The translations under genes were made by a program, and so were the position numbers. The notes under the pieces are model-generated. The model saw only the letters and a list, made by a program, of their open reading frames with translations. It did not search any database and was not told where the DNA came from. Source: a virus. Taken from it: a stretch of 21,066 nucleotides of DNA. Numbering within the stretch: the stretch's first letter is position 1; the number at the start of each line of letters is the position of its first letter. The stretch lies in the UHGV virus genome UHGV-0139471. One strand, given 5' to 3'. Below, piece by piece: positions 1-21,066 of this stretch.

Positions 1-215
1 GCAAACCCAACAGCTTTCCCGCCTGTCGCAGCCAAGGGGTCAACATCAAAAACGTTTTCACAATAATGAAGCGTCTCAGGATGGTTAGTTCGGTGCATGG
101 CCACTGCGTTTTCGTCATGGTTTATCGCAATATCAACGCTACGACCGATCGCCATTTCTATCCCAGTTGATGCACCGCCACCGCCCGCAAAGTTGTCTAC
201 GATGAGCTCACGCAT
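1..215 (-). CDS. DNA (cytosine-5)-methyltransferase, N-terminal part (gene runs off the window start)
   Basis: Reverse-strand translation from ATG at 215..213 gives MRELIVDNFAGGGGASTGIEMAIGRSVDIAINHDENAVAMHRTNHPETLHYCENVFDV...; FxGxGG AdoMet-binding motif I and a following N-HP segment are typical of C5-MTases. Not in the ORF track because it is truncated. Start lies 2 nt past the upstream gene stop (210..208). Confidence 0.6.
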   Translation of the reverse strand, partial: MRELIVDNFAGGGGASTGIEMAIGRSVDIAINHDENAVAMHRTNHPETLHYCENVFDVDPLAATGGKAVGF

Positions 216-1161
216 GAGCGGTCCCCCTCATGCTGCCGACAAGACCACCAGCAACGGTAATGATTTCGCTGGTGGGCACCCGCTCCAGCCACAACTGGTT
301 AATGTGGGCCTTCAGCTTGTTCTGCTGTGAGAATTCCAGATCCTCTGCGCCTTGTAACTGTTCAAAGACGAGACCAACTTCCAGTGGCCAGATCCGGGAT
401 TCAGCCTCAGCTAGTGATGCAACAGCATCGGGGATGATCACTTCAGGAGACTGAACTGGCGAAGCTGGTGACAGGAATTTTCCCGCAGCAAACTCAGCCA
501 AAGCCATACTTGCGCGCCCTTTCGCCTCAAGCTCTATACGATCGATATAGCTAAAGCGCTCCCCACACCATGTCTTATCAAATATCACGATAGCGCCAGC
601 AAAGAAGGCGCTGGTGGGCTTCTGCTTTTCGTCGGCCGGCACAAACCACGTTGGGAGATCGAATCCAATACGACCACGAATAAACATGATGTGATCGGCA
701 TATTCCGGCCACCATGTTTCACTTGTTGCTGACTTCACGAGGTAAATGTAACGACCACCCTTTTCACGCTGCTCGGCGGTATAGTTCATAATATGAGTCA
801 TGCCAGTGATGGCTTGTTTTTCATGGTACTGCGAGCGGCTGTACGGCGGATTAGCAAAGGCCGCTCCTCCGAGTTCTACCAGACGACCAGACCAGTCCTG
901 CGTCAGCGCATTATCTTCAGCGGTATACCATGCCGGGCATTTTGTATTGCTGTCGTCTGCAAACAGGTCCAGCACCAGCGGGCCAAACAAAGCGTTAACG
1001 CCCCAGAACAGCAGATCAGGGGTACGCCATTGATCCCCGACTTCTTTCAAATAATGCGAACTTCGCTGGCGCTGTTCCTCAAGTGCCAGGCAATAAGGGC
1101 TGACGCTTTTTGTTAAATTTTGCTCTTCTGCGGTCATAGCTTCTTGTACTTCCTGACTCAT
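208..1161 (-). CDS. DNA N6-adenine methyltransferase (phage Dam-like) with about 100 aa C-terminal extension
   Basis: 317 aa ORF; catalytic NPPY motif (FANPPYS); N-terminal WRTPDLLFWGVNALFGPLVLDLFADDSNTKCPAWYTAEDNALTQDWSG matches my recollection of phage Dam-family MTases; GGGGAAA Shine-Dalgarno 5 nt upstream of ATG. Confidence 0.8.
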   Translation of the reverse strand: MSQEVQEAMTAEEQNLTKSVSPYCLALEEQRQRSSHYLKEVGDQWRTPDLLFWGVNALFGPLVLDLFADDSNTKCPAWYTAEDNALTQDWSGRLVELGGAAFANPPYSRSQYHEKQAITGMTHIMNYTAEQREKGGRYIYLVKSATSETWWPEYADHIMFIRGRIGFDLPTWFVPADEKQKPTSAFFAGAIVIFDKTWCGERFSYIDRIELEAKGRASMALAEFAAGKFLSPASPVQSPEVIIPDAVASLAEAESRIWPLEVGLVFEQLQGAEDLEFSQQNKLKAHINQLWLERVPTSEIITVAGGLVGSMRGTAHA

Positions 1162-1352
1162 AGTTTTCCCCTGCGCTGATCAGCATTAACAAGTGCTCTC
1201 AGTAACCAGTAACGGCGATCAAAGCTGAAAAGGTCATTTCTGAGGAGTGCATATTTTCTGCGAAAAATAACGTCGTGCTGCCACCAGTAACGCCAGTGAT
1301 GCAAACGCACAAGGCGCCGGAGACTTATCAAAATCCTCTTCAATCGGAGCAC
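1158..1352 (-). CDS. hypothetical small basic protein (64 aa, Arg/Trp-rich)
   Basis: GTG start at 1352 preceded by GGAGG at 6 nt spacing; stop TGA overlaps the ATG of the Dam-like gene (ATGA coupling). Composition is unusual, so coding status is uncertain. Confidence 0.3.
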   Translation of the reverse strand: MLRLKRILISLRRLVRLHHWRYWWQHDVIFRRKYALLRNDLFSFDRRYWLLRALVNADQRRGKL

Positions 1353-1798
1353 AAGTCACCTCCGCAGTAATTTCCGGCCAGATAGCATGACCCGGCGGAA
1401 TCATTCATGTTTCTGGCGTTTCGAACAGAAGCATTCTTAAGACGCAGGTATCGCTCTCTTGCTTTAGCCGTACAGTTGCTGTCACAAAGTTGCTGCCATA
1501 CCGTCGCCGCACGGCGGTAATAGCGTTTCTCTTCCAGCTTTTTGGCTGTCGCTTCAAGGGCAAGAATCTCCCCCGAAAGCCCACCAGGCAGGTACTCTTC
1601 AATATCGATGGATCCCGCTACGAAGTAGATAAACCCACCAGTAACTTCAACGCTGGCAAGTTCCCCGTCGTAGTAAAGGCGATGAACAGCGCTCTTCACT
1701 GTTACCGGTTTGGTTCCAGGAAATGCCGCAGTGATATCGCGCAGCATTTTGCCGGGATTCTTCTCAATAAATTCAAAGATCGACTTGGCTATGTTCAT
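1340..1798 (-). CDS. putative DNA-binding regulator (winged-helix-like N-terminus, PerC/ANR-like C-terminal segment)
   Basis: 152 aa ORF; ATG overlaps the stop of the upstream replication gene (ATGA); C-terminal KRYYRRAATVWQQL resembles the RRAA..W signature I associate with PerC-like prophage regulators. Functional call is tentative. Confidence 0.5.
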   Translation of the reverse strand: MNIAKSIFEFIEKNPGKMLRDITAAFPGTKPVTVKSAVHRLYYDGELASVEVTGGFIYFVAGSIDIEEYLPGGLSGEILALEATAKKLEEKRYYRRAATVWQQLCDSNCTAKARERYLRLKNASVRNARNMNDSAGSCYLAGNYCGGDLCSD

Positions 1799-2706
1799 CC
1801 CCGGAACCCCCGTGGAATCGTGGTTTGTACTGGACTAATTGAATTAACATCCCGCGGTCTGGTTTTGTCCCACGACTCCCTTGGCGGGCGGCCTTTAGCA
1901 TCCCAACGGATAGCGCTTTGCAGATATCCCTCGAATTTTTTAGGGCCGAAAAGTGTCTCGGGTCGCATGTACTGGTATTGCTCGTCGTTGCCATGCCAGT
2001 GCTCATGCTTGACGTCAATTACCAGTTTCAAGTCGCTAACGGTATGACCTTCGCGGAGGCGGGCGCGAATGTTCTCCAGCGAGGTCTTAGATTTCTGGTA
2101 ACGGGAACCGCTGACCAGATTCAGGTGTGCCAGAACTTCGATCGCGTTATCGGTAATAACAACTTCAGGATCCGGCTTATCGTCGGGTTCCGCAGGAGCC
2201 CGACAAGAAGGTTTTTTAGATGACGGATCTAATGACGGATCTAATGACGGATCGCCTTCAACCATTGAGGGGTCCTCCCGCAATATTTGAGGGGGTACAG
2301 ACCCATTATTTGAGGCATCAGAATTTGACCCCTCAAATTTTGAACCCTCAAATTCTGAGGCATCAAATTTTGATTGTTCACGTGGCGTTGCGTAGAAAAT
2401 TTTTGCTTCAGCTGCTGCACGTTCCAGCATGTCAACATTGAGTTTATAAACGTTCGAATTATTCTTTCCGCCCACGCGCCGTTCCTGCTTCTTCAGCCAG
2501 CCTTTAGCCTGAAGCTTTTTGATAGCGCTGCGGACAGTATTCTCGCTCTTGGCGCCGATCTGTCGCTGAATAGTGGTTACCGCTGGCCATGACACACCTT
2601 CGTCATTACTGAAATCTGCCAGGCGAGCCATGACCGCTATTTCTGAGATTATCAGCCCTTTGAAAGCGCATGCTTCCCATACGAGGCCGTGTAATTTACT
2701 GCTCAT
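1795..2706 (-). CDS. replication initiation protein (N-terminal HTH domain, conserved phage C-terminal domain, repeat-rich linker)
   Basis: 303 aa; GAGGG Shine-Dalgarno 6 nt upstream; N-terminal HTH-like segment (VSWPAVTTIQRQIGAKSENTVRSAIKKLQAKGWL); position downstream of cro/cII as in lambdoid O genes; iteron-like repeats lie inside its linker-coding region. Confidence 0.7.
   Translation of the reverse strand: MSSKLHGLVWEACAFKGLIISEIAVMARLADFSNDEGVSWPAVTTIQRQIGAKSENTVRSAIKKLQAKGWLKKQERRVGGKNNSNVYKLNVDMLERAAAEAKIFYATPREQSKFDASEFEGSKFEGSNSDASNNGSVPPQILREDPSMVEGDPSLDPSLDPSSKKPSCRAPAEPDDKPDPEVVITDNAIEVLAHLNLVSGSRYQKSKTSLENIRARLREGHTVSDLKLVIDVKHEHWHGNDEQYQYMRPETLFGPKKFEGYLQSAIRWDAKGRPPRESWDKTRPRDVNSISPVQTTIPRGFRG
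2221..2254. repeat. 12-bp in-frame tandem repeat (tgacggatctaa, 2 full copies plus a partial) inside the replication gene
   Basis: Direct reading: tgacggatctaa tgacggatctaa tgacggatcg; encodes DPSLDPSLDPSS in the initiator linker. Confidence 0.7.
2284..2371. repeat. iteron-like direct and inverted repeats; candidate replication origin embedded in the initiator gene
   Basis: Core TTTGAGG(G) / CCCTCAAA occurs in both orientations (tatttgaggggg 2284-2295; tttgaggcatca 2309-2320; cccctcaaatt 2329-2339; ccctcaaatt about 2345-2354; gaggcatcaaatttt 2357-2371). Arrangement is analogous to lambda ori inside gene O. Confidence 0.5.
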
Positions 2707-2875
2707 GGCTGCCCTCTACTTCCCTGAACTTGCGTTGAAACTGATCGAGTGGGCTAAAGCACTCGTGGGAATAGCCTTCCCGCAGGTAGATGACGCGACG
2801 TGTCTCAGGCTCCCAGCGGATAACTCTGGCTGGATTGCCATAGTGGTCTTTGAACTTCCGGTTAACTTCTCGCAT
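2696..2875 (-). CDS. hypothetical small protein (59 aa)
   Basis: Below the ORF-track size cutoff. ATG at 2875..2873 with GGAGG about 11 nt upstream; translation MREVNRKFKDHYGNPARVIRWEPETRRVIYLREGYSHECFSPLDQFQRKFREVEGSHEQ looks like a real small charged protein; stop overlaps the replication gene start. Competes with the overlapping 2716..3063 ORF. Confidence 0.35.
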   Translation of the reverse strand: MREVNRKFKDHYGNPARVIRWEPETRRVIYLREGYSHECFSPLDQFQRKFREVEGSHEQ

Positions 2876-3047
2876 AACGCTTTTGCCCTCCGGTTAAAGA
2901 CCCCCACAACTCCGCGTGCCCGACTGTGGTTACACTTGACCCATTTACCGCATACCATGCGCTCATACCGAAACGACGAAACGCCCGGGATCGGGTACAT
3001 CCGTAGTTGCGGTAATTGAAGATTTACGATTAAATTGCTCATGCGGA

Positions 3048-3599
3048 TTATTTCTCCATACACAAAGATTTATTCGCCACGACGCCCGGAGCTGCACACT
3101 CGCGGGCGTCACTATTTTCTGGCAGGCAATAAACACGAGAAATCAGGTTGAGAAACGTCATCAGCGTGACCCTGAACTGGTAGGCGATATCATTCAGACT
3201 TTGCCACTCCCCGTGTGTAACCACCCCATCATCGATATATTCCCGATAGGCGCTGACCAGCTCGCCGAGTTGTCCCACCAGCTCCGCCAGCTTCAAACCA
3301 ATCTCTTCGTTCTCGTCTTCATGAGCTGCGCCAGATACATGGATCCCGTTGTCGGTTTCACGTGAAAAAACATCGGCGATGTAGCTAACACCTGCTGCCT
3401 TCTGCAGGACCATTGCCCAGCCCATAGGGAATATCTGATCTCCACCAGCACGCAGCCGGTTAAAGATCGCGTCCTGGGTGGTATCCAGAATCTCAGCTGC
3501 TTCGATATAGCCACCAGGTAACGCGGCTATTGTTTTACGGATTGCTGCCACCAGCCACGCGGGCTGTTTTTCTACTTTCCAGGTTGGTTCATTACCCAC
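3048..3599 (-). CDS. CII-like lysogeny regulatory protein (phage 186 CII / CP76-type)
   Basis: Track ORF 3048..3686 overlaps cro; a GTG at 3599 preceded by AAGGGG Shine-Dalgarno lies just downstream of the cro stop and gives 183 aa. Segment AAEILDTTQDAIFNRLRAGGDQIFPMGWAMVL resembles the HTH region of 186-type CII as I recall it. Confidence 0.5.
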   Translation of the reverse strand: MGNEPTWKVEKQPAWLVAAIRKTIAALPGGYIEAAEILDTTQDAIFNRLRAGGDQIFPMGWAMVLQKAAGVSYIADVFSRETDNGIHVSGAAHEDENEEIGLKLAELVGQLGELVSAYREYIDDGVVTHGEWQSLNDIAYQFRVTLMTFLNLISRVYCLPENSDARECAAPGVVANKSLCMEK

Positions 3600-3627
3600 G
3601 GTGTACCCCTTATCTCTGTGGTTCCTA

Positions 3628-3837
3628 TCAAACTTTTTGTTCTTTAAGCTTGCTATACAGCTCCGGTTGGAAAACAAGTTTCCCATCGGTGCGGTACGCG
3701 GCTTCAGCAGCCCTCCCTTTTGGGATCAAGCGACCGGGTCTGTTCCGCCACTGATAAACAGCTTCGCTGGATATGCCAAAGAACTCGGCTACCTTCTCAG
3801 CGTTTCCAAAGTACTTTTCAACATCATCGGTGGTCAT
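3628..3837 (-). CDS. Cro-like HTH repressor
   Basis: 69 aa; HTH-like segment VAEFFGISSEAVYQWRN; GGAG Shine-Dalgarno 6 nt upstream; divergent from the cI-like gene across a 100-bp operator region. Confidence 0.7.
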   Translation of the reverse strand: MTTDDVEKYFGNAEKVAEFFGISSEAVYQWRNRPGRLIPKGRAAEAAYRTDGKLVFQPELYSKLKEQKV

Positions 3838-3851
3838 AATGGCTCCTTTAA

Positions 3852-3865
3852 CTAAGTTTGATTAG
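3852..3865. promoter_or_regulatory. operator-like palindrome CTAAGTTTGATTAG (OR-type site overlapping pR)
   Basis: 14-bp CTAAG-N5-TTAG inverted repeat just downstream of the predicted pR -10 element. Confidence 0.5.
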
Positions 3866-3894
3866 ATAATAATTACCAATCTATCTTTGGTCAA
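3866..3894 (-). promoter_or_regulatory. pR-like promoter for cro and the leftward early operon
   Basis: On the minus strand: -35 TTGACC (3894..3889), 17-bp spacer, -10 TATTAT (3871..3866). Confidence 0.5.
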
Positions 3895-3900
3895 TAAAAA

Positions 3901-3914
3901 CTAAGATTGCTTAG
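3901..3914. promoter_or_regulatory. operator-like palindrome CTAAGATTGCTTAG
   Basis: Near-perfect 14-bp inverted repeat (CTAAG-ATTG-CTTAG) 24 bp upstream of the cI-like start. Confidence 0.5.
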
Positions 3915-3937
3915 CTTGATTGACTACTGGTGTGTAA

Positions 3938-4564
3938 ATGGAAACTGTCGGACAACGAATAAAATCGCTTAGGCGAATCACCAGAACCTCACAAAAAGAG
4001 CTTGGGAAGTTTTGTGGGGTCAGTGATGTCGCAGTTGGGTATTGGGAAAAGGACGTAAACGTCCCAGGAGGGGAATCTCTTTCCAAACTAGCAAAATTCT
4101 TCAATACATCAATTGATTACATACTTTTTGGCACTGAGTTTGAGGGAAACTTAATAACTAAGATGCGAAAAGTTCCCGTGATATCGTGGGTGCAAGCAGG
4201 ATTATTCACTGAATCAAAGCCTGAAGATGTCTTGCATGATGCCGAAAAATGGGTGGAAACGTCTCTCCGCATCAGCGATAACTCGTTTGCCCTTGAAGTA
4301 AAGGGAGACTCAATGACAAATCCTAATGGACTGCCCACGATTCCTGAAGGCGCAACGGTCATCGTTGATCCAGACATTGAGCCAATTCATGGAAAGATTG
4401 TAGTTGCACGAATAGATGGGACCAACGAGGCCACGGTCAAAAAACTGGTTGTAGACGGTCCGCAAAAATTTCTTGTCCCGCTAAATCCCCGTTATCCTAA
4501 CATCGCCATCAATGGTAACTGCGTCATTATTGGTGTGGTTAAAGGCGTTCAATACGAGCTCTGA
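3938..4564 (+). CDS. cI-like prophage repressor (HTH plus S24 LexA-like autopeptidase domain)
   Basis: 208 aa; N-terminal HTH (QKELGKFCGVSDVAVGYWE); C-terminal Ser/Lys dyad context (GDSM ... TVKKL) typical of LexA/cI self-cleaving repressors; divergent from cro. Confidence 0.9.
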   Translation: METVGQRIKSLRRITRTSQKELGKFCGVSDVAVGYWEKDVNVPGGESLSKLAKFFNTSIDYILFGTEFEGNLITKMRKVPVISWVQAGLFTESKPEDVLHDAEKWVETSLRISDNSFALEVKGDSMTNPNGLPTIPEGATVIVDPDIEPIHGKIVVARIDGTNEATVKKLVVDGPQKFLVPLNPRYPNIAINGNCVIIGVVKGVQYEL

Positions 4565-4583
4565 TCTAAGCTAATCTCCCTTC

Positions 4584-4616
4584 GACACCAAGCTAAGAAA
4601 AGTTTGGTGTTTTTTC
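4584..4616 (+). terminator. rho-independent terminator-like hairpin after the cI-like gene
   Basis: Stem acaccaa (4585-4591) / ttggtgt (4604-4610), 12-nt loop, followed by TTTTT. Confidence 0.5.
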
Positions 4617-4645
4617 TTGACGACAAAACTAAGTTAAGTTAGATT
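4617..4645 (+). promoter_or_regulatory. pL-like promoter with overlapping operator (CTAAGTTAAGTTAG at 4629-4642)
   Basis: -35 TTGACG (4617-4622), 17-bp spacer, -10 TAGATT (4640-4645); the third CTAAG-N5-TTAG palindrome overlaps spacer and -10. Confidence 0.5.
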
Positions 4646-4749
4646 TTCATCTATCAACAGCGAAGAGGCAGGACGCCCACGAAGTAGCCGCCCGGGGCAT
4701 ATGAAGTCCGGGATGATTCGCTGACAGATAAACCAAATAGGAACAGATC

Positions 4750-4983
4750 ATGGCAAGCAAAGGCATTGAAAACCTTATCAAGGACGCATTAGCAAACGGC
4801 TGTCATGTAGTCCGTAAAGCGCATCGCTTCGAGGTAAGCAAGAAAGGCCAAAAATCAATCACTCTTATTATTTGTGAAGATGGCACAGCTTACCGGGGAG
4901 ATATTGACCTAACGATCGCCATAGCCATTCGCACTCAAAAAGAAATGCGCAGCATCCTCGGCCTGCCGGCCAAGGCAAGTTAA
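4750..4983 (+). CDS. hypothetical protein (77 aa); weak HicA-toxin-like resemblance
   Basis: AGGAAC Shine-Dalgarno 7 nt upstream; occupies the first position of the pL-side operon. Segment NGCHVVRKAHRFEV and C-terminal RSILGLP loosely resemble HicA (G-W-x-x-R-x-x-GSH ... ILKQAGL), but the GSH motif is not conserved. Confidence 0.5.
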   Translation: MASKGIENLIKDALANGCHVVRKAHRFEVSKKGQKSITLIICEDGTAYRGDIDLTIAIAIRTQKEMRSILGLPAKAS

Positions 4984-6100
4984 TTACCACAGGTATCTTC
5001 GGGAGGGGTTGCGAAGCTGGATTGACCACCAGCAACAGAAACTCACCCGACATACAGCAGCCGTTTAACCCACGGCGTCGGGGGTCCAGTAGACCTGGAT
5101 TAATACTGTAGGGGTTGTGCCGGTTGGTCGCCGGCGCCCCGCCCGAAGATACCTGAACGAACATGGCGAAGCCGACAGCGTTGAAGGCGATTTTCTCGGT
5201 TTGCGCGCTAAACAATAGCGGGGGTGAAATCGGGGCGGAGAAGCAGAATCCGCGATGTCGGGACTTGATACTTCCGGCCATACCAACAAGCCGAATGATC
5301 GCGTAACGATCCTTTGCATCTGCCCCGGCGAGGTGGCGCCGCCGGACCGGGGTAGATGAATCGTACACAACATGAAAGCGCATTCCATCTTCATCCGTCG
5401 TGGGGACTGGTTTGTAACTGAAGGAGTGCGCTTCCAGTTGTGAACGGCAATATTCACGACCGTTGTATGGCACATGCAGCGTTAGCAGCCCGGATGGTTC
5501 CCTTGAAGTTCCATGCGCTATCCGGACAACTGGAATGTGCAAGCTAAGTGTTTCAGGCACGACGTGCGCCCCACCAGCGCGGCGAAAAGGTGTGACGCCC
5601 GGGAAGAGTCCGGGACACAACGATGAGGGCATTGACGAGCAAGGCACAGAGTCTGGTTCGATTCCAGACGCCAGGATAGTTCTATATCTGGTGATGGGCA
5701 GGGAAAAGGTCCGTTCGATTCGGACACCGGCAGTGCTCTCTTCGTTGTGGTAATTGCGGCTATGCGCACGTGACGAGCCAAACCCGTTCAATGAATGCGT
5801 TTCCGGGCAGTGTACGTCGCCGGTTATGGCTTAACCCGGCAGGTGGAGGCACCACCGCCACAACCTAGTTAACTGTGCTGTGTGTAGTCTTGGCGGTTAT
5901 CCAGTTTTCCACTATCCAAAGGAGGAAGAGGATAACGTTCTGATGGATAACCGCCCTTTTTACACAATACACAAGAGCATCACCGGGCGACGGGCTCATA
6001 ACCCAATCCACCCGGGCGGCGTCCTAACCGCAGGTGCTCTTCTGTGTTGTGTACGGAGAAATTCCCGGCGGTGGCAGCCGCCTTTCGAGAGGGTAAAACC

Positions 6101-6472
6101 ATGAGTAATGATCGCATGACAGTCGTGCCCGATTTCCTGGGCGAACTGGACGCCGGCGTATTCATGAACAAGATTGCGGCGGCTCTGAATACCACCGCGC
6201 TCGGCGTTCTGAACAACGGCAACAAAGGCAAAGTAGTCCTGACCTTTGATTTTGAGCGTATGGGCAACTCTGTTGAAGAGAAGCGCGTCAAGATTAAGCA
6301 CAAGCTGAACTACAGCACCCCAACTCCCCGCGGCAAAGCGTCGGAAGAGGACACCACCGAAACACCAATGTGGGTCAATAAAGGCGGCAAGCTCACCATC
6401 CTGCAGGAGGATCAAGGGCAACTCTTCGGTATCACCGGCACGGTGGACGGAAAGCTTAAAGCGGCTCAGTGA
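6101..6472 (+). CDS. hypothetical prophage protein (YfdP-like by size and position)
   Basis: ATG at 6101 with GAGAGGG Shine-Dalgarno; 123 aa; first gene of a rightward operon whose next two genes match the YfdQ/YfdR pattern of E. coli CPS-53. Confidence 0.65.
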   Translation: MSNDRMTVVPDFLGELDAGVFMNKIAAALNTTALGVLNNGNKGKVVLTFDFERMGNSVEEKRVKIKHKLNYSTPTPRGKASEEDTTETPMWVNKGGKLTILQEDQGQLFGITGTVDGKLKAAQ

Positions 6473-6528
6473 TCCGCACGCACAAATTCACTGATACCAC
6501 TTCGCTAATCAGTTAATAAGGAATTTTT

Positions 6529-7356
6529 ATGTCTCAGTTAGACAGCGGTACTTTTCAGCAGGTTAAAGACCTGGTGCTTTCCGGTTATCACCTGAACGAT
6601 ATCCACGGTCTGGCCTGCCCGACCGCCCTGTTACCACAAAATACAAGCGTTGAAAGCCTGGAGCGTTTTTCTTATGAGCGCTTCCGTTTCCGTGGAGCCA
6701 TGGACACAACCAGTATTGATGATTTCGTTCGCTATTCTGTTGGTTATGCCCAGGAAGAAGAAAAAGCCCGCTGCTTTATCGATGCGAACAACATGCTGGC
6801 CCGTTCTATCTTCAATATCGGCACGCTGGATAACCCAGGTCATGCTGACAACGTCGCCTCGATCAAGCTAAAAAAGACAGCGCCCTTCCGCGCGTTACTG
6901 GCGATCAACGGCGATCACCTTAATCAGAAGCAAATCGCCGAATGGCTCGAAGACTGGAGCGACTATCTCACTGCGTTCGATGCTGACGGACAGACAATGA
7001 AAATTGCACAGGCAGCGCAGGCGGTTCGCCGTGTCACTATCCAGCAAACTAATGCCGCCGATCATGAAGACGGTGATTTCAGCGGCAAAAAATCACTGAT
7101 GCAAAGTATCGAAGCCAGCAGTAAAGATGTTATGCCGGTCGCTTTTGAATTTATGTGTGTACCGTATGAGGGCTTGGGCGAGCGTCGTTTCAGTCTGCGC
7201 AACAGTCTGCTGAAAAGTAGCGACCCGGTTTTCGTTCTGCGTATTGTCCAACTGGAGGCCCAGGAAGAAGCGATCGCCAATGAGTTCCGCGATCTGCTGG
7301 TTGGCAAGTTCGACGGCAAGCCGGTAGAAACCTTTATCGGCAACTTCAAAGCCTGA
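6529..7356 (+). CDS. DUF2303-type prophage protein (YfdQ-like)
   Basis: 275 aa, AAGGAA Shine-Dalgarno; size and neighbourhood (followed by an HD-domain gene) match YfdQ of CPS-53 from memory. Confidence 0.7.
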   Translation: MSQLDSGTFQQVKDLVLSGYHLNDIHGLACPTALLPQNTSVESLERFSYERFRFRGAMDTTSIDDFVRYSVGYAQEEEKARCFIDANNMLARSIFNIGTLDNPGHADNVASIKLKKTAPFRALLAINGDHLNQKQIAEWLEDWSDYLTAFDADGQTMKIAQAAQAVRRVTIQQTNAADHEDGDFSGKKSLMQSIEASSKDVMPVAFEFMCVPYEGLGERRFSLRNSLLKSSDPVFVLRIVQLEAQEEAIANEFRDLLVGKFDGKPVETFIGNFKA

Positions 7357-7368
7357 TTGCTCTCCATT

Positions 7369-7392
7369 AAATCCCCGTCGTTGCGGGGATTT
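7369..7392 (+). terminator. perfect 9-bp hairpin (aaatccccg / cggggattt), possible partial terminator or attenuator
   Basis: Inverted repeat with 6-nt loop immediately after the stop of the YfdQ-like gene; the downstream tract is only weakly U-rich. Confidence 0.3.
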
Positions 7393-7488
7393 ATTAAAGC
7401 GTAATCCTGCAATTAATCGCCACCTGGCGAGGGATTCCTACACACAAAAATCAGCGCTGTGCAGAGCGCAATTAAATGGAGAAATACG

Positions 7489-8016
7489 ATGAGCTTTATT
7501 CAAACCTTCACAGGCAAGCACTTTAACTATCTGGATATCCAGCTGGATGCCATTGAGATCGAAGATATCGCTAACGCGCTCTCGAATATTTGCCGCTTTG
7601 CTGGCCATCTTCCGGAGTTCTACAGCGTTGGTCAGCACAGCGTGTTAACCAGCCACCTGGTACCACAGGAGTTTGCGCTTGAAGCACTTCTGCACGATGC
7701 CGCAGAGGCTTATTTGCAGGATATTCCAGCACCGCTTAAACGCCTGCTCCCGGACTACCGCGCCATTGAGGATCGGGTTGATGCTGCAATACGTCAGAAA
7801 TTCGGCCTACCTGCTGAGCAGCACCCGACCGTTAAATATGCCGACCTGGTGATGTTGGCCAGCGAACGTCGTGACTTTGAGATCGACGACGGTACTGTCT
7901 GGCCCATGCTCGAAGGCATTATTCCAACGGATCAATTCGTTATTAATCCGGTTCGCCCAGGTCAGGCCTATGGGATGTTCATGAACCGATTCCACCAGCT
8001 GATGGAGCGGCGCTAA
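7489..8016 (+). CDS. HD-domain phosphohydrolase (YfdR-like 5'-deoxynucleotidase family)
   Basis: ATG at 7489 with GGAGA Shine-Dalgarno (track ORF starts at an upstream GTG); His ... HD motif context (SVGQHSVL ... LLHDAAEAY) typical of HD phosphohydrolases; 175 aa. Confidence 0.75.
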   Translation: MSFIQTFTGKHFNYLDIQLDAIEIEDIANALSNICRFAGHLPEFYSVGQHSVLTSHLVPQEFALEALLHDAAEAYLQDIPAPLKRLLPDYRAIEDRVDAAIRQKFGLPAEQHPTVKYADLVMLASERRDFEIDDGTVWPMLEGIIPTDQFVINPVRPGQAYGMFMNRFHQLMERR

Positions 8017-8216
8017 TGCCACATATGAAAGTTAAAGAACTGGTCGCTGCAGCTTACGCTGCGGCACCAGATCTACCACCGGAAGCGGCAGAGTTAATGC
8101 GCAATATTGCTTCACGACTGGATGTAACGTTCATCGCCCTTACCGAAGCAATGGACCAAAACACAGCGCAGGCTGCCGTGTTGGCAGTCCTGAATGGGGT
8201 TAAAAACAATGGCTAA
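8016..8216 (+). CDS. hypothetical protein (66 aa)
   Basis: ATG overlaps the stop of the HD gene (TAATG); Ala-rich helical-looking peptide. Confidence 0.45.
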   Translation: MPHMKVKELVAAAYAAAPDLPPEAAELMRNIASRLDVTFIALTEAMDQNTAQAAVLAVLNGVKNNG

Positions 8217-8994
8217 AAACTCGATCGACGTGTACGGCGCCAGCGGCAAAACCAACGCCCTGTCGTTCGAACCGGAAAAGCTGCATTTAGTCACCGATCA
8301 GACCCACCCTCTCTACGATGAGCGGGTCCACCTGCCGATCGACGAAGGGATGGTTCTGAACATCAAGGAGCTGGGTGTACTGGAGCCGATTATCGTCTGG
8401 AAAGACCCTGAAACAGGGCTCACCTGCGTGGTTGTAGGCCGTCAGCGCGTTAAACATACCCTGGAGGCAAATAAACTCCTTCTGAAAGAAGGCAAAGACC
8501 CACTGCTTGTTCCTGGGGTCGTTAAGCGCGGCTCAGCAAATCAGATGGCTAAATACATGGTCAGCGAAAATGAAATTCGCCGACCTGATACACCGCTCGG
8601 CCGGGCTAAAAAAATGTCAGACGCGCTCGACCGCGGTCTCGATGAGGACGATATTGCGGTGTTATTTGGCTGCAGCGTTCAGACCGTTCGTGCAACGCTG
8701 TCCCTTCTCGATGCCACCCAGGCCGTCCGGGAAGCGGTGGAGTCTGGCACTGTTACCGTTACCCAGGCACGTCAGCTTGGCACGCTTCCCCCGGAAGAGC
8801 AGCGGGAAAAAGTGAAAGAGATTGAATCTGCGACCGCTGGGACTACCGGCCATGAAAAAGCCAGGCGTCAGCGCGCCGTGCTTGGCGAAACTAAGTCACG
8901 TCTCAAATCACGCAAAGAAATCACAAAAGCCCTTGAAGCTGCCAGTGGTGAATATGCTGATGCACTGCGCTGGGTGCTCGGGGAGGTTGTATGA
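8194..8994 (+). CDS. ParB-like nuclease-domain protein
   Basis: 266 aa; N-terminal LEPIIVWKDPETGLTCVVVGRQRVKHTLEA resembles the ParB/Sulfiredoxin arginine-rich box; an alternative ATG at 8209 has a better-placed GGGG Shine-Dalgarno. Confidence 0.55.
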   Translation: MGLKTMAKNSIDVYGASGKTNALSFEPEKLHLVTDQTHPLYDERVHLPIDEGMVLNIKELGVLEPIIVWKDPETGLTCVVVGRQRVKHTLEANKLLLKEGKDPLLVPGVVKRGSANQMAKYMVSENEIRRPDTPLGRAKKMSDALDRGLDEDDIAVLFGCSVQTVRATLSLLDATQAVREAVESGTVTVTQARQLGTLPPEEQREKVKEIESATAGTTGHEKARRQRAVLGETKSRLKSRKEITKALEAASGEYADALRWVLGEVV

Positions 8995-9560
8995 ACATCT
9001 CAACAGTAAACGAGCTCATTCAGTCGCTGGAGAGTGCGGGCGAGCTGTCAATCAAAGAGCGTAAGTATCTGGAGTTGGCGAAAGCTTATCAGCAGCTGGC
9101 TGCGGAGAATGTGGCGCTGGCAGCAGAAAACAAAATGGCTGTTGATGCGGTAACGGTTTTCTCAAACGTCACCCACGATATCACCGACATCATCTGTGAT
9201 GAACTTGGGCATGACCGTGTGGCTGAAATTGTCGCGGCCTATAACGACCTCGGCAACATGCCCGCCACTGATCGCATCGTAGCCGGGATTAAGGCCAGAG
9301 TCATTCCTGAAGGCTTTAAGCTGGTACCTGAGCAGATGTATCTGTCAGACGAAGATATTCAGGCAATCTGCAGGCAGTGTGGCAATGGCGATAAAAAAGG
9401 CTATGGCGATTACGAAGATGGCATTCTGTGGGTTGGTGAACTGAGCAATGACGGCGAGATGAAATACGGCCTGAATATTGCGAATGCTAATTACCCTGAA
9501 GAGGGTTCAATCACTGTGTTTGAGTTTGATGAACCGCTGCGCGAGGGGGCCGACAAATGA
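8991..9560 (+). CDS. hypothetical protein (189 aa)
   Basis: ATGA overlap with the upstream gene; no family recognised. Confidence 0.6.
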   Translation: MNISTVNELIQSLESAGELSIKERKYLELAKAYQQLAAENVALAAENKMAVDAVTVFSNVTHDITDIICDELGHDRVAEIVAAYNDLGNMPATDRIVAGIKARVIPEGFKLVPEQMYLSDEDIQAICRQCGNGDKKGYGDYEDGILWVGELSNDGEMKYGLNIANANYPEEGSITVFEFDEPLREGADK

Positions 9561-10048
9561 GCAGCGGAATCGAACTTATGCAGCATGCTCTGGGTGTCAA
9601 TGAGCGCAATAGAACGCCGTACCGAAATTATTTCCTCGCCGGAGATGGTCATACGGACAACGAGGAGTGGGAAAAACTGGTTTCTGATGGTTTCGCTACC
9701 TCCCGGCCAGCGCCTGACTTTGCGGTTAGCGGAACGCTCTATCACGTCACAAATAAAGGCGAAGAATTAGCTATTGCTGCGCTACCTGAACCGAAGAAAA
9801 AGACGCGATACGAAGAATACCTCGACGCTGATAGTTGCCTGTCATTCGGTGAATGGCTGTTGGGTTACCAGCTTCCTGAGGTCGAATATGACCGTCATGG
9901 AAAATGCAGAATGTTCCGGTGCCAATACGATGAATCTTATGGCTACCCGCGTCGTGATATTCAGGGCGAGTGGTGCCCGACAAAGAAAGCAGCCAAAGCC
10001 AGCTACAAAGAAGCGCTGCGCAAGTCTAAACAGGAGCGTGCAGCATGA
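9557..10048 (+). CDS. hypothetical protein (163 aa)
   Basis: ATGA overlap with the upstream gene; no family recognised. Confidence 0.6.
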   Translation: MSSGIELMQHALGVNERNRTPYRNYFLAGDGHTDNEEWEKLVSDGFATSRPAPDFAVSGTLYHVTNKGEELAIAALPEPKKKTRYEEYLDADSCLSFGEWLLGYQLPEVEYDRHGKCRMFRCQYDESYGYPRRDIQGEWCPTKKAAKASYKEALRKSKQERAA

Positions 10049-10353
10049 CAACTGATATCACCGAACTGGCGCAAAGAGAGAAATTCGAAGCGTGGTGGGA
10101 GCGCGAGTATAAACATCTCGAATCCTCGAAATATACCGATGCTGTGCCGCATATCAAATACGGCTTCTGGATGGCATATCAGGCCGGTGGTGCTGAGCTG
10201 GTAGAGGCGCTGGAGAAGGCGCAGCGTGCCAATAACTCAGCACCAGCCATATTGCGCCAGCTTGCCGAAGAGAAACAGAAACGCGGAGAGGTGGCGGCAG
10301 CGACCGCCTTCAACTACGCAGCGTCAGCACTGCAAAAGGAGCTGTCGAAATGA
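10045..10353 (+). CDS. hypothetical protein (102 aa)
   Basis: ATGA overlap with the upstream gene; no family recognised. Confidence 0.55.
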   Translation: MTTDITELAQREKFEAWWEREYKHLESSKYTDAVPHIKYGFWMAYQAGGAELVEALEKAQRANNSAPAILRQLAEEKQKRGEVAAATAFNYAASALQKELSK

Positions 10354-10580
10354 CCAGACCAACTACTGCGCAACTAAACGCTGCCTATGACCAATTTAAT
10401 TTTTGGTACGACAAAGCCAAAAAGTTGGATGAAGAATTAGCGAAAGCAGAAGAGCGCATCGCCGAGCTGGAGTCCCGCACCGTGAAGCTGCCGCAAGCTG
10501 TTAGCGCAGGCGGTCAGGGTTATCAGGAACAAGTCGAGCGGATACTAACTGCCGCTGGCATCAAGTGGGAGGTTGAGTGA
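10350..10580 (+). CDS. hypothetical protein (76 aa, coiled-coil-like)
   Basis: ATGA overlap with the upstream gene. Confidence 0.5.
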   Translation: MTRPTTAQLNAAYDQFNFWYDKAKKLDEELAKAEERIAELESRTVKLPQAVSAGGQGYQEQVERILTAAGIKWEVE

Positions 10581-10876
10581 TGGCGACCAAAGCGCAATTG
10601 CAAGGCCAATGCACGCGGTTGGAAAACGAAAACCGGGAACTTAGTCGCCTTTTGGCAAGGGCTGAGCGTGAGCTTAACAACAGACTGCTGGATGAAGAGT
10701 TACCGCCCGAGGAAATCCCGTACCGCGTTACCTGCTTAATGAAGTATCACAGCATGCCGTGGGAAGTGTTCTGGTGTTCTGAGCACAAGCGATGGATGGA
10801 TGAGATGGATAGTAGTTTTCCGTACTCAATGAGCGATAACACTTGCCCTGTATGCCGAGATGAGGAGGGCCAATGA
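10577..10876 (+). CDS. hypothetical protein with putative zinc-ribbon (99 aa)
   Basis: Overlapping start; Cys/His pairs (CSEH ... CPVC) suggest a small zinc-binding element. Confidence 0.55.
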
Positions 10877-11304
10877 CCAGCAAATTAACCAGAGAGCCAA
10901 TCACTCACGAATTGAAAATTTACCCTGAATTCTTCTCTGCTGTTTGTACTGGCGTTAAACGCGCAGAGCTACGCAAAAATGACCGTGATTATCGGGTAGG
11001 CGACACTCTCCACCTGCTGGAGACACCGCGCGGTAGCTGTAACCCGACAGGTGAATACATCAATGTGATAATCACCCATATCGCTGACGTTGGTGAATGG
11101 ATGACGGGTTATGTCCTGCTGAGTGTTAAGCGGGAAACGGTGGGCAGCGAGCCGATAGTGATGGACGGACTCGTTAAAGCCGTAGAGTTCTATGAGCAGG
11201 TTAAACGCGAAAATCCGCCAGTCGAAACAGGCGCATGGAAAGATGCTGTTGATTGGGTGCTGAAGGAAGCCTGCCGCGCCGCCATGCTCCAGTTGAGAGG
11301 ATGA
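10873..11304 (+). CDS. DUF3850-like (ASCH/PUA-fold) protein
   Basis: 143 aa; N-terminal [33 protein letters not shown] matches the DUF3850 signature as I recall it (K-x-F-E-I-R-K-N-D-R-D-Y-x-V-G-D). Confidence 0.55.
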
Positions 11305-11308
11305 AGAG

Positions 11309-11512
11309 ATGACTATCAGGCGTAAAAGTGGACTTAAGACTGTTTTATTTTTCTTTATTTTGTTGGTTTTAGTGATTCCAGTTTCACCAATACTTCTTAT
11401 TTGTTTTATAGGTCAAAAGGCTGATATTTTTCTAGGATTGTACGATAGTATGCTTCTTAGCCAAATCAGTCGCCTACATGACAAGATAAATCCTTATGAG
11501 GCGCGTGACTGA
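11309..11512 (+). CDS. small membrane protein (67 aa)
   Basis: GAGAGGA Shine-Dalgarno; one long hydrophobic segment (VLFFFILLVLVIPVSPILLICFI); first gene of an A+T-rich module. Confidence 0.45.
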   Translation: MTIRRKSGLKTVLFFFILLVLVIPVSPILLICFIGQKADIFLGLYDSMLLSQISRLHDKINPYEARD

Positions 11513-11655
11513 TGAAAACCGTAAAAGAAAATCCAGACGCCACTAATTATCGTGGTTTTTGGCGTGTAACCGTGTGGGCTTGTTTATTCTGTGTAATATT
11601 TTTCTGGTTGCCCGCTATTTCAGTAACCATTTATTACTTTTCCTCGGGGAGTTAA
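11512..11655 (+). CDS. very small membrane protein (47 aa)
   Basis: Below the track cutoff. ATG overlaps the upstream stop (TGATG) and its TAA overlaps the next ATG (TAATG); translation MKTVKENPDATNYRGFWRVTVWACLFCVIFFWLPAISVTIYYFSSGS has one hydrophobic helix. The competing frame is the 11559 TTG-start track ORF. Confidence 0.3.
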   Translation: MKTVKENPDATNYRGFWRVTVWACLFCVIFFWLPAISVTIYYFSSGS

Positions 11656-11912
11656 TGCGCCGTTACATCATTACCGATAAAGACATTATCGATGCTTTCC
11701 AGAGATGGTCTAGCCCTGAATTAAAAAACCAGAAAATGCATACCAGCTTCATACGTGAAGCTGTATGCCGCGCACATCCTGACAAGGTGATTCTTCAGTA
11801 TGACGTTCGCCAAAAGCTAAAGAATATGGCCTCGCGTGGTTTAGTTACTGAGGTGCGTTTAAGTCCTAACGCAACAGCCTGGATGATAATAAAAGGTGAT
11901 TCAAATGGATAA
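11655..11912 (+). CDS. hypothetical protein (85 aa)
   Basis: ATG at 11655 preceded by GGGGAG; the track ORF starts further upstream at a TTG. Confidence 0.45.
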   Translation: MRRYIITDKDIIDAFQRWSSPELKNQKMHTSFIREAVCRAHPDKVILQYDVRQKLKNMASRGLVTEVRLSPNATAWMIIKGDSNG

Positions 11913-12276
11913 AATTAAGACCAAAAGAAGCGAGCGCCGTTTGTCGCGTGACCTGATAGAGGAAGGGTTAAGGCTGGTGGCAGAACGTAGCGAGCGGGAA
12001 GGAGTGAACAAAGATACCGCTAAACGTCATGCTTCAGCCATCAGAGGAGTGATTCCGGCGCTGGGTGTAGTAAAGAGTAAGGTTGTGAAGCCGGGGGTTT
12101 GGGTTTCGCTTTATACCCGCAGCGATGCTACATCGACCGTCATCAGCAATATGAAGTTTACCGCCGTCATATTTGAGTGGGCCGGACAGCAGGAGTATGA
12201 AGATTCGGCATTTTACGCCGCTATCGCTTGTGCTATCAGAACTGCACTGTCTGTGCGTGGTGAAGTGAGGGGTTAG
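11905..12276 (+). CDS. hypothetical protein (123 aa)
   Basis: ATG at 11905 with AAGGTGA Shine-Dalgarno; overlaps the upstream stop by 8 nt. Confidence 0.5.
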   Translation: MDKIKTKRSERRLSRDLIEEGLRLVAERSEREGVNKDTAKRHASAIRGVIPALGVVKSKVVKPGVWVSLYTRSDATSTVISNMKFTAVIFEWAGQQEYEDSAFYAAIACAIRTALSVRGEVRG

Positions 12277-12277
12277 A

Positions 12278-12445
12278 ATGAACTTGGTTTTCTCTCTCAT
12301 TTTTTTAACGGGCTGCATACTGCTTGGCAGTATTTCTGTTTTTTTGTGGGGTGATGGTCGCAGGAAACTTAGCGTTGCATTTGCACTATTGGTTTTGATG
12401 TATGCATTTGCAGCCTGTATAAATTTATTTTCGGGGAGGTTGTGA
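12278..12445 (+). CDS. very small membrane protein (55 aa, two hydrophobic segments)
   Basis: Below the track cutoff. ATG 2 nt after the upstream stop, GAGGGG upstream; MNLVFSLIFLTGCILLGSISVFLWGDGRRKLSVAFALLVLMYAFAACINLFSGRL; TGA overlaps the recombinase ATG (TGATG). Confidence 0.35.
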   Translation: MNLVFSLIFLTGCILLGSISVFLWGDGRRKLSVAFALLVLMYAFAACINLFSGRL

Positions 12446-13323
12446 TGTTAAGCGATCTTCTTATCATGGTTGACCGCCGTGCTCAGGCGGTCAGTTTGCG
12501 CGAAAAAACAATTATTAACGAACGTCACGCCGTCCGTATGCTGGAGCCTGTTTTATCTCTTGGGGTACGCGCTGCGAGCGTACCTGATACATGGGTAAGA
12601 TACGCCGACCGTTGCATTGATAATGGGCTGGCGGCGTCTACGGTTCGCCAGCGCATCGATTGCGTTGCGGCGGTTGTAGCCTGGGTAATTCATGCTGATA
12701 TTAAATTCAAACCAGCCGCGCCGGGCTCTCTGAGCAGGATGCTTGATGCCATGCGTACAGCGGCAAGAGCTATAGGCAAGCGGATAAAGCGTCACAGGGC
12801 ATTGAGCAGGCCAGCCCGTGTAAGTGTTGACGAGTATTCTACGGTAGTGCGGGATATTGAGTCTTTACGGGATCCATACAGGGCCGCAGCCCGTATGATG
12901 CTGTGTTTTGGAATGAGGGCAACAGAAACGCTTTCACTGTCTCCATCATCAATTCTTTCAGGTGGGAAGTTGTTTGTTCCTGACCGGGAGACTAAAAATC
13001 ACTCCGATTTGCTTTTACCTTTGCCAATTAAATACATTCCTTTAATCGAGGAGTGGCTAAGCGTGATAGGTGAGTCAGAAATAAAGTACAACACGCTTGT
13101 AACGACGATTTCCCGCGCCGGGATTAAATGGCGCTGCCATGATTTAAGAAAATTATTCAGAACTTCCGCCGCCGTGCGTGGTGAGGATTATCTTGCAACA
13201 GAATTGATATTAAATCACGCAGTGAAGGACGTTCCGAGCGTTTACTTACAATCTCCACCGTTTGCGGCAATGAGGCGAGTTTTAAACAATTCGATTGAAG
13301 AATATTTACAGGTTAAAGGGTAG
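12445..13323 (+). CDS. divergent tyrosine recombinase (integrase/invertase family)
   Basis: About 292 aa; GGGGAGG Shine-Dalgarno 5 nt upstream of ATG 12445; catalytic-residue pattern readable: Arg (GMRATETL), H-x-x-R (CHDLRKLF), downstream His and Tyr (ILNH ... SVYLQ). Short for a phage integrase; no obvious arm-binding N-domain. Confidence 0.65.
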   Translation: MLSDLLIMVDRRAQAVSLREKTIINERHAVRMLEPVLSLGVRAASVPDTWVRYADRCIDNGLAASTVRQRIDCVAAVVAWVIHADIKFKPAAPGSLSRMLDAMRTAARAIGKRIKRHRALSRPARVSVDEYSTVVRDIESLRDPYRAAARMMLCFGMRATETLSLSPSSILSGGKLFVPDRETKNHSDLLLPLPIKYIPLIEEWLSVIGESEIKYNTLVTTISRAGIKWRCHDLRKLFRTSAAVRGEDYLATELILNHAVKDVPSVYLQSPPFAAMRRVLNNSIEEYLQVKG

Positions 13324-13326
13324 GGA

Positions 13327-13584
13327 ATGGAAAAATCAGCGATTAAAGATAATGATATTATGTATCAAAAGAAGTATCCGAGAGATTGTTTGTTTAAATT
13401 GCTTCAACTACGCACTAATTTAAAAGCGAAGCCAGATATTTACCGGATAGAAATGATTAACCGCAGCGGTGATAAGATTTTGATGGGAGGGCGGCAAACA
13501 ACACAGGAGGCGATTTCTCTTTATCAGGATATTGCGACACTTAGCCCGTCAGAAGTGGAGGCGGCATTCAGTAGCATGGTCTAA
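13327..13584 (+). CDS. hypothetical protein (85 aa)
   Basis: Immediately follows the recombinase; followed by a strong terminator. Confidence 0.5.
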   Translation: MEKSAIKDNDIMYQKKYPRDCLFKLLQLRTNLKAKPDIYRIEMINRSGDKILMGGRQTTQEAISLYQDIATLSPSEVEAAFSSMV

Positions 13585-13603
13585 GAGCAGACCACAAAAA
13601 CGA

Positions 13604-13628
13604 GCCCGGCATCTGCCGGGTTTTTTTA
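13604..13628 (+). terminator. rho-independent terminator
   Basis: GC stem cccgg / ccggg (13605-13620) followed by TTTTTTT (13621-13627). Confidence 0.65.
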
Positions 13629-14662
13629 TGCCTGAACATTGCATCACAAATAATGTAAGTAAAAAGTTAAATATCGATTAACACAAAAGCAACATAATAC
13701 ACGTTAAATCATGTGACGGGATTGTTAAATGTATGTTGTGTGGATAATTTTATAAGCATCATGAAATGATGGTTAAGTAAATGATTGAAGTCTCGTTTTA
13801 TGCAAAATAACCAAAAATAAATTTAACCTATAAAATTCAGTGAATTATGTAATTTTGATTGTTTTTCATTCAAAAGTGACTCGATTTTTGGCGTCAATAC
13901 CTTGCATTTTTGCGCTGAGGAAAAATAAAAATAATTAAGTGAAATATTCATTAATTTAATCAATAGGTTATAGTTGTGAGGCAAACGGATGTATAAGGTT
14001 TGACATTCAGTGTCAGCACGAGTAAAAGACCAAAAAGAGGGCAATTAAAGCCATTTTATTTAAAAATGTTTCCACTTGAAATAAAGCCGGACATTTACCA
14101 CCTTACCTATAGCTATACGAATCAATAAGCTATGTTATTTTTCGTGGTGTTTACTGTTTTATTCGCCGGAAATGTTTCTGTAATCTCATCTGACCAGTGC
14201 GTTTAGCATCTTGACATGAGTTTGTTATGAGTTAGCAGAAAGGGGGAAAGCATAAGCATGTGGGGTGGCGGAAAAGATAAAATCGCGCTCAGGCTTGTTT
14301 CCACCAGCGATTGCAGGAATCTATCACTTTTCACTGATGTTTGATAACGGTTAAATATTTGACCGTTCAATTATGTTTGCTCTGTTACATATTCATTGCG
14401 TTAAAAATGAGCATAACAAAAGCAACAAATATCAAACATTCATGTTGGCACGTTAAATGTTATCCATATTGAAAGTGAGTAGTGATGCGTGGTTGGGGCG
14501 ATATTGACCACTAACTTAAATCGTGCAGGTGGGTAGTTTCATGCTGCTTATCCACAGATTTAGCCTTGTGCGTAATATTGACACGTATTACCGCTGGAGC
14601 CGTTTCTGTAATTAGTCAGGCCATTGCCTTTAAATCACCTCTATATAAAGGAGGTGAACTTC

Positions 14663-15616
14663 ATGGCTTACGGGCGTCAGTTCGAAATAACCGTTAACTG
14701 CACAGATGGAGAGACGATCCACATTACTGATGTGGACGTTGATTTCTCGTCTGTTCGCGACGATGAGAAAGAGCCAAACGAGGCCGATTTAACGTTGTGG
14801 GGTTTAACACCACAGACTCAGAACGCCATCGCTCAGGCAGGGTCAACCGTCAGTGTTGCCGCTGGCTATATAGATGAAGGGATGTTCACCCTGTTTCAGG
14901 GCGAACTTATCAGTGCCGTGACCATCAAGCCTAATGAGGTATACGGCCTGAAAATGAAAATCTACGAAGCGCTGATTCCGTTCCGGGCCAGCGTAACATC
15001 GCGCACGTTTCGCAAAGGTCAGAGCCTTAAAGATGCTGTTTTACAGGTAGCGTCCGATATGGGGATGGGTTGTCAGTTCTCTAAATCAGCTTCCTCTCTC
15101 ACCCTGGCTAAAAGCGTCAGCGCTGCGGCATTGTCCCGCGATGTGCTTACCAGCCTCTGCAAGCCAGTTAATGCCAACTGGTCGCTTCAGTATCAGTCAA
15201 TCATTGTCACTGCCGGTGATTCAATTCTTACCGGTGCCGCTGTTTTCTCCCCTAAAACAGGCTTGCTTGGTGCGCCGCTTCTGAAAATTCACTCCCCGAA
15301 ACGCACGAAGAAAAAGAACCCTTCCGAAAAAGAGCAGATCCAGAAGAAGCACGACAAAAGCATAACTACCTATGTCTGGCCCCCTAAGGGCTCGCAGGTT
15401 GACTACTCAAAAGGTGCTCGCCGCCAGATGGGGGTTATTGAGGCTGTTACATGGGAATCGTTGCTTTATGGCGGGGTTGAGATTGGCGAACAGGTAGAGC
15501 TTTCTTCTCCATCAATGGGCGAAGGCTGGATGGTTATTGTGAAGAAGATTTCCCATCGCTTTAGTACCCGCGACCGTCAGGCGTGGTCATCGTCATGGGA
15601 GGGCATCATTGCATGA
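14663..15616 (+). CDS. phage structural protein, first gene of baseplate-like operon (possible hub component)
   Basis: ATG at 14663 with strong AGGAGGT Shine-Dalgarno (track ORF starts at an upstream TTG); 317 aa; stop overlaps the spike gene ATG. Hub assignment rests on position only. Confidence 0.55.
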   Translation: MAYGRQFEITVNCTDGETIHITDVDVDFSSVRDDEKEPNEADLTLWGLTPQTQNAIAQAGSTVSVAAGYIDEGMFTLFQGELISAVTIKPNEVYGLKMKIYEALIPFRASVTSRTFRKGQSLKDAVLQVASDMGMGCQFSKSASSLTLAKSVSAAALSRDVLTSLCKPVNANWSLQYQSIIVTAGDSILTGAAVFSPKTGLLGAPLLKIHSPKRTKKKNPSEKEQIQKKHDKSITTYVWPPKGSQVDYSKGARRQMGVIEAVTWESLLYGGVEIGEQVELSSPSMGEGWMVIVKKISHRFSTRDRQAWSSSWEGIIA

Positions 15617-16323
15617 GAGCCGGTAGCCAGATTCAGGCCATTGTTGAGCAGGCGCTTAATTCAGCGCTTTTTTCGCTTGAGGCAACGATTGTTTCCGTCA
15701 GCGGCGGGCGGGCAACTGTCCAGCCATCCCCAAAACGCATATTCGGTGACAACTCGGAGCCGATTGCTTATCCGGCTGTTGAAAACGTTCGTTTAGTTTC
15801 GCTCGTCTGGGATAGCGGTAAGTCAGGCGTTAGCGGGCGAGTTTCTCCGGGGGATGAATGTCTCCTTATCGCACTTTCTCACGGAGACGGCGACGAGCCA
15901 GACCATAAGACCATTTCAAACGCTATCGCTATATGTGGATTTTCAGACGTTGCCAGCCACCAGATGCCGGATGAGGCAGGATTAAGAGTGTTCAGCGGTA
16001 GCGCCTTTATTGAATGGGATGACGGAAGCATTAAGGGCGATACCGGGCAAGGCGCAACTTTCGAGTTTACGGGCAACAAAATGACCGTTAACGCGCCGGG
16101 CGGTATCGATATGACAGCGCCAATGACAACCATAAACGGGAATTTGACGATTTCAGGATCCATCAGTCAGGGCGCAGAAGGTGGCGGCAATGCTGACTTT
16201 GGCGGCAACGTCACCATAACCGGCGATAGCAAAGCCGCTGACCACATCAGCGGCGGTAAGTCCTTCAATTCTCACACGCATAAAGAAAACGGTGAGGGCG
16301 GTCAGACCGACGCCCCGACATAA
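15613..16323 (+). CDS. baseplate spike protein (gpV / Mu gp45-like)
   Basis: ATG 15613 in ATGA overlap with the upstream stop; N-terminal OB-fold-like segment with GRVSPGDECLLIALSHGDGDEP (P-x-GD-x-V-L-V-x-F-x-GD pattern of V-type spikes); Gly-rich beta-helix-like C-terminus ending in an H-x-H apex motif (NSHTHKENGEGG). Confidence 0.65.
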   Translation: MRAGSQIQAIVEQALNSALFSLEATIVSVSGGRATVQPSPKRIFGDNSEPIAYPAVENVRLVSLVWDSGKSGVSGRVSPGDECLLIALSHGDGDEPDHKTISNAIAICGFSDVASHQMPDEAGLRVFSGSAFIEWDDGSIKGDTGQGATFEFTGNKMTVNAPGGIDMTAPMTTINGNLTISGSISQGAEGGGNADFGGNVTITGDSKAADHISGGKSFNSHTHKENGEGGQTDAPT

Positions 16324-16332
16324 GGAAAAACC

Positions 16333-16710
16333 ATGAAATTAAATGACCATGCGGCACAAATCGCACTTTCTAACGGTGGCTTTCTGATGGCGGGTGACTA
16401 CAGCACAACCGTTAGCAAAGGCGAGATTATCAACATCACTGAGCGAACCGGGCTTGTAGTTGAGCGTGTCGAGTGCATCACCCTGATTAACGCGCCGTTG
16501 TATATGGTCATGGCGACGTGCAGGGAGAACAAAGACCAGTACATGCCATTTTACAGCGATTTGCCGTTTGAATTACCGCATCAAGCGGCGATGGCGCAAA
16601 TGTTAAATGATGCAGGCGAAGGCTTTGACCTTGATGACCTGCTGGATATTGAGTCGCTGGATTCTGCTGTGACGGTCGTCCACGTTGAAAAATGGATGCA
16701 CACCGAATGA
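16333..16710 (+). CDS. hypothetical protein (125 aa) within baseplate operon
   Basis: AAGGAAA Shine-Dalgarno; acidic C-terminus; no family recognised. Confidence 0.55.
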   Translation: MKLNDHAAQIALSNGGFLMAGDYSTTVSKGEIINITERTGLVVERVECITLINAPLYMVMATCRENKDQYMPFYSDLPFELPHQAAMAQMLNDAGEGFDLDDLLDIESLDSAVTVVHVEKWMHTE

Positions 16711-16925
16711 ACATCACAACAACTCAGTATCGACAGGGTTTAAAGGGCTGTTTCATTTCCGCAGAGAGGCCGCAGGCTGGCGACTCTCTGACGCTGGTAA
16801 TGCCAACATGCAGAGGGCGGCGCATTATCCCTGTTGGCGAGGTTCAGCGGGTCGAGGCTGTAGGTACTAGCCGTTGCCTCGTATGGGTTTCAAAGCTGGC
16901 ATTCGTTGAGGGGATGAATTACTGA
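16707..16925 (+). CDS. hypothetical small Cys-containing protein (72 aa)
   Basis: ATG at 16707 in ATGA overlap with the upstream stop (track shows a longer form from 16692); its stop overlaps the next ATG. Confidence 0.45.
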   Translation: MNITTTQYRQGLKGCFISAERPQAGDSLTLVMPTCRGRRIIPVGEVQRVEAVGTSRCLVWVSKLAFVEGMNY

Positions 16926-17272
16926 TGCTGGACATTATGCAGGATGAAAGCGGAGTCATTCTCCAAAATGGCGATTTGGTGTTGGATGGTGGCATTGATG
17001 GCATTGCACAGCAGGCAGAAATCCGCGTAGGTACTAATCGCGGCGAGTGGTGGCTTGATGAAACTCAGGGGTTGCCGTGGTTGCCTGGCATTATGGCGTC
17101 ACGTCTGCCGGTTTCGATTGTATCGAACATGATTAACGCAGAGGCTCGGCGAACTTCTGGTGTGACTGATGCAAGAACCACAACCATCAATGATGTTAAG
17201 GGGGATTACACGATCCGCTTTGCGGTTTATGTCGGTGCCGATAGTACGGAGGTAACGAGTGGAATTAATTAA
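16925..17272 (+). CDS. baseplate wedge protein (gp25/GpW-like or related small baseplate protein)
   Basis: 115 aa; segment RVGTNRGEWWLDETQGLPWLPG fits the T-x-x-GE ... P-x-x-G pattern of gp25-type proteins; lies directly before the large wedge-like gene. Confidence 0.5.
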   Translation: MLDIMQDESGVILQNGDLVLDGGIDGIAQQAEIRVGTNRGEWWLDETQGLPWLPGIMASRLPVSIVSNMINAEARRTSGVTDARTTTINDVKGDYTIRFAVYVGADSTEVTSGIN

Positions 17273-18668
17273 TGATGGCGGCTGGCACGGTGCCAGACTG
17301 CCAGAGCTGCGCGGCGACATTTACCAGAAATTGCGCGACCTTCTAGGGAATATAAGCCCGGACGGTGATTCCCTGATTGGTCAGGTTATGGCGGTTGTCG
17401 CTGAAAATGACCTGAATATAGTGGAGGCCATCGGCTGGACGTTTGCTGGTTTCTTCATTTCATCAGGTGAAGGCATCCAGCTTGACGGTATAGGCGAGGG
17501 GTTCACGCTTCCTCGCTATGGCTTAACCCGTTCATCTGCCGATGTGGTTTACCTGCTGGCTTCAGGGCAGGTAATCGCGTCTGGTGAGACTTTCACTATC
17601 TCCGGTATTTCTGGTGACTGGTCGCCGTCAGGCAGTATTCAGGCCAACGGTAAAAGTGCTACCGGGTTTGTGCTGGAGATTAAGTCTGATGCTATCACCA
17701 CGGGAAATACCTTCACCATATCCATCAACGGTAAGCCATATTCAACGCAGTACCAGACAGGCGATACGTCTGATTCGATTTTATCCAGGCTGTATCCCAT
17801 CATTGCCGCCGCTGATACGTCAGTAACCACATACTCAACAGAATACGGGTTATTGCTTTATGCAGCGGATGGTAAATCGCTCATCCAGTTTTCATTTTCT
17901 GATGATGTTTTTTCCATCGTCCGTACTGGAATGCCCGCAACAACATGGTATGACAGCGATACTGAGTTTCCTGATGTTCGATTCGGCTATGTGGCAACAG
18001 ATGACATTCTGATTCTAGCCAACGGTAGTAAAGGCTTTGAAATAGAAGATGACGAGCAATACAGAGAGCGTCTTTTCGAAGCAGCGGAGGCAGGGAGAAA
18101 GAATGTCAGCGCATCAAGACCGGGCATAAAAAACGCCGTTCTAGCTGTTGCTGGCGTGAGTTACGTCACTGTTAACACCAACAGAGGCATTGAGACAGAT
18201 GCTGATGGTCTGCCGGGGAAATCAGTTCAGGTGTTTGTTGCTGGGGGGGATAGCGATGCTATAGCGCAGGCCATATATGACGCGGCAGCGGCTGAGTGCG
18301 GTTTCTACGGCAACACATCGGGTACAGCAACTGACGGTACAACTACCGAAACAGTGTATTTCACTCGCCAGAGCTTCCAGCTTGTCTATGTTTCCGTTTC
18401 CGGTGATACATGGGATGCAGAGACAACAGGCAAGCCAGACGATTACGAGAGCGTAGCTAAAAGCGTTATCACTGGCTATTTCTCACAGCTTGAAATGGGG
18501 CGTGACGTTTTCGCAGGTCAAATATCTGCCCGTTTGGTTACGGCTTTTCCGACGATGACGGATGTAACAGTAACGGTAGGTACTTCTGAATCACCAACCG
18601 GAAAAACCGTTCCCATAAGTAGCGGTGTTGTCGCAGTTACAGATTCTACTTCTGTGGTGGTGTCGTAA
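17259..18668 (+). CDS. large baseplate wedge protein (J-like by position)
   Basis: 469 aa; GTG start with GGAGG at 6 nt spacing; synteny (after the W-like gene, before an I-like-sized gene); no motif confirmed by eye. Confidence 0.5.
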   Translation: MELINDGGWHGARLPELRGDIYQKLRDLLGNISPDGDSLIGQVMAVVAENDLNIVEAIGWTFAGFFISSGEGIQLDGIGEGFTLPRYGLTRSSADVVYLLASGQVIASGETFTISGISGDWSPSGSIQANGKSATGFVLEIKSDAITTGNTFTISINGKPYSTQYQTGDTSDSILSRLYPIIAAADTSVTTYSTEYGLLLYAADGKSLIQFSFSDDVFSIVRTGMPATTWYDSDTEFPDVRFGYVATDDILILANGSKGFEIEDDEQYRERLFEAAEAGRKNVSASRPGIKNAVLAVAGVSYVTVNTNRGIETDADGLPGKSVQVFVAGGDSDAIAQAIYDAAAAECGFYGNTSGTATDGTTTETVYFTRQSFQLVYVSVSGDTWDAETTGKPDDYESVAKSVITGYFSQLEMGRDVFAGQISARLVTAFPTMTDVTVTVGTSESPTGKTVPISSGVVAVTDSTSVVVS

Positions 18669-19423
18669 TGGAACCATCAATTAAAAAACCGGGTCAACTG
18701 GCAACTGAACGACTTACCTCAAAGGTCAGATTACAGAAAAATATCGACCTCGTTTCCGGTATCAAGGCCAACCAGCAGGGCATGGTTGATGCACTGGACT
18801 ATCTGAAAAAGGGTTTCTCAATTACTGATTCTTCGGGTCTTTTACTTGATGCATGGGGGGAGAGGTTCGCTATACCGCGAGAGGGCCGCGACGATGATAG
18901 TTACAGGATAGCTCTCTTGCAGGGTGCAGGGACGCAATCTGTTTCGCTTCAGTCACGCCGCGCTGTCGGTGGATTCATCCAGTTAGCCTACGGAATTGCA
19001 TGGCTGCGACTGAACAGGGTAGGGCTGACCACTGGCGCGGTGGGTGCGGCTTTCAACCGCGTACCGTTACGTGCTGTTTTCGTCCATTGTGGCGCGATGG
19101 CTCCAGATATCGAACTGCCGGAAACGCTGGTTGCGGCAACTTTTGCCGGGGATATATACAGCGCTGCAATACCTCCTAACGTCAAACTAACCCACCTCGC
19201 GCCAATGTTCCCCGGTAATGCGTTTCCGGCTGTGTGGGGTGGTATCAAGTACGAGAAGACGCAAAAAACCGTGATGGCTACAGCAACCAAAGGGATCCGT
19301 GTCACGGCGACAAAGTCACTTTTGACCCGGATAGCAGCTACACAAACCATTAATGAAAATGAGCTTGTGGAGCCATTCAACACGCTTGTAACAGTCAAAA
19401 AGATGAAGGTGACAAATGGATAG
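18668..19423 (+). CDS. baseplate/tail protein (gpI-like by position)
   Basis: 251 aa; TAATG overlap with the upstream gene; assignment by synteny only. Confidence 0.45.
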   Translation: MEPSIKKPGQLATERLTSKVRLQKNIDLVSGIKANQQGMVDALDYLKKGFSITDSSGLLLDAWGERFAIPREGRDDDSYRIALLQGAGTQSVSLQSRRAVGGFIQLAYGIAWLRLNRVGLTTGAVGAAFNRVPLRAVFVHCGAMAPDIELPETLVAATFAGDIYSAAIPPNVKLTHLAPMFPGNAFPAVWGGIKYEKTQKTVMATATKGIRVTATKSLLTRIAATQTINENELVEPFNTLVTVKKMKVTNG

Positions 19424-19649
19424 CTGGGCCAATACTGACAAAACTTACGCTGGTCAAGGTGGTGCTGATATTCCAAACAAGCAAGAGCCATCAGAGGAAA
19501 TGCAGGCTACCGGGTTCGCGCCGACCTACTTTGATGTAAATGGCAATCTGGTGTTTGGGGATGGGATAAGCGCTCAGGTAATGAATTACATCCTCAACGA
19601 CCTGTACAAAAAATATCAGGAGCTTTTAGCCAGGGTAGAAACACCATGA
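19416..19649 (+). CDS. small tail-associated protein, paralog A (77 aa)
   Basis: Shares GFAPTY ... G-x-L-x-x-GD ... N-x-I-x-NDLY with the next gene; overlaps the upstream stop. Confidence 0.5.
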   Translation: MDSWANTDKTYAGQGGADIPNKQEPSEEMQATGFAPTYFDVNGNLVFGDGISAQVMNYILNDLYKKYQELLARVETP

Positions 19650-19882
19650 ATACATTTTCGACCGTTGCTCGTAATTATCCTGTAAGTGGCGGAATTTATC
19701 CGAGCAAGAAACAACCATCGGCAGCGAAACAGGCCGATGGCTTTGCGCCAACTTACATTAATGCAGGCGGAAAATTGATTGAAGGGGATCCGGTTGACGT
19801 GGCGGAGCTTAACTTCATTTTTAACGACCTGTACGCGCAGGCGGCACACATTGACCAGCTTCTTACGGCTAAGGGGAAATAA
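19646..19882 (+). CDS. small tail-associated protein, paralog B (78 aa)
   Basis: ATGA overlap with paralog A; same conserved motifs (DGFAPTY, GD, NDLY). Confidence 0.5.
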   Translation: MNTFSTVARNYPVSGGIYPSKKQPSAAKQADGFAPTYINAGGKLIEGDPVDVAELNFIFNDLYAQAAHIDQLLTAKGK

Positions 19883-20514
19883 TGGCATTAACACCAGATG
19901 AGCTGATTGCGATATCAGACCTTGAGAAAGCACAGATTACAGACTCTGCTGTAGTGCCTGATTGGGTTCTTCCTGCTGAAGTCAGGGGCAGTAGCGCGCC
20001 AATAAACGGTATTCCGTACCCTCAGCACACCATTGACGTGTTTGGCGGGCTTCTCACTGGCGAATGGTCGCTTAAATTTCAGAACCCGTTACAGCGCGTT
20101 GTGTGCGATTTGGAGATATTCCATGGAGAGAATGCGCCAGATTCGACGCCACCAGACTTATCAGCGTTACAATTGACGGCGACCGGCTTTGATAAAGCTG
20201 TGATTTTTTGCCCCGCAAAGACGGTTACAGATGCAGTGCCGGTAAACTTTATGGGGCTGGCTGTTTCCGGCGTTACACCAGTGTACAGGCTGGGAGGAAA
20301 ACGCAGATTTCTGGAGCAGTCTGGAATGGTTGTTATCCCGCTTACCGTGATTCTACTGTCAACACAGCCGCTGACCAGTCAGGAAACAAGCAGGGCATTA
20401 TCCGTCACGCTGAAGCGCAGGAATGAGAATCAGATGACTGTAGCGCCAATTATCAGCGGAATGGTCTACAGTAACCCGCTACCTTCAGCCCGAGATATTG
20501 CGCAGGCGTCGTGA
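19882..20514 (+). CDS. hypothetical tail-associated protein (210 aa), last gene of the coupled operon
   Basis: TAATG overlap with paralog B; no family recognised. Too small for a canonical long tail fibre. Confidence 0.5.
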   Translation: MALTPDELIAISDLEKAQITDSAVVPDWVLPAEVRGSSAPINGIPYPQHTIDVFGGLLTGEWSLKFQNPLQRVVCDLEIFHGENAPDSTPPDLSALQLTATGFDKAVIFCPAKTVTDAVPVNFMGLAVSGVTPVYRLGGKRRFLEQSGMVVIPLTVILLSTQPLTSQETSRALSVTLKRRNENQMTVAPIISGMVYSNPLPSARDIAQAS

Positions 20515-20598
20515 CCGCTGAGAAATAAAAAACTCAATCTCTGATTTTGTGTCAACATTTCCCCGGTTTGTTATCAACAATTCGGGGATTTGTCTTTT

Positions 20599-20862
20599 AT
20601 GAAAGCAACAGCGCGTAAAAAACCAGCCTTCAAAGACTTCTACGAAAATGGCATGTTTTCAAGAGTCATTGCTACTCGCACCAATAATGGCAGGTGGCAA
20701 CTGTGCGGAATGCACAGAAATGGAGAAGCCGTGATATTTATTGAGGCAGCAAGAGGGGGGATAAGAGAGTGGTCTAGCCTGGAGTATTTATCCGAATTTT
20801 GTGATTCGATTGGGGTGGTTTTGTGGGAAGTTCACAGGGGGAAAAACAAAGTACAGGGGTAA
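20599..20862 (+). CDS. hypothetical protein (87 aa)
   Basis: ATG at 20599 (track ORF starts at TTG 20590); preceded by an inverted repeat tcccc ... gggga and followed by a terminator. Confidence 0.45.
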   Translation: MKATARKKPAFKDFYENGMFSRVIATRTNNGRWQLCGMHRNGEAVIFIEAARGGIREWSSLEYLSEFCDSIGVVLWEVHRGKNKVQG

Positions 20863-20876
20863 GAATTTTAAAATCA

Positions 20877-20904
20877 CCTCACTACGTTTTTGTAGTGAGG
20901 TTTT
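20877..20904. terminator. bidirectional terminator-like hairpin between convergent genes
   Basis: Stem cctcactac / gtagtgagg with loop gttttt; T-run downstream on the plus strand and A-run upstream, so a U-tract exists in both orientations. Confidence 0.55.
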
Positions 20905-20926
20905 GATAAATTATAAACTTGATTAA

Positions 20927-21066
20927 TTATTCAGAAGGAGGTTCATTCATCGCTATTTGAATCTGATTTTCCGCCTGTTCCAGCATACCAATACCGGACG
21001 TGTAATCAGGTGAAAACTCATACGAGCCGTAAAACTGCCAGGACACCCCATCAAAACTGCTGAACA
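20927..21066 (-). CDS. C-terminal end of a convergent minus-strand gene (partial, unknown function)
   Basis: Reverse-strand frame open from the window edge to TAA at 20929..20927 (... FSSFDGVSWQFYGSYEFSPDYTSGIGMLEQAENQIQIAMNEPPSE*); not in the ORF track because it is truncated. Confidence 0.35.
   Translation of the reverse strand, partial: FSSFDGVSWQFYGSYEFSPDYTSGIGMLEQAENQIQIAMNEPPSE

Follow-up and report, generated by a model that had tools for sequence, protein, structure and literature searches.

The characterised phage Dam methyltransferases of the PF05869/TIGR01712 family, namely those of T1, HP1 and VT2-Sa, methylate GATC. Orphan C5-cytosine methyltransferases are encoded by the Bacillus phages SPR, phi3T, rho11s and H2, where the variable region of the enzyme carries several tandem target-recognising domains. 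The concept of multispecific C5 methyltransferases from Bacillus phages is cited in a study of M.BatI, an orphan prophage C5 enzyme of Bacillus anthracis whose gene is silent in the lysogen and whose product is active on expression in E. coli (PMC8936443). Both activities, N6-adenine (GATC) and C5-cytosine methylation, are combined in the Dmt protein of P1, a temperate enterobacterial phage, where the gene is under repressor control and is annotated without a restriction enzyme. Dmt is a single polypeptide in which the C5 domain comes first and is followed by a D12-class Dam (PF02086). In the Salmonella phage ST64B, the gene for a Dam-like protein (Sb44) is preceded by genes for an O-like replication protein and a PerC-like protein, and rusA follows directly downstream.

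The DNA analyzed here is a stretch of 21,066 nt from the virus genome UHGV-0139471, referred to as the window. Two methyltransferase genes, both of them real, are located on the minus strand at its beginning. The first encodes a Dam-like protein of 317 aa (208..1161) that, according to its open reading frame and profile matches, consists of a core, a linker and a C-terminal domain. The second is a C5-type gene that is truncated by the window edge, so that the first 71 codons (1..215) are contained in the window. The best explanation of the locus as a whole, to which we give moderate confidence, is that the region marks the beginning of a DNA-modification module of two genes in a Klebsiella prophage of the CPS-53/ST64B type. 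The module would be transcribed within the PR early operon, its genes would be translationally coupled and serve anti-restriction, and the adenine methyltransferase would carry a separable C-terminal domain. A methyltransferase pair without a restriction partner is an ordinary and widely annotated phage module, and the C-terminal domain is one modestly new detail. Enterobacterial prophages often carry orphan methyltransferase genes in their early operons, which makes the gene pair as such routine, and hundreds of near-identical copies of the Dam-like protein are already annotated. Literature searches retrieved no paper characterising the Dam form with the extension or the long enterobacterial C5 family. 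M.EcoGIX was considered as a relevant system and set aside as an unrelated plasmid enzyme.

The initial annotation of the first gene as a Dam-like N6-adenine methyltransferase with an NPPY motif is borne out by two family models. PF05869 matches residues 35-216 with 145 bits (cut-off 28.1), which places the catalytic core at 514..1059, and the equivalog model TIGR01712 (phage_N6A_met) matches with 183 bits (cut-off 97.05). The motif IV NPPY (residues 104-107; 841..852, read as AAT CCG CCG TAC) is invariant among 22 homologues. It is preceded by an invariant D65-L-F-A-D69 stretch, not by the canonical FxGxG loop. The phrog_111 match spans residues 7-317, and the PADLOC MTase_II model PDLC03332 covers residues 22-312 with 508 bits. 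A total of 1451 database homologues were found; those among the best 120 that carry a name from their source are called 'phage N-6-adenine-methyltransferase'. The Dam proteins of Stx and cdtI phages share the same core and the NPPY motif, with 67% identity between the cores; the enzymes of both phage groups differ in that they lack the extension with the linker and the C-terminal domain. From the family assignment and this identity, the target of the Dam-like enzyme is probably GATC. Sb44 of ST64B is 74% identical over residues 23-312, including the C-terminal domain, and is encoded at the same operon position; ST64B differs in that the C5 gene is missing. Sequence searches identified no solved structure for the Dam-like enzyme. 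An AlphaFold model of the 317-aa protein was based on a shallow alignment (sequences of at least 74% identity); with a mean pLDDT of 54 its core is poor, and the model was used for the C-terminal helices only.

The C5 reading frame starts with MRELIVDNFAGGGGAS and contains the SAM-binding motif I FAGGGG at residues 9-14 (174..191), read directly from the sequence. The 71-aa fragment alone has no match in Pfam or NCBIfam. It matches phrog_29443, phrog_116 and phrog_5999, and a 616-aa protein encoded on a near-identical contig (L084) has an identical N-terminus. The C5-cytosine family assignment was drawn from the PHROG matches and from full-length copies in near-identical contigs. In the 616-aa protein, the motifs I (FAGGGG), IV (SPDC), VI (LENVEEF), VIII (IRKRFF), IX (RMLQPHELYRAQGFP) and X (GNAVPPP) were located, and the precomputed C5 family match of this protein is flagged 'weak'. 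A full-length relative from phage Kp4866-6 matches PF00145 with 69.9 bits (cut-off 22); its score for TIGR00675 (dcm), 46.5 bits, is below the cut-off of 100.65. An alignment to 3g7u, a cytosine methyltransferase of solved structure, extends over the regions with the motifs I, VIII and IX/X. Motif IV lies outside the window and reads FSPDCTHYS in L084 and FSPDCRHFS in Kp4866-6. In both, the cysteine is preceded by aspartate (P-D-C), in place of the canonical P-C.

The two reading frames are in different frames and overlap by 8 nt (ATGCGTGA; 208..215). The C5 start codon (215-213) is located 5' of the Dam stop codon (210-208), and the spacing of 2 nt that had been assumed between the genes is thus incorrect. 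A Shine-Dalgarno-like GAGGGGG (223..229), the putative ribosome-binding site of the C5 gene, is embedded in the codons Met-Arg-Gly in the tail of the C-terminal domain, with 7 nt between it and the C5 ATG. The junction is conserved in related loci, where the C5 start is found -1 to +8 nt from the end of the profile match to the C-terminal domain. Since the C5 gene starts inside the last Dam codons and its putative ribosome-binding site is located in the tail of the preceding domain, the two genes are probably translationally coupled. The arrangement differs from P1 Dmt, as the two activities are here encoded by two overlapping reading frames, with the adenine enzyme first and belonging to PF05869 instead of PF02086. 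Dmt further carries the canonical TPCQ motif where the C5 enzyme has P-D-C. The resemblance to P1 Dmt is one of function and not of membership.

To characterize the genomic context, the order of genes in the operon was taken from two near-identical contigs (L084 and L086), which encode an identical Dam protein and share 99.8-99.9% identity with the window. Upstream in the same operon and on the same strand, an O-like replication initiator (1795-2706; PF09524, PF13730 and phrog_428) and a PerC-like activator (1340-1798; phrog_1324) are encoded. Downstream of the C5 gene, the contigs encode a protein with a LexA DNA-binding domain, RusA, a KilA-N protein, a 174-aa protein, a DUF968/HNH protein and the antiterminator Q. 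The pair had been described as the end of the early operon; it is instead found mid-way in the PR-driven operon, flanked by the replication genes on one side and the rusA-to-Q segment on the other. A PR-like promoter (TTGACC, 17 nt, TATTAT; minus strand, 3866..3894) that is recognised by its match to the consensus lies 5' of a Cro-like gene and is the presumed source of methyltransferase transcription. The PerC-like gene and the Dam gene are separated by a spacer of 178 nt (1162..1339, minus strand) that includes the Shine-Dalgarno sequence of the Dam gene (AGGGGA, 1167-1172). On the minus strand of this spacer, no sigma-70 promoter or terminator was predicted. The spacer has no Rfam match, and its predicted RNA structure does not exceed shuffled sequence in stability (z = 0.98). 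A 64-aa reading frame with a GTG start at 1158-1352 has no family match, is not called in public contigs and was treated as non-coding.

In the proposed sequence of events, both genes would most likely be expressed only after infection or induction. The enzymes would then methylate replicating phage DNA, and the progeny would survive the restriction systems of the next host. One alternative is that the two genes supply the methylation part of a restriction-modification or other defence system, with its nuclease encoded beyond the window. Partial matches of the C5 protein to Druantia and DISARM methylase models are in line with it, as is the position of the window edge. The window stops within the C5 gene and so could not by itself decide the matter, and near-identical contigs were needed to address the question of a restriction partner. 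In contigs 99.8-99.9% identical to the window, no restriction-type nuclease is encoded within ten kilobases on either side. The ten kilobases downstream are occupied by an ordinary lambdoid nin-region, Q and lysis genes, and the only nucleases are RusA, the NinG-like DUF968/HNH protein and the product of an HNH homing-endonuclease-like gene that neighbours a third methyltransferase. Phage Kp4866-6 has an identical gene layout, again without a restriction partner. A nuclease partner is therefore hardly to be expected. Since the near-identical contigs encode no restriction enzyme, the methyltransferase pair is an orphan, and the absence of an endonuclease partner that was noted initially holds for both contigs. 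According to another reading, the function of both enzymes lies in the lysogen, where they would serve epigenetic regulation of the host or lysogeny maintenance and not the protection of phage DNA. This would fit an under-representation of GATC in the window (observed/expected 0.60). An enterobacterial host is generally expected to carry its own Dam, which argues against such a role, as does the location of the genes inside a repressor-controlled early operon with no predicted promoter of their own. Host Dam is reportedly required for stable lysogeny of 933W, and a putative phage-encoded Dam was detected in lysogen cultures of the Stx phage Phi24B (PMC3342100). Some methyltransferase expression in lysogens may accordingly occur. 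However, expression in a lysogen culture may stem from a fraction of spontaneously induced cells, and silence in the lysogen is common among prophage methyltransferases and applies to those tested elsewhere (PMC4659465, PMC8936443). A lysogenic role is therefore considered improbable, and protection of replicating phage DNA is the preferred reading.

The initial annotation had pointed out an unexplained C-terminal extension of about 100 aa on the Dam-like protein. The extension is real and comprises about 101 residues after the end of the Pfam Dam match. Domain analysis divides it into a variable linker and a 64-aa domain of three helices, referred to as C-dom. The linker (residues 229-253; 403..477, minus strand) is rich in Pro, Ser and Ala. 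It is unconserved and length-variable in alignments, has an AlphaFold pLDDT below 50, and contains an insertion of about 140 aa in relatives of 439-455 aa. C-dom (residues 254-317; 211..402, minus strand), as delimited by profile search and AlphaFold model, is predicted as three helices with a pLDDT of 88.9. No Pfam or NCBIfam model covers it. The same residues are kept between copies that are only 37-45% identical, and a dN/dS of 0.10-0.16, calculated for 56 codons whose synonymous sites are nearly saturated, indicates purifying selection. Fold searches with C-dom gave no significant match; with respect to an adaptor role, generic helical bundles were the only structures returned. YfdM of E. 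coli K-12 was considered as a further C-dom copy and ruled out, as it represents a fragment from the N-terminal side of the Dam core, with its end at NPPY. P1 Dmt, which had been regarded as a Dam-then-C5 fusion with a possible C-dom, was likewise rejected: the C5 domain comes first, the D12-class Dam second, and no match to C-dom is present.

A word-indexed search with the extension returned mostly fragments, and the exhaustive profile search was the informative one. It identified 48 cluster representatives (out of 1.84 billion) that carry C-dom, in every case at the protein C-terminus. Stand-alone copies of C-dom exist, and in fused copies the partner is PF05869, MT-A70, a methyltransferase with a DPPH motif or unknown sequence. 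Immediately downstream of C-dom, a long C5 gene is encoded in 80 of the 81 loci where C-dom stands alone or is fused to the DPPH-motif methyltransferase, and in 131 of the 154 loci with a Dam fusion; the sample is redundant and nearly all enterobacterial. Six divergent C-dom representatives are also followed by a long C5 gene, and sampling from the C5 side recovered C-dom upstream in all 80 loci. Exceptions are the remaining 23 Dam-fused loci, including that of phage ST64B, where C-dom is intact and under selection in the absence of a C5 gene, and one further representative (P0196), after which no C5 gene is encoded. C-dom is missing upstream of the distant long C5 family members that are encoded by Burkholderia, Vibrio and Pseudomonas phages. 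Taken together, C-dom is a separable domain that is not integral to the Dam fold, and its distribution follows the downstream C5 gene. Within the Dam-fused loci, the divergence of C-dom tracks that of the Dam core (Spearman 0.53) more than that of the C5 N-terminus (0.37). A simple cassette model, in which C-dom is co-inherited with the C5 gene, is not supported by this closer tracking of the Dam core.

C-dom accompanies the C5 gene and would most likely act as a protein-protein adaptor or as a methyltransferase accessory. A more specific proposal, put forward tentatively, is that C-dom may be a dedicated accessory subunit of an uncharacterised family of modular, multispecific C5 methyltransferases from enterobacterial phages. 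Fused to the C-terminus of the adenine methyltransferase encoded upstream (PF05869, MT-A70 or DPPH), it would tether this enzyme to the C5 enzyme, and the resulting heteromeric complex would modify replicating phage DNA at several adenine and cytosine targets in a single pass. The correlation with the Dam core can also be read differently, namely that C-dom is functionally part of Dam, e.g. in DNA binding, dimerisation or processivity, and that its adjacency to the C5 gene is merely inherited gene order. The 23 Dam-fused loci without a C5 gene point in the same direction, since C-dom is retained there with a dN/dS of 0.135, and PHROG and PADLOC models treat Dam and C-dom as a single family. 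However, C-dom also occurs without a Dam core, alone or with MT-A70, the DPPH-motif methyltransferase or unknown N-termini, and the long C5 gene is still immediately next to it. Dam cores without C-dom are widespread (of 485 phage records, only 12 span 80% or more of the query), and the variable linker between core and C-dom tolerates insertions. A function within Dam is accordingly rated as unlikely. Much less probable still is that C-dom has no protein function and is an upstream reading frame that supplies ribosomes and a ribosome-binding site to the C5 gene. The location of the putative C5 ribosome-binding site within the last C-dom codons, the conserved junction and the shortness of stand-alone copies would agree with such a role; the purifying selection at near-saturated synonymous sites, the residues conserved across divergent copies and the confidently predicted three-helix fold all argue for a functional protein, and C-dom is kept under selection even in loci that lack the C5 gene. 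In the preferred reading, C-dom as an adaptor or accessory to the methyltransferases, the domain marks the position of a long C5 gene, and its repeated fusion to unrelated adenine methyltransferases suggests, if confirmed, a physical or regulatory link between the enzymes.

The variable region of the C5 enzyme is 228-457 aa long and consists of 3-9 interchangeable modules of 32-48 aa, each with one copy of a P..T(I/V)T motif. Forms of 616 and 656 aa differ by whole blocks of 35-41 aa. About 24 module families, each present or absent in a collinear order, account for the architectures among 204 distinct proteins. The C5 enzyme may be multispecific, with the modules as candidate recognition domains, and it might act on several target sequences simultaneously. 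If phages shuffle their target-recognition units to keep up with host restriction, closely related prophages should differ by whole modules, as they do here. If confirmed, such shuffling bears on the prediction of phage host range in Klebsiella, including that of therapeutic phages. A parallel in layout is provided by the tandem target-recognising domains in the enzymes of SPR, phi3T, rho11s and H2; in the C5 enzyme described here, the tandem modules are gained and lost as units. Differences from these Bacillus-phage enzymes are the Gram-negative host, the P-D-C motif and the C-dom encoded upstream. M.BatI, in contrast, is unusually small and has a short recognition domain, whereas the C5 enzyme described here is unusually long and modular.

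The Dam-like ORF (317 aa; 208..1161, on the minus strand like all genes concerned) exceeds the cut-offs of Pfam PF05869 Dam (145 bits, cut-off 28.1, residues 35-216) and NCBIfam TIGR01712, 'phage N-6-adenine-methyltransferase' (183 bits, cut-off 97.05). Its NPPY motif (residues 104-107; window 841-852, minus strand) is invariant in an alignment of 22 homologues, and the protein is covered end to end by phrog_111 and by PDLC03332, a PADLOC/REBASE-type model. No solved structure was detectable by sequence search. A word-indexed search returned 1451 homologues; among the best 120, many entries are from Klebsiella, Enterobacter, Escherichia, Raoultella and Pluralibacter, and every source-named entry is a 'phage N-6-adenine-methyltransferase'. 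The homologue P0004 (406 aa), in which an N-terminal Band_7 (PF01145) segment is fused to the Dam protein, is encoded on a single 1441-nt ENA contig and probably represents a chimera produced by assembly or gene calling.

The initial annotation placed two adjacent orphan methyltransferase genes, separated by 2 nt, at the end of the early operon. The annotation is largely right, but strand, spacing, completeness and operon position had to be corrected. The start codon of the gene for the C5-cytosine-type enzyme (C5; ATG, 215-213) lies 5' of the Dam stop codon (210-208), so that the two reading frames share 8 nt (ATGCGTGA). A Shine-Dalgarno-like GAGGGGG is found on the minus strand 7 nt before this ATG, within Met-Arg-Gly codons of the Dam protein. 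Only 71 codons of the C5 gene are inside the window; the encoded N-terminus reads MRELIVDNFAGGGGAS and thus includes motif I. In the profile search of both proteins, this fragment alone stayed below every Pfam and NCBIfam threshold but matched PHROG methyltransferase families. The full C5 protein in near-identical contigs has 616 aa, with residues 1-71 identical to the window fragment (L084).

The neighborhood beyond the window edge was read from metagenomic contigs found by look-up of the exact Dam protein; across 9-11 kb they match the window at 99.8-99.9% identity. The C5 gene is followed by genes for a LexA-DNA-binding-domain protein (157 aa), RusA, a KilA-N protein, a 174-aa protein, DUF968/HNH and antiterminator Q, then by those for a 63-aa protein, a PF01555 methyltransferase (359 aa), an HNH homing-endonuclease-like protein, a TerB-like protein and holins. 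The same gene order is found in Klebsiella phage Kp4866-6 (95% identical). Upstream of Dam are a PR-like promoter (3894-3866, minus strand) and genes for Cro-like, CP76/cII-like, DUF4222, O-like initiator and PerC-like activator proteins. The pair is thus not located at the end of the early operon, which runs on downstream to Q. No restriction endonuclease is present among the listed downstream genes in the near-identical contigs or Kp4866-6, and PADLOC flagged only methyltransferase and homing-endonuclease models, which supports the orphan interpretation. The PF01555 enzyme (N6/N4 type; L084 17583-18662, just past Q and outside the window) brings the DNA methyltransferases of this phage to at least three. 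Beside it, a 166-aa HNH_3/AP2 protein (L084 18939-19439) matches homing-endonuclease models. The LexA-domain gene (L084 12794-13267) has a match to the LexA DNA-binding domain only and none to Peptidase_S24; in some loci without C5 it directly follows Dam (L038).

The C-terminal extension of the Dam protein, already remarked upon in the initial annotation, was resolved by alignment into a core-closing helix (to about residue 228), a variable Pro/Ser/Ala-rich linker (residues 229-253) and a conserved 64-aa domain, here C-dom (residues 254-317; window 211-402, minus strand), with the approximate consensus VWPxEVxLVFSQVxxAxxLPxxxQxRLKxHINRMWLExxPxxxIIxxAxxL. In many relatives (L049-L081; P0043, P0162), about 140 aa are inserted in frame between Dam core and C-dom, which lengthens the protein to 439-455 aa; in P0162, the Dam core is the only domain reported by Pfam. 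C-dom has no Pfam or NCBIfam model and is rare, with matches in only 48 of 1.84 billion cluster representatives (profile search, E at most 0.001). It is separable: it is located at the C-terminus in all matches but one weak, multi-stretch match (1268-aa protein), and is preceded by PF05869 Dam, MT-A70 (P0184), a DPPH-motif methyltransferase (P0176), unknown sequence, or nothing, the stand-alone proteins having 84-138 aa. The AlphaFold model is a confident three-helix bundle (pLDDT 88.9), for which fold searches returned generic helical bundles only. Purifying selection on C-dom is seen throughout, with dN/dS values of 0.10 in Dam-fused loci with C5, 0.135 in those without C5 and 0.16 in loci without a Dam core. 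A role as mere leader frame for C5 is therefore very unlikely.

C-dom goes together with methyltransferases, and its linkage to the long C5 gene is tight in enterobacterial phages. In 245 fetched loci, redundant and nearly all enterobacterial, a long C5 gene starts within 60 nt of the C-dom ORF stop codon in 56/57 stand-alone, 24/24 DPPH-fused and 131/154 Dam-fused cases. Klebsiella phage Kpn_R1 encodes an 86-aa stand-alone C-dom directly before long C5. Six divergent representatives (P0184, P0178, P0183, P0182, P0177 and the P0170 type) each have a PF00145 protein of 658-731 aa, or the start of one, directly downstream; P0196 does not. Conversely, 80 viral contigs were sampled for their C5 protein (68-97% identical); C-dom was present in every one, its end lying between -1 and +8 nt relative to the start of C5. 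The remaining 23 Dam-fused loci, including ST64B, keep C-dom without a C5 gene, C-dom divergence in Dam-fused loci is more strongly correlated with that of the Dam core (0.53) than with that of C5 (0.37), and C-dom is absent from distant long-C5 family members in Burkholderia, Vibrio and Pseudomonas phages. C-dom is thus, for all its linkage to C5 in enterobacterial phages, not an obligate partner across the C5 family.

The 616-aa C5 protein contains motifs I (FAGGGG), VI (ENV), VIII (IRKRFF), IX and X; motif IV is SPDC, its cysteine preceded by Asp, not Pro. Its regions with motifs I, VIII and IX/X can be aligned to a solved cytosine methyltransferase, and the Kp4866-6 relative is above the PF00145 and below the TIGR00675 cut-off. 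Relatives occur in many phages, including those of Gordonia, Mycobacterium, Pseudomonas and Vibrio and Halobacterium phiH. Motifs VIII and IX are separated by a variable region of 228-457 aa in which a P..T(I/V)T motif occurs 3-9 times. The 616-aa and 656-aa proteins differ in which 35-41-aa blocks they contain, always as whole units with one motif each. About 24 block families occur among 204 distinct proteins, in collinear order and individually present or absent, for example HCDABFG, HCABFG (the window type), HCDBFG, HCDAFG and HCDABFIG. Canonical C5 enzymes have one T(L/I/V) motif, in a single recognition domain. Since several copies are found here, and since multispecific Bacillus phage enzymes have several tandem recognition domains (concept cited in PMC8936443), a multispecific enzyme is plausible, if only tentatively so.

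The methyltransferase module is ordinary for enterobacterial prophages and widely annotated; modestly new are the separable C-dom, which marks the long C5 gene, and the modular variable region of the C5 enzyme. In the best-supported reading, the two orphan genes would be translationally coupled and transcribed from PR in lytic growth, the enzymes would modify phage DNA and so permit evasion of restriction in the next host, and C-dom would serve as accessory or adaptor. Silence in lysogens has been documented for prophage methyltransferases in other systems (PMC4659465; PMC8936443). In cultures of Phi24B lysogens, however, a putative Dam encoded by the phage has been detected (PMC3342100), which keeps epigenetic action in lysogens as a minor rival. 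The moderate shortage of GATC and CCWGG in the window (observed/expected 0.60 and 0.57) is compatible with past selection at these sites, without demonstrating it. CTAG (0.44) and GGCC (0.62) are also under-represented. Two GATC sites (1178 and 1217) are located inside the 178-nt leader just upstream of Dam, a spacer with no predicted promoter or terminator, Rfam match or notable RNA structure.

Sb44 of Salmonella phage ST64B is 74% identical to the Dam protein and occupies the same operon position. The Dam proteins of Stx and cdtI phages are 67% identical to the core but have no extension. E. coli K-12 CPS-53 is syntenic with the window, sharing the gene orders yfdO-yfdN-yfdM and yfdP-yfdQ; its YfdM (L338 6113-6388), annotated as 'putative methyltransferase', corresponds to an N-terminal fragment (91 aa) of the Dam family that ends just after NPPY. 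The nearest functional analogue is Dmt of the temperate phage P1, which combines adenine and cytosine methylation. Its architecture is, however, unrelated: a single chain with the C5 domain first, a D12-class Dam and no C-dom. An RdgC-family gene, hrdC, precedes dmt in P1 (L337 20510-23676), and another precedes an MT-A70-plus-C-dom gene and a long C5 gene on one contig (L249 2856-6906), which points to a recurrent RdgC-methyltransferase neighborhood.

Elsewhere in the window, a 307-aa ORF (4868-5791, minus strand) is located between the repressor gene and a yfdP-like gene and runs opposite to the left operon. The public contigs list no precomputed Pfam match for it, and it could be a lysogeny-expressed accessory gene. 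A tyrosine-integrase gene (12442-13323) is followed by same-strand baseplate-like genes, E217_GP41-like and Baseplate_J (14624-20514); the window therefore passes from early region through integrase directly to tail module, and no obvious host DNA intervenes.

Follow-up and report, generated by a model that had tools for sequence, protein, structure and literature searches.

A probable iteron-type replication origin within the initiator gene of a lambdoid Klebsiella prophage

The segment at positions 2167–2376 is probably the vegetative replication origin, of the iteron type, of a lambdoid Klebsiella prophage and lies inside the gene of its own initiator. It was identified in a window of 21,066 nucleotides—the whole stretch of DNA that was analyzed and to which all positions refer. 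The reading as an origin, already proposed in the initial annotation, is supported at the sequence level by selection on the repeats as DNA and by palindromes that track the N-domain of the initiator. The segment would be a further case of the arrangement known from lambda, P22, and phi80, but with an initiator of a different family. No description of an origin for the HTH_36/Phg_2220_C initiator family was found in the literature. The features of the region are the following:

208–1161: gene of a Dam methyltransferase, downstream of the initiator gene
1340–1798: gene of a PerC-like activator, downstream of the initiator gene
1795–2706, minus strand: replication initiator gene, 303 residues (from ORF, Pfam, PHROG, AlphaFold, and Foldseek analyses)
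2167–2376: candidate origin, about 210 bp of linker-coding DNA (gene nucleotides 331–540), delimited by a trough of synonymous diversity
2176–2210: GC-rich dyad or hairpin, an inverted repeat with arms 2176–2191 and 2195–2210
2202–2217, gene strand: A-tract block AAAAAACCTTCTTGTC, common to all initiator classes examined
2220–2255, gene strand: 12-bp tandem repeat with three GATCCGTCA units at 2245–2253, 2233–2241, and 2221–2229
2258–2290: two isolated iteron-like copies, TCAACCATTGA at 2258–2268 (a perfect TCAR-N3-YTGA) and GCAATATTTGA at 2280–2290 (one mismatch)
2303–2373: putative iteron array of four perfect 11-bp palindromes, TCAR-A-N-T-YTGA, and a degenerate fifth unit
3628–3837, minus strand: Cro (operon annotation)
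3866–3894, minus strand: pR-like promoter upstream of cro, TTGACC-17-TATTAT, with 10 of 12 consensus matches
3938–4564, plus strand: S24 repressor (operon annotation)

The initiator consists of two domains and a linker. The N-domain (residues 1–106) is a winged helix of the HTH_36 type (Pfam, 35.2 bits at a cut-off of 25, E = 1e-8), and the C-domain (residues 180–271) is a helical Phg_2220_C or DnaD-like domain (82.1 bits at a cut-off of 27, E = 3e-23). The AlphaFold model features a folded N-domain and a helical C-domain with these boundaries; between them, linker residues 108–173 have a pLDDT below 50 and are predicted to be disordered. The protein matches PHROG 428, 'replication initiation protein', with E = 2e-63. 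A Foldseek search against the PDB gave only generic hits, to dimeric DNA-binding proteins with a winged helix, and their E-values were weak. The gene order—cI, cro, a cII-like gene, and then the initiator gene—is that of a lambdoid early operon of the pR type; domains, PHROG match, and operon all agree with the earlier identification of the gene as a replication initiator. Transcripts from the pR-like promoter would cross the initiator gene and with it the candidate origin. In 77 of 83 related loci, a phage Dam gene follows the initiator gene at a downstream distance of no more than 1.5 kb. No helicase-loader or helicase gene of the P, DnaC, or DnaB type was found near the initiator gene in this part of the operon. 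A database search returned 1599 homologs of the initiator, and the family is widespread among prophages of Klebsiella, Enterobacter, E. coli, Salmonella, Yersinia, and Aeromonas. Klebsiella phage Kp4866-6, with a genome of 45.5 kb, is a 99.6% identical relative; no near match was found in the E. coli genomes searched.

The repeats occupy nucleotides 331–487 of the 912 nucleotides of the gene, which belong to the linker-coding part. The four perfect palindromes are located at 2318–2328, 2333–2343, 2348–2358, and 2363–2373, in an exact phase of 15 bp that is kept by the degenerate unit at 2303–2313. Tandem Repeats Finder reports the same period, with 4.3 copies at 2308–2370. The sequence TCARANTYTGA is matched four times in the window, all within the array, compared with an expectation of 0.18, and none of 100 shuffles reaches four. 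For the looser TCAR-N3-YTGA, 10 matches stand against 1.55 expected, and five of the 10 fall within 2258–2373. In relatives, one isolated copy is retained exactly 15 bp upstream of the first GATCC. The window contains no tandem arrays besides the 12-bp and 15-bp arrays, and no other array exceeds 2.4 copies in the whole genome of Kp4866-6. Both had been placed correctly by the initial annotation and exceed chance as judged by repeat finder (12 bp × 2.8 and 15 bp × 4.3) and shuffles. The motif by which it had described the iterons, TTTGAGG/CCCTCAAA, does recur on both strands, and CCCTCAA is found at 2265, 2287, 2330, and 2345 on both strands; the functional unit, however, appears to be the 15-bp-phased palindrome, of which the heptamer is only the flank.

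The palindromes adjoin a core with a common order in all initiator classes: GATC short repeats, present in most classes; the block AAAAAACCTTCTTGTC; and the GC hairpin. The unit of the 12-bp repeat on the gene strand is GATCCGTCATTA (2.8 copies with 100% match at 2220–2253 according to Tandem Repeats Finder). The repeat forms three Dam sites at 12-bp intervals and encodes DPSL-DPSL-DPS; translation and pLDDT values thus agree with the DPSL repeat in the linker that had been noted before. GATCCRTCA is matched four times in the window, compared with 0.37 expected, and three of these matches lie within 2221–2253. Relatives have two copies of GATCCRTCA, 24 bp apart; in another initiator class, the corresponding place is taken by three CAGATCA repeats with spacings of 12 and 14 bp; and Aeromonas phage 51 features the 12-bp tandem GATCCTAACAAT/GAACCTAACAAT. 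The L118 and sal3 origin classes are without GATCs. The GATC/A-tract module has an AT content of 58%, compared with 57–69% in relatives. The hairpin is kept in 16 diverse sequences with a loop that is free to vary, and one of its pairs occurs as G-C in nine, C-G in five, and U-A in two of them—compensatory changes. A scan of viral contigs for the 14-mer core gave at least 120 loci, 83 of them in open frames of fewer than 150 codons and probably due to chance, and provides no estimate of prevalence.

These phased palindromes recur at the corresponding gene position in phages LLS, phiNP, YeP1, SfIV, and KpF5; the LLS-type repeat is TCAAAATCTGA. In SfIV and KpF5, which have the same N-domain and another C-domain, palindromes and phasing are unchanged. 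The initiator of Salmonella phage 118970_sal3 features the reverse combination: its C-domain is 78% identical, its N-terminal part is unrelated, and its gene carries another palindrome array with a period of 23 bp. An Aeromonas homolog of 30% identity has palindromes of the GCAGAnTCTGC type, the HTH_36 protein O of phi24B is accompanied by three copies of GGGGCAGGAGCTGCCCC, and yet other palindromes are found in a third N-domain class. The palindromes hence co-vary with the DNA-binding N-domain and not with the C-domain, as is expected of cognate iterons.

Synonymous diversity among 41 unique related genes is 0.012 in codons 111–169, compared with 0.27 and 0.24 in the flanks (about 20-fold lower; Fisher p = 4e-20). 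Nonsynonymous diversity in the same codons stays at 0.074, so that dN exceeds dS. Variants are spread over the three codon positions as 11/14/12 in the constrained segment, compared with 12/6/121 in the 5′ flank, and pairwise third-position differences amount to 1 of 70 inside and 99 of 233 outside (p = 6e-13). An equal synonymous trough is present in a second subfamily of 21 LLS-like genes. Codon choice is biased as well: serine is encoded by TCA at nine of 13 places inside the segment and at three of 17 outside, and the Asp codons within the GATC units are always GAT. As judged by these substitution patterns, the constraint on 2167–2376 is directed at the DNA and not at the protein. The repeats had been located correctly in the initial annotation, but the constrained element is wider than the extent given there and covers about 2167–2376. 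The prediction that copy number varies between isolates and alters linker length was borne out: natural variants carry in-frame deletions of 30 bp—exactly two 15-bp units—or of 12 bp, one 12-bp unit, and relatives have three to seven in-phase palindrome units. Since the linker is disordered, the protein would tolerate whatever peptide the origin DNA encodes, and the number of iterons can shift by whole in-frame units.

Low divergence in the center of a gene could also arise at a recombination junction, where the DNA is kept alike as the crossover point for swaps of N- and C-domain modules and is homogenized by gene conversion instead of being preserved for an origin role. Domains are indeed shuffled around the segment—residues 1–149 are common to SfIV and KpF5, and residues 182–303 to sal3 and F1055—and the block AAAACCTTCTTGTC and the hairpin are present in all module combinations. 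However, homogenization alone cannot explain why the remaining changes are spread evenly over the codon positions and why dN exceeds dS, and it accounts neither for phased palindromes, of which each N-domain class has its own family at the corresponding place, nor for compensatory changes in the hairpin. As a replacement for the origin, the junction is therefore improbable. The two roles are compatible: the junction may be a by-product of the origin, and the low divergence of the segment could partly stem from it.

About equally small is the chance that the array is a cis-regulatory element other than an origin, for example binding sites of the initiator or a regulator that serve autoregulation or copy control, or else an element within the gene that acts as structured mRNA or as an antisense terminator. 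The segment folds strongly in single-stranded form, RNA or DNA (z = −3.85), the GC hairpin covaries, and on the plus strand, which is antisense to the gene, G-TTTTTT (2211–2217) directly follows the hairpin in the manner of a terminator. On the other hand, the plus strand has no promoter-like site on the low-coordinate side of the hairpin, a consensus scan for promoters and terminators over 2100–2500 found none, and neither permissive nor gathering thresholds brought an Rfam match in the region. Three to seven palindrome copies and whole-unit deletions also mean that no single RNA structure is maintained, and the palindromes are absent elsewhere in the phage, including its promoter regions. 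The antisense hairpin with its T6 tract is a minor rival and concerns the hairpin part only.

Still less probable is an explanation at the protein level: a low-complexity linker whose repeats, SKFEG and DPSL, were born by slippage and are kept, or drift, as a flexible peptide. In its favor, the repeats keep the frame, fall in the disordered linker, and vary by whole units as slippage would have it. But this explanation predicts synonymous sites that diverge no less than those of the flanks; the segment shows about 20-fold less synonymous divergence while its amino acids continue to change, and each unit is a palindrome at the DNA level whose third positions are fixed, as in the TCA and GAT codons. 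An overlapping gene that constrains synonymous sites—a 73-residue ORF at 2220–2441 on the plus strand or a 65-residue ORF at 2241–2438 on the minus strand—was rejected as hardly credible: in each of the six phages compared, two alternative frames stay open over the palindrome array, but this is what repeat arrays produce by construction, no alternative frame spans the full constrained 210 bp in all relatives, and with 7–13 of 37 variants synonymous in each of the six frames, none shows an excess.

For the preferred reading, an iteron-type origin, the following course of initiation is proposed. The initiator would be expressed from the pR-type operon, whose layout is evident. Winged-helix dimers of the N-domain would bind the TCAR-N3-YTGA palindromes, four of them in tandem at 15-bp phase and the others as isolated copies; such binding is inferred from the dyad symmetry, the phasing, the DNA-level constraint, and the covariation with the N-domain. 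By analogy with the lambda O-some acting on its adjacent AT tract, the nucleoprotein complex may destabilize the adjoining moderately AT-rich core with its GATC 12-mers, A6 tract, and GC hairpin, and the DnaD-like Phg_2220_C domain may then recruit the helicase machinery of the host. At a spacing of 15 bp, adjacent palindromes face different sides of the helix, whereas known lambdoid iterons are about 20–24 bp apart; this was counted against the reading as an origin, as were the missing loader gene and the negative results that follow. An AT-rich tract of the lambda/P22 kind was not found, and no spot in the region falls within the least-stable 1% of the window. Between 1700 and 2800, no DnaA box with up to one mismatch and no exact IHF consensus was detected, and oriC-type 13-mers gave no match with up to three mismatches, save one at chance level elsewhere in the region.

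A core that has neither an AT-rich tract nor a loader gene raises the question of how the host helicase gets loaded. One speculative answer, which we regard as rather unlikely, is a portable cassette for unwinding and helicase loading that is independent of the initiator: GATC repeats at a spacing of about 12 bp in most classes, the A-tract CCTTCTTGTC, and the covarying GC hairpin would take the place of an AT-rich DUE and a phage loader. The hairpin could then be a signal of the primosome-assembly type on unwound DNA, and the GATCs could couple firing to Dam methylation. As an origin, the fragment of about 210 bp would be usable for replication assays, for phage-derived Klebsiella replicons, and for forecasting whether prophages in one host are incompatible or interfere with each other in replication. 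It would also illustrate cleanly how a DNA function can govern the evolution of part of a gene, the encoded peptide being variable and only weakly constrained as protein; annotation and dN/dS scans need to allow for such segments.

The layout found here agrees with published descriptions of known origins (PMC5043065, PMC7466680, PMC8022706), among them ori-lambda inside gene O. The lambda iterons are given as 19 bp (PMC5043065) or about 20 bp (PMC8022706) long, and lambda has four of them, whereas Stx phages have six (PMC7466680). The candidate origin and ori-lambda both sit midway along the initiator gene, where the interdomain linker is encoded, and in both a less stable tract comes after the dyad-symmetric repeats. 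Both lie downstream of pR, cro, and cII, and in both the number of iterons varies among relatives and changes the length of the protein (PMC5043065, PMC7466680). The dyad-symmetric repeats, of which the lambda class has at least three, are present here at the sequence level as four perfect phased and three looser copies. The differences are these: an initiator of HTH_36 and Phg_2220_C instead of the Phage_rep_O family (PF04492) of lambda; 11-bp palindromes at 15-bp phase instead of 19-bp iterons; the lack of the 40-bp A+T-rich block and of the P-type partner gene directly downstream; and the conserved GATC short repeats with the covarying GC hairpin. Homology to lambda-type O proteins was considered and discarded, the only match being a distant one of the N-domain to the 'O' of phi24B, itself an HTH_36 protein.

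Also alike in layout are P22 gene 18 and phi80 gene 15, for which the annotated P22 rep_origin (NC_002371) and the annotated phi80 gp15 sites (JX871397) were used. The relative positions are equal: nucleotides 353–497 of 816 in P22, 365–441 of 909 in phi80, and 331–540 of 912 here. The analogy to lambda-type phages drawn in the initial annotation therefore holds for the layout but not for the initiator, which stands outside the lambda-O family; BLASTP of the initiator against phi80 gp15 and P22 gp18, both PF04492, gave no similarity. As in P22, phi80, and phage L gene 18, every initiator has its own repeat sequence (PMC8022706). Iterons are followed by an AT-richer tract and then by a GC dyad, which in P22 is CCCCCTAAAGGGGG. 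The AT tract reaches 80% over 40 nt in P22 and 67.5% in phi80, compared with 58% here, and the helicase or loader gene that lies directly downstream in those phages (gp12, gp14) is not found here.

Outside the lambdoid phages, oriC features a DUE of 13-mers with GATC sites and P1 oriR features GATC heptamers. The present segment resembles them in that short tandem repeats, each with a Dam site, adjoin putative initiator-binding sites; its units, however, are 12-mers of 58% AT and show no 13-mer consensus. The replisome organizers of Gram-positive phages, such as G38P of SPP1 and Rep of TP901-1, likewise have the origin inside the gene. The matches listed by tblastn to replication proteins of Staphylococcus, Streptococcus, Lactobacillus, and Bacillus phages align to the C-domain, which is the only shared part. 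What unites these systems with the present one is a C-domain of the DnaD-like or Phg_2220_C type and the location of the repeats inside the initiator gene.

The window contains the early region of a lambdoid prophage, with the following features:

3938-4564 (+), S24/HTH repressor
3628-3837 (-), P22-Cro-like gene, divergent from the repressor
3894 to 3866 (-), pR-like promoter, before the P22-Cro-like gene
3048-3686 (-), cII-like gene
2696-2875 (-), DUF4222 gene, 59 aa
1795-2706 (-), gene of the 303-aa protein, Pfam HTH_36 and Phg_2220_C
1340-1798 (-), PerC-like gene
208-1161 (-), Dam methyltransferase

The 303-aa protein of this operon is a replication initiation protein by its PHROGs label, and its C-terminal part matches the PHROGs family 'DnaD-like helicase loader'. 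It has 1599 homologs in the database search. Klebsiella phage Kp4866-6 carries the gene at 99.6% identity, and no near match occurs in complete E. coli genomes. In the AlphaFold model (mean pLDDT 68), residues 1-106 form a folded N-domain and 180-271 a helical C-domain, with disorder at 108-173 (pLDDT <50); the repeat arrays described below thus encode the predicted linker. The initiator start codon lies in an 11-nt overlap with the DUF4222 gene, which occupies the same position in the close relatives L089 and L090. No helicase or loader gene is found beside the initiator gene or among the window ORFs scanned.

Beside the repressor gene, about 1.9 kb (4600-6500) carry only overlapping, oddly composed ORFs, none convincing, with GC raised to 0.56 at 5001-6000; this stretch has no credible Rfam or tRNA match, and the one ORF scanned against Pfam (6044-6472) has none. 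Farther on, 12442-13323 weakly matches a phage integrase; then come a kilobase of low GC (0.37 at 13001-14000) and baseplate-type genes (14624-15616, E217_GP41-like; 17259-18668, Baseplate_J). The prophage may end in the part from 12442 to 21066, next to a second cluster of tail genes or a second element.

The initiator gene carries two tandem arrays by Tandem Repeats Finder: a 12-bp unit in 2.8 perfect copies (2220-2253) and a 15-bp unit in 4.3 copies (2308-2370). No other array was found in the window, and none with >2.4 copies in the rest of the whole Kp4866-6 genome. The 21 kb contain four copies of TCARANTYTGA, at 2318, 2333, 2348 and 2363 (expected 0.18), and GATCCRTCA is found three times at 2221-2253 (whole-window expectation 0.37). 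The looser pattern TCAR-N3-YTGA picks up a further copy at 2258-2268, with near copies at 2280-2290 and 2303-2313. Tool and counts thus confirm the repeats that the initial annotation had placed here. Its TTTGAGG(G) heptamer is present, but only as the flank of the actual unit, an 11-bp palindrome with dyad symmetry and regular phasing.

The central segment is constrained at the DNA level. From 80 related loci (IMG/VR), 73 unique genes were extracted; diversity was calculated for the 41 unique genes of 912 nt, which diverge by up to 17% in nucleotides.

Diversity along the initiator gene (41 genes)
Codons 1-110: synonymous 0.27, nonsynonymous 0.026; synonymous variation in 81/110 codons
Codons 111-169: synonymous 0.012, nonsynonymous 0.074; synonymous variation in 5/59 codons
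Codons 170-303: synonymous 0.24, nonsynonymous 0.095; synonymous variation in 96/134 codons

The synonymous trough (Fisher p = 4e-20) recurs in a second subfamily, the LLS-like genes (n = 21). A single pair, which sidesteps phylogenetic non-independence, gives the same picture: the window and locus L020 differ at 1/70 central third positions versus 99/233 in the flanks (p = 6e-13). Variant alleles at codon positions 1/2/3 number 11/14/12 in the centre and 12/6/121 in the 5' flank, and serine is encoded by TCA in 9/13 central cases versus 3/17 elsewhere. The constrained stretch extends from gene nt 331 to ~540, that is, window 2167-2376.

The arrays change by whole units. A loss of exactly 30 bp, two 15-bp units, is seen on five contigs, and in another variant exactly one 12-bp unit is missing; both changes are in frame. 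This bears out the copy-number change between isolates predicted in the initial annotation; tandem arrays in all genes collected have 3-7 in-phase units.

Phages LLS, phiNP, YeP1, SfIV and KpF5 feature, at the same gene position, 3-5 TCAAAATCTGA-type palindromes in exact 15-bp phase. An isolated copy lies exactly 15 bp before GATCCGTCA in LLS, phiNP, SfIV and KpF5; YeP1 has one too, but without this exact distance. In all five, a second GATCCRTCA lies 24 bp further on, and the block AAAAAACCTTCTTGTC and a GC dyad follow. The window's 12-bp repeat is thus this conserved GATC module in a local version, in which the outer copies keep the 24-bp distance. SfIV and KpF5 match the window protein over residues 1-149 only and differ in the C-domain, yet their palindromes are kept.

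Initiators with other N-domains carry other repeats. Salmonella phage 118970_sal3 encodes a 437-aa 'putative transcriptional activator' whose Phg_2220_C domain is 78% identical to the window's and whose N-part is unrelated; at least five palindromes of another kind, the CCGCAAACCAGATTGCGG type with 23-bp period, precede the common AAAACCCCTTCTTGTCCGG-hairpin block (L086 3250-3470). Domain, palindromes and core together suggest that this is probably the initiator and origin of 118970_sal3. The initiator of Aeromonas phage 51 (30% identical) features, within its linker-coding part (L092 2703-2830), two GCAGAnTCTGC-type palindromes in each copy of a perfect 45-bp duplication, and then a 12-bp tandem GATCCTAACAAT/GAACCTAACAAT beginning GATCC. 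The HTH_36 'O' protein gene of phi24B carries three GGGGCAGGAGCTGCCCC repeats. A scan with a core 14-mer turned up a third N-domain class (L113, L118 and L195; IMG/VR contigs), of the pattern MSRIF.IVQ.MSGQ... and fused to Phg_2220_C or an SfIV-type C-domain. In each of them, palindromic repeats of a separate kind precede the common AAAACCTTCTTGTC-hairpin core, with a shared block of CAGATCA x3 at 12 and 14 bp spacing in between in L113 and L195. By these sequence comparisons, the repeats covary with the N-domain: the kind of palindrome goes with this DNA-binding domain, not with the C-domain.

At least three classes of N-domain, and two or three of C-domain, have this core in common. Its hairpin (2176-2210) shows compensatory changes—one pair is G-C in 9, C-G in 5 and U-A in 2—and a freely varying loop. 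Read antisense to the initiator gene (2176-2217, +), it is directly followed by G-TTTTTT, resembling an intrinsic terminator, as in LLS-type genes; the scan gave no + strand promoter on its low-coordinate side.

Segment 2167-2376 is probably a replication origin, in line with the initial annotation's reading of 2221-2371: DNA-level constraint, covariation with the N-domain and a layout like known origins support this. A recombination junction between modules would account for the low divergence but leaves the phased, class-specific palindromes and the flat codon-position spectrum unexplained, and is improbable. Equally improbable is a regulatory, RNA or antisense-terminator element that is not an origin: the region folds (z = -3.85) and has the T6 run, but the antisense strand shows no promoter ahead of the hairpin, Rfam gave no family, and the copy-number variants keep no single common structure. 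A slippage repeat serving the protein only is very unlikely, and an overlapping gene, least likely of all, was rejected because central variants have no synonymous excess in any frame of either strand.

At such an origin, N-domain dimers would bind the palindromes, the complex would open the adjoining GATC/A-tract module, and the Phg_2220_C domain would bring in the host helicase; pR transcription may help. In 77/83 related loci, a gene for a Dam-family adenine methyltransferase is located ≤1.5 kb downstream of the initiator gene, directly adjoining or with a PerC-like gene between. This proximity and the conserved GATC repeats hint that methylation may be involved; in SfIV-type phages the GATCs are kept with no Dam gene nearby.

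An iteron origin inside its own initiator gene is an ordinary kind of element, and the candidate adds one to an initiator family without a described origin found in the literature. Less ordinary, and worth experiment, are the shared GATC-repeat/A-tract/hairpin core and the missing classical AT-rich tract and loader gene. Scans of the region gave neither a helix-stability minimum nor a DnaA box, an IHF site or a 13-mer.

The lambda origin lies within gene O and features four inverted-repeat iterons binding O dimers, then a 40-bp A+T-rich region; pR transcription activates it (PMC5043065). Stx phages have six iterons, adding 13 residues to O (PMC7466680), a difference paralleled by the whole-unit changes here. 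P22, lambda and phage L carry their own repeats inside their respective initiator genes (PMC8022706); in annotated records, the phi80 gp15 sites occupy gene nt 365-441 of 909 and the P22 origin gene nt 353-497 of 816. Unlike initiators of lambda-type origins, the window's lies outside Phage_rep_O, and its repeats are shorter and closer together than in known origins. The middle module has 58% AT (57-69% in relatives), compared with 67.5% in the phi80 tract and 80% in that of P22. The P22 origin runs from iterons through its 80%-AT tract to a CCCCCTAAAGGGGG dyad, and here, too, iterons are followed by a less GC-rich module and a GC dyad.

Follow-up and report, generated by a model that had tools for sequence, protein, structure and literature searches.

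The three 14-bp palindromes that bracket the cI-like gene of this 21,066-bp stretch of viral DNA (hereafter the window) are almost certainly, judging from sequence comparison, the binding sites of the prophage's own repressor. We estimate a probability of roughly 0.88 that the region is the switch between lysis and lysogeny of a CPS-53/YmfL-type lambdoid prophage, organized like the immC region of P22 and putatively bound by its repressor through a half-site of its own. The preliminary description had proposed a self-consistent lambdoid OR/OL architecture; comparative evidence supports this proposal and sharpens it to the P22 type. It is an ordinary immunity region, and it had been read correctly.

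Three copies of CTAAG-N5-TTAG had been claimed, and a motif search across the element found exact matches at 3852-3865 (CTAAGTTTGATTAG), 3901-3914 (CTAAGATTGCTTAG, a perfect palindrome of the form CTAAG-ATTG-CTTAG) and 4629-4642 (CTAAGTTAAGTTAG) and nowhere else in the window. We refer to these sites below as OR1, OR3 and OL1. The chance expectation is 0.11 occurrences per window, and none of 100 dinucleotide-preserving shuffles of the window matched the observed three, all of which lie in the control regions on either side of the repressor gene. A position weight matrix derived from the operator sites of the family, with which the window was scanned for the CTAAG operator motif alone, gave the three palindromes 23.2-25.1 bits (best score in a shuffled window, 16.9). 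Matches with one mismatch at 3959-3972 (inside cI), 4571-4584 and 75-88 were discarded, being unconserved in relatives and compatible with chance. Rfam and ARAGORN searches of the window returned no known RNA family, tRNA or tmRNA.

The comparative set comprised 13 sequences, with 12 relatives (E. coli, Enterobacter, Kosakonia, Kluyvera, Serratia and Rahnella; six genera). Synonymous sites of cI are saturated at this distance: across the 13 sequences, four-fold degenerate positions show 34% identity, and not one of the 63 is unchanged throughout. Despite this saturation, the half-site bases of the operators are 100% identical, whereas the central bases are 31-72% identical, a pattern that delineates an 18-bp twofold-symmetric element with a variable central 4 bp. 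The natural unit is an 18-bp operator of the P22 type, AACTAAG-N4-CTTAGNT, with the core CTAAG-N4-CTTAG. For OR1 the corresponding values are 100% in the half-site columns and 31-62% in the central ones, and in OR3 positions 1-9 and 13-16 are invariant (13 sequences each). As the preliminary description had expected of palindromes beside homologous repressors, the positions of the sites are kept in 12 genomes from six genera. In IMG/VR, the 16-mer of OL1 occurs in 80 viral contigs; a repressor gene (82-100% identical) ends just upstream in 68 of the 80, and both OR sites are present in 67 of these 68.

The divergent cro-like (minus strand) and cI-like (plus strand) genes are separated by a gap of 100 bp. 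Alignment with P22 DNA pairs each OR site with its P22 counterpart (OR1, OR2 and OR3) and also matches the pR -35. OR1 (AACTAAGTTTGATTAGAT, 3850..3867, core 3852-3865) matches the motif exactly (23.2 bits), spans the start region of a pR-like promoter and abuts its -10. The overlap of the first palindrome with a good promoter on the minus strand had been noted previously, and our promoter scan recovered the same TTGACC-17-TATTAT element (3866..3894; -35 at 3894..3889, 17-bp spacer, -10 at 3871..3866) with matches at 10 of 12 positions. Its -35 is invariant in relatives, its -10 reads TATTAT or TAATAT, and its layout is the same as that of P22 pR in Phi75. The scan of 3500-5000 gave only two matches, the pR-like promoter and the pL-like promoter described below; these two sigma-70-like elements overlap OR1/OR2 and OL1, respectively.

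By alignment, the palindrome at 3901-3914 is the counterpart of OR3, not of OR2. OR appears to be three-part because of a degenerate middle site that was absent from the preliminary description, the candidate OR2 (TACCAATCTATCTTTGGT, 3874..3891; core 3876-3889, CCAATCTATCTTTG), which would lie in the spacer and -35 of pR. It is 24 bp from OR1 and 25 bp from OR3 (23 and 25 bp in P22), scores 3.0 bits and ranks seventh among about 21,000 positions. Its pattern C-N-A-A-T..C-T-T-N-G is kept in 13 genomes and 67 viral contigs, the middle site of Rahnella is a good palindrome (CTAATCTTTATTAG), and its right half CTTTGGT parallels the right half of P22 OR2, CTTTAGT; P22 OR2 is itself the most divergent of the P22 sites. 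Conservation of the candidate could come in part from promoter constraints.

OR3 (AACTAAGATTGCTTAGCT, 3899..3916, core 3901-3914) matches the motif exactly on both strands (23.6 bits) and aligns with P22 OR3 (ATTTAAGATGACTTAACT). It probably holds the -10 of pRM, as suggested by the plus-strand hexamer TAAGAT at 3903..3908, which is invariant in all 13 sequences, and by homology to P22, where the same hexamer occupies the equivalent place in OR3 next to the c2 ATG. No recognizable -35 accompanies this hexamer, and the promoter scan of 3500-5000 gave no pRM match. Three other assignments were discarded: TTGACT at 3920-3925 as the pRM -35 is followed by no -10 before the ATG; TAGCTT directly after OR3 as the pRM -10 cannot be homologous to the P22 element, because the P22 ATG abuts OR3; and a plus-strand promoter with TAGATA at the right edge of OR1 lacks a -35 and has the cro ribosome-binding site upstream. 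The ribosome-binding site of the cI-like gene is GGTG (plus strand, 3929..3932; 5 nt before the ATG), in which GG at 3929-3930 is invariant; the leader around it is otherwise unconserved (mean identity 49%).

On the other side of cI, an intrinsic terminator of the cI transcript (plus strand, 4584..4617) consists of an 11-pair stem, a 6-nt loop and a T run. The terminator scan placed the 11-pair hairpin and T run at 4584-4611, and all 11 pairs are retained, with two compensatory changes, when 10 relatives are folded to a consensus. The third palindrome had been placed on a pL-like promoter just past this terminator, and the scans agree: in addition to the terminator they find TTGACG-17-TAGATT on the plus strand (4617..4645; -35 at 4617-4622, 17-bp spacer, -10 at 4640-4645; 9 of 12 positions), directed away from cI toward plus-strand early genes and conserved as CTTGAC and TAGATT in relatives. 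OL1 (AACTAAGTTAAGTTAGAT, 4627..4644, core 4629-4642) is an exact motif overlapping the pL spacer and -10 and has the top matrix score in the window, 25.1 bits. Its core is identical in 12 of 13 sequences; since the central bases are conserved here too, an extra constraint beyond repressor contacts, from the promoter, is suggested. OL contains this single strong site, and at 23-25 bp on either side of it the matrix scan found nothing above 1.5 bits.

A weaker fourth copy had also been reported. A sequence with one mismatch to CTAAG-N5-TTAG and two to CTAAG-N4-CTTAG does exist at 4593..4606 (CTAAGAAAAGTTTG, 11.1 bits), so that its location stands, while an operator role is doubtful. It lies in the terminator stem-loop, its CT and its right half GTTTG are stem bases, and the loop AAG is kept in 9 of 10 relatives; its distance from OL1 (36 bp, about 3.4 helical turns) gives bad phasing. 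We attribute it largely to the terminator stem and have not counted it among the operators.

The cI-like repressor (208 amino acids, plus strand, 3938..4564) combines an N-terminal HTH_3 domain with a self-cleaving S24 C-terminal domain (Pfam HTH_3 and Peptidase_S24). Its N-terminal domain matches the solved P22 c2 structures 1adr, 2r1j and 3jxb, its C-terminal domain matches lambda cI (E = 2e-27), and over its full length it is 47% identical to P22 c2, a comparison in which the AG, GDSM and KKL motifs are aligned. Ala87-Gly88 aligns with the lambda cleavage site, and Ser125 and Lys168 with the lambda catalytic residues. Identity to the solved c2 and cI domains settles the predicted fold, and the helix-turn-helix (TSQKELGKFCGVSDVAVGYWEKD) is unchanged in 10 relatives. 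The cro-like gene (minus strand, 3628..3837; 69 amino acids), first in the pR operon, belongs to the P22_Cro family (PF14549; E = 2.2e-12, 47 bits against a cut-off of 30.2); its product is 36% identical to the Phi75/P22-type Cro, and its helix-turn-helix, EAVYQWRNRPG..LIPKGRAAEAAYRT, is invariant in relatives. Downstream of cro on the same strand lies a gene for a YmfL/CII-like activator (3048..3686; PHROG phrog_101, CII-like transcriptional activator, E = 4e-40), whose homologs in relatives are annotated YmfL.

The claim that the palindromes define repressor specificity gains support from three sister groups, in which the half-site differs in step with the recognition helices of repressor and Cro while the geometry is identical. 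P22, Xenorhabdus and Photorhabdus have the repressor helix VS(N/H)VA(I/V)SQWE, the Cro helix SDAAVSQW and the half-site TTAAG; Morganella and Proteus have VNRVTVTGWEK, KHPSV(S/C)GW and TGTA(A/G)G; the window's group has VSDVAVGYWEK, SEAVYQWRN and CTAAG. One relative, Serratia aquatilis L007, departs from this pattern and speaks against the reading: its repressor helix-turn-helix is that of the window's group, yet its sites read CTAAT..ATTAG, and it lacks a P22-type Cro. Position 3 of the half-site, C here and T in P22, is the most conserved difference, and position 2 also differs, less conservedly. The P22 operator consensus is ATTTAAGATATCTTAAAT (PMC5175364), and on a T3-to-C operator the P22 repressor showed only non-specific binding, at least 16-fold weaker (PMC4267663). 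Since T3-to-C alone abolishes specific binding of the P22 repressor, specificity, and presumably immunity, should differ from that of P22; with position 2 changed as well, the phage is predicted to be heteroimmune to P22. Position 3 reads T, C or G across the three groups, which makes them a natural series for specificity change in the P22 type, and the published T3-to-C data fit directly into that series.

The likeness to P22 immC extends to a c2-like repressor, a Cro of the P22_Cro family, 18-bp operators whose 7-bp arms are predicted to be contacted and whose four central bases are not, OR1-OR3 spacings of 24/25 bp here, counting the candidate OR2, and 23/25 bp there with equal overlap of the pR -10 and -35, and retention of the recognition-helix valine (V31, equivalent to V33 of P22). 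The window does not, however, share the immunity specificity of P22: its helix reads SDVAVGYWEK, not SNVAISQWER, with N32, S36 and Q37 of P22 replaced by D, G and Y, and its half-site is AACTAAG instead of ATTTAAG (P22 operator ATTTAAG-N4-CTTAAAT). Furthermore, E44 and N46, which read the central bases in P22, are replaced by V and G; a 22-nt leader with GGTG lies between OR3 and the ATG, which adjoin directly in P22; there is one strong OL site, compared with three in P22 and lambda; and the neighbouring genes belong to the YmfL/CPS-53 type instead of being P22 c1 or gene 24. With lambda the region shares its overall logic, the gene order (cro, pR/OR/pRM, cI, terminator, OL/pL) and a C-terminal oligomerization and self-cleavage domain with Ala-Gly, Ser and Lys. 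Matches to solved structures revealed no similarity between the N-terminal domain and that of lambda, and the operators, unrelated in sequence and length to those of lambda (17 bp), are not of lambda-type specificity. The operators of phage 434 are 14 bp long, ACAA-N6-TTGT, with central bases that are uncontacted and read indirectly. An HTH_3-class repressor fold, a 14-bp symmetric core and uncontacted central bases recall 434, but the half-site sequence is different, and the 434 repressor was absent among the matches of the window's repressor to solved structures.

Under the P22-type reading, a repressor dimer would occupy each 18-bp operator, with its helix-turn-helix on the outer bases and no direct readout of the central four. 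At OR1, and probably aiding occupancy of the weak OR2, repressor would block leftward pR and thus silence cro, the cII-like gene and the replication genes. The overlap of OR3 with the likely -10 of the repressor promoter predicts negative autoregulation at high repressor concentration. OL1 covers the spacer and -10 of rightward pL, and its occupancy would silence the early-left operon. A P22-type Cro would be expected to act on these sites too, with the order of preference reversed, and prophage induction would follow from RecA-stimulated self-cleavage at Ala87-Gly88.

The operators could be real and the logic not P22-like, with two functional OR sites 49 bp apart and a single OL site; non-cooperative binding or OR-OL looping would then replace adjacent-site cooperativity, as has been reported for the non-cooperative repressor of phage 933W. 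The 933W paper describes lambdoid switches as differing in how cooperative they are and in the relative affinities of their operators (PMC3317979). The 3.0 bits of the middle site as well as the one strong OL site point in this direction, and the lambda cI-like C-terminal domain makes higher-order contacts possible. The middle site, however, falls exactly at the place of P22 OR2, its degenerate pattern is retained throughout the genomes and contigs mentioned above and becomes a good palindrome in Rahnella, and a divergent OR2 is what P22 itself has; we consider this alternative improbable. In a related view the operator set has been reduced: OL would have a single high-affinity site, OR2 would be nearly vestigial, and the hairpin of the cI terminator would carry a half-operator. 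The repressor may then loop between OR and OL (~750 bp) or occupy the terminator DNA instead of using adjacent-site cooperativity. If so, the region would be a minimal natural form of the lambda/P22 switch that is widespread in Enterobacteriaceae; we give this view only about one chance in ten.

It is considerably less probable that the palindromes are conserved mainly as parts of promoters and the terminator, with an incidental mutual resemblance and the repressor binding elsewhere. OL1 does overlap the pL -10 and has a conserved centre, OR3 contains the -10-like TAAGAT, OR1 abuts the pR -10 and the fourth copy is largely terminator stem. Promoter function, though, requires neither twofold symmetry nor identical 5-bp arms at three places; the arms farthest from the promoter hexamers are just as invariant; the sister groups keep the promoter layout constant and swap the half-site along with the recognition helices; and no other repeated symmetric motif was evident, by reading and alignment, in the two control regions.

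Least probable of all, and very slight, is the prospect that Cro alone or another factor (CII-like) binds the sites and the cI-like repressor does not: the Cro helix likewise co-varies with the half-site, so that co-variation by itself cannot separate the two proteins, but the repressor helix-turn-helix does not vary inside the group and differs from one group to the next as the sites do, Serratia aquatilis L007 has a repressor with the same helix-turn-helix and similar sites (CTAAT..ATTAG) without a P22-type Cro, repressor and Cro share operators in every lambdoid phage studied, to our knowledge, and the CII-type activators known from lambdoid phages recognize direct repeats close to pRE, not such palindromes.

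The reading as a P22-type switch leaves the current understanding of lambdoid switches unchanged. It defines an operator code, AACTAAG-N4-CTTAGNT, for a prophage immunity group that is common in E. coli, Salmonella, Klebsiella, Citrobacter, Enterobacter, Kosakonia, Serratia and Rahnella; the motif can be used to type prophages by immunity, and the group supplies ready-made orthogonal repressor/operator pairs. We know of no earlier characterization of an immunity group with AACTAAG operators; none was present in the literature library searched, in which no paper contains any of four operator sequences tested. Several unstudied E. coli phages and prophages (mEp460_4F5, LLS, vB_EcoS-569R4, vB_EcoM-689R6 and Kati) encode repressors 84-88% identical to that of the window; the operator sites are unannotated in their records. 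They differ from the window only by sequence drift, in central operator bases and synonymous sites, and vB_EcoS-569R4 shares all three operators as well as the terminator and pL. Among complete E. coli genomes, the immunity region was found in 456 of 5,426 (about 8%), at about 75% nucleotide identity.

The interval around the cI-like gene appears, from its sequence, to be an immunity region of the P22 type whose specificity differs from that of P22; the preliminary description had interpreted it as an immunity region, and we consider this right. The three CTAAG-N5-TTAG palindromes that had been listed there are all present as exact matches, CTAAGTTTGATTAG (3852–3865), CTAAGATTGCTTAG (3901–3914; a perfect palindrome, CTAAG-ATTG-CTTAG) and CTAAGTTAAGTTAG (4629–4642), and the 21 066-bp window contains no other such match. 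The chance expectation is 0.11 matches (mean of shuffled sequence) and the observed count was reached by no shuffle. Extension by two bases per side gives AACTAAG-N4-(C/A/G)TTAG-N-T for all three. A consensus scan of 3500–5000 returned only two promoter-like sites, which are the two promoters already named: a pR-like one on the minus strand (3894..3866; TTGACC-17-TATTAT) and a pL-like one on the plus strand (4617..4645; TTGACG-17-TAGATT). The latter is located just beyond the cI terminator (4584–4611; an 11-pair hairpin and a T run, same scan) and is directed away from cI, toward a long series of plus-strand genes; the arrangement is the same in lambda, with pL past the cI terminator and pointing away from cI.

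The cI-like gene (3938–4564, plus strand) codes for a 208 amino acid repressor with HTH_3 and Peptidase_S24 domains. It is flanked by a cro-like gene (3628–3837, minus strand; 69 amino acids, P22_Cro family), a YmfL/CII-like activator gene (3048–3686, minus strand) and, further left, a replication gene and a Dam methylase gene. The N-terminal domain of the repressor matches the solved DNA-binding domain of P22 c2 (1adr, 2r1j, 3jxb) and the C-terminal one that of lambda cI; the protein is 47% identical over its full length to c2 of the P22-like phage Phi75, and the Ala-Gly cleavage site (Ala87-Gly88), Ser125 and Lys168 are all aligned. On the basis of these features, it is a c2-type repressor, predicted to be SOS-cleavable.

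P22 operators are 18 bp long (consensus ATTTAAGATATCTTAAAT; PMC5175364), and their outer bases are contacted while the central four are not (PMC4267663). The sites of the window have the same geometry, but the half-site has C where P22 has T at position 3, and it also departs from P22 at position 2, which is less conserved. The c2-cro gap of Phi75 contains ATTAAAGAACACTTAAAT, ACTAAAGGAATCTTTAGT and ATTTAAGATGACTTAACT, spaced by 23 and 25 bp, with the pR -35 (TTGACT) overlapping the edge of OR2 and the -10 that of OR1. The OR region of the window aligns with this gap site for site, OR1 (3850–3867) and OR3 (3899–3916) with their P22-type counterparts, and a degenerate sequence absent from the preliminary description, TACCAATCTATCTTTGGT (3874–3891), lies between them, 24 and 25 bp away. 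The latter scores only 3.0 bits in a matrix scan; it ranks 7 of ~21 000 positions and is exactly at the predicted place. Relatives retain C-N-A-A-T..C-T-T-N-G at this position (the Rahnella version is the palindrome CTAATCTTTATTAG), and the right arm, CTTTGGT, is that of P22 OR2 (CTTTAGT) apart from the specificity base. The degenerate site is treated here as a probable weak OR2. An inverted repeat, ACCAA..TTGGT, is common to this candidate (3875–3891, 7-bp gap) and the terminator stem (4586–4610, 12-bp gap), probably by coincidence; Rahnella relatives lack it.

Repressor bound at OR1, and presumably at OR2, would occlude pR; OL1 (4627–4644) spans the pL spacer and -10, and its occupancy would occlude pL. 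Within OR3, the hexamer TAAGAT (3903–3908) is proposed as the -10 of pRM, the repressor's own promoter, because it is invariant in all relatives and because P22 OR3, located directly next to the c2 ATG, has it at the corresponding place. The -35 region would then be inside OR2 and transcription would start near 3915, giving a leader of ~22 nt that includes a GGTG ribosome site, whose GG is invariant.

Conservation was analysed in twelve close relatives from E. coli, Enterobacter, Kosakonia, Kluyvera, Serratia and Rahnella, whose repressors are 82–92% identical to the query. Sites ~86 and ~37 bp upstream of the repressor ATG are present in 12/12, and a site ~692 bp downstream of it in all except Serratia aquatilis. 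Neutral positions are saturated, since none of the 63 four-fold degenerate sites of the repressor gene is invariant (mean identity 34%); despite this, identity is 100% in the operator arms and in the pR -35, against 31–72% in the central operator bases and 49% in the cI leader. Such apparent selection on the arms, not the centres, is the pattern expected for a c2-type operator. The repressor helix-turn-helix, TSQKELGKFCGVSDVAVGYWEKD, is invariant in the 10 family members examined, as is the Cro helix. The Serratia aquatilis locus (L007; 1386–1508 and 2119–2200) has an identical helix-turn-helix, but G5 is replaced by T in its sites, CTAATTTAAATTAG and CTAAGATTAATTAG; an exact OL1 is missing, as is a P22-type Cro upstream. 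Either this copy is drifting or decaying, or position 5 of the arm may tolerate change.

In more distant relatives the architecture is retained and the arms differ. The repressor helix VS(N/H)VA(I/V)SQWE and Cro helix SDAAVSQW of P22, Xenorhabdus and Photorhabdus accompany TTAAG-N4-CTTAA operators; VNRVTVTGWEK and KHPSV(S/C)GW accompany TGTA(A/G)G-N4-C(C/T)TACA in Morganella and Proteus; and VSDVAVGYWEK and SEAVYQWRN accompany CTAAG-N4-CTTAG in the window's group. The recognition valine, packed in the P22 complex against the methyl groups of thymines (PMC5175364), and the TAAG core are common to all three. With T3 replaced by C in both arms of a P22 operator, P22 repressor binds at least 16-fold more weakly, at the non-specific level (PMC4267663), and position 3 is therefore a known specificity determinant. 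The window does not belong to the P22 immunity group, arm and helix both being different, and its own group should be heteroimmune to P22.

This immunity group was found in 456 of 5426 complete E. coli genomes, in many other Enterobacteriaceae and in the sequenced but unstudied phages mEp460_4F5, LLS, vB_EcoS-569R4, vB_EcoM-689R6 and Kati; a literature search for the operator sequences found no paper containing them. Scanning IMG/VR with the OL1 16-mer returned 80 readable contigs. In 68, a repressor (82–100% identical) ends just upstream of the 16-mer, and 67 of these have both OR sites; in two the 16-mer occupies the OR1 position, another two contain this region in truncated form, and the matches in the remaining eight, which have no repressor and represent two unrelated lineages, were taken as due to chance. 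In seven AT-rich viral contigs from a single unrelated lineage (L088, L112, L128, L130, L134, L136 and L155), this 16-mer, CTAAGTTAAGTTAGAT, follows a non-coding stretch that is conserved; these contigs have no repressor homolog, and the match was again attributed to chance.

A weaker fourth copy had also been proposed. A one-mismatch copy, CTAAGAAAAGTTTG, does exist at 4593–4606, but its role as an operator is doubtful: it lies inside the terminator, whose stem includes the CT and the right arm GTTTG of the copy and is backed by two compensatory changes in relatives. The loop AAG is kept in 9/10 relatives, slightly beyond what the fold demands; the copy has two arm mismatches and is 36 bp (~3.4 helical turns) from OL1. 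No operator site was detected by the matrix scan at 23–25 bp from OL1. We conclude that OL has a single strong site, unlike in P22 and lambda. Of the structural features of a P22-type immunity region, the window lacks the three-site OL and has the others, the middle OR site and the overlap with pRM being candidates.

All relatives resemble one another as far as the pL -10/OL1 and then diverge into at least three unrelated modules (boundary ~4646–4725, alignment A2); since the split is immediate, the immunity module has the operator itself as its right edge. A conserved fold occupies the pL leader (4658–4723), just downstream of pL; in its inner hairpin (4689–4695 with 4708–4715) three consecutive pairs vary in almost all five relatives with complementarity kept. 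This 70-nt element has no match in Rfam. Pantoea phage AH07 has it at 93% identity and has no other part of the queried region (3000–5200). The element could serve in antitermination (nut- or put-like) or in processing. Several relatives have, ~100 nt past pL, a small hairpin followed by GCTCTTTAACAA (L001, 4670–4700; L002, 4085–4110), which we take to match the rrn-type boxA. It is absent from the window (the best match has 2 mismatches and is located elsewhere), whose early-left module differs from theirs after the shared leader. The first ORF past pL (4750–4983; 77 amino acids, PHROG 12911, unknown function) lacks the arginine-rich N-terminus of an N-type antiterminator. It is followed by ~1 kb of the pL operon without a convincing ORF (4984–6043; GC ~56% versus ~44% in the immunity region), where none of the ORFs tested matched Pfam or PHROG. 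ARAGORN found nothing in this segment, nor did Rfam even at E <= 10; its folding z-score is −2.76. The segment may represent a structured phage RNA that has not been described before, or a tRNA-like array that has decayed. Its core (5355–5750) is 68–88% identical to ORF-free gaps of the unrelated Klebsiella phage 1 LV-2017 and Salmonella phage SPC32H, the latter gap lying immediately upstream of a tRNA-Arg, and it contains two T-arm-like hairpins, TCTGG-TTCGATT-CCAGA (5653–5669) and GTCCG-TTCGATT-CGGAC (5720–5736), with one compensatory stem change.

Follow-up and report, generated by a model that had tools for sequence, protein, structure and literature searches.

The window, a 21,066-nucleotide stretch of the virus genome UHGV-0139471, contains a cI-like repressor gene, a terminator, an operator-bearing PL-type promoter, a small ORF, eight consecutive RNA modules designated as A, A2, B, B′, C, D, T and U, and yfdP/yfdQ/yfdR-like genes, in this order. 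The repressor bears S24 and HTH domains, and Pfam, PHROGs and NCBIfam searches showed that Cro is DicC-like and CII is YmfL-like; YfdP/Q/R-like and ParB-like proteins are the other neighbours scanned with Pfam and PHROGs. A promoter and terminator scan located the terminator of the repressor gene at 4584–4611 and the PL-type promoter (TTGACG-17-TAGATT) at 4617–4645 on the plus strand. The operator-like repeat ACTAAG-n4-CTTAG occurs at 3848–3868 and 3897–3917, between the cI-like and DicC-like genes, and a further copy overlaps the promoter (4625–4645). This repressor-controlled promoter probably drives an RNA of about 1.1 kb. The small ORF between the promoter and the array (234 nt) matches no HicA family and is related only to the unannotated family phrog_12911; the initial annotation, which called it HicA-like and considered an RNA partner for it, is not supported in either respect, the ORF being absent from most of the module-carrying phages and loci. 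The yfdP-like gene starts at 6101, with module U in its 5′ UTR. The order of cI, a gap of 0.8–1 kb and yfdPQR is common to ST64B, 1720a-02, Stx2a_1447 and E. coli chromosomes, and the gap has no annotation in any of them.

The segment to which the initial annotation had drawn attention, 4984–5890, indeed has no credible gene on the plus strand, each frame containing 7–14 stops. It was also said to be conspicuously G+C-rich compared with the flanking DNA; its G+C content (0.564) exceeds that of the window (0.493) and of the upstream region (0.447) but is only slightly higher than that of the downstream region (0.512). The 307-aa ORF on the minus strand is real (4868–5791) and matches neither a Pfam nor a PHROG family. 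The motif GTTCRATTC is present in four copies in the window against 0.62 expected, a number reached by 0 of 100 shuffles, and two of them occur in the segment at a spacing of 57 nt. The plus-strand fold of 5340–5770 is more stable than those of shuffled sequences (z = −3.1). The structured stretch does not end at 5890 but continues to about 6052. As detailed below, we showed that the segment is the core of an untranslated, densely folded RNA of about 1.1 kb (4991–6052) in the early-left transcript, and that this RNA is composed of the eight modules, each of which folds on its own.

Module A (4991–5154, plus strand, as are all of the modules) has an 18-bp closing helix, in which AGGUAUCUUCGGG-a-GGGGU pairs with ACCCC-GCCCGAAGAUACCU, and a replaceable interior. 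In an alignment of 20 sequences, the closing helix was nearly invariant, three unrelated interiors were present, and compensatory changes were found at 9 of the 27 pairs; a homolog occurs in the Salmonella phage ST64B. Module A2 (5160–5354) is a multi-hairpin element with seven distinct homologs, for which RNAalifold gave 43 pairs, 14 with compensatory changes (G·U 22 vs. A·C 2). Module B (5366–5442), with ten distinct homologs, is a long hairpin framed by CACAAC on the 5′ side and GUUGUG on the 3′ side. None of its 29 pairs showed compensatory changes (G·U 42 vs. A·C 2), and homology to the Klebsiella phage Kp4866-6 (98%) begins at 5365, one base 5′ of the module. Module B′ (5461–5619) combines a 9-bp 5′ hairpin (5461–5481) with two strands that do not vary, AUGGCACAUG and GGAAUGUGCAAG, and with the CCCGG-GAAGAGU-CCGGG hairpin at 5598–5614, which the initial annotation had recognized as a GC stem. 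Its alignment of 13 sequences from lambdoid, P1-like (D6), Lastavirus and epsilon15-like phages has 30 pairs, 9 of them compensatory (G·U 49 vs. A·C 5). We dropped a GUUGU/ACAAC closure of B′ because covariation favours the local 5′ hairpin.

Module C (5616–5749), represented by 36 distinct variants, is a four-way junction. Its 19-bp closing helix, P1, is formed by 5616–5634 with 5731–5749 and encloses a T-loop hairpin (hp1, 5651–5669), a hairpin of variable sequence (hp2, 5671–5691) and another T-loop hairpin (hp3, 5709–5725), with UGACGAGCAAGGCAUA and GGGCAgGGAAAAG as invariant joining strands. The T-loop hairpins, gtctgg-TTCGATT-ccagac and gtccg-TTCGATT-cggac, are those reported initially, and both carry G-UUCGAUU-C in agreement with the T-arm loop consensus G53-UUCRANN-C61; all 36 variants retain the G, the UUC, A58 and the closing C. 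Two accompanying claims require correction. The tails behind the hairpins are not homologous, since GCCAGG opens the following hairpin as its 5′ strand, and ACCGG joins back to the closing helix; and the differences between the two stems, read as compensatory changes, are found within one RNA and hence are not evidence of covariation, the genuine covariation being that between phages. Between phages, 92.9% of the cells were paired, compared with 36–56% when the partners were slid, and compensatory changes occurred in 16 pairs and 120 cells; none of 500 shuffles attained these values. RNAalifold independently gave the same fold, the covariance model gave 151.8 bits (E about 1e-41) for the plus strand against 18.8 bits for the minus strand, and the paired columns contained 55 G·U against 6 A·C. 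The homologs were first gathered by an exact 18-mer, so the conservation of that strand is inflated; a second, independent pattern served as a partial control, and the joining strand was still invariant in homologs gathered by a different motif. A D-arm-like pairing of GGGC with GUCC inside C was rejected, as the compensatory changes favour hp3. Consistent with the earlier statement that neither hairpin can be completed into a cloverleaf, ARAGORN detected no tRNA or tmRNA in the window, and C has no anticodon-type loop and a closing helix of 19 bp, not a 7-bp acceptor stem.

Module D (5744–5864) is tRNA-shaped and cloverleaf-like. Inside its 8-bp closing stem, formed by GUUGUGGU and GCCACAAC, lie a small hairpin, a long arm, an additional hairpin and, beside the 3′ strand of the stem, a GGUGG-AGGCA-CCACC hairpin; D has neither an anticodon loop nor a T-loop. 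The 12 sequences from lambdoid, Lastavirus and P1-like phages are nearly invariant except for a variable centre, and since 2 of the 27 pairs show compensatory changes, the cloverleaf is based mainly on conservation and thermodynamics. Modules B and D are thus supported mainly by conservation, and the other six have compensatory base changes. Module T (5872–5961), just beyond the segment initially reported, consists of a conserved 5′ single strand (GCUGUGUGUAGUCUU), a hairpin (5892–5955) and a U-tract, and its 11 variants include five compensatory pairs. The Rfam model of DicF (RF00039) gave 16.5 bits (E = 2) at 5879–5956 and 33 bits (E 4.5e-5) for the relative L038, the gathering score being 48; module T is DicF-like in form and position and is below the curated threshold for DicF membership. 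Its context is likewise that of DicF, namely an operon with a DicA/DicC-type switch (a DicC-like Cro and shared operators) and an end formed by a hairpin and U-tract. Module U (5962–6052) is a long framed hairpin with 18 variants, in which 9 of the 36 pairs show compensatory changes (G·U 62 vs. A·C 5), and it anchors a gene order common to E. coli, Salmonella and Stx2 prophages.

The structured, phage-borne non-coding RNA envisaged in the initial annotation is thus borne out by the recurrence of the modules in different phages and by compensatory changes in the alignments of A, A2, B′, C, T and U. G·U far exceeds A·C at the paired columns at similar ratios in all modules, an excess that, at the level of the alignments, marks a plus-strand RNA. 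Rfam 15, with the GOLLD and ROOL models included, gave no family at the gathering score over the whole window, and the weak DicF-like match was its sole result at E ≤ 10 on 4600–6300. The tRNA model RF00005 did not match within 4600–6300 even at E ≤ 10, and neighbouring units in other phages, used as positive controls, scored 73.6, 58.5 and 39.9 bits. The Rfam tRNA and YrlA models recognized neither C nor D, and tmRNA was also absent from the Rfam results. Searches of the ORFs in the region against Pfam, PHROGs and NCBIfam yielded no match except phrog_36251, which corresponds to an antisense 87-aa ORF on the strand opposite to C (nt 5602–5739, within 15 nt of the module). Because the invariant anchors of C are separated by 86, 88, 89, 92, 93, 94 or 95 nt in different phages, differences that are not multiples of three, this family was probably built on mis-called ORFs. 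The same spacing breaks any reading frame and, with phrog_36251 judged spurious and Pfam giving no match, argues against the decayed gene or pseudogene considered initially. An attachment-site remnant is at odds with a structure under selection and strand-specific G·U pairs. As for a tRNA-derived remnant, the link to tRNA is real, in that the direct neighbour of the modules in other phages is a tRNA(CAU), a tRNA-like unit or a functional tRNA-Arg(tct), but the decay is not: the locus is not decayed. The modules are undescribed in the literature that we surveyed (yfdP/yfdQ ncRNA, prophage tRNA-like elements, DicF/RNase P, GC-IGR surveys and phage csRNA catalogues), and the 8,495 anonymous IMG/VR candidates of Fremin 2023 could include them. 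In a near-identity search, modules A–D had no E. coli match covering the greater part of their length, and PGAP had no feature under the matches listed.

All eight modules recur in other enterobacterial phages, in which their order and set are reshuffled, and the homology breakpoints examined coincide with module edges or with the short junction words CACAAC and GUUGUG. The core that recurs has four successive positions: first B′, next a framed hairpin, then either a tRNA-shaped module or an actual tRNA-Arg, and finally a DicF-like terminator. The framed hairpin has its elaborate version, with two T-loops, in C, and the tRNA-shaped position is occupied by D here, by a tRNA-like unit elsewhere and by a genuine tRNA-Arg(tct) in SPN1S-type phages. 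SPN9TCW has B′, C and tRNA-Arg. The Klebsiella Lastavirus SJM3 carries much the same set as a self-contained unit of terminator, promoter, array, tRNA-Arg and terminator, in which module D is directly upstream of tRNA-Arg(tct), and in the P1-like phage D6 an unannotated tRNA(CAU) is followed by B′, a plain framed hairpin and D. In L038, the unit upstream of C scores 39.9 bits on the Rfam tRNA model (gathering score 29); where the anticodon arm would be, it has 68 nt. Real tRNAs were found by ARAGORN in a minority of the relatives only (66 loci scanned). We rejected C as a constant core of the array: it is carried by 1 of 100 U-anchored loci in an HMM search and by 1 of 54 in a covariance-model search, and 21 of these 54 share its closing frame and carry a short head devoid of T-loops. 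Since C is optional among U-anchored loci, whatever it adds is accessory. The hosts found in a genome scan were Citrobacter, Yersinia, Rouxiella, Serratia, Izhakiella, Edwardsiella and Buttiauxella, to which phage records add Klebsiella, Escherichia, Salmonella and Enterobacter, and the records outside Enterobacterales are two of Stenotrophomonas phages. Judging from these sequence records, the host range is Enterobacterales-wide.

Our best guess, which we put forward tentatively and in which the function is what we infer, is that the early-left array gives rise to nuclease-processed stable RNAs that mimic tRNA. Transcription of the array would start once the repressor is inactivated, and host tRNA- and rRNA-processing nucleases would cleave it at the helix-framed junctions to yield stable small RNAs, with RNase P acting on acceptor-like stems, and with long stems and A/U-rich linkers as the targets of RNase III or RNase E. 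Both T-loop hairpins of C fit the full T-arm consensus G53-U54-U55-C56-R57-A58-N-N-C61, and because they adjoin invariant GG-containing strands, C would present mimics of the tRNA T-arm or elbow; these single strands could serve as the D-loop. C and the tRNA-shaped modules may engage host tRNA-recognizing factors as decoys or sponges or as processing handles, and T may work as a DicF-type trans-acting sRNA. The T-loops may instead be purely architectural rather than mimics, as T-loops are in RNase P, T-box leaders and raiA. More speculatively, and on balance doubtfully, enterobacterial phages (Stx2-converting, P1-like, epsilon15-like and Klebsiella phages) could carry an undescribed shuffling cassette system of tRNA-mimicking RNAs, whose modules are exchanged at the junction words and expressed at the onset of infection or induction. 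Such a system would manipulate the host tRNA-recognizing machinery at the RNA level, e.g., as decoys that draw tRNA-targeting toxins or immune nucleases, or as an ornate particle, made of RNA alone, that handles tRNAs.

In lambdoid phages, the array occupies the interval from PL to a terminator, in which no N-like ORF is present, and this position agrees just as well with a cis-acting role. The main rival, unlikely in our estimation, is a leader whose nascent RNA confers put-like processive antitermination or Rho shielding, so that transcription from PL passes T and reaches yfdPQR. T, with its stem and U-tract, lies upstream of early genes, and in L141 and similar relatives B′ begins right behind the promoter and no ORF is present between PL and the T terminator, so that no N-type protein antiterminator is encoded there. 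The G-over-C skew of the region (+0.08) is unfavourable to Rho loading, and RNA-only antitermination exists in lambdoid phages, as in HK022 (PMC9378689). However, modules are also found outside any PL context, in stand-alone units with tRNA genes in SJM3 and downstream of a tRNA in D6, and the composition of the array is highly variable across phages. The put RNA measures about 70 nt and contains a triplex in addition to its two stem-loops (PMC9378689), which makes it unlike any module here, and Rho shielding has no need for invariant T-loops or joining strands. It is distinctly improbable that B′, C and D, perhaps with A, A2 and B, constitute a single particle of 400–1000 nt, i.e., an enterobacterial counterpart of GOLLD or ROOL that is possibly multimeric and tRNA-associated. 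The B′–hairpin–D order in four unrelated phage groups, the stability of the 5340–5770 fold and the precedent of GOLLD and ROOL as phage or prophage RNAs near tRNA islands (10.1101/2024.12.08.627333) speak for one large RNA, but the modules also occur separately (B′ and U without D at 35 of 100 loci, and D and U without B′ at 22 of 100), no covarying pair was found between modules, and the Rfam models of GOLLD and ROOL are unmatched.

We regard as very improbable a DNA-level element, in which a cassette or MITE-like unit recombines or transposes at the inverted CACAAC/GTTGTG frames and the hairpins act as DNA. Inverted repeats do bracket every module, and the breakpoints between phages coincide with junction words or module edges, but short conserved words serve ordinary homologous recombination as breakpoints anyway. 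Neither the preponderance of G·U over A·C nor the roughly 8-fold higher score of the C model on one strand is expected of DNA cruciforms, the T-loop sequences and single-stranded joints are invariant, and no transposase or dedicated recombinase adjoins the array among the neighbouring proteins scanned. The modules also differ from MITE and REP-type repeats, which are strand-symmetric palindromes with no G·U preference. A decaying locus, whether remnants of a tRNA gene cluster or an attP core or a frameshifted protein gene, is scarcely tenable: two T-arm-like hairpins without a complete cloverleaf, real tRNA-Arg genes at the neighbouring position in other phages and the match of phrog_36251 to the antisense ORF would suit it, but conservation and compensatory changes extend across Enterobacterales, the phrog_36251 match overlies a module whose length varies by non-multiples of three, and Pfam has no matches.

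If the reading of the array as processed, tRNA-mimicking RNAs is true, a kilobase of "empty" early-operon DNA in many E. coli, Salmonella and Klebsiella prophages, Shiga-toxin phages among the carriers, consists of conserved RNA devices. It would bear on why phages retain large structured RNAs near tRNA genes, a question raised by GOLLD and ROOL, on whether tRNA mimics serve RNA-level counter-defence, and on the read-through of early terminators in lambdoid phages lacking the N protein. Because the modules are present in genetically tractable systems (the P1-like phage D6, ST64B, SPN1S and E. coli lysogens), these questions of tRNA-adjacent RNA, counter-defence and N-less read-through are directly testable. 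As by-products, the analysis points to a tRNA that the annotation of a reference phage record lacks and to a protein family, phrog_36251, that is probably spurious.

Among known systems, the put RNA of HK022 is similar in being a non-coding RNA immediately behind PL in a lambdoid phage without N protein, upstream of terminators. No module has the put form, however, and modules also occur outside early operons; we rejected identity with put because the architecture differs (compared with PMC9378689) and the 234-nt ORF separates PL from the array in the window. Like GOLLD and ROOL, the RNA is phage- or prophage-borne, long and highly structured and is recurrently located beside tRNA genes or has embedded tRNAs; GOLLD can hold tRNAs in its linker (10.1101/2024.12.08.627333). 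Recurrent tRNA adjacency of the phage-borne modules was found in SPN9TCW, SJM3 and D6, and no tRNA is adjacent in the window. The RNA differs from GOLLD and ROOL in that it shows no sequence or structure match to them and is modular and shuffled, not a single conserved architecture. To our knowledge, neither GOLLD nor ROOL has been reported from Enterobacterales. The species 1 and 2 RNAs of T4, the c4 RNA of P1, which is matured by RNase P, the mascRNA of MALAT1 and the TMERs of MHV68 are tRNA-like processing handles or stable RNAs co-transcribed with tRNAs. In these systems, a tRNA-shaped element in a longer transcript is cut by tRNA-processing enzymes and sets the ends of the neighbouring RNA, and here the DicF-like T is directly preceded by module D or by a real tRNA. 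Processing of the array is hypothetical, however, and the Rfam scan, which we take to include the C4 model, revealed no sequence relationship.

YrlA is a bacterial Y RNA that mimics tRNA and is a partner of Ro60/Rsr (Chen et al. 2014, PMC4201824). Module C resembles it in its long closing stem, its multi-branched head, a canonical T-arm hairpin directly followed by a second hairpin (the acceptor-like arm in YrlA and hp2 in C), GG-containing strands able to dock on the T-loop and a size of about 100–135 nt, and YrlA likewise occurs in some phages. They differ in that the Rfam YrlA model is unmatched at E ≤ 10, no Ro60/TROVE gene is found among the window proteins scanned (Pfam and PHROGs), YrlA has a D-arm where C has the second T-loop hairpin, and C, unlike YrlA, sits within a polycistronic array. 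The last comparison concerns the E. coli prophage Qin, in which RNase III and RNase E release DicF from the dicBF operon transcript. Only T resembles DicF, below the gathering score and with another 5′ seed. At the level of the operon, the layout here mirrors that of Qin, with dicA/dicC followed by dicBp-ydfABC-dicF-dicB: a cI/DicA-type repressor and a DicC-type Cro control the promoter, small ORFs or non-coding RNA lead the transcript, and a DicF-like hairpin-terminator precedes the downstream genes.

The segment at 4984–5890 had been singled out by the initial annotation as G+C-rich and poor in ORFs, and both features hold: its G+C content is 0.564, as compared with 0.493 for the whole window, 0.447 upstream and 0.512 downstream, and each plus-strand frame has 7–14 stops, with no credible ORF. 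The two hairpins with T-loop-like loops lie, as originally described, at 5651–5669 and 5709–5725, and the hairpin CCCGG-GAAGAGT-CCGGG was located at 5598–5614. The window contains four copies of the motif GTTCRATTC (0.62 expected; none of 100 shuffles reached four), and two of these copies are within the segment, 57 nt apart. Other exact copies of GTTCGATTC are found at 9567–9575 (minus strand) and 17976–17984 (plus strand). ARAGORN detected no tRNA or tmRNA in the window, and Rfam 15 gave no match at the gathering score, the sole result at E ≤ 10 being a weak DicF-like match at 5879–5956. An AT-rich island at 13650–14100 (G+C 0.26–0.29; the rest of the window is approximately 50% G+C) has no relation to the finding.

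BLAST against phage genomes returned no full-length match, and sub-segments matched separate, unrelated phages, namely ST64B (4989–5155), Klebsiella phage 1 LV-2017 (5355–5637), SPN1S/SPN9TCW (5466–5750), Stx2 phages (5567–5758), and SJM3/LASTA, SopranoGao and P1-like D6 (5742–5864). We drew the limits of eight consecutive folded modules (A, A2, B, B', C, D, T and U) from approximately 240 related loci in viral contigs, species-representative genomes and annotated records. The homology breakpoints examined lie either at a short junction word, with the sequence CACAAC or GTTGTG, or at the edge of a module; for example, a 98% match to Kp4866-6 starts at 5365, one base ahead of module B (5366–5442), and the SJM3 match coincides with module D (5744–5864) to within two bases. 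The modules are exchanged between phages.

Module C (5616–5749) forms a four-way junction in 36 distinct aligned variants. It is closed by a 19-bp helix (helix P1) and contains three hairpins, of which hp1 and hp3 both have the loop UUCRAUU, and hp2 is almost free in sequence with its pairing always kept; the joining strands UGACGAGCAAGGCAUA and GGGCAnnGAAAnG are invariant. On this fold, 92.9% of the cells are paired, versus 36–56% with slid partners, both sides have changed at 16 pairs (120 cells), and none of 500 shuffles reached these pairing and change values. RNAalifold, run independently, recovered the same fold. Because the first homolog set had been gathered by an exact 18-mer within one joining strand, we gathered homologs a second time, using a pattern drawn from the module's other half; this set covered eight Enterobacterales species, and the joining strand was again invariant. 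The sequence of helix P1 is rewritten in Rouxiella and Serratia, with pairing kept in Rouxiella, where both strands were seen. A covariance model of C scored 151.8 bits (E ~1e-41) for the window copy versus 18.8 bits for the reverse strand. Module C could not be assigned to tRNA, tmRNA, YrlA, put (the RNA-only antiterminators of HK022) or GOLLD/ROOL.

The other modules differ in how far covariation supports them. Module A (4991–5154) has an 18-bp closing helix of near-invariant sequence around three unrelated interiors, with covariation at 9 of 27 pairs, and A2 (5160–5354) has 14 covarying pairs. Module B, a long framed hairpin, is based on conservation because no pair covaries. Module B' (5461–5619) has 30 pairs, 9 of them covarying; among these is the GAAGAGU-loop hairpin pointed out in the initial annotation. 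Module D is almost invariant in sequence among lambdoid, Lastavirus and P1-like phages and has only two covarying pairs; in its predicted cloverleaf-like shape, an 8-bp stem closes the module around a small hairpin, a long arm and one extra hairpin, and a further hairpin of 5 bp lies directly against the 3' strand. Module T (5872–5961) combines a conserved single strand on its 5' side, GCUGUGUGUAGUCUU, with a U-tract and a long hairpin that has AAGGAGGAAGAGGAUAA in its loop. It is DicF-like, yet below the curated threshold (16.5 bits for this copy and 33 bits for that of a related locus, L038, against a gathering score of 48), and its seed is not the one with which E. coli DicF binds ftsZ. Module U (5962–6052), a long framed hairpin with 9 covarying pairs among 18 variants, occupies the 5' UTR of a yfdP-like gene between the terminator and the start codon at 6101, and may be a cis-regulatory element or an RNase III site. 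GAAGAG recurs in the loops of B' (5603–5609) and T (~5926–5931), and its complement CUCUUC in the 3' closing-helix strands of C (5737–5742) and U (~6038–6043), so that loops and helices of different modules might compete or form kissing contacts.

In all eight modules, G.U is commoner than A.C at the paired columns (55:6, 62:5, 49:5, 42:2, 22:2, 20:6, 24:4 and 11:1), which indicates that the folded molecule is RNA rather than DNA and that the plus strand is the one that folds. No Pfam family was matched by the 307-aa minus-strand ORF or the other ORFs of the region. The single protein-family match, phrog_36251 (function unknown), involves residues 15–60 of an antisense 87-aa ORF, which map to 5602–5739 on the minus strand, within 15 nt of module C. 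The length of C between invariant anchors is 86, 88, 89, 92, 93, 94 or 95 nt, depending on the phage, and no frame is open across all variants; since these lengths vary by non-multiples of three, phrog_36251 was probably built on mis-called ORFs. The segment is a structured plus-strand RNA of several modules that can be transcribed and is under purifying selection.

The array lies in an immunity region. Upstream are a CII/YmfL-like gene (3048–3686, minus strand), a DicC-like Cro gene (3628–3837, minus strand) and a cI-like S24/HTH repressor gene (3938–4564, plus strand) with its terminator at 4584–4611, directly followed by a sigma-70-type promoter (4617–4645). The operator-like palindrome ACTAAG-n4-CTTAG occurs twice in the cI/cro gap (3848–3868 and 3897–3917) and a third time at 4625–4645, overlapping the -10 element of this promoter; the three copies define the OR-like and OL-like operators. 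Because the promoter shares the operator repeat with the cI/cro gap, it is the equivalent of PL, placing the array under a PL-type, operator-bearing promoter that would be shut off in the lysogen. A 77-aa ORF (phrog_12911, function unknown) separates the promoter from the non-coding stretch, which is followed by the yfdP-like gene (6101–6472) and by yfdQ/DUF2303 and yfdR-like genes. The order cI, a gene-free stretch of 0.8–1 kb, and yfdPQR is common to ST64B, phage 1720a-02, Stx2a_1447 and E. coli chromosomes, in all of which the gap carries no annotation.

For a locus sample less biased than one anchored on C, we anchored on U. In an HMM search of 100 such loci, C was present in only 1, and common layouts were B'-U (35 loci) and D-U (22 loci); by covariance model, 1 of 54 had full C, and 21 of 54 had the P1 frame with a short head lacking T-loops. 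A typical E. coli-type locus (L141) has the cI stop, a terminator, an AT-rich promoter region, B', a reduced framed hairpin, a D-like module, T, U and yfdP, with no ORF from the cI stop to yfdP. Outside lambdoid phages, largely the same module set adjoins tRNA genes. Salmonella phage SPN9TCW has B'-C-tRNA-Arg(tct) and then a putative T-like sequence. Its deposited tRNA-Arg (JQ691610.1, 3276–3349) is offset from the ARAGORN call (3281–3357, anticodon tct), and related SPN1S records list no feature beneath the match. SJM3 has a terminator, a promoter (TTGCAA-18-TATATT), B'-like and C-like modules, a tRNA-like unit, a framed hairpin, D, tRNA-Arg(tct) and a terminator, and in Escherichia phage D6 an unannotated tRNA(CAU) lies directly upstream of B', after which come a framed hairpin of the plain kind and module D. 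This tRNA (MF356679.1, 1700–1772; Rfam tRNA 58.5 bits) is absent from the deposited annotation. Upstream of C in L038, a unit at 1116–1241 scores 39.9 bits against Rfam tRNA with no ARAGORN call; its acceptor stem, D-arm and T-arm are normal, and ~68 nt replaces the anticodon arm. Because the anticodon loop is absent, units of this type probably do not decode. Similar units occur in five other loci (L053, L074, L085, L087 and L137). In these layouts, the slot after the framed hairpin can be filled by a true tRNA, by an RNA resembling one, or by D, and the array is evolutionarily linked to phage tRNA transcription units.

As for function, host tRNA/rRNA-processing nucleases might cut the array at its helix-framed junctions to give stable RNAs. 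Hairpins hp1 and hp3 of C fit the tRNA T-arm consensus in full and, together with the invariant GG-rich strands, could act as T-arm or elbow mimics towards factors that recognise tRNA; T would be a DicF-type sRNA, with the tRNA-shaped module upstream of it setting its 5' end. We favour this whole package tentatively, at slightly below even confidence. Its main rival, a leader acting in cis to carry polymerase past T through put-like antitermination or Rho shielding, draws on the many relatives without an N-like ORF; however, stand-alone tRNA-linked units exist and module composition is variable, and we regard it as unlikely. A single ornate RNA akin to GOLLD or ROOL is less probable again. Cassettes acting at the DNA level are very improbable, and decay is the least credible reading.

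We found no prior description of these modules in the literature, although some may be among the 8,495 anonymous candidates for structured RNA in a 2023 catalogue drawn from IMG/VR. It seems doubtful that the organisation in shuffling cassettes stands for a category of its own; the finding is classified with known phage-encoded, tRNA-mimicking, tRNA-linked structured RNAs. In tRNA the acceptor stem directly follows the T-stem, and in C hp2 directly follows hp1, an order similar to that in the permuted, tRNA-like domain of the Y RNA YrlA. The layout logic is the same as that of prophage Qin, with dicA/dicC and dicBp-ydfABC-dicF-dicB.

Follow-up and report, generated by a model that had tools for sequence, protein, structure and literature searches.

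The hairpin at positions 5892-5955 and the T-tract that follows it probably serve a prophage small-RNA unit of the DicF/sRNA-17 type as its intrinsic terminator and as its 3′ module for Hfq binding. Judged from its sequence, the element belongs to the DicF/sRNA-17 class, which is already known, as a diverged member with an insertion. It is located on the + strand of a stretch of viral DNA of 21,066 nt, the whole of which is referred to here as the window.

DicF is commonly viewed as a leftover of defective E. coli prophages. The module was present in many temperate phages that appear to be intact, from Klebsiella, Citrobacter, Shigella, Salmonella, and other enterobacteria, and in the relatives examined it was always located in a repressor-controlled early leader upstream of yfdP. 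It links three RNAs that have been named separately, DicF, sRNA-17, and STnc100, the last of them via its 5′ domain. In annotations, a stretch of about 1.4 kb that usually carries either no feature or spurious small ORFs can thereby be labeled.

Genomic setting of the hairpin

The window represents a lambdoid temperate phage, and its best match was Klebsiella phage Kp4866-6 (97.8%). The hairpin and the features around it are as follows.

3048-3686, − strand: CII-like gene, diverging from the CI-like repressor gene
3628-3837, − strand: Cro (P22_Cro), diverging from the CI-like repressor gene
3938-4564, + strand: CI-like repressor gene (HTH_3, PF01381, and Peptidase_S24, PF00717; PHROG 4, transcriptional repressor)
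4584-4611, + strand: terminator-like hairpin directly after the repressor gene (terminator scan: 11-bp stem, 6-nt loop, T-run)
4617-4645, + strand: sigma-70-type promoter TTGACG-17-TAGATT, overlapped by an operator-like ACTAAG..TTAG palindrome
4750-4983, + strand: 77-codon ORF (PHROG 12911)
5892-5955, + strand: predicted terminator hairpin of the small RNA (folding energy, covariation, family model R1)
5957-5961, + strand: U-tract, predicted 3′ end of the small RNA (T5 abuts the stem; the 3′ end of sRNA-17 is in the homologous T-tract)
6101-6472, + strand: yfdP-like gene, the first gene after the terminator (PHROG 204; YfdP family in the annotation of relatives)
6529 onwards, + strand: yfdQ/DUF2303, the next gene past yfdP

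The sequence 4617-4645 was the sole + strand promoter match within 4500-6600. Two further copies of its operator-like motif (4625-4645) are located between cro and cI, at 3848-3868 and 3897-3917. Because the ACTAAG..TTAG palindrome is common to this promoter and the cro-cI region, we regard the promoter as the analogue of pL. About 1.1 kb without a credible gene separate the 77-codon ORF from yfdP, and the untranslated leader from the CI-like repressor gene to yfdP amounts to roughly 1.4 kb. The small-RNA unit is located about 1.2 kb downstream of the promoter bearing the CI operator, and 140 nt separate the hairpin from yfdP.

In annotated relatives, the operon runs on to exonuclease, xis, and int. 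A preliminary description of this DNA had noted a terminator-like configuration in the leader of a long rightward operon. A stem with a T-tract is indeed present there, and the gene layout identifies the operon as the repressor-side (CI-side) early operon. Since the hairpin is within the leader of this operon, the site can gate the operon. The same layout was observed in phiNP, LLS, SfV, mEp460, ST64B, and Stx2a_1447. A terminator in an operon leader is a likeness to trp-type attenuators and to early terminators with N/put read-through; no nut or put element was recognizable upstream of the hairpin.

Sequence and folding of the hairpin

Direct reading of the sequence showed that GGCGGTTATCC (5892-5902) and GGATAACCGCC (5945-5955) are inverted repeats of each other without a mismatch over 11 bp, as previously described, and that the pair A5903-T5944 lengthens the repeat to 12 bp (5892-5903/5944-5955). 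C5956 and a run of five T residues (T5957-5961) directly follow the 5944-5955 arm on its 3′ side. RNAfold gave −36.4 kcal/mol for 5880-5970, compared with −18.7 ± 3.1 kcal/mol for 200 dinucleotide shuffles, none of which folded as well (z −5.68). In the folding check that had been proposed for this region, the fold thus exceeded chance. The complete hairpin (5892-5955; ΔG −28.8 kcal/mol) consists of the 12-bp basal stem and an imperfect upper helix.

A stable, GC-containing stem with U5 one nucleotide beyond it is the arrangement of an intrinsic terminator, and we predict that the hairpin acts as one. The 40-nt structured loop is atypical of such terminators. A simple terminator scan did not list the site, because the loop is 40 nt and the loop limit of the scan is 8 nt.

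The 5′ arm had also been described as pairing with GGATAACG (5930-5937). This alternative helix exists, but it is confined to 7 bp (5896-5902/5930-5936) instead of 8, since positions 5895 and 5937 are both G. The seven bases that open the 3′ arm occur a second time as GGATAAC at 5930-5936. The alternative helix was part of the minimum free energy (MFE) structure of transcripts with a 3′ end at 5937-5948 (−16.6 to −17.2 kcal/mol). Once the full 3′ arm was included, it lost by 8.6 kcal/mol (−28.8 versus −20.2 kcal/mol when forced), and its equilibrium probability was about 1e-5.

Leader RNA upstream of the hairpin

Three features precede the hairpin in the leader RNA.

5616-5749, + strand: long-range 22-nt helix (5616-5637/5728-5749; inverted repeat I3, 82% complementary) with two tRNA-like T-arm hairpins inside
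5744-5864, + strand: structured 5′ domain of the predicted long RNA form (RNAfold of 5744-5962)
5865-5891, + strand: single-stranded seed region (…GCUGUGUGUAGUCUU), unpaired in the centroid fold and ending in a U-rich stretch beside the hairpin

In the RNAfold structure of 5744-5962, GUUGUGGU (5744-5751) closes a helix with GCCACAAC (5857-5864), and the enclosed domain includes a GGUGG-AGGCA-CCACC hairpin (5842-5856). The GUUGUG of this domain alternatively pairs with 5616-5637 in the 22-nt duplex. GTTGTGG was invariant in the window, SfV, mEp460, LLS, and Qin, and the TT immediately 5′ of GGCGG was invariant or nearly so among the relatives. From the modeled pairing, the 22-nt duplex is a plausible candidate for an RNase III site that creates the 5′ end of the long RNA.

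The 5616-5749 stretch was kept in Stx2 phages and in epsilon15-like Salmonella phages. At its default settings, ARAGORN reported neither a tRNA nor a tmRNA in the window. With relaxed settings, two weak tRNA-like elements were reported (5598-5676 and 5651-5733), as well as a permuted tmRNA, a call that we regarded as spurious. In epsilon15-like phages, the GUUGUGG motif is the start of a genuine tRNA-Arg, downstream of which a DicF-like hairpin is located.

Conservation of the hairpin in related phages

We compared loci drawn from the genomes of eight enterobacterial species, about 150 viral contigs, and the annotated phages phiNP, LLS, SfV, mEp460, ST64B, and Stx2a_1447. The anchor was the 42-nt block 5977-6018, which is invariant in distant relatives; a 27-nt part of the block was used for the viral scan. 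A hairpin with a T-run was found at the homologous position in 72 of the 74 distinct upstream variants (146 loci), and the two exceptions were rearranged. The relatives have at least six distinct stem sequences; those seen were GGCGGTTATCCA, GGCGGTACCAG, GGCGGTGCCAG, GCGGCGTC, GCGGCATCC, GCGGCGCCAG, and TGCCCATC.

In an alignment of 27 sequences, 93.1% of cells were paired, and changes on both sides were observed at 6 of 11 pairs. Double-change cells numbered 38, compared with 12.4 ± 2.3 in shuffles (0/500), and sliding the partner abolished the pairing signal. Many cells were G-U pairs, which are A-C mismatches on the other strand, indicating selection on the + strand RNA. The comparison of homologous leaders that had been suggested as a check thus revealed covariation of the terminator stem; the alternative pairing was not conserved.

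The same data bear on a possible role of the site at the DNA level, either as a protein-binding palindrome or as a DnaA-box-like cluster of TTATCC. Three TTATCC cores occur within 60 bp (5897-5902 and the complements of 5930-5935 and 5945-5950), and each of them agrees with TTATCCACA at 7 of 9 positions. However, the relatives keep the complementarity and not the sequence, with TACC, CGTC, CATCC, and others in place of TTATCC, and the G-U pairs are sensible in the + strand RNA only. A DNA-level role is therefore extremely improbable.

The stem itself can be exchanged. LLS, Buttiauxella, and Enterobacter wuhouensis have a different short stem (TGCCCATC/GGTGGGCA), which suggests that termination, and not a specific RNA body, may be selected. 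This would fit a site that serves only as a terminator in the timing of the early operon (cf. lambda tL1), with short RNAs as by-products that have no role in trans. The LLS type swaps in an unrelated hairpin and keeps the position and the T-tract, seeds vary between lineages, and the window RNA has no match to ftsZ (see below), all of which are consistent with such a site. On the other hand, the seed GCUGUGUGUAG(U/A)CUU precedes four unrelated stems and was found in phages of six genera (Klebsiella, Citrobacter, Shigella, Salmonella, Escherichia, and Mixta), which argues for a base-pairing role. The U-rich stretch ahead of the stem is nearly invariant, and for the homologues DicF and sRNA-17, both accumulation and phenotypes are documented (PMC5069750, PMC7719688). 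We consider it unlikely that the site is a terminator and nothing else.

Homology with DicF

BLAST analysis detected 76% identity over 182 nt (E 3e-31) between Qin, the cryptic prophage of E. coli that carries dicF, and one of the related loci, L060. Seed, hairpin, and U-tract are all covered by the match, as is the flanking sequence upstream, and L060 has both the seed and the downstream module of the window. Three further loci (L088, L151, and L077) shared 89-92% identity with the flank upstream of dicF. We built a covariance model, R1, from 22 phage hairpins with Qin left out. Its single match in the Qin locus was dicF (L011:2379-2441, 31.7 bits, E 2e-5). R1 also found ST64B, which was outside the training set (45.4 bits), and scored the window at 50.5 bits (5876-5962). 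Alignment A2 agreed with the homology to Qin dicF, which was thus found in both sequence and position. A study in 2016 had found no BLAST matches for DicF in phage genomes (PMC5069750).

The Rfam DicF model (RF00039) was the only Rfam match on the element. It gave the window 16.5 bits at 5879-5956, with the 28-nt insert looped out, a score below the DicF gathering threshold of 48. The same model gave 76.7 bits for Qin dicF, 30.3 for L060, and 20.5 for phiNP. At gathering thresholds, Rfam gave no match at the element in the window and 11 related loci.

Comparison with the Qin layout showed that in both cases the element is located in an early operon under a CI/DicA-type repressor; the gene downstream is yfdP in the window and dicB in Qin. 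They share the U-rich stretch, the GGCGG-initiated stem, the CCGCC(C)UUUUU tail, the GUUGUGG motif upstream, at the approximate 5′ end of the long form, and a long duplex between the terminator and the next gene. The window differs from Qin DicF in its 28-nt loop insertion, its longer AU-containing stem (GGCGGUUAUCCA), and its seed. UCUU, the 12-bp stem, and U5 make up a 3′ module of the Hfq type, with conserved flanking TT and T-run, and Hfq binding is predicted from this arrangement.

We evaluated complementarity to ftsZ using RNAduplex and the region −45 to +25 of the E. coli gene. The window RNA gave −21.9 kcal/mol (z +1.7), and DicF gave −37.6 kcal/mol (z −2.0). By this crude test, performed with ftsZ of E. 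coli, the window has no complementarity to the ftsZ ribosome-binding site. Thus, a DicF-like target cannot be assumed. When the window was searched for seed targets, the only match to the seed complement with three or fewer mismatches was the antisense of the seed itself, and the best other duplexes (−24.8 kcal/mol near 8150-8180) were at the level expected from multiple testing.

Relationship to sRNA-17 and STnc100

sRNA-17 of E. coli K1 RS218 is an RNA of 193 nt, mapped by RACE, in an mEp460-like prophage (PMC7719688). The primers for the full-length RNA are CGTTGTGGTGAATGCG... and the reverse complement of ...CTGGTACCGCTCTTTT (PMC7719688 supplement), and their ends are homologous to the window from 5743 onwards and to the hairpin with its T-tract. 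The primers thus place the start of sRNA-17 at the GUUGUGG motif and its 3′ end in the T-tract that follows the homologous hairpin. Its position transferred to mEp460, by arithmetic from the published coordinates, is L014:2319-2511.

The window unit is of the same locus type, with a predicted start at CGUUGUGG and a predicted end in the hairpin T-tract, a homology that concerns the ends only, as the center has diverged. Both are located in the slot between the cI-like gene and yfdP, and the 193 nt of sRNA-17 correspond to the predicted long form of the window minus the insertion. Unlike the window, sRNA-17 has another seed (GCCACUGCUUU), another central domain, and a short loop. Its authors assigned it a promoter of its own, regulated by ArcA, and drew no relation to DicF (PMC7719688). 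In their deletion mutant of sRNA-17, yfdP was up 95-fold (PMC7719688). Loss of the terminator was considered as the cause of this rise and rejected, because the deletion primers keep the hairpin.

The likeness to STnc100 (RF02076) and its relative PasD is in the 5′ domain, which has a UGGUGAAU...CACCA closing helix and a (C/G)G(G/U)GGAGGCACC hairpin. Both were found in the window, as the UGGUG/CACCA helix (5744-5751/5857-5864) and the GGAGGCACC hairpin (5842-5856). The SfV homologue of the whole unit gave an end-to-end match to STnc100 that ends in the same T-tract and scored 39.5 bits; the gathering threshold of STnc100 is 47 bits. STnc100 did not match the window, even in a search restricted to 291 nt, and its consensus terminator and seed differ from those of the window. 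PasD is described close to late-region genes, e.g., Q and LpxR, and so, by the account of the preprint, is STnc100 (10.64898/2026.05.13.724894).

Two other candidates were set aside. The anti-sRNAs AgvB and AsxR, considered for their CA-rich motifs, are located at the late-promoter moron site (PMC4104026), and DinR of Klebsiella is an unrelated RNA from the dinI 3′ UTR.

The loop insertion and the ORF at 5943-6104

The loop of the hairpin contains the following feature.

5917-5944, + strand: lineage-specific GA-rich loop insertion of about 28 nt with approximate bounds (AAAGGAGGAAGAGGAUAACGUUCUGAUG; a 28-nt insert relative to the DicF model)

The insertion contains the second GGAUAAC, a Shine-Dalgarno (SD)-like AGGAGG, and ATG 5943. 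An AGGAGG-type SD had been reported at about 5918-5924; it is present, and direct reading placed it at 5920-5925, off by 1-2 nt. The insertion pairs with the ancestral CU-rich loop and both lengthens and stabilizes the hairpin (−28.8 versus about −21 kcal/mol).

Loop insertions were seen in four sequence types only, namely the window type, ST64B, Mixta/Erwinia, and L152; the loop of most relatives is short and lacks the alternative partner. In the ST64B, Mixta/Erwinia, and L152 types, the homologous segment (GGCGACAG, AGATAAT) is unable to pair with the 5′ arm, and the nascent folds of these three types were unlike one another. Every insertion type has an SD-like run 8-11 nt ahead of a loop AUG or GUG; the window has ACG at that position, and its AUG sits 8 nt beyond the ACG that replaces the loop start codon of the other types. 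Ribosome binding may therefore have some role.

The ORF starting at ATG 5943 (MDNRPFYTIHKSITGRR...) comprises 53 aa, stops at TGA 6102-6104, and overlaps the ATG of the yfdP-like gene at 6101 in an ATGA, in full agreement with the preliminary description. A near-identical relative, L036, has an ORF of this type that ends after 27 aa. Across the relatives, its length and frame varied (53, 27, or 10 aa, or no ORF), and most relatives have no ATG in this frame. Length differences in the downstream spacer were not multiples of three. The ORF had no Pfam or PHROG match.

A 53-aa protein translationally coupled to yfdP would account for the open frame and its ATGA overlap. However, it has no homologues in Pfam or PHROG, is cut to 27 aa in the near-identical L036, and is absent elsewhere, and the DNA is conserved as a covarying RNA structure with frame-breaking indels. 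We therefore rejected the coding reading of 5943-6104 and give a functional protein almost no credence.

The preliminary description had interpreted the site as an attenuator-like leader with mutually exclusive hairpins, a control point of the leader-peptide or antitermination kind. As a regulated attenuator, the site would form a nascent anti-terminator (5896-5902/5930-5936) that competes with the terminator stem. A ribosome starting in the loop (AGGAGG/GAGGA, ATG 5943) or another factor would decide between termination and read-through into yfdP. The transient alternative helix is a likeness to leader-peptide attenuators. It is the nascent MFE structure up to about 5948 and covers 10 of the 12 bases of the 5′ arm. 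By a rough estimate, the probability that chance alone would place a 7-nt repeat of the 3′ arm in a loop of 40 nt is about 0.002. The SD-like run with AUG or GUG in the loops of insertion-type relatives and the ATGA junction of the window ORF with yfdP also agree with such control.

However, the alternative helix is absent from ST64B, Mixta/Erwinia, L152, and every short-loop relative, and the terminator wins at equilibrium by the 8.6 kcal/mol given above. The length and frame of the ORF are not conserved, and the sequence of its peptide, which has no family match, is dictated by the terminator arm and the U-tract. The SD-like run is paired in the upper helix, and ATG 5943 is just 18 nt from the release point, so that a ribosome could hardly load in time. 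Unlike trp-type attenuators, the window has neither a conserved leader ORF nor conserved alternative helices. The claim of mutually exclusive helices does not hold beyond the window type, since the relatives have no counterpart of the alternative pairing, and the leader peptide, with 53 aa in the window and 27 aa in L036 and absent in most relatives, was not borne out. We judge a regulated attenuator to be very unlikely.

A more speculative proposal is that the GA-rich insertion of the four types turned a constitutive DicF-type terminator into a conditional one; a second, wider proposal is that DicF-type RNAs are the 3′ trailers of a degenerate tRNA. We hold such readings to be rather unlikely. 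In a conditional terminator, the 5′ arm may be occupied first in the nascent RNA, in the window via the duplicated GGAUAAC. The outcome, a small RNA and a stop or read-through into yfdP and on to xis/int, may be set by folding kinetics, ribosome loading, or Hfq.

Predicted transcription and processing of the small RNA

Our preferred reading remains a DicF/sRNA-17-type small-RNA unit that ends in an intrinsic terminator. When repression is lifted, transcription from the operator-bearing promoter (4617-4645) would proceed through the structured leader. A fraction of the transcripts would stop at 5957-5961, and the remainder would enter yfdP and beyond. The terminator would thus limit read-through into yfdP-yfdQ and the genes beyond.

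DicF occurs as a 53-nt form, whose 5′ end depends on RNase E, and as a 190-nt form, whose 5′ end depends on RNase III; termination supplies the 3′ end of both (PMC5069750; 10.1101/2023.04.14.536235). Based on these species and on the GUUGUG duplex, we predict two forms in the window, a long one of about 217 nt and a short one of about 85 nt. The long form would extend from 5744 to about 5961, and its 5′ end would be cut in the 5616-5637/5728-5749 duplex, presumably by RNase III by analogy with the 190-nt DicF. The 5′ end of the short form would be in the AU-rich sequence at about 5866-5878, as generated by RNase E for the 53-nt DicF. The GU-rich seed GCUGUGUGUAGUCUU would be free to pair with mRNAs, and prophage induction would release a GU-seeded small RNA. 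For this phage, we infer the Hfq dependence, the efficiency of termination, the processing sites, and the targets. The window lineage would have acquired the GA-rich insertion of about 28 nt, with the second GGAUAAC as a by-product that pairs transiently with the 5′ arm.

RNA structure downstream of the terminator

The transcript that passes the terminator contains a further conserved structure.

5956-6058, + strand: three-way-junction RNA in the yfdP 5′ UTR, with a long stem (5956-5981/6033-6058); conserved

We considered pairing of the seed with a CA-rich sequence past the terminator (GUGUGUA/UACACAA) and regarded it as incidental, because it is not kept in the SfV and mEp460 types and competes with the conserved downstream stem. 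The fold of 5956-6103 had a z of −4.45. The apical 42-mer of the three-way junction (5977-6018) is invariant and was identical in the eight species genomes, and RNAalifold analysis of eight loci showed compensatory changes at 10 of 44 pairs of this structure.

tRNA-like elements in the leader

tRNA-like features were located in the untranslated leader preceding yfdP and in related phages.
Window 5467-5750: leader stretch with tRNA-like T-arms
SPN9TCW (L013) 2501-2849: corresponding region
Compared locus L012, 2501-2696: leader stretch with tRNA-like T-arms

Two canonical T-arm hairpins, CUGGUUCGAUUCCAG and GUCCGUUCGAUUCGGAC, were found in the 5467-5750 stretch, and this T-arm-bearing segment is common to the window, Stx2 phages and epsilon15-like Salmonella phages. 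The epsilon15-like phages carry a genuine tRNA-Arg directly 3' of it, the 5' acceptor strand of which starts within the GUUGUGG motif. A DicF-like seed and hairpin follow 48 nt after the tRNA-Arg, where R1, the covariance model built from 22 phage hairpins without Qin, matched at 27.3 bits (L013 2897-2956). This arrangement suggests an origin of DicF-type RNAs in tRNA 3' trailers, with a degenerate tRNA as their 5' domain.

The SfV unit (L016 2300-2515) scored 39.5 bits against Rfam STnc100, just below the threshold of 47 bits, which connects the 5' domain of STnc100 with a 3' module of DicF type. In the Mixta prophage locus (L006 1130-1315), C4 antisense RNA and IsrK also gave matches above threshold.

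Structures flanking the probable small RNA

Window 4990-5008 with 5137-5155: inverted repeat, 19 nt, 95% complementary
Window 5616-5637 with 5728-5749: long-range duplex, 22 nt, 82% complementary
Window 5956-6058: three-way-junction RNA directly 3' of the terminator, in the yfdP 5' UTR
Window 5977-6018: apical 42-nt block of this junction

The 22-nt duplex, a candidate substrate for RNase III, encloses the tRNA-like elements and ends where the 5' terminus of the long RNA is predicted. The 19-nt repeat lies just 3' of a 77-codon ORF and encloses approximately 130 nt. ST64B is 80% identical to the window over 4989-5155, which is a further conserved structured leader segment.

The stem of the three-way junction comprises approximately 21 bp, including the U-tract of the terminator. 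The apical 42-mer is identical in Klebsiella, Citrobacter, Kosakonia, Mixta, Erwinia, Enterobacter, Buttiauxella and Pseudescherichia loci, and no Rfam family corresponded to this block. Possible roles for the junction are cleavage by RNase III or binding of a protein or RNAP. Qin carries a comparable long duplex, located between dicF and dicB.

Probable operators and open reading frames around the leader

Window 3848-3868, 3897-3917 and 4625-4645: ACTAAG-N4/5-(C)TTAG palindrome, three copies
Window 4750-4983: 77-aa ORF, first after the pL-like promoter, PHROG 12911
mEp460 (L014) 2024-2577, minus strand: small hypothetical CDSs gp36 and gp37, public annotation

Two palindromes lie in the cro-cI interval, and the third overlaps the promoter downstream of cI. 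All three are probably operators of the repressor, analogous to OR and OL. The 77-aa ORF, which had no Pfam match, occupies the slot of lambda N. It is not arginine-rich.

In mEp460, public annotations place small hypothetical genes, gp36 and gp37, across the non-coding leader on the opposite strand. Since the leader is conserved at the RNA level, these genes are probably spurious.

Follow-up and report, generated by a model that had tools for sequence, protein, structure and literature searches.

A long run of overlapping genes on one strand of a phage genome raises the question of whether its members work together as one system or are simply transcribed together. The run considered here lies at positions 6101-11304 of the window, the whole 21,066-nucleotide stretch of virus genome UHGV-0139471 that was analysed, and had been described from its letters as an early operon of mostly uncharacterised proteins. 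That description was right: a CI-like gene and an operator-overlapped, promoter-like site lie upstream, an integrase gene lies at the end, and most members have no known function, rather than each having a routine one. The region is of a known kind, an "early-left" operon under repressor control, as is ordinary for a lambdoid prophage of the Klebsiella type. More specifically, the run is probably the central stretch of a CI-repressed early-left (PL-type) operon in an ST64B/LLS-like lambdoid temperate phage of Klebsiella or Raoultella, built of exchangeable cassettes and not as one machine. This reading draws on anatomy, homology, mosaicism, the linkage of YfdP with YfdQ and RNA hairpins, and the biochemical activities named below are those that the proteins would be expected to have.

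Eleven consecutive plus-strand genes (G1-G11) do occupy 6101-11304, each with a PHROG family match at E <= 2e-8. The original prediction gave all eleven overlapping start and stop codons and passed over the 66-amino-acid gene G4 (8016-8216). In detail, overlaps were found at only eight of the ten junctions (-1, -8, then six ATGA/GTGA overlaps of -4), the two exceptions being the yfdP/yfdQ gap of 56 nt and the yfdQ/yfdR gap of 132 nt. Nor does the coupled chain end at 11304. It runs on through overlaps or gaps of <=5 nt to the integrase gene and an 85-amino-acid gene, and 6101-11304 is the middle of a longer operon, which closes as follows:

11309-13584, plus strand: distal part of the same coupled operon, with a DUF4014 gene (PF13198), four small genes, the tyrosine integrase gene (12442-13323; PF00589) and the 85-amino-acid gene
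13602-13623, plus strand: strong intrinsic-terminator-like hairpin at the operon end, a 9-bp stem, 6 of its pairs GC, with a T run after it

The distal genes were absent from all 80 related loci that were compared. SD-like sequences and the junction geometry support coupling, in which a ribosome that finishes one gene would start again on the small gene behind it; ATGA junctions as tight as these are the usual style of phage early operons and are unremarkable alone.

The region has the layout of a prophage: a CI-like S24 repressor and a P22-type Cro are encoded, the replication genes lie on the opposite strand, and the integrase is at the far end. Baseplate genes are found further on, and the phage looks intact. 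The elements that precede the run are these:

4584-4611, plus strand: intrinsic-terminator-like hairpin (11-bp stem and T run) directly after the CI-like gene (3938-4564), which would close the CI repressor transcript
4617-4645, plus strand: PL-like sigma-70 promoter TTGACG-17-TAGATT, from a promoter scan
4750-4983, plus strand: first gene of the operon, 77 amino acids (phrog_12911, E 8e-37)
4984-6100, plus strand: leader of about 1.1 kb made of discrete structured modules, recognised by folding, module boundaries and compensatory changes

An operator-like palindrome (4627-4642) overlaps the PL-like promoter, and its motif, CTAAG-N4-(C/G)TTAG, recurs twice between cro and cI (3851-3866 and 3899-3914). 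Promoter, terminator-like hairpin and coupling alike are predictions made from the sequence. No convincing open reading frame was found in the leader, and an Rfam search of it gave no match. Its elements include a 166-nt stem-closed module (4990-5155), within which compensatory changes are seen, and a near-invariant core of about 90 nt (5538-5625); the MFE z-scores are -5.66 and -6.41, and the module boundaries are sharp across the 80 loci. A 17-nt marker taken from the core is matched exactly in 84 viral contigs. In 53 of these, where either gene was recognised, the marker lies between the CI-like gene and the first early-left gene; in nine the sole recognised gene is ParB-like, on the opposite strand about 5.9 kb upstream, and in 22 the neighbours are unrecognisable or uninformative.

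How far the genes behind this leader belong together can be judged from the 80 related viral contigs. YfdP is present in 79, YfdQ in 80 and YfdR in 79, and the trio travels together (79/80). G4 occurs in 56, the ParB-like G5 in 34 and G6 in 12, at about 45% identity, while G7 and G10 occur in none; the operon is therefore a mosaic and not one system. The 77-amino-acid first gene is found in 12. A single multi-protein system to which all eleven genes are co-adapted would explain the translational coupling, with its six consecutive ATGA/GTGA overlaps and two further ones, and fusions of the ParB fold to DUF3850 in other phages could hint at a partnership of G5 with G11 (bioRxiv 10.1101/2025.10.10.680097). 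Such a system is nevertheless very improbable: beyond the counts above, G11 co-occurs once, two junctions are uncoupled, one of them with a terminator-like element, any part of G11 is found in a single one of the 34 ParB loci (L004), as an Ea22-type C-terminal tail and not the DUF3850 domain, and the single locus with a DUF3850 domain (L030) is without ParB.

The first cassette of the mosaic is the best known by homology:

6101-6472, plus strand: G1, YfdP homologue, 123 amino acids, 59% identity to K-12 YfdP
6529-7356, plus strand: G2, YfdQ (DUF2303), 275 amino acids, PF10065 at 212.9 bits (cut-off 26.6), 56% identity to K-12 YfdQ
7357-7488, plus strand: yfdQ-yfdR spacer with three conserved hairpins (inverted repeat I3; fold z -3.74)
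7489-8016, plus strand: G3, YfdR-type HD-domain phosphohydrolase, 175 amino acids, 66% identity to K-12 YfdR (phrog_318, 2e-97; PDB 2gz4, 1.6e-11)

The suspected likeness to E. coli K-12 cryptic prophage CPS-53 (KplE1) was borne out by full-length matches in identical order and with the same spacing. Within the yfdP-yfdQ-yfdR-yfdS-yfdT run of CPS-53, P, Q and R are matched, whereas YfdS, YfdT and TorI are without homologues here, and the cluster is followed here by G4, ParB and Ea22-like genes in a seemingly intact phage. The yfdQ-yfdR spacer is structured in both, about 130 nt here and 127 nt in K-12, where the same three hairpins are formed by a different sequence. Compensatory pairs in the spacer among 56 unique sequences (for example AU 45/UA 11, CG 44/GC 11, GC 31/AU 24) accompany this conservation, and the first hairpin (about 7355-7406) is terminator-like, with a GC stem between A and U runs. 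K-12 YfdR is annotated as a 5'-deoxynucleotidase, and the H...HD...D residues are readable in G3, whose scores did not reach the cut-offs set by Pfam and NCBIfam for 5'-deoxynucleotidases of the YfbR type.

The E. coli literature offers one route to function. YfdR is a binding partner of domain I of DnaA, and initiation at oriC is inhibited when yfdQRS or yfdQRT is present in additional copies, although the authors cautioned that the phenotype seen on over-expression might be artefactual and detected no stable binding of YfdQ to either YfdR or DnaA (PMC4776307). The suggested role in host takeover thus has outside support for one member, YfdR, and none for the others. Required for the E. coli effect was YfdS or YfdT, both absent here, which speaks against the YfdR-DnaA reading; a dNMP phosphatase would bring a replicating phage no obvious benefit, which speaks against that role too.

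YfdP and YfdQ are another matter. They are common, like YfdR, in lambdoid early-left operons and are functionally uncharacterised (PMC12315714). YfdP occurs in 180 phage records and YfdQ in 181, with an identical taxon breakdown, and yfdP adjoins yfdQ in Pseudomonas, Vibrio and Xanthomonas phages; in phages of Escherichia, Vibrio, Pseudomonas and Xanthomonas the two form an obligate pair of neighbours. YfdR-like HD hydrolases (320 records) have a spread unlike that of the pair. Both proteins gave confident predicted models (pLDDT 92.5 for the AF2 model of G2), and fold searches with them matched no known fold. The sequence of G2 matches "YfdQ protein" in PDB 9o7m, an entry with 36 chains.

The closest operons are those of ST64B, phiNP and LLS, the "LLS functional type" defined by the lack of a Rec module and by Chi richness (PMC12315714). 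They share 76-78% DNA identity over yfdP-yfdQ-yfdR and the same place behind the CI repressor, and differ in the genes downstream of yfdR. Chi is strongly enriched here as well (11 sites against 0.69 expected), which fits this group, and exo, bet, erf and gam were not found in the early-left operon. The pair, with or without YfdR, might then be an unrecognised DNA recombination, repair or replication-accessory module that replaces the missing Rec module. It fills the slot held by RdgC in related Klebsiella phages, and in distant phages it stands beside genes for a DnaQ-like exonuclease, SSB, Erf, Rad52 and exonucleases; the deletion of yfdQ makes E. coli more sensitive to MMS and H2O2 (as cited in PMC4776307), and the 36 chains suggest a large oligomer of the kind that annealing proteins form. 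The idea is still unlikely, as the pair coexists with a complete Rec module or annealing protein in ArgO145 (PMC12315714), with Erf and an exonuclease in CP2, and with Rad52 in Vibrio 1.232.O.

The second cassette consists of two genes:

8016-8216, plus strand: G4, 66-amino-acid protein accompanying ParB (phrog_12248), 36% identical to the small gene before ParB in phage KpF5
8209-8994, plus strand: G5, orphan ParB/Spo0J-like protein with a ParB N-terminal fold and an HTH (HTH_ParB 42.5 bits, cut-off 22.6; Spo0J 1vz0, 6e-8, residues 51-226)

G5, which also matches Spo0J, Noc and ParB chains in the PDB, had been called a ParB-like nuclease-domain protein; ParB-like it is, and no sign of nuclease activity was seen. 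It is 90% identical to a protein of KpF5. KpF5, P7641 and ST147-VIM1phi7.2 are Klebsiella phages with an RdgC-type early-left operon; they share leader parts, the small protein, ParB and gene style, and carry RdgC in place of YfdP-YfdQ-YfdR. G4 and ParB are found at 90% identity behind RdgC, or directly after the leader, in phages without YfdPQR, and 45 of the 79 related loci with YfdR have no ParB. The nucleotide-pool or DNA-targeting functions proposed from an HD nucleotidase beside a ParB-like nuclease were not supported: YfdR and the G4-ParB pair belong to separate cassettes. Prophages are enriched in orphan proteins with a ParB fold (bioRxiv 10.1101/2025.10.10.680097), and the ParA-less, prophage-borne members with a ParB-CTPase fold have the same N-terminal fold and HTH as G5, which by its sequence resembles these DNA-binding CTP switches. 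DUF3850, to which the fold is often fused in phages, is encoded in the same operon here; unlike in those fusions, the two are separate, five genes apart, and do not co-vary in related loci, and box II of G5 reads GRQR. Its ParB/Spo0J-type HTH and N-terminal domain could also make G5 a true partition protein and the element maintainable as a plasmid prophage. This is hard to credit, given that neither ParA within the window nor repeated palindromic centromere-like sites within 4500-13700 were found, that the operon carries an integrase, that G5 falls below the TIGR00180 cut-off and has GRQR where ParB has GERR, and that its gene lies inside a repressed lytic operon.

The third cassette is a variable run of accessory genes:

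8991-9560, plus strand: G6, 189 amino acids, with a coiled-coil N-terminal half and an unrelated C-terminal half (phrog_10746, phrog_492)
9557-10048, plus strand: G7, 163 amino acids (phrog_21796, phrog_13561, phrog_2730)
10045-10580, plus strand: G8 (102 amino acids) and G9 (76 amino acids), N- and C-terminal pieces of an ead/Ea22-like gene (phrog_1138 positions 1-85 and 121-209)
10577-10876, plus strand: G10, 99 amino acids, GTG start, coiled coil and CxxH...CxxC zinc-knuckle-like motif (phrog_3797, 2e-34)
10873-11304, plus strand: G11, DUF3850/ASCH (PUA-like) domain (PF12961; 3iuw, 6e-8) and Ea22-type C-terminal tail

The description of proteins here as lacking a recognisable family is true of Pfam and NCBIfam and not of PHROGs, in which G8 and G9 are ead/Ea22-like pieces. 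Their counterpart is a single open reading frame elsewhere, with both pieces in one frame in L033, L037 and L038, and the homologous E. coli stretch is labelled "ead/Ea22-like" in RefSeq. Searches with G6 brought up nothing notable in PDB, Pfam or NCBIfam, and its halves occur apart in other loci, as do the domain (L030) and tail (L004) of G11; a PDB search with G7 gave no match. The Cys/His pattern noted in G10 proved conserved among 13 homologues, C67, C90 and C93 being invariant and H70 present in 12, with C53 not conserved, and the DUF3850-like protein was confirmed at 67.2 bits (cut-off 22.9) and by ASCH structure 3iuw. The ea22 and b-region genes of lambda, which lie between the recombination slot and xis/int, likewise encode small coiled-coil proteins whose N- and C-terminal domains are shuffled, a likeness that rests here on PHROG families and the RefSeq naming of homologues.

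Early expression, fast cassette turnover and spread over unrelated phages are typical of anti-defence loci, and the cassettes might be counter-defence genes, with YfdR acting on nucleotide signals or modified nucleotides, YfdP-YfdQ blocking or sequestering an immune effector, and ParB and ASCH masking DNA or RNA. A large YfdQ assembly is compatible with a sponge or cage, and anti-defence or phage-host roles have been suggested for prophage-enriched ParB-CTPase fusions, for example with DUF3850 or methyltransferase domains (bioRxiv 10.1101/2025.10.10.680097). PADLOC, which models defence systems and not anti-defence proteins, matched no member, and the only experiments on the family implicate DnaA and replication; the proposal is accordingly rather improbable.

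On the preferred reading, a mosaic of at least three independently exchangeable cassettes, inactivation of the repressor would allow transcription from the operator-covered promoter at 4617-4645, across the 77-amino-acid gene and the structured leader into yfdP-yfdQ. It would then meet the three-hairpin, terminator-like spacer and continue through yfdR and the ATGA-coupled chain to the integrase. Judged by its homology to the E. coli protein, YfdR, here joined to the YfdP-YfdQ pair, most likely removes phosphate from 5'-dNMPs and also binds domain I of DnaA, and its action may damp host oriC initiation early in lytic growth. G4 would accompany a protein that most likely binds phage or host DNA under the control of a nucleotide switch, and does not act in partition. 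The Ea22/ead-type run G6-G11, each member apparently assembled from shuffled domains, would supply a zinc-knuckle protein and an ASCH/PUA-like putative RNA binder.

The region from 6101 to 11304 holds eleven consecutive genes on the + strand (G1 to G11), all of which match PHROG families (E <= 2e-8) and are therefore real, conserved phage genes. Their junctions measure, in order, +56, +132, -1 and -8 nt, followed by six of -4 (ATGA or GTGA), and a GGAG- or GAGG-type sequence precedes each downstream start. The original prediction had all eleven genes overlapping at their start and stop codons, which holds at eight of the ten junctions and fails at the two gaps of 56 and 132 nt. Past 11304 the genes still overlap or lie no more than 5 nt apart, up to a tyrosine integrase gene and an 85-aa gene. 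All window proteins were also sought in 80 viral contigs that encode YfdQ at 84-100% identity.

Genes of the operon, with the number of the 80 YfdQ-encoding loci that hold each
6101-6472, + strand: G1, YfdP homologue; 79 of 80 loci
6529-7356, + strand: G2, YfdQ (DUF2303); 80 of 80
7489-8016, + strand: G3, YfdR-type HD phosphohydrolase; 79 of 80
8016-8216, + strand: G4, 66-aa protein; 56 of 80
8209-8994, + strand: G5, ParB/Spo0J-like; 34 of 80
8991-9560, + strand: G6, 189 aa, no assigned function; 12 of 80, at about 45% identity
9557-10048, + strand: G7, 163 aa, no assigned function; 0 of 80
10045-10353, + strand: G8, ead/Ea22-like piece; 4 of 80
10350-10580, + strand: G9, ead/Ea22-like piece; 5 of 80
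10577-10876, + strand: G10, GTG start, zinc-knuckle-like motif; 0 of 80
10873-11304, + strand: G11, DUF3850/ASCH; 1 of 80
11309 onward: every gene; 0 of 80

Were G1 to G11 one integrated system, they would be expected to travel together, and the evidence is against this, as the cassette content differs among the 80 loci. G4 and ParB also occur behind RdgC, both in Klebsiella phages and in prophages of E. coli that have no YfdPQR (ParB 90% and G4 36% identical), an independent cassette that is new here. With gene content this variable and G4-ParB found elsewhere, the operon is a patchwork of cassettes, as lambdoid genomes typically show in this part, rather than one eleven-protein system. The exchange extends into single genes, as the halves of G6 and of G11 each occur separately among these loci. 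In three loci (L033, L037 and L038) one reading frame joins the N-terminal portion of G8 to the C-terminal portion of G9, and by sequence G8 and G9 (10045-10580) correspond to the two ends of an ead/Ea22-like ORF of about 190 aa that is single in other phages; in this phage its middle has been replaced and the frame split at an ATGA overlap.

Control and flanking features
3628-3837, - strand: P22-type Cro gene
3938-4564, + strand: CI-like HTH/S24 repressor gene
4584-4611: terminator-like hairpin at the end of the repressor gene
4617-4645: sigma-70-like promoter (PL-like), directly after the repressor's terminator-like hairpin
12442-13323: tyrosine integrase gene
13602-13623: strong terminator-like hairpin after the 85-aa gene

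A divergent control region lies between the Cro and repressor genes, with replication-type genes and a Dam methylase further along the - strand. The spacer of the 4617-4645 promoter holds the palindrome CTAAG-N4-GTTAG, and two copies of a motif of the CTAAG-N4-CTTAG type are located between cro and cI. This layout matches the classical arrangement of OL/PL and OR/PR, and 6101-11304 would therefore be the central stretch of an early-left operon that spans about 9 kb under the control of CI. The genes run on the same strand downstream of the repressor, the promoter is overlapped by an operator common to the PR/PRM region, and int stands at the end, as in early-left (PL) operons; no N-like protein was found, and no Rfam family matched as an antitermination element. 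Most related loci share the approximately 80 nt after the PL-like -10 element (4646-4727) at 76-95%, irrespective of the sequence behind them, and this stretch is located where HK022 has putL. A put-like pair found no support: PR has no copy similar to 4646-4727 downstream of it, and the fold of the stretch is unremarkable (z -1.07).

The closest DNA relative is Klebsiella phage Kp4866-6 (90-93% identity), and for yfdP-yfdQ-yfdR the closest are Salmonella ST64B, Citrobacter phiNP and E. coli LLS (76-78%). At the protein level YfdQ shares 93-95% identity with proteins of Klebsiella michiganensis, K. oxytoca, K. pneumoniae and Raoultella. Genes of the 11300-14600 stretch were found in none of the 80 related loci; the GC content falls there from about 0.52 to 0.36-0.46. 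The integrase is short (293 aa), with a borderline Pfam score (27.6 against 27.1). Baseplate-type genes follow beyond 14624 on the same strand as the operon, and the attachment site is presumably within 13624-14600.

The YfdP, YfdQ and YfdR assignments and their order, first proposed from size and pattern, were borne out by BLASTP against the CPS-53 prophage of K-12, with full-length identities of 59% (across 122 aa for G1), 56% and 66% and the order kept. The proposed parallel with CPS-53 yfdPQRST ends at yfdR, as yfdS and yfdT are without counterpart; BLASTP and TBLASTN searches of the window with K-12 YfdS, YfdT and TorI had no match below E = 0.1. The published replication-inhibition phenotype of the CPS-53 set needed yfdS and yfdT (PMC4776307). 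G2 scores 212.9 bits against YfdQ/DUF2303 (PF10065; cut-off 26.6) over residues 31-273, while the YfdP family is PF27127 in newer Pfam releases, a precomputed assignment made on G1 homologues. When 50,697 phage records were searched by TBLASTN, YfdQ was found in 181 and YfdP in 180, with a near-identical breakdown by organism name.

Phage records with YfdQ and YfdP, by first word of organism name
Escherichia: YfdQ 53, YfdP 52
Stx2a-converting: YfdQ 26, YfdP 26
Stx2c-converting: YfdQ 15, YfdP 15
Xanthomonas: YfdQ 15, YfdP 15
Vibrio: YfdQ 32, YfdP 27
Pseudomonas: YfdQ 5, YfdP 5

In all four distant phages inspected (Pseudomonas pAN, Vibrio 24E35.2, Vibrio 1.232.O and Xanthomonas CP2) a YfdP homologue lies directly upstream of yfdQ (phmmer 4e-26 to 1e-10), and one distant YfdQ representative had no match among the viral contigs. 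YfdR behaves differently: its relatives occur in 320 phage records with a spread unlike that of YfdPQ, including Bacillus, Caulobacter, Rhizobium and jumbo phages, and among the four distant phages it is present only in pAN, three genes downstream of yfdQ. Stx2a-converting phages, with 26 YfdPQ-bearing records, are not among the ten commonest organism names for YfdR. In two IMG/VR loci (L109 and L166) a YfdR homologue and G4 directly follow the conserved leader core without yfdP or yfdQ, so YfdR can be used without the pair. YfdP and YfdQ are an obligate pair and YfdR is optional, a quantitative result that is new here.

The neighbours of the pair in the distant phages, namely genes for a DnaQ-like exonuclease, SSB, Erf, Rad52 and exonuclease, mark an early DNA-metabolism region. 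The same neighbours argue against the proposal that YfdP-YfdQ is a hidden recombination module, since the pair adjoins Erf and an exonuclease in CP2 and Rad52 in Vibrio 1.232.O; this agrees with the argument that YfdP and YfdQ are unlikely to be hidden recombination genes because full Rec modules coexist with them (PMC12315714). No exo, bet, erf or gam gene is present in the early-left operon within the 21 kb of genome covered. The Chi sequence GCTGGTGG occurs 11 times in the window, compared with 0.69 expected and with 0 of 100 shuffles reaching 11, and eight of the 11 sites are on the - strand. The LLS functional type of lambdoid early-left operons is defined by the lack of Rec module genes and by abundant Chi sites (PMC12315714), and the phage would fit it, judged on 21 kb of genome, by its Chi richness and by an operon without rec genes.

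At 50% identity the YfdQ family falls into 1,358 clusters; its members are uniformly about 270 aa long, and none of the best 150 is a fusion. An AlphaFold2 model built on an alignment of 143 diverse homologues reached a pLDDT of 92.5, and Foldseek against the PDB gave nothing significant, in fold libraries that do not hold entry 9o7m. The latter, named "YfdQ protein", is the sole PDB sequence match (profile E 1.4e-86), and YfdP had none. In a 2026 copy of the PDB sequences 9o7m has 36 chains of one 274-aa sequence, a distant homologue rather than K-12 YfdQ (the window protein scores 132.9 bits); a literature search turned up no paper on it. The 36 chains suggest that YfdQ forms a large assembly. 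Residues H105 in a PGHxD(H) motif, E141-D142-W143, R55, R167 and R224 are near-invariant in the alignment. Both YfdP and YfdQ give confident models that show no known fold, which is new here.

In G3 the motifs GQH, LLHDAAE and YADL (H...HD...D) of a YfdR-type HD-domain phosphohydrolase can be read, and the protein matches phrog_318, "deoxyribonucleoside 5' monophosphate phosphatase" (2e-97), and the HD protein 2gz4 (1.6e-11). It falls below the cut-offs for YfbR-like 5'-deoxynucleotidases (PF12917, 21.1 against 25.9 bits; NF003009, 17.2 against 122), and these scores place it in the YfdR branch of HD proteins rather than with the YfbR equivalogs. Activity as a 5'-dNMP phosphatase and binding to DnaA domain I are known only for E. 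coli YfdR, from its RefSeq product name and from PMC4776307, and are predicted for G3 by analogy. Noguchi and Katayama observed inhibited initiation at oriC when yfdQRS or yfdQRT was present in additional copies, and found that purified YfdR binds DnaA in a Phe46-dependent manner and competes moderately with DiaA and DnaB, with no strong binding seen for YfdQ, YfdS or YfdT (PMC4776307). Under normal growth, deletion gave no phenotype, and the authors cautioned that over-expression may mislead (PMC4776307).

G5 has the ParB HTH (PF17762, 42.5 bits, cut-off 22.6) and aligns over residues 51-226 to Thermus Spo0J (1vz0), with both the N-terminal ParB fold and the HTH covered. A partition protein would be the routine reading of such a gene, and the evidence is against it: no ParA-like match was found among the window proteins scanned, 4500-13700 holds no repeated palindromes or centromere-like (parS) repeats, and G5 scores 32.7 bits against TIGR00180, under the cut-off of 58.45, so that it departs from the canonical ParB organisation. 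No match to PF02195 was reported at E <= 0.01, and box II reads GRQRVKH compared with GERRxRA in ParB, with one of two arginines kept. G5 would instead be a nucleotide-switched DNA binder. The suggestion that G11 is DUF3850-like was upheld (PF12961, 67.2 bits against a cut-off of 22.9), and G11 also matches ASCH (23.1 bits, cut-off 21.2) and structure 3iuw (5.8e-8). The ASCH signature is GxKxxExR, and G11 reads GVKRAELR. The ParB fold can bind CTP, ATP or GTP, and in phages it is often fused to DUF3850 (10.1101/2025.10.10.680097). Unlike those fusions, G5 and G11 are separate genes with no co-variation across the 80 loci, and a partnership between them is a weak lead only.

G6 and G7 have no relatives in Pfam, NCBIfam or the PDB, and NCBIfam gave nothing useful for eight of the ten proteins searched. 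The guess that G10 binds zinc gained support from an alignment of its homologues, in which an invariant coiled-coil segment is joined by a conserved C67-x2-H70...C90-x2-C93 motif (C53 is not conserved). These homologues form only 12 clusters among 5.8 billion proteins. Two NCBI records, from Erwinia aphidicola and Pantoea coffeiphila, carry the name "antitoxin PHD"; the name was rejected for G10, which has no Pfam match and shows the coiled coil and zinc-knuckle-like motif instead. A view of the cassettes as counter-defence genes is considered unlikely. The PADLOC models of known defence systems matched 0 families at E <= 0.01 for the ten proteins searched (G1 to G11 except G9).

The 132-nt gap between yfdQ and yfdR holds three hairpins (fold z -3.74), and the same three are present in the K-12 yfdQ-yfdR gap in a different sequence. 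In the first, extended hairpin, compensatory changes among 56 unique sequences include AU 45/UA 11, CG 44/GC 11/AU 1 and GC 31/AU 24. Its GC-rich stem lies between an A run and a U run, and in stem and flanking runs it resembles a leaky or bidirectional intrinsic terminator. These conserved RNA hairpins are new here.

Upstream, the first PL gene and yfdP are separated by a leader of about 1.1 kb (4984-6100), which has no credible ORF and no Rfam match. An ORF at 5943-6104, with an ATGA overlap at the yfdP start, was rejected as a gene because most related loci have only a disrupted or shortened version. The leader folds far more stably than shuffles (z -5.66 for 4985-5160 and -6.41 for 5355-6062) and is built, across the 80 related loci, of discrete modules with sharp boundaries in varying combinations. 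These could represent new structured RNAs through which the early-left transcript is controlled.

Leader modules
4989-5156
5160-5365
5365-5442
5442-5621/5637
5610-5750/5776
5731/5744-5894
5950-6082
6033-6110

The module at 4990-5155 (166 nt, MFE -83.1 kcal/mol) is closed by a 19-nt inverted repeat that is 95% complementary. Five of its 45 predicted pairs have compensatory double changes among 17 homologues, one P1 pair appears as GU, GC and AU, and one internal hairpin is missing whole in three sequences. It also holds a - strand Chi site (5026-5033). A core of about 90 nt (5538-5625), with a further - strand Chi site at 5571-5578, is at least 93% identical in 70 unique viral sequences while its flanks diverge, and is 82% identical in a Stenotrophomonas phage. 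A 17-nt marker inside the core has exact matches in 84 IMG/VR contigs and lies between a CI-like gene and the first early-left gene (YfdP, RdgC, ParB or YfdR) in the 53 loci where either is recognised; at nine other loci the only recognised gene is a ParB-like one on the opposite strand, about 5.9 kb upstream. A variant class of the core with a 1-nt deletion argues against coding, and no convincing consensus structure was found on either strand.

A segment of the leader (5466-5750) shares 75% identity with a stretch that carries no annotation in the unrelated Salmonella phages SPN1S and SPC32N (Uetakevirus; L090, 2501-2854). That stretch lies among structural genes and reaches 4 nt into an annotated tRNA-Arg gene, where it ends. 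The window leader has two T-arm-like hairpins, GGTTCGATTCC and GTCCGTTCGATTCGGAC. A tRNA at 5598-5733 found no support: ARAGORN at default settings found nothing, and at 80% of its threshold it made only weak, sub-threshold tRNA-like calls at 5598-5676 and 5651-5733.

The best-supported explanation would be a CI-controlled early transcript that expresses independent accessory cassettes by translational coupling. The YfdR cassette would most likely act on host replication initiation and/or dNMPs, and YfdP-YfdQ would be an inseparable pair acting on a DNA-metabolism target. A bolder scheme, which we regard as unlikely taken as a whole, would make YfdP-YfdQ an obligate phage device of two proteins whose folds occur nowhere else, with YfdQ assembled into a homo-oligomer of very large size. 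The device would come first in expression from PL, shielded from the genes downstream by a conserved RNA element, and would perform an undescribed host-takeover or counter-defence step, such as blocking DnaA/DnaB at oriC with YfdR or caging a host nuclease. A linked idea would make the 1.1-kb leader an array of new mobile structured RNAs controlling operon read-through.

Gene types, gene order and placement within lambdoid genomes have all been described before, and as a routine lambdoid early-left operon the region changes no picture; it is of use in showing which questions to take up. Among these is the control of a 9-kb early transcript in a phage that appears to lack an N protein, for which the yfdQ-yfdR spacer and the leader modules can be tested as candidates. 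YfdP-YfdQ, present in about 180 sequenced phages and with more than 1,300 YfdQ clusters at 50% identity, is among the commoner early cassettes of Proteobacteria phages, and an obligate pair with an optional YfdR tells experimenters which genes to test together.

Follow-up and report, generated by a model that had tools for sequence, protein, structure and literature searches.

A short tyrosine recombinase as the probable integrase of a tailed Enterobacterales prophage inserted in dif

The short tyrosine recombinase encoded in the stretch of DNA analysed here (the window, 21,066 nucleotides) most likely serves as integrase to a little-known tailed prophage, whose insertion point is exactly dif. 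This is the one site that almost every bacterial chromosome must keep intact, used to untangle chromosomes, and so far it has been described as a target only for tail-less elements that borrow the enzymes of their host. The gene forms part of a run of seven ORFs packed tightly on the plus strand at 11309-13584. Within it, the stretch 11655-13584 (p85a, p123, recombinase and p85b) is best read as the integration module of a myovirus-like Enterobacterales prophage, and the genes DUF4014, p47 and p55 (11309-11655 and 12278-12445) as variable membrane cargo of the early operon. Judging from sequence, we regard as fairly probable the whole of this reading, in which the module serves an uncharacterised prophage of ~34.5 kb, the attachment site is dif and the recombinase catalyses the exchange.

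Gene layout, native context and the recombinase

As the preliminary description had it, seven tightly packed genes occupy the region, with ORFs at 11309-11512, 11512-11655, 11655-11912, 11905-12276, 12278-12445, 12445-13323 and 13327-13584. The strong terminator noticed after them was also found: it is intrinsic, occupies 13602-13630, combines a stem of 9 pairs with a T-run, is conserved in two relatives (L001 and L002) and closes the early operon; a scan scored this terminator on the minus strand too. The drop to an A+T-rich composition placed at ~11300 is seen at 11200-11800, where G+C is 0.41, but the value is back to 0.45-0.52 at 11.8-13.0 kb; it falls again to 0.30-0.40 at 13.0-14.6 kb. 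Compared with relatives, p85a, p123, the recombinase and p85b show pN/pS ratios of ~0.03-0.33, and are therefore under purifying selection.

The native gene order runs from host DNA through a 96-aa gene, Gp111, a 240-aa gene, an 89-aa gene, ASCH, DUF4014 and p47 to p85a, p123, the recombinase and p85b, followed by a gap and the baseplate operon. This order is listed for L014, L015 and L017, and ~20 further contigs were counted. Altogether, in more than 20 native contexts, a prophage of ~34.5 kb carries the module at a distance of 2.3-3.5 kb from its left end.

The recombinase itself (12445-13323, plus strand) is a two-domain protein of 292 aa (292/293 aa in the family), which agrees with the early estimate of its size and of its intact catalytic pattern: R159, K185, H233, R236, H259 and Y268 are invariant among 14 homologues, down to 44% identity. 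It reaches 27.6 bits with Pfam PF00589 (cutoff 27.1), and its AlphaFold model (pLDDT 86.5) combines the folds of a core-binding and a catalytic domain. Foldseek matched this model to lambda Int 75-356, XerA, IntI, XerH and Cre over ~290-350 alignment columns with probability 1.0, the first four ranking about equal. The N-terminus is a helical core-binding domain, the top structural match being lambda Int minus residues 1-74. Since the model aligns only with residues 75-356 of lambda Int, an arm-binding domain is absent, as had been suspected. In searches by sequence, the XerC/XerD models of NCBIfam gave no match and only XerA_Arch appeared (E = 0.096; 12 bits, where the cutoff is 220), while a profile search of solved structures in the PDB returned only the catalytic domains of HP1 and P2 integrases (E ~1e-3), with no Xer chain among its matches. 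The protein thus belongs to the tyrosine recombinase superfamily; it falls outside the complex phage integrases of the lambda, P2 and SXT types and, by sequence, outside the XerC/XerD family.

Catalytically intact and conserved, the recombinase lies inside every copy of the prophage, and the fully annotated copy of E. coli CX12 has no other recombinase gene between attL and attR. Isolated phages have no close relative of it (identity of 29% at most, apart from short fragments covering ~20%) and none of the baseplate J protein, and their TerL reaches ~34-38% at best.

dif junctions and the proposed mechanism of integration

In these contexts the left end of the prophage always opens with ATTTAACATAA TATACA TT, in which the XerD arm of dif is followed by its central region and 2 more bp. 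In 13 loci attL always begins with ATTTAACATAA, followed by a 6-bp central region and an arm that is not that of XerC; from there down to the recombinase the distance is 2.8-4 kb, and the loci belong to E. coli, Citrobacter, Klebsiella spallanzanii, Buttiauxella and Serratia. At the other end, attR reads ATTTAACATAA TATACA TTATGCGCA and is found ~196 bp past the last gene, where unrelated host DNA follows; a complete dif is present there in 16/16 viral contigs that extend past that gene. Both ends could be located in the single genome of E. coli CX12 (attL at L001:17253-17280, attR at L005:21893-21866), where a complete dif forms attR, at the native locus of that site beside hipA. In this regard, the sequence on the attR side is a single-copy site adjoining hipA in 1665 E. 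coli genomes. The published dif of E. coli is GGTGCGCATAATGTATATTATGTTAAAT (PMC3603311, PMC3025954), and the site at the prophage junction is its reverse complement.

Recombinase and dif remain linked even where protein identity falls to 44-49%. In two relatives (Yersinia L076, and L050) the 8 kb upstream are devoid of dif-like sites, and the window itself contains none, so that all of the att evidence comes from relatives. For the TAACCG and TATAGC variants of the central region, the search for the host dif found only attL copies, and the excised circular attP junction gave 0 matches in viral contigs and JGI metagenome contigs. A tRNA target was considered and discarded, no tRNA being present in the window or in five loci. 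The preliminary description had proposed an accessory module, an idea that fails by the refuting condition set in that description itself, as attL and attR exist at the true ends of the prophage and derive from dif; of the three readings that it offered, the evidence supports solely that of an unconventional integration module.

The arm on the phage side differs between recombinase clades. In loci of the window type it is GCCTTTTGCAA, which matches the XerC arm GGTGCGCATAA at 3/11 positions; the Serratia arm, TCTGCTCATAA, has 8/11 matches to dif; and that of L053 is TCTTCGCGCAA, which presumably resembles the XerC arm of psi. Such differences would fit co-evolution of arm and enzyme, and neutral drift or weak specificity would fit them equally well.

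Rebuilt from the two junctions, attP would consist of the P arm, ATTTAACATAA as a perfect XerD-binding arm, TATACA, TT and a phage-specific arm standing in place of the XerC arm. Exchange with the chromosome would occur within the 19 bp common to attP and dif. One product, attL, would then carry the XerD arm of the host, the central region and the phage arm; the other, attR, would carry the XerD arm of the phage, the central region and the XerC arm of the host, which make a complete dif, and the host would thereby retain dimer resolution. The arm-less recombinase would probably catalyse this exchange, and may do so alone, or on the non-XerC arm beside host XerD bound to the intact arm. After excision, the predicted circular junction is ...TTTTGG(C/T)CTGCA-ATTTAACATAATATACATT-GCAAAAGGCCATGATG...

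Host XerC is unlikely to suffice, given how poorly the window-type arm matches its own. As the recombinase is not Xer-like by sequence, recognition of dif would be either convergent or delegated to XerD. The perfect XerD arm is uninformative as to the acting enzyme, since it may be kept only to restore a working dif. We offer only tentatively the possibility of a hybrid machine, in which the phage recombinase sits on the phage-specific arm, replacing XerC, and host XerD sits on its conserved arm. If true, integration and excision at dif would be independent of FtsK and controlled by the phage, in a mirror image of TLC-phi and of the gonococcal island GGI; among tailed prophages, this one would be the first to parallel, with a recombinase of its own, the dif-inserted elements known as IMEXs (integrative mobile elements exploiting Xer).

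A related alternative is that of a tailed IMEX, integrated and excised purely by host XerC and XerD, the recombinase having some other job, e.g. resolving multimers of the phage genome or acting at a different site. The perfect XerD arm and dif central region retained in attP, together with the junction that regenerates dif, speak for it, a dif-mimicking attP and a regenerated dif being the hallmark of known IMEXs (PMC12715192, PMC5357621); the phage arms of distant variants (Serratia and L053) also resemble XerC arms. We nevertheless consider it unlikely: the would-be XerC arm of window-type loci has few matches, known IMEXs carry no recombinase and the one found here, always near attL, is conserved and has an intact catalytic site, and a phage with a lytic cycle needs an excision that it controls itself.

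If the recombinase does act at dif, as we infer, it may need partners. Its constant neighbour is p123 (11905-12276, plus strand), an all-helical protein of 123 aa that turns up in every case where the upstream sequence can be read, even in relatives with a recombinase of only 44-50% identity. Its 31 homologues are all unnamed, its AlphaFold model shows five helices (pLDDT 84), and searches for its function gave no Pfam, PHROG or NCBIfam family and no significant fold match (best E = 0.6). The soluble basic protein p85a (85 aa; 11655-11912, plus strand; pN/pS 0.03-0.18) is conserved in most of the family, with 71-98% identity in close and moderately related loci; among distant ones there is a single 42% match (L050) and it is absent from the others. 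No Pfam, PHROG, NCBIfam or PADLOC family was found for it. Following the recombinase, p85b (85 aa; 13327-13584, plus strand; pN/pS 0.12-0.33) is 57-100% identical in relatives with a recombinase of 81% identity or more, and was not detected in those of the 44-64% group. We see p123, and possibly also p85b, as candidates for an accessory or directionality role. An Xer activator like XafT, which we take to be a DUF3653 member, was sought among the module proteins and discarded, none of them matching DUF3653 at E <= 1.

The contig join, the membrane genes and the A+T-rich gap

The window is the whole of a metagenomic contig of low coverage, NODE_117_length_21066_cov_6.43 (6.4x). It matches the contig of a lambdoid prophage, L006, at full identity up to 11012, and from 10945 onward it is identical to an unrelated myovirus-like prophage, L014 (99.92% identity from 10885 onward). 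The switch from the lambdoid to the dif prophage hence falls inside a 69-bp common stretch, 10945-11013, contained in a gene for an ASCH/DUF3850 protein of 143 aa (10873-11304, plus strand; Pfam DUF3850, 1.5e-18). The position in the middle of the element, once ascribed to the recombinase, is unreliable, as it results from the joining of two prophages at this repeat, which provides a practical lesson on what a join within one contig can do to the apparent place of a gene. The lambdoid left half of the window also suggests, at first sight, a lambda-type layout; that half is another prophage.

A real recombinant phage, with a lambdoid early region and a myovirus late region, would leave the recombinase as a functionless passenger in mid-genome, deprived of its attachment site. 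A single clean crossover within 69 identical base pairs is what homologous recombination between co-resident prophages could yield. The join is known, however, from one contig at 6.4x against more than 20 contigs with the native context, and an independent contig that is 100% identical, L018, begins at 10983, ~100 bp into the segment common to both prophages and within the 69-bp stretch identical in all three sequences. Mis-joins by short-read assemblers arise at exact repeats of about this length, which further counts against a true recombinant, and we judge it quite improbable.

Three very small membrane proteins had been predicted in the module, and the peptides of 67, 47 and 55 aa are indeed hydrophobic, with Kyte-Doolittle maxima over 19 residues of 3.06, 2.19 and 2.37, respectively. 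The first (11309-11512, plus strand) is a member of DUF4014 (Pfam PF13198, 2e-12; 47.7 bits against a gathering cutoff of 23.2; phrog_1832, 6e-16), has a pN/pS of 0.14 and occurs only in window-type loci and L021. The second, p47 (11512-11655, plus strand), is a variable peptide with pN/pS mostly ~0.4, whose copies in close relatives are 74-92% identical and unannotated in RefSeq. The third, p55 (12278-12445, plus strand), has two hydrophobic segments and interrupts the p123-recombinase pair as a lineage-specific insertion, found only in window-type loci at 100% identity. It is an orphan, forming one cluster of 4 sequences among 5.8 billion proteins; it has a GAGGGG Shine-Dalgarno sequence, and its stop overlaps the start of the recombinase in TGATG.

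These peptides bear on the proposal that the whole module, recombinase included, is acquired cargo, a superinfection-exclusion or abortive-infection system of small membrane proteins. Their hydrophobicity, the A+T-rich stretch in which they lie and their variation among relatives, a usual trait of phage cargo genes, would suit it. The small membrane genes are indeed variable cargo, for which superinfection exclusion is a conceivable role; this does not extend to the recombinase, which is a core gene of the prophage lineage a few kb from attL, and p123 and p85a are core genes as well. A comparison of eight proteins (the seven of the module plus ASCH) with PADLOC-DB gave none above noise, the sole match being a weak one of Cas2 to p123 (E = 0.007, 14.7 bits). 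This bears out the original remark that no nameable defence system is present, and leaves the defence or abortive-infection reading of the same description unsupported. With the recombinase accounted for by the dif junctions and its mid-element position an artefact of the contig join, we find a cargo or defence system of this kind very improbable.

A conserved non-coding region, A+T-rich (13631-14662, G+C 0.30-0.40) and with conserved islands, separates the integration module from the baseplate operon. Inverted matches to the DnaA box bracket this region, at 13739-13747 (minus strand), 14460-14468 (plus strand, one mismatch) and 14548-14556 (plus strand), and most of the relatives examined have them at the same places, among these several with a recombinase of only 44-53% identity. 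The gap is followed by a baseplate hub gene (14663-15616, plus strand; phrog_196, 1e-37), which opens the tail/baseplate operon belonging to the same prophage and adjoins the recombinase module in all loci covering that position. Comparison of the gap and of the G+C-rich region 4983-6044 with Rfam gave nothing at the gathering threshold, and permissive searches returned only sub-threshold noise. A lambda-like attP in the gap, downstream of the recombinase, was rejected: chromosomal prophages keep recombinase, gap and baseplate next to each other, and the 9-mer AACATAATA in the gap, at 13691, is not conserved in L001 or L002. The idea that an enrichment of GTTAAAT in the gap marks recombinase-binding sites was dropped, the enrichment being absent in distant relatives. 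Least credible of all is a recombinase acting as invertase or excisionase on 13630-14660, as a switch for the tail/baseplate operon: it would profit from the adjoining 1-kb conserved non-coding region and from a 15-nt inverted repeat (13752-13766 / 14537-14551, 93% complementary) beside the inverted DnaA boxes, but all 45/45 BLAST alignments (HSPs) to 41 related loci are colinear and 0 inverted (with 0 minus-strand alignments of 13585-14662), the repeat outside the DnaA box is not kept in L002, and the gap has no dif-like or recombinase-type core site, so the DNA-inversion switch put forward earlier goes unsupported.

Comparison with known systems

In a literature search, in which the term "dif" was partly confounded with "different", no report emerged of a tailed phage that brings its own recombinase to dif. 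If the proposed integration is true, the range of mobile elements and mechanisms that use dif would become wider, including a tailed, lysis-competent prophage with its own recombinase. It would also supply a natural enzyme, of potential use to genome engineers, for a site conserved throughout the Enterobacterales, and help to explain why the DNA adjoining dif varies from strain to strain in E. coli and its relatives.

With lambda-type integrases the recombinase shares its position as the last large gene of the early operon, followed by a terminator; it differs in having no arm-binding domain and in an attP that is found not downstream of the gene but where the operon starts, 3.5 kb upstream. 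Closer in architecture are the simple arm-less integrases of temperate phages (mycobacteriophage Brujita type), which likewise have core-binding and catalytic domains only. Such simple recombinases are a minority, found in 27 phages versus 410 with arm-binding ones (Smyshlyaev et al. 2021, PMC8138268). Unlike the Brujita type, the enzyme described here would have dif as its target and not a tRNA or other gene, and it has a conserved 123-aa partner gene upstream. It resembles XerC/XerD in size (292 aa vs 298 aa), in its two-domain architecture and in the DNA site, at which it would probably act, whereas it is borne by a phage, is not a housekeeping enzyme and matches no XerC/XerD model of NCBIfam.

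Finally, the closest parallel in the use of the site is that of the IMEXs, which are inserted at dif through an attP that mimics it, one junction being a working dif and the other a crippled copy that stabilises the insert (PMC12715192, PMC5357621). Those compared were CTX-phi, VGJ-phi and TLC-phi of Vibrio, the Vibrio double jelly-roll phages, GGI, and EludIMEX/EcloIMEX of Enterobacter. Like them, the dif prophage is inserted exactly in dif, its attP mimics the site, and one of its junctions regenerates a complete site while the other is a crippled copy. Known IMEXs, however, are filamentous or otherwise non-tailed phages, or islands, that hijack host XerCD and have no recombinase of their own, in contrast to a tailed prophage of ~34.5 kb with a conserved tyrosine recombinase. 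Moreover, the degenerate arm of TLC-phi and GGI is that of XerD, whereas in the dif prophage the XerD arm is perfect and it is the XerC arm that has been replaced.

The module and its recombinase

The module at 11309-13584 consists of seven plus-strand ORFs whose neighbours either overlap by 1-8 nt or stand 1-3 nt apart; they encode a DUF4014 protein (67 aa; Pfam, 2e-12), p47 (47 aa), p85a (85 aa), p123 (123 aa), p55 (55 aa), the recombinase (292 aa, with its start ATG at 12445) and p85b (85 aa). The tight packing of seven genes pointed out in the preliminary description was in this way borne out, as were the terminator following them, a hairpin of 9 G+C-rich pairs with a T-run at 13602-13630, and the hydrophobicity of the three very small membrane proteins, DUF4014, p47 and p55 (19-residue Kyte-Doolittle maxima of 3.06, 2.19 and 2.37), while p85a, p123 and p85b are soluble and basic. 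The sharp shift to A+T-rich composition held only in part: the drop in G+C is real, yet patchy. With pN/pS values of about 0.03-0.33, the conserved module genes are under purifying selection; p55 is restricted to the window-type variant, and a single cluster of four sequences contains all of its homologues.

The recombinase proved to be a true tyrosine recombinase with two domains. As originally proposed, it keeps an intact catalytic pattern and lacks an arm-binding domain: residues R159, K185, H233, R236, H259 and Y268 do not vary among 14 homologues, down to 44% identity, and its AlphaFold model (pLDDT 86.5) matches lambda Int from residue 75 to 356, as well as XerA, IntI, XerH, the Tn1549 integrase and Cre. 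Solved structures are remote in sequence, with the catalytic domains of the HP1 and P2 integrases at E ~1e-3. Membership of the XerC or XerD families was ruled out by sequence.

A tailed prophage in dif

Gene order was read in contigs and loci related to this part of the window (L014, L015, L017 and L075), in E. coli CX12 and CX08, Citrobacter (L002), Serratia (L004) and 35 IMG/VR viral contigs. Host DNA is followed by a short early operon, in which genes for a 96-aa protein, Gp111, a 240-aa protein and an 89-aa helix-turn-helix protein stand ahead of variable genes, then by p85a, p123, the recombinase and p85b, by a gap of ~1.1 kb, and by baseplate hub, baseplate and fibre genes; then come tailspike, Ref and ERF on the minus strand, hok, the terminase, portal, head, sheath, tube and tape-measure genes, and finally the genes for holin, lysozyme and a DUF2514 protein. 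Core and variable genes were told apart in a presence/absence matrix of 49 loci: p123 and the recombinase co-occur wherever upstream sequence is present, including recombinases only 44-50% identical, p85a and p85b are found in close and moderately related members, and ASCH, DUF4014, p47 and p55 are variable.

The left end starts with the same sequence in every readable copy, which in E. coli, Citrobacter and Klebsiella reads ATTTAACATAA TATACA TT. The first element is, by what is established about dif, the conserved XerD half-site of this chromosome dimer-resolution site, and the central region after it changes to TATAGC in L038, L053 (two further loci) and Buttiauxella, and to TAACCG in Serratia. 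A phage-specific arm follows, with the first gene ~40-50 bp further, and the host DNA to the left differs from genome to genome. In E. coli CX12, 19 bp of this end recur at the other prophage end, past the lysis genes, where they continue as ATTTAACATAATATACATTATGCGCACC. The 36 bp flanking the CX12 site occur exactly once in each of 1665 E. coli genomes, with the ydeQRS fimbrial genes on one side and hipA on the other, which is the position of the native dif locus. The 28-mer itself, when reverse-complemented, gives the E. coli/Salmonella dif, GGTGCGCATAATGTATATTATGTTAAAT (PMC3603311, PMC3025954). Two of the 18 right ends retrieved from viral contigs run no further than the last gene; all of the remaining 16 carry a complete dif ~196 bp past that gene, with unrelated host DNA beyond. 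Attachment sites at the true prophage ends, which the preliminary description had named as counting against its own reading, were both found, in CX12 and at the right in 16 of 16 viral ends, and are dif-derived: attL comprises XerD arm, central region and phage arm, attR is a full dif, and ~34.5 kb separate them in CX12.

Around these junctions, the E. coli DNA abutting the XerD arm of dif varies by strain (L019 5990-6036, L020 5990-6033 and, in CX12, L001 13423-17252), and in the CX12 stretch site-specific integrases are encoded by two full-length genes and one fragment, alongside IS1 copies, which suggests that dif receives other islands as well. In CX12 the IS1 copies interrupt the DNA to the left of attL, and an ISLad2 lies a few bp past the XerC arm of the regenerated dif (L005 21790-21866). 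The window-type attP, as reconstructed from L005 21905-21866 and L001 17253-17290, shows an imperfect inverted repeat, GG(C/T)CTGCAA ... TTGCAAAAGGCC, around XerD arm and central region, which is not evident in other attP variants.

The gap (13631-14662) is conserved, A+T-rich and non-coding: none of the copies examined, CX12 with its RefSeq annotation among them, has a gene called or annotated there. Inverted DnaA-box matches bracket it (13739-13747, minus; 14460-14468 and 14548-14556, plus), at positions kept in most relatives examined, several with a recombinase only 44-53% identical; repeats of ATATTGAC(A/C) and six copies of GTTAAAT are limited to the close relatives. The gap may possibly be a replication origin or a late-operon control region. 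The terminator on its side was scored on both strands, and on the minus strand (13587-13776) a promoter-like site at 13776-13747 is aimed at it, so this pair could yield an antisense or small RNA of ~140 nt; Rfam gave only sub-threshold noise for that strand (MicC, 23.7 bits against a cutoff of 90).

The prophage family is confined to Enterobacterales, with 4 of 100,044 species-representative genomes. None of 50,697 isolated phage records has the recombinase or baseplate J, and TerL reaches ~34-38% identity at best in that collection; the dif prophage is an unsampled lineage. The CX12 copy (L001 17253 to L005 21866, ~34.5 kb) carries hok/gef, Ref and a 532-aa ERF protein, and no recognisable replication initiator or repressor. 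Its 457-aa portal protein (L001 36842-38215; Phage_portal_3, Pfam, in sister loci) bears the RefSeq name "anti-CBASS protein Acb1 family protein", probably an annotation carry-over.

Integration mechanism and alternatives

The reconstructed attP would comprise a P arm, a perfect XerD arm, a central region identical to that of the host and the phage arm; exchange within the common 19 bp would generate precisely the junctions observed, the phage-derived XerD arm going to attR. This arm is perfect in 17 of 17 attR copies, which shows that it is under selection in the phage; such selection could ensure that a functional dif is restored, that XerD is recruited, or both. The arm replacing the XerC half-site differs between recombinase clades, and in the window type it is GCCTTTTGCAA, matching GGTGCGCATAA at 3 of 11 positions. 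Such a non-XerC arm should leave attL poorly suited to FtsK-driven deletion by XerCD, which would stabilise the prophage, and should render XerC action on attP unlikely.

We consider the phage recombinase, with reasonable confidence, the most likely catalyst at dif, since it lies 3.5 kb from attL, is conserved with intact catalytic residues, has no second recombinase gene beside it between attL and attR in the fully annotated CX12 copy, keeps its link with dif across deep divergence, and faces an attP from which the XerC arm is missing. It would act alone, or on its own arm beside XerD, the latter hybrid version being a tentative and somewhat doubtful one. No excised attP junction was found among viral contigs and JGI metagenome contigs. 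A pure exploitation of the host Xer machinery, leaving the recombinase another job, would fit the dif mimicry and the more XerC-like arms of distant variants, but leaves a conserved recombinase with an intact active site unexplained, and we regard it as unlikely.

The window is a complete metagenome contig (ERZ1743192 NODE_117_length_21066_cov_6.43, a SPAdes node at 6.4x). Positions 1-11123 share 99.84% identity with a lambdoid prophage contig (L006), which goes on from the shared part into nin-like genes, a Q-type antiterminator and holins; from 10885 to 21066 the match is to a different prophage (L014), at 99.92% identity. Base by base, L006 variants extend to 11012 and L014 variants start at 10945, and therefore a single switch, within the ASCH/DUF3850 gene, falls inside a 69-bp common stretch (10945-11013). 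An independent, 100% identical contig (L018) has its first base at window position 10983, inside this stretch, which is identical in all three sequences. Because the join occurs in one contig only, against more than 20 with the other context, and because of that L018 start, a short-read mis-join is likely; the join is possibly real, and a true recombinant phage with the module stranded in it strikes us as quite improbable. In either case, the mid-element position given in the preliminary description, which here would place the recombinase inside a lambdoid element, does not fit the usual location of the module. The lambdoid part also contains a G+C-rich kilobase (4983-6044; 0.55-0.58) with a sole long ORF (4868-5791, minus, 307 aa); gene finders call this ORF, but it is odd in composition and has no match in Pfam, PHROG or Rfam.

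The superinfection-exclusion or abortive-infection role first suggested for the module obtains no support from PADLOC and could apply only to the three variable membrane genes (DUF4014, p47 and p55); a defence or exclusion system is very improbable. An inversion switch acting on the gap, also advanced at the outset, is hardly credible, as 0 of 41 loci carry the gap inverted.

Comparison with known dif-inserting elements

Phage integrases without an arm-binding domain, like this recombinase, are a minority (27 against 410 with the domain; PMC8138268). Elements described in dif include filamentous phages of the CTX, VGJ and TLC types, Vibrio double jelly-roll phages, the gonococcal island and the Enterobacter EludIMEX/EcloIMEX islands; according to the papers, those of phage type lack an integrase and depend on XerCD, and Xer dependence is also described for the islands (PMC12715192, PMC5357621, PMC4246890). 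TLC-phi and GGI have a degenerate XerD half-site, whereas in the dif prophage it is the XerC arm that is degenerate. Among open-access papers, none was found that describes a tailed phage inserted in dif and encoding a recombinase of its own, and earlier work may exist. A tailed prophage of this kind would represent a variation on the known dif-inserting elements.

Follow-up and report, generated by a model that had tools for sequence, protein, structure and literature searches.

The replication origins oriC and P1 oriR, both of which use host DnaA, are rich in GATC, through which Dam/SeqA control is exerted. To our knowledge, no tailed phage replicates from a purely host-DnaA origin. Other cis-acting DNAs have signatures of their own: phased direct-repeat arrays are bound by directionality factors of the Xis, Cox, and Apl types, the fimS switch has inverted repeats of 9 bp, and the cores of datA and DARS show a particular geometry of DnaA boxes. 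Among phages that integrate at dif, only filamentous and tailless ones are described in the literature searched.

The window analysed here, a stretch of 21,066 nt from the virus genome UHGV-0139471, contains an interval at 13629-14662 that is carried by an uncharacterised family of myovirus-type prophages, which are integrated at dif, encode their own tyrosine recombinase, and have correctly oriented KOPS and a matS-like site at the chromosome terminus. The G+C content of the interval is 34.7%, compared with 49.3% across the whole window, and is just 24.8% over 13750-13975. Its left border is a conserved intrinsic terminator (13602-13627, plus strand; stem GCCCGGC/GCCGGGT plus T7), which closes the early operon, scores as a terminator on the minus strand too, and is kept in all relatives, Serratia included (consensus fold z = -11). 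Its right border is the ATG at 14663 of the baseplate hub gene (14663-15616, plus strand; PHROG 196 baseplate hub, E = 1e-37; PF22759), which is preceded by a Shine-Dalgarno sequence at 14648-57 and heads the baseplate and tail-fibre operon. The final large gene of the early operon (12445-13323, plus strand) encodes a divergent recombinase of 292 aa, similar in size to Xer or Cre, with a borderline match to Pfam PF00589, a PHROG integrase match, and no relative in PDB or NCBIfam. It had been called a tyrosine recombinase in a first-pass annotation, and indeed the catalytic residues R158, K184, H232, R235, H258, and Y267 remain unchanged in relatives with as little as 44% identity. An 85-aa ORF with no assigned function and no family match (13327-13584, plus strand) comes next, and the non-coding region starts 305 bp past the recombinase stop codon. 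This ORF is dispensable for the module, because it is missing from three relatives (L068, L182, and L183) that still hold the non-coding region, there directly after the recombinase gene. PGAP leaves the region unannotated.

The entire interval, to which no strand is assigned, was subjected to alignment, conservation, ORF, folding, and periodicity analyses. The composition, repeats, GTTAAAT copies, palindrome, and TTGACA boxes listed in the first-pass annotation were all recovered in place, and its view of the interval as gene-free, functional, and probably protein-binding DNA beside a real tyrosine recombinase held good, but its proposals of an attachment site or an invertible switch did not. 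As it had stated, there is no credible ORF: the longest inside encodes 73 aa on the minus strand and shows no conservation among relatives. No open frame is common to the clades, and substitutions lack 3-nt periodicity (period-3 power ratio 1.0-1.6 vs 88 in a coding control). The interval contains no tRNA or tmRNA, and Rfam returned nothing at gathering score and noise alone at E <= 5. A large structured RNA was rejected, since RNAalifold in 120-nt windows on both strands of 24 non-redundant sequences gave consensus energies of about 0 outside three places, namely the terminator, a small dyad, and the palindrome.

A non-coding gap of 1.05-1.2 kb lies at the same position in more than 45 related prophages from Klebsiella, Raoultella, E. 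coli, Leclercia, Buttiauxella, Kosakonia, and Serratia. The alignment of the main family (35 sequences) is nearly indel-free and shows about 24 conserved blocks of 6-29 bp at fixed spacing, which in the right-hand part is invariant as far as Serratia. Distant pairs share an identity of 0.57-0.64 across the region but of 0.30-0.54 at fourfold-degenerate sites of the hub gene, and this excess shows that the region is under purifying selection. Conservation is periodic at about 11 bp, not 3 bp, and this periodicity, the near absence of indels, and the fixed right-hand spacing together point to a higher-order nucleoprotein complex. Judged from its alignment, the region is cis-acting DNA with many short, putative protein-binding sites at fixed distances, and not junk; it takes up three percent of a 35-kb phage genome, and its individual blocks are preserved from Klebsiella through to Serratia. 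Conservation is highest in the half that adjoins the hub gene and the late operon. In L068, five genes (1.7 kb) with their own promoter-like sequence part the core from the hub gene; the core remains beside the recombinase, and of the whole region just the last ~75 nt are still directly upstream of the hub.

The region is present in 3 of 5426 E. coli genomes and had no match in plasmids or cultured phages, even in a distant-mode search. A repeated or mobile element was rejected, as there is one copy only per genome. An 18-mer of an invariant block, scanned in IMG/VR, found the same family plus three unrelated matches, one in coding sequence and two in a repeat-rich intergenic region of a low-GC phage, and these three may be chance matches. 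Relaxed constraint in the mosaic phage of this window, in which near-invariant columns have changed 5 times, compared with 0-2 times in its clade, was also rejected, the signal being too weak in an assembly of 6x coverage.

The strongest signal in the region, overlooked in the first-pass annotation, is a set of three 9-mers matching the consensus DnaA box TTATCCACA. Box 1 (13739-13747, minus strand) reads TTATCCACA in 25/35 relatives and CTATCCACA in the other 10, has variable flanks, and is found in L068, L182, and L183 as well. Box 2 (14460-14468, plus strand) reads TTATCCATA in this window and TTATCCACA in 29/35 relatives. Box 3 (14548-14557, plus strand), TTATCCACAG, is identical in 35/35 with a variable 5′ flank, and reads TTACCCACA in Serratia. 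Box 1 faces left, and boxes 2 and 3 face right. As perfect or one-mismatch matches to TTATNCACA, the three are family-wide, dispersed rather than clustered, and kept where recombinase identity is a mere 44-64%. A simple calculation puts the chance expectation at about 0.008 perfect boxes per kb, and a conserved 9-mer within variable immediate flanks fits a 9-bp recognition unit. One-mismatch boxes are not enriched across the whole window (6 vs 4.5 expected), so the case for DnaA rests on the perfect matches and their conservation; the further conserved box-like sites are weak ones only (TATTGAC). We infer from these sequences that DnaA would bind at the three boxes.

An array of GTTAA/TGTTA (AACA) repeats with ~11-bp phasing (13666-13738, plus strand; repeats at 13666, 13703, 13713, 13724, and 13735, and in reverse complement at 13678 and 13690) runs into box 1. 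GTTAAAT, said earlier to occur at least five times, has five plus-strand copies and one more on the minus strand and is truly enriched (5 vs 0.31 expected); just its GTTAA part, in the left cluster, is conserved family-wide. Two direct repeats had also been reported. That of CACGTTAAAT is confirmed at 13700-09 and 14449-58. The other, ACAAAAGCAACA, does occur at 13683-94 and 14416-27 but not beyond chance, as Markov resampling yields an exact 12-nt direct repeat in 61 of 500 runs and 1/35 relatives alone has the left copy; the match is coincidental, superimposed on a weaker pattern, AACA-N-AACA. In 10 of 29 relatives, the site at 13724-38 differs by no more than 1-2 mismatches from GTTAATTAAATGTTA, which we take to be the ArcA-P consensus; the ArcA-P-like direct repeats of this window have 4 mismatches to that presumed consensus and are a lead only. 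The 24.8%-GC tract (13750-13975, no strand) begins 3 bp from box 1 and comprises T-runs, IHF-like sites (AATCAATAGGTTA at 13958-70), and a conserved block GCGTCAATACCTTGC at 13891-13905, without recognisable 13-mer repeats.

Further conserved blocks extend from this tract to the hub gene. A 29-bp nearly invariant block, TGAGGCAAACGGAT(A/G)TATAAGGTT(G/T)GACA (13977-14005, plus strand; conservation 0.96), has no second occurrence in the prophage and is retained in L068; L183 and L182 carry TGTTATATG(T/A)GGATA in its place, which resembles a DnaA box. It is followed by TGTTTC-N5-GAAA(C/T)A and then AAGCCG, a small conserved hairpin or dyad signal (14067-14089, plus strand), and by a composite block, CGG.AATGTTTC ... 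CATCTGACCAG(ATG) ... TAACGTATTGACA (14164-14216, plus strand), which includes the conserved TTGACA at 14211-16 and of which the AATGTTTC and ACCAG parts are retained in L183. The block GCTTGTTTCCACCAGCG (14293-14309, plus strand) includes a third copy of TGTTTC, present at a fixed distance in L182 and L183; a Chi site on its reverse strand was rejected, as it is not conserved in distant clades. The palindrome AACGGTTAAAT/ATTTGACCGTT noticed earlier stood up as a 22-bp element (14346-14367, no strand; consensus fold z about -18 to -20), which is conserved and whose arms change in a compensatory manner between clades (ACGGT/ACCGT, ACGGG/CCCGT, ATGGT/ACCAT, GCGGG/CCCGC). To its right, all on the plus strand, lie (C)TGTTACATAT (14382-14393; invariant, and 62-63 bp upstream of TTGGCA in L068, L182, and L183), TTGGCACG (14445-14452; 15 bp upstream of box 2, with TGGCAC invariant), ATATTGACCACTAAC and (G)TGCAGG(T) (14501-14530; at fixed distances of 44 and 21 bp), and A.CCTTG and AATATTGACA (14562-14584; absent in L068, at the gene insertion). 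The block TTGGCACG resembles what we take to be the sigma54 -24 element, but the GC at -12 is GT. Finally, a hub-proximal leader made up of ATTACCGCTGG, CGTTTCTGTAATTAG, TTTAAATC, and the Shine-Dalgarno sequence AAGGAGGTGA (14587-14662, plus strand) travels with the hub gene. A Ter/Tus-like site or dif-like core inside the region was tried and rejected, the resemblances, judged by eye, being only partial and unconserved.

The reading preferred here, with a probability of roughly 0.37, is that the core (about 13629-14560) is a replication origin or replication-control region that recruits host DnaA. Host DnaA would bind the three consensus boxes, leftward at box 1 and rightward at boxes 2 and 3, and the 25%-GC tract beside box 1 would be the unwinding region. 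The phased GTTAA/TGTTA array, the dyads, and the invariant blocks would bind more architectural or control proteins of host or phage, presumptive in identity, and replication would start within the region. The last ~75 nt (14587-14662) would be a separate part, serving as leader and proximal control of the baseplate operon. This proposal is favoured by three 9-mers that equal the strongest DnaA box and are conserved in 25-35 of 35 relatives with variable immediate flanks, by the inversion of box 1 relative to boxes 2 and 3 next to the AT-rich tract and IHF-like sites, and by the fixed spacing, ~11-bp periodicity, and purifying selection described above. No initiator, helicase, loader, primase, or Rep-like gene is recognisable in the 34-37 kb family, and an origin served by host proteins would therefore fill a gap, although early proteins without annotation could still be initiators. 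GATC is depleted about tenfold family-wide (mean 0.31 vs 3.46 expected; zero in the region of this window), which runs opposite to oriC and P1 oriR; in our own reading, an origin that fires repeatedly would thereby escape sequestration by SeqA. Several other points speak against an origin. First, the three strong boxes take up 810 bp, whereas those of oriC or plasmid origins are clustered. Second, tandem iterons (17-22 bp) were not found, and there is no adjacent Rep gene. Third, the mosaic phage of this window has lambdoid replication genes (Phg_2220_C/HTH_36) and yet retains the region. Fourth, the best-conserved half adjoins the late operon, which suits a transcriptional role. Should the core be a host-DnaA origin, this would account for the multiplication of a tailed phage family that lacks replication genes, and the core would offer a compact module for use as an origin or for control.

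The main rival, possible but doubtful, assigns the region to control of the late operon for baseplate and tail fibres: a promoter that needs an activator or an alternative sigma factor would, together with several operator-like dyads and sites for host factors, time the second tail operon, with DnaA as co-regulator or roadblock. A strong, conserved terminator closes the early operon immediately upstream, so the hub operon needs a start of its own, and the half nearest the hub is that with invariant spacing. The dyads TGTTTC-N5-GAAACA and CATCTGACCAGATG and the 22-bp palindrome look like operators, and the arms of the palindrome co-vary as would those of an operator with its own repressor or activator; an element CG..GTTTCTG(T/C)AAT is present twice, at 14164-84 and 14592-612. 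Operators for CI were rejected, the repeats of the immunity region (ACTAAG..CTTAG) being absent from the region. As for a promoter, both TTGACA boxes of the first-pass annotation exist, at 14000-05 and 14211-16, but the former is found in 7/35 relatives, the others having TGGACA, and the latter, found in 35/35, has no conserved -10 downstream, nor does TTGACA at 14578. Sigma70-like sites are fewer than in shuffles (2 vs 4.7), and a PWM scan of the alignment found no conserved -35/-10 pair on either strand (best 25th-percentile score about 4 bits). This lack counts against a promoter, although a missing canonical sigma70 promoter is also the look of activator-dependent late promoters. Moreover, 12 conserved blocks showed no recurrence in the E. 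coli CX12 prophage, either elsewhere or upstream of its terminase operon, the other late operon. The separation of core and hub in L068 argues likewise against late-operon control, as do a shift of 9 bp in L183 in the distance from the palindrome to TGTTACAT and the sheer extent of the region, 1 kb with three perfect DnaA boxes, which far exceeds known late-promoter needs. If true, it would be an unusually elaborate, DnaA-involving switch of a late operon.

A broader reading, which is unlikely, is a phage-borne DnaA-handling platform that would couple both phage replication and the tail-gene switch to the initiation state of the host, or would re-programme host initiation, without a phage initiator. 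With such a platform, a temperate phage would have a new means of reading or exploiting the cell cycle of its host.

Somewhat more improbable still is that the region is recombination DNA for the adjacent recombinase or XerD, whether attachment site, accessory or resolution site, or invertible switch. In its favour, an intact tyrosine recombinase gene is always found immediately upstream of the region and remains its neighbour in L068, the phased direct repeats of the region resemble the binding arrays of directionality factors, and GTTAAAT is the outer, XerD-specific part of the XerD arm of dif, TTATGTTAAAT, in a phage that integrates at dif. However, it is GTTAA that is conserved, not the full XerD arm; the dif architecture (two arms, 6-8 bp centre) is absent from the region, and neither ATTTAACATAA nor TTATGTTAAAT occurs in the window. 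The attachment site suggested by the first-pass annotation is contradicted by integrated prophages in complete chromosomes and contigs of at least 0.5 Mb, in every one of which the region is uninterrupted. The true junctions are dif-like Xer sites at the prophage ends of relatives, 3.4-5 kb from the region, and read ATTTAACATAA-TATACA, after which comes either the true dif arm or a degenerate one. An invertible switch had been suggested too, and box 1 does form with boxes 2/3 a 9-bp inverted repeat, the length seen in fimS, but about 45 loci are all collinear with the window, with no inversion or deletion and no conserved promoter within. The only conserved inverted repeat, TGTGGATAA/TTATCCACA, is exactly the DnaA 9-mer with unconserved flanks. 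Integration, excision, and terminus life of this family are testable in available strains, for example E. coli CX12 and ECONIH4.

A device like datA or DARS, in which amplified high-affinity boxes and IHF-like sites would titrate or recycle DnaA and thereby shut off or re-programme host initiation, or let the prophage sense the host replication state, is very improbable. Conserved high-affinity boxes and IHF-like sites within about 1 kb of non-coding DNA would suit it, as would a prophage adapted to chromosome maintenance (dif integration, KOPS 3:0 towards dif, a conserved matS-like site), but there are three boxes only, at a spacing unlike datA or DARS cores, and about 20 other conserved blocks would be unaccounted for. 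Least probable of all is that the interval encodes non-coding RNA(s) or a very small protein, for which the long gene-free stretch, its bidirectional terminator, and sub-threshold Rfam matches overlapping that terminator (MicC, 23.7 bits vs a gathering score of 90) speak, and against which stand flat folding energies on both strands outside the three structured elements and the lack of any gathering-score Rfam match, conserved promoter, conserved ORF, or 3-nt periodicity.

Compared with known systems, the region resembles the DnaA-dependent origins oriC, P1 oriR, F ori2, and pSC101 ori in its opposed TTATCCACA boxes, adjacent AT-rich tract, and IHF-like sites, in short conserved blocks at fixed spacing with variable spacers, and possibly in response-regulator sites by the left box. 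It differs from them in that its boxes stand 720-810 bp from one another instead of lying inside about 250 bp, that it has no closely spaced weak-box array, iterons, or Rep gene, and that GATC is depleted instead of enriched, over a total length of about 0.9 kb. Like the late promoters served by P2 Ogr, Mu C/Mor, and P1 Lpa, it lies ahead of a tail operon, with upstream dyads and no -35/-10 pair, but it is about 1 kb long as opposed to about 80 bp, its motifs are not common to the other late operon, and a candidate activator gene was not found. A lambda-type attP is likewise AT-rich, directly downstream of a tyrosine recombinase at the end of the early operon, and equipped with phased repeats and IHF-like sites; here, by contrast, prophages carry the region unsplit and have their real att, a 28-bp dif-like site, elsewhere, the recombinase has only 292 aa, and the region is about four times as long as attP. 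The fimS switch shares the order of recombinase, non-coding segment, and structural operon, the 9-bp inverted repeat, and the IHF-like sites, but not the single orientation in ~45 loci, the lack of an internal promoter, or an inverted repeat that is a DnaA box with unconserved flanks. The datA and DARS loci of E. coli are similar as non-coding, cis-acting, protein-handling platforms with a few strong DnaA boxes and IHF-type sites, whereas the present region has another number and geometry of boxes, carries many extra blocks, and is borne by a phage.

The non-coding region (window 13629-14662) is bordered on the left by a conserved intrinsic terminator (13602-13627), which closes a long rightward early operon with a 292-aa tyrosine recombinase (12445-13323) and an 85-aa ORF (13327-13584) among its last genes, and on the right by the start codon of a baseplate hub gene (ATG at 14663). 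G+C content is 34.7% in this region and 24.8% in 13750-13975, compared with 49.3% in the whole window. The first-pass annotation had read the region as gene-free, and indeed no open frame in it is common to different clades. A 3-nt periodicity of substitutions is also absent (ratio of about 1 vs 88 in the neighbouring ORF), an Rfam search of the region gave no match, and RNAalifold with 24 non-redundant sequences gave consensus energies of about zero on both strands, with the exception of the terminator, a small TGTTTC-N5-GAAACA dyad and the palindrome described below. Together these results rule out a gene or a large structured RNA. Upstream, a stretch of about 180 bp (12255-12443) between a 126-aa ORF and the recombinase gene is missing from the relatives, where a link of about 12 bp connects 12254 with 12444; this insert is T-rich and resembles a small hydrophobic ORF or leader.

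The region had no match among cultured phages and plasmids, a low-stringency search included, and just 3 of 5,426 complete E. coli genomes contain it. By searching with the flanking proteins, more than 45 related prophage loci were gathered from IMG/VR and from Raoultella, Klebsiella, Leclercia, Buttiauxella, E. coli, Kosakonia and Serratia, all of which have a gap of 1.05-1.2 kb without genes downstream of the recombinase module. The main family is 65-92% identical to the window in this region, and the alignment is nearly indel-free. Between distant pairs, identity is 57-64% in the region vs 30-54% at fourfold-degenerate positions in the hub gene next to it, indicating purifying selection. 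In close relatives the left half diverges more than synonymous sites, which suggests recombinational mosaicism within the region.

About 24 conserved blocks of 6-29 bp are separated by spacers that vary in sequence and are constant in length, and conservation has a periodicity of about 11 bp. Three of the blocks correspond to the DnaA box consensus, TTATCCACA. Box 1 (13739-47, minus strand) has this sequence in 25 of 35 relatives and CTATCCACA in 10, box 2 (14460-68, plus strand) has it in 29 of 35, the window itself having TTATCCATA, and box 3 (14548-56, plus strand) has it in all 35; conservation falls sharply at both edges of each 9-mer. GTTAA/TGTTA repeats with a phasing of about 11 bp (13666-13738) abut box 1 on its left side, and a 25%-GC tract with IHF-like sites lies on its right. 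The site at 13724-38 differs from the ArcA-P consensus by 1-2 mismatches in 10 of 29 relatives and by 4 in the window. The other blocks include a near-invariant one of 29 bp (13977-14005), four copies each of TGTTTC and TATTGAC, CATCTGACCAG(ATG), TGTTACATAT, TGCAGG, and TTGGCACG 15 bp upstream of box 2. The 18-mer AAACGGATATATAAGGCT also occurs in an unrelated low-GC phage (L170 at about 1340 and L171 at about 1830; IMG/VR contigs 3300008279_000005 and 7000000677_000124), in an intergenic stretch made up of three repeats of about 27 bp (..TATAT..GGC.CGTC.GAT.AA..); this tie to the invariant block of the window may reflect chance or a common binding motif.

The repeats, palindrome and TTGACA sites of the first-pass annotation were all found in place, with different fates on comparison. 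The 22-bp palindrome (14346-67) is conserved, with compensatory changes between its arms. GTTAAAT is enriched (5 copies vs 0.31 expected), but family-wide conservation is limited to the GTTAA of the left cluster. The 12-nt repeat ACAAAAGCAACA shows no excess over chance, repeats of at least 12 nt arising in 61 of 500 resamplings, and its left copy is present in 1 of 35 relatives. Three distant relatives, L068 (IMG/VR), L183 (K. aerogenes) and L182 (Serratia), whose recombinases are 64%, 50% and 44% identical to that of the window, lack the 85-aa ORF and retain the terminator, box 1 together with its GTTAA array, TGTTTC, the palindrome, TGTTACAT, TTGGCA, box 2, the TGAC and GCAGG blocks, and box 3, with the same spacing of the right-hand blocks (62-63, 15, 44, 21 and 22-23 bp). 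In L068, a second, inverted DnaA box immediately follows box 3 (TTATCCACAAAAACAGTGGATAA).

The family consists of myovirus-type prophages of 34-37 kb, in which the left att is followed by an early operon of small genes, the recombinase, the non-coding region, a baseplate/tail-fibre operon, tailspike, Ref and ERF genes on the minus strand, terminase, head, sheath, tube and tape-measure genes, lysis genes and the right att. The window sequence is a complete metagenome contig of 21,066 bp (ENA ERZ1743192, NODE_117; coverage about 6x), and its left arm (1-11541) has no counterpart in the family, homology beginning at about 10872-11542. This arm encodes Dam (208-1161), a Phg_2220_C/HTH_36 initiator (1795-2706), P22_Cro, an S24 CI repressor (3938-4564), DUF2303 and a ParB-HTH protein (8194-8994). 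Because the arm is absent from the family, the window is either a mosaic phage with a lambdoid left arm or a chimeric assembly of low (6x) coverage. Operator-like repeats (ACTAAG..CTTAG/TTAGAT) flank the CI gene at 3840-3935 and 4600-4660, one of them overlapping a promoter-like TTGACG-N17-TAGATT downstream of CI, and are probably immunity operators of the lambdoid arm.

The comparative data show an array of putative DNA-binding sites, fixed in spacing and kept by selection, around three host DnaA boxes. As to its function, a replication origin or control region anchored by host DnaA is ranked first, at a probability of roughly 0.37; host DnaA would anchor phage replication, or its control, at the three predicted boxes. 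This reading explains the presence of the boxes in opposed orientation, the neighbouring AT-rich tract, the constraints on helical phase and the missing replication genes; in the family genomes, no gene for an initiator of replication, a helicase, a loader or a primase is recognisable. Against it stand the wide spread of the boxes, the lack of iterons and the depletion of GATC, which is about tenfold in the region family-wide (mean 0.31 vs 3.46 expected), whereas GATC is plentiful elsewhere in the window (114 sites) and this mosaic has a Dam gene. CTAG, TCGA and GTAC are likewise low in the region and its homologues. Furthermore, the window's mosaic phage keeps the region though it has its own replication genes, and conservation is best on the side facing the late operon.

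A role as an activator-dependent control region of the late operon is a tentative reading, nearly as likely as an origin. The TTGACA at 14211, first taken for a sigma70-like -35 box, is present in 35 of 35 relatives, and that at 14000 in 7 of 35; neither has a conserved -10 box, and scanning both strands of the region revealed no conserved sigma70 promoter. In L068, five additional small genes (L068:9973-11536) separate the core from the hub gene; the core remains on the recombinase side and only the last 75 nt or so (ATTACCGCT..CTGTAA..TTAAAT..SD) remain with the hub gene. The region is therefore composite, consisting of a core of about 0.93 kb (approximately 13629-14560) and a hub-proximal leader (14587-14662). 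The genes inserted in L068 have their own promoter-like TTTACA..TATAAT. Origin and late-operon roles could also go together, with replication assigned to the left half and transcription to the right.

A recombination-accessory role is improbable. Lying next to the recombinase, the region had been proposed as an attachment site or invertible switch. Both proposals fail: it is unbroken in every prophage, including those in two complete E. coli chromosomes and in contigs of at least 0.5 Mb, it always has one orientation, and the true junctions lie at the prophage ends. DnaA titration or sensing at the same boxes is still less probable, and an RNA product, given the near-zero folding energies, the least.

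The right prophage junction is an exact 28-bp E. coli dif, the host chromosome dimer-resolution site (ATTTAACATAA-TATACA-TTATGCGCACC), 193 bp past an Rz-like gene and adjoining hipBA in E. coli CX12. The left junction shares the XerD arm and the central region with the right one, but its second arm is degenerate and specific to the phage. Dif-like junctions were located in related loci at L074:7224, L038:11883(-), L069:6534, L001:10387, L056:6323, L182:3979, L183:5175 and L185:1490, and none within the window. The CX12 prophage occupies 34.5 kb between its two dif-like sites, and a Logan contig of 33.8 kb has its first base at the junction repeat. Judged from these junctions, integration of the family is IMEX-like, at dif, by a tailed phage encoding its own 292-aa tyrosine recombinase. 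The same element, with two adjacent site-specific integrases and a protein of about 788 aa, lies directly outside the dif-like left junction in CX12 (L001:6557-9171) and in E. coli ECONIH4 (L186:593-5890), which suggests a second element likewise targeting the dif locus. A matS-like palindrome, GTGAC(A/G)N(C/T)GTCAC, is conserved at one position in at least 17 members of the family (L074-L100, about 4789-4915, in the right arm and some 1.2 kb upstream of the lysozyme gene) and in two copies in the CX12 prophage (L038:14266 and 23890), with a calculated chance expectation of about 0.008 per 34.5 kb. KOPS (GGGNAGGG) are oriented 3:0 towards dif in the CX12 prophage and the window alike. Both features may be adaptations to living in the Ter macrodomain.

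In the searchable literature, the dif-integrating phages described are of filamentous and tailless kinds only, and neither the non-coding element nor the phage family is described. Integration of a tailed prophage family at dif is arguably more surprising than the non-coding region itself. Cis-acting origin or regulatory regions with DnaA boxes are already known as a kind; what is new is the size and architecture of this element and its location in a dif-integrating tailed prophage.
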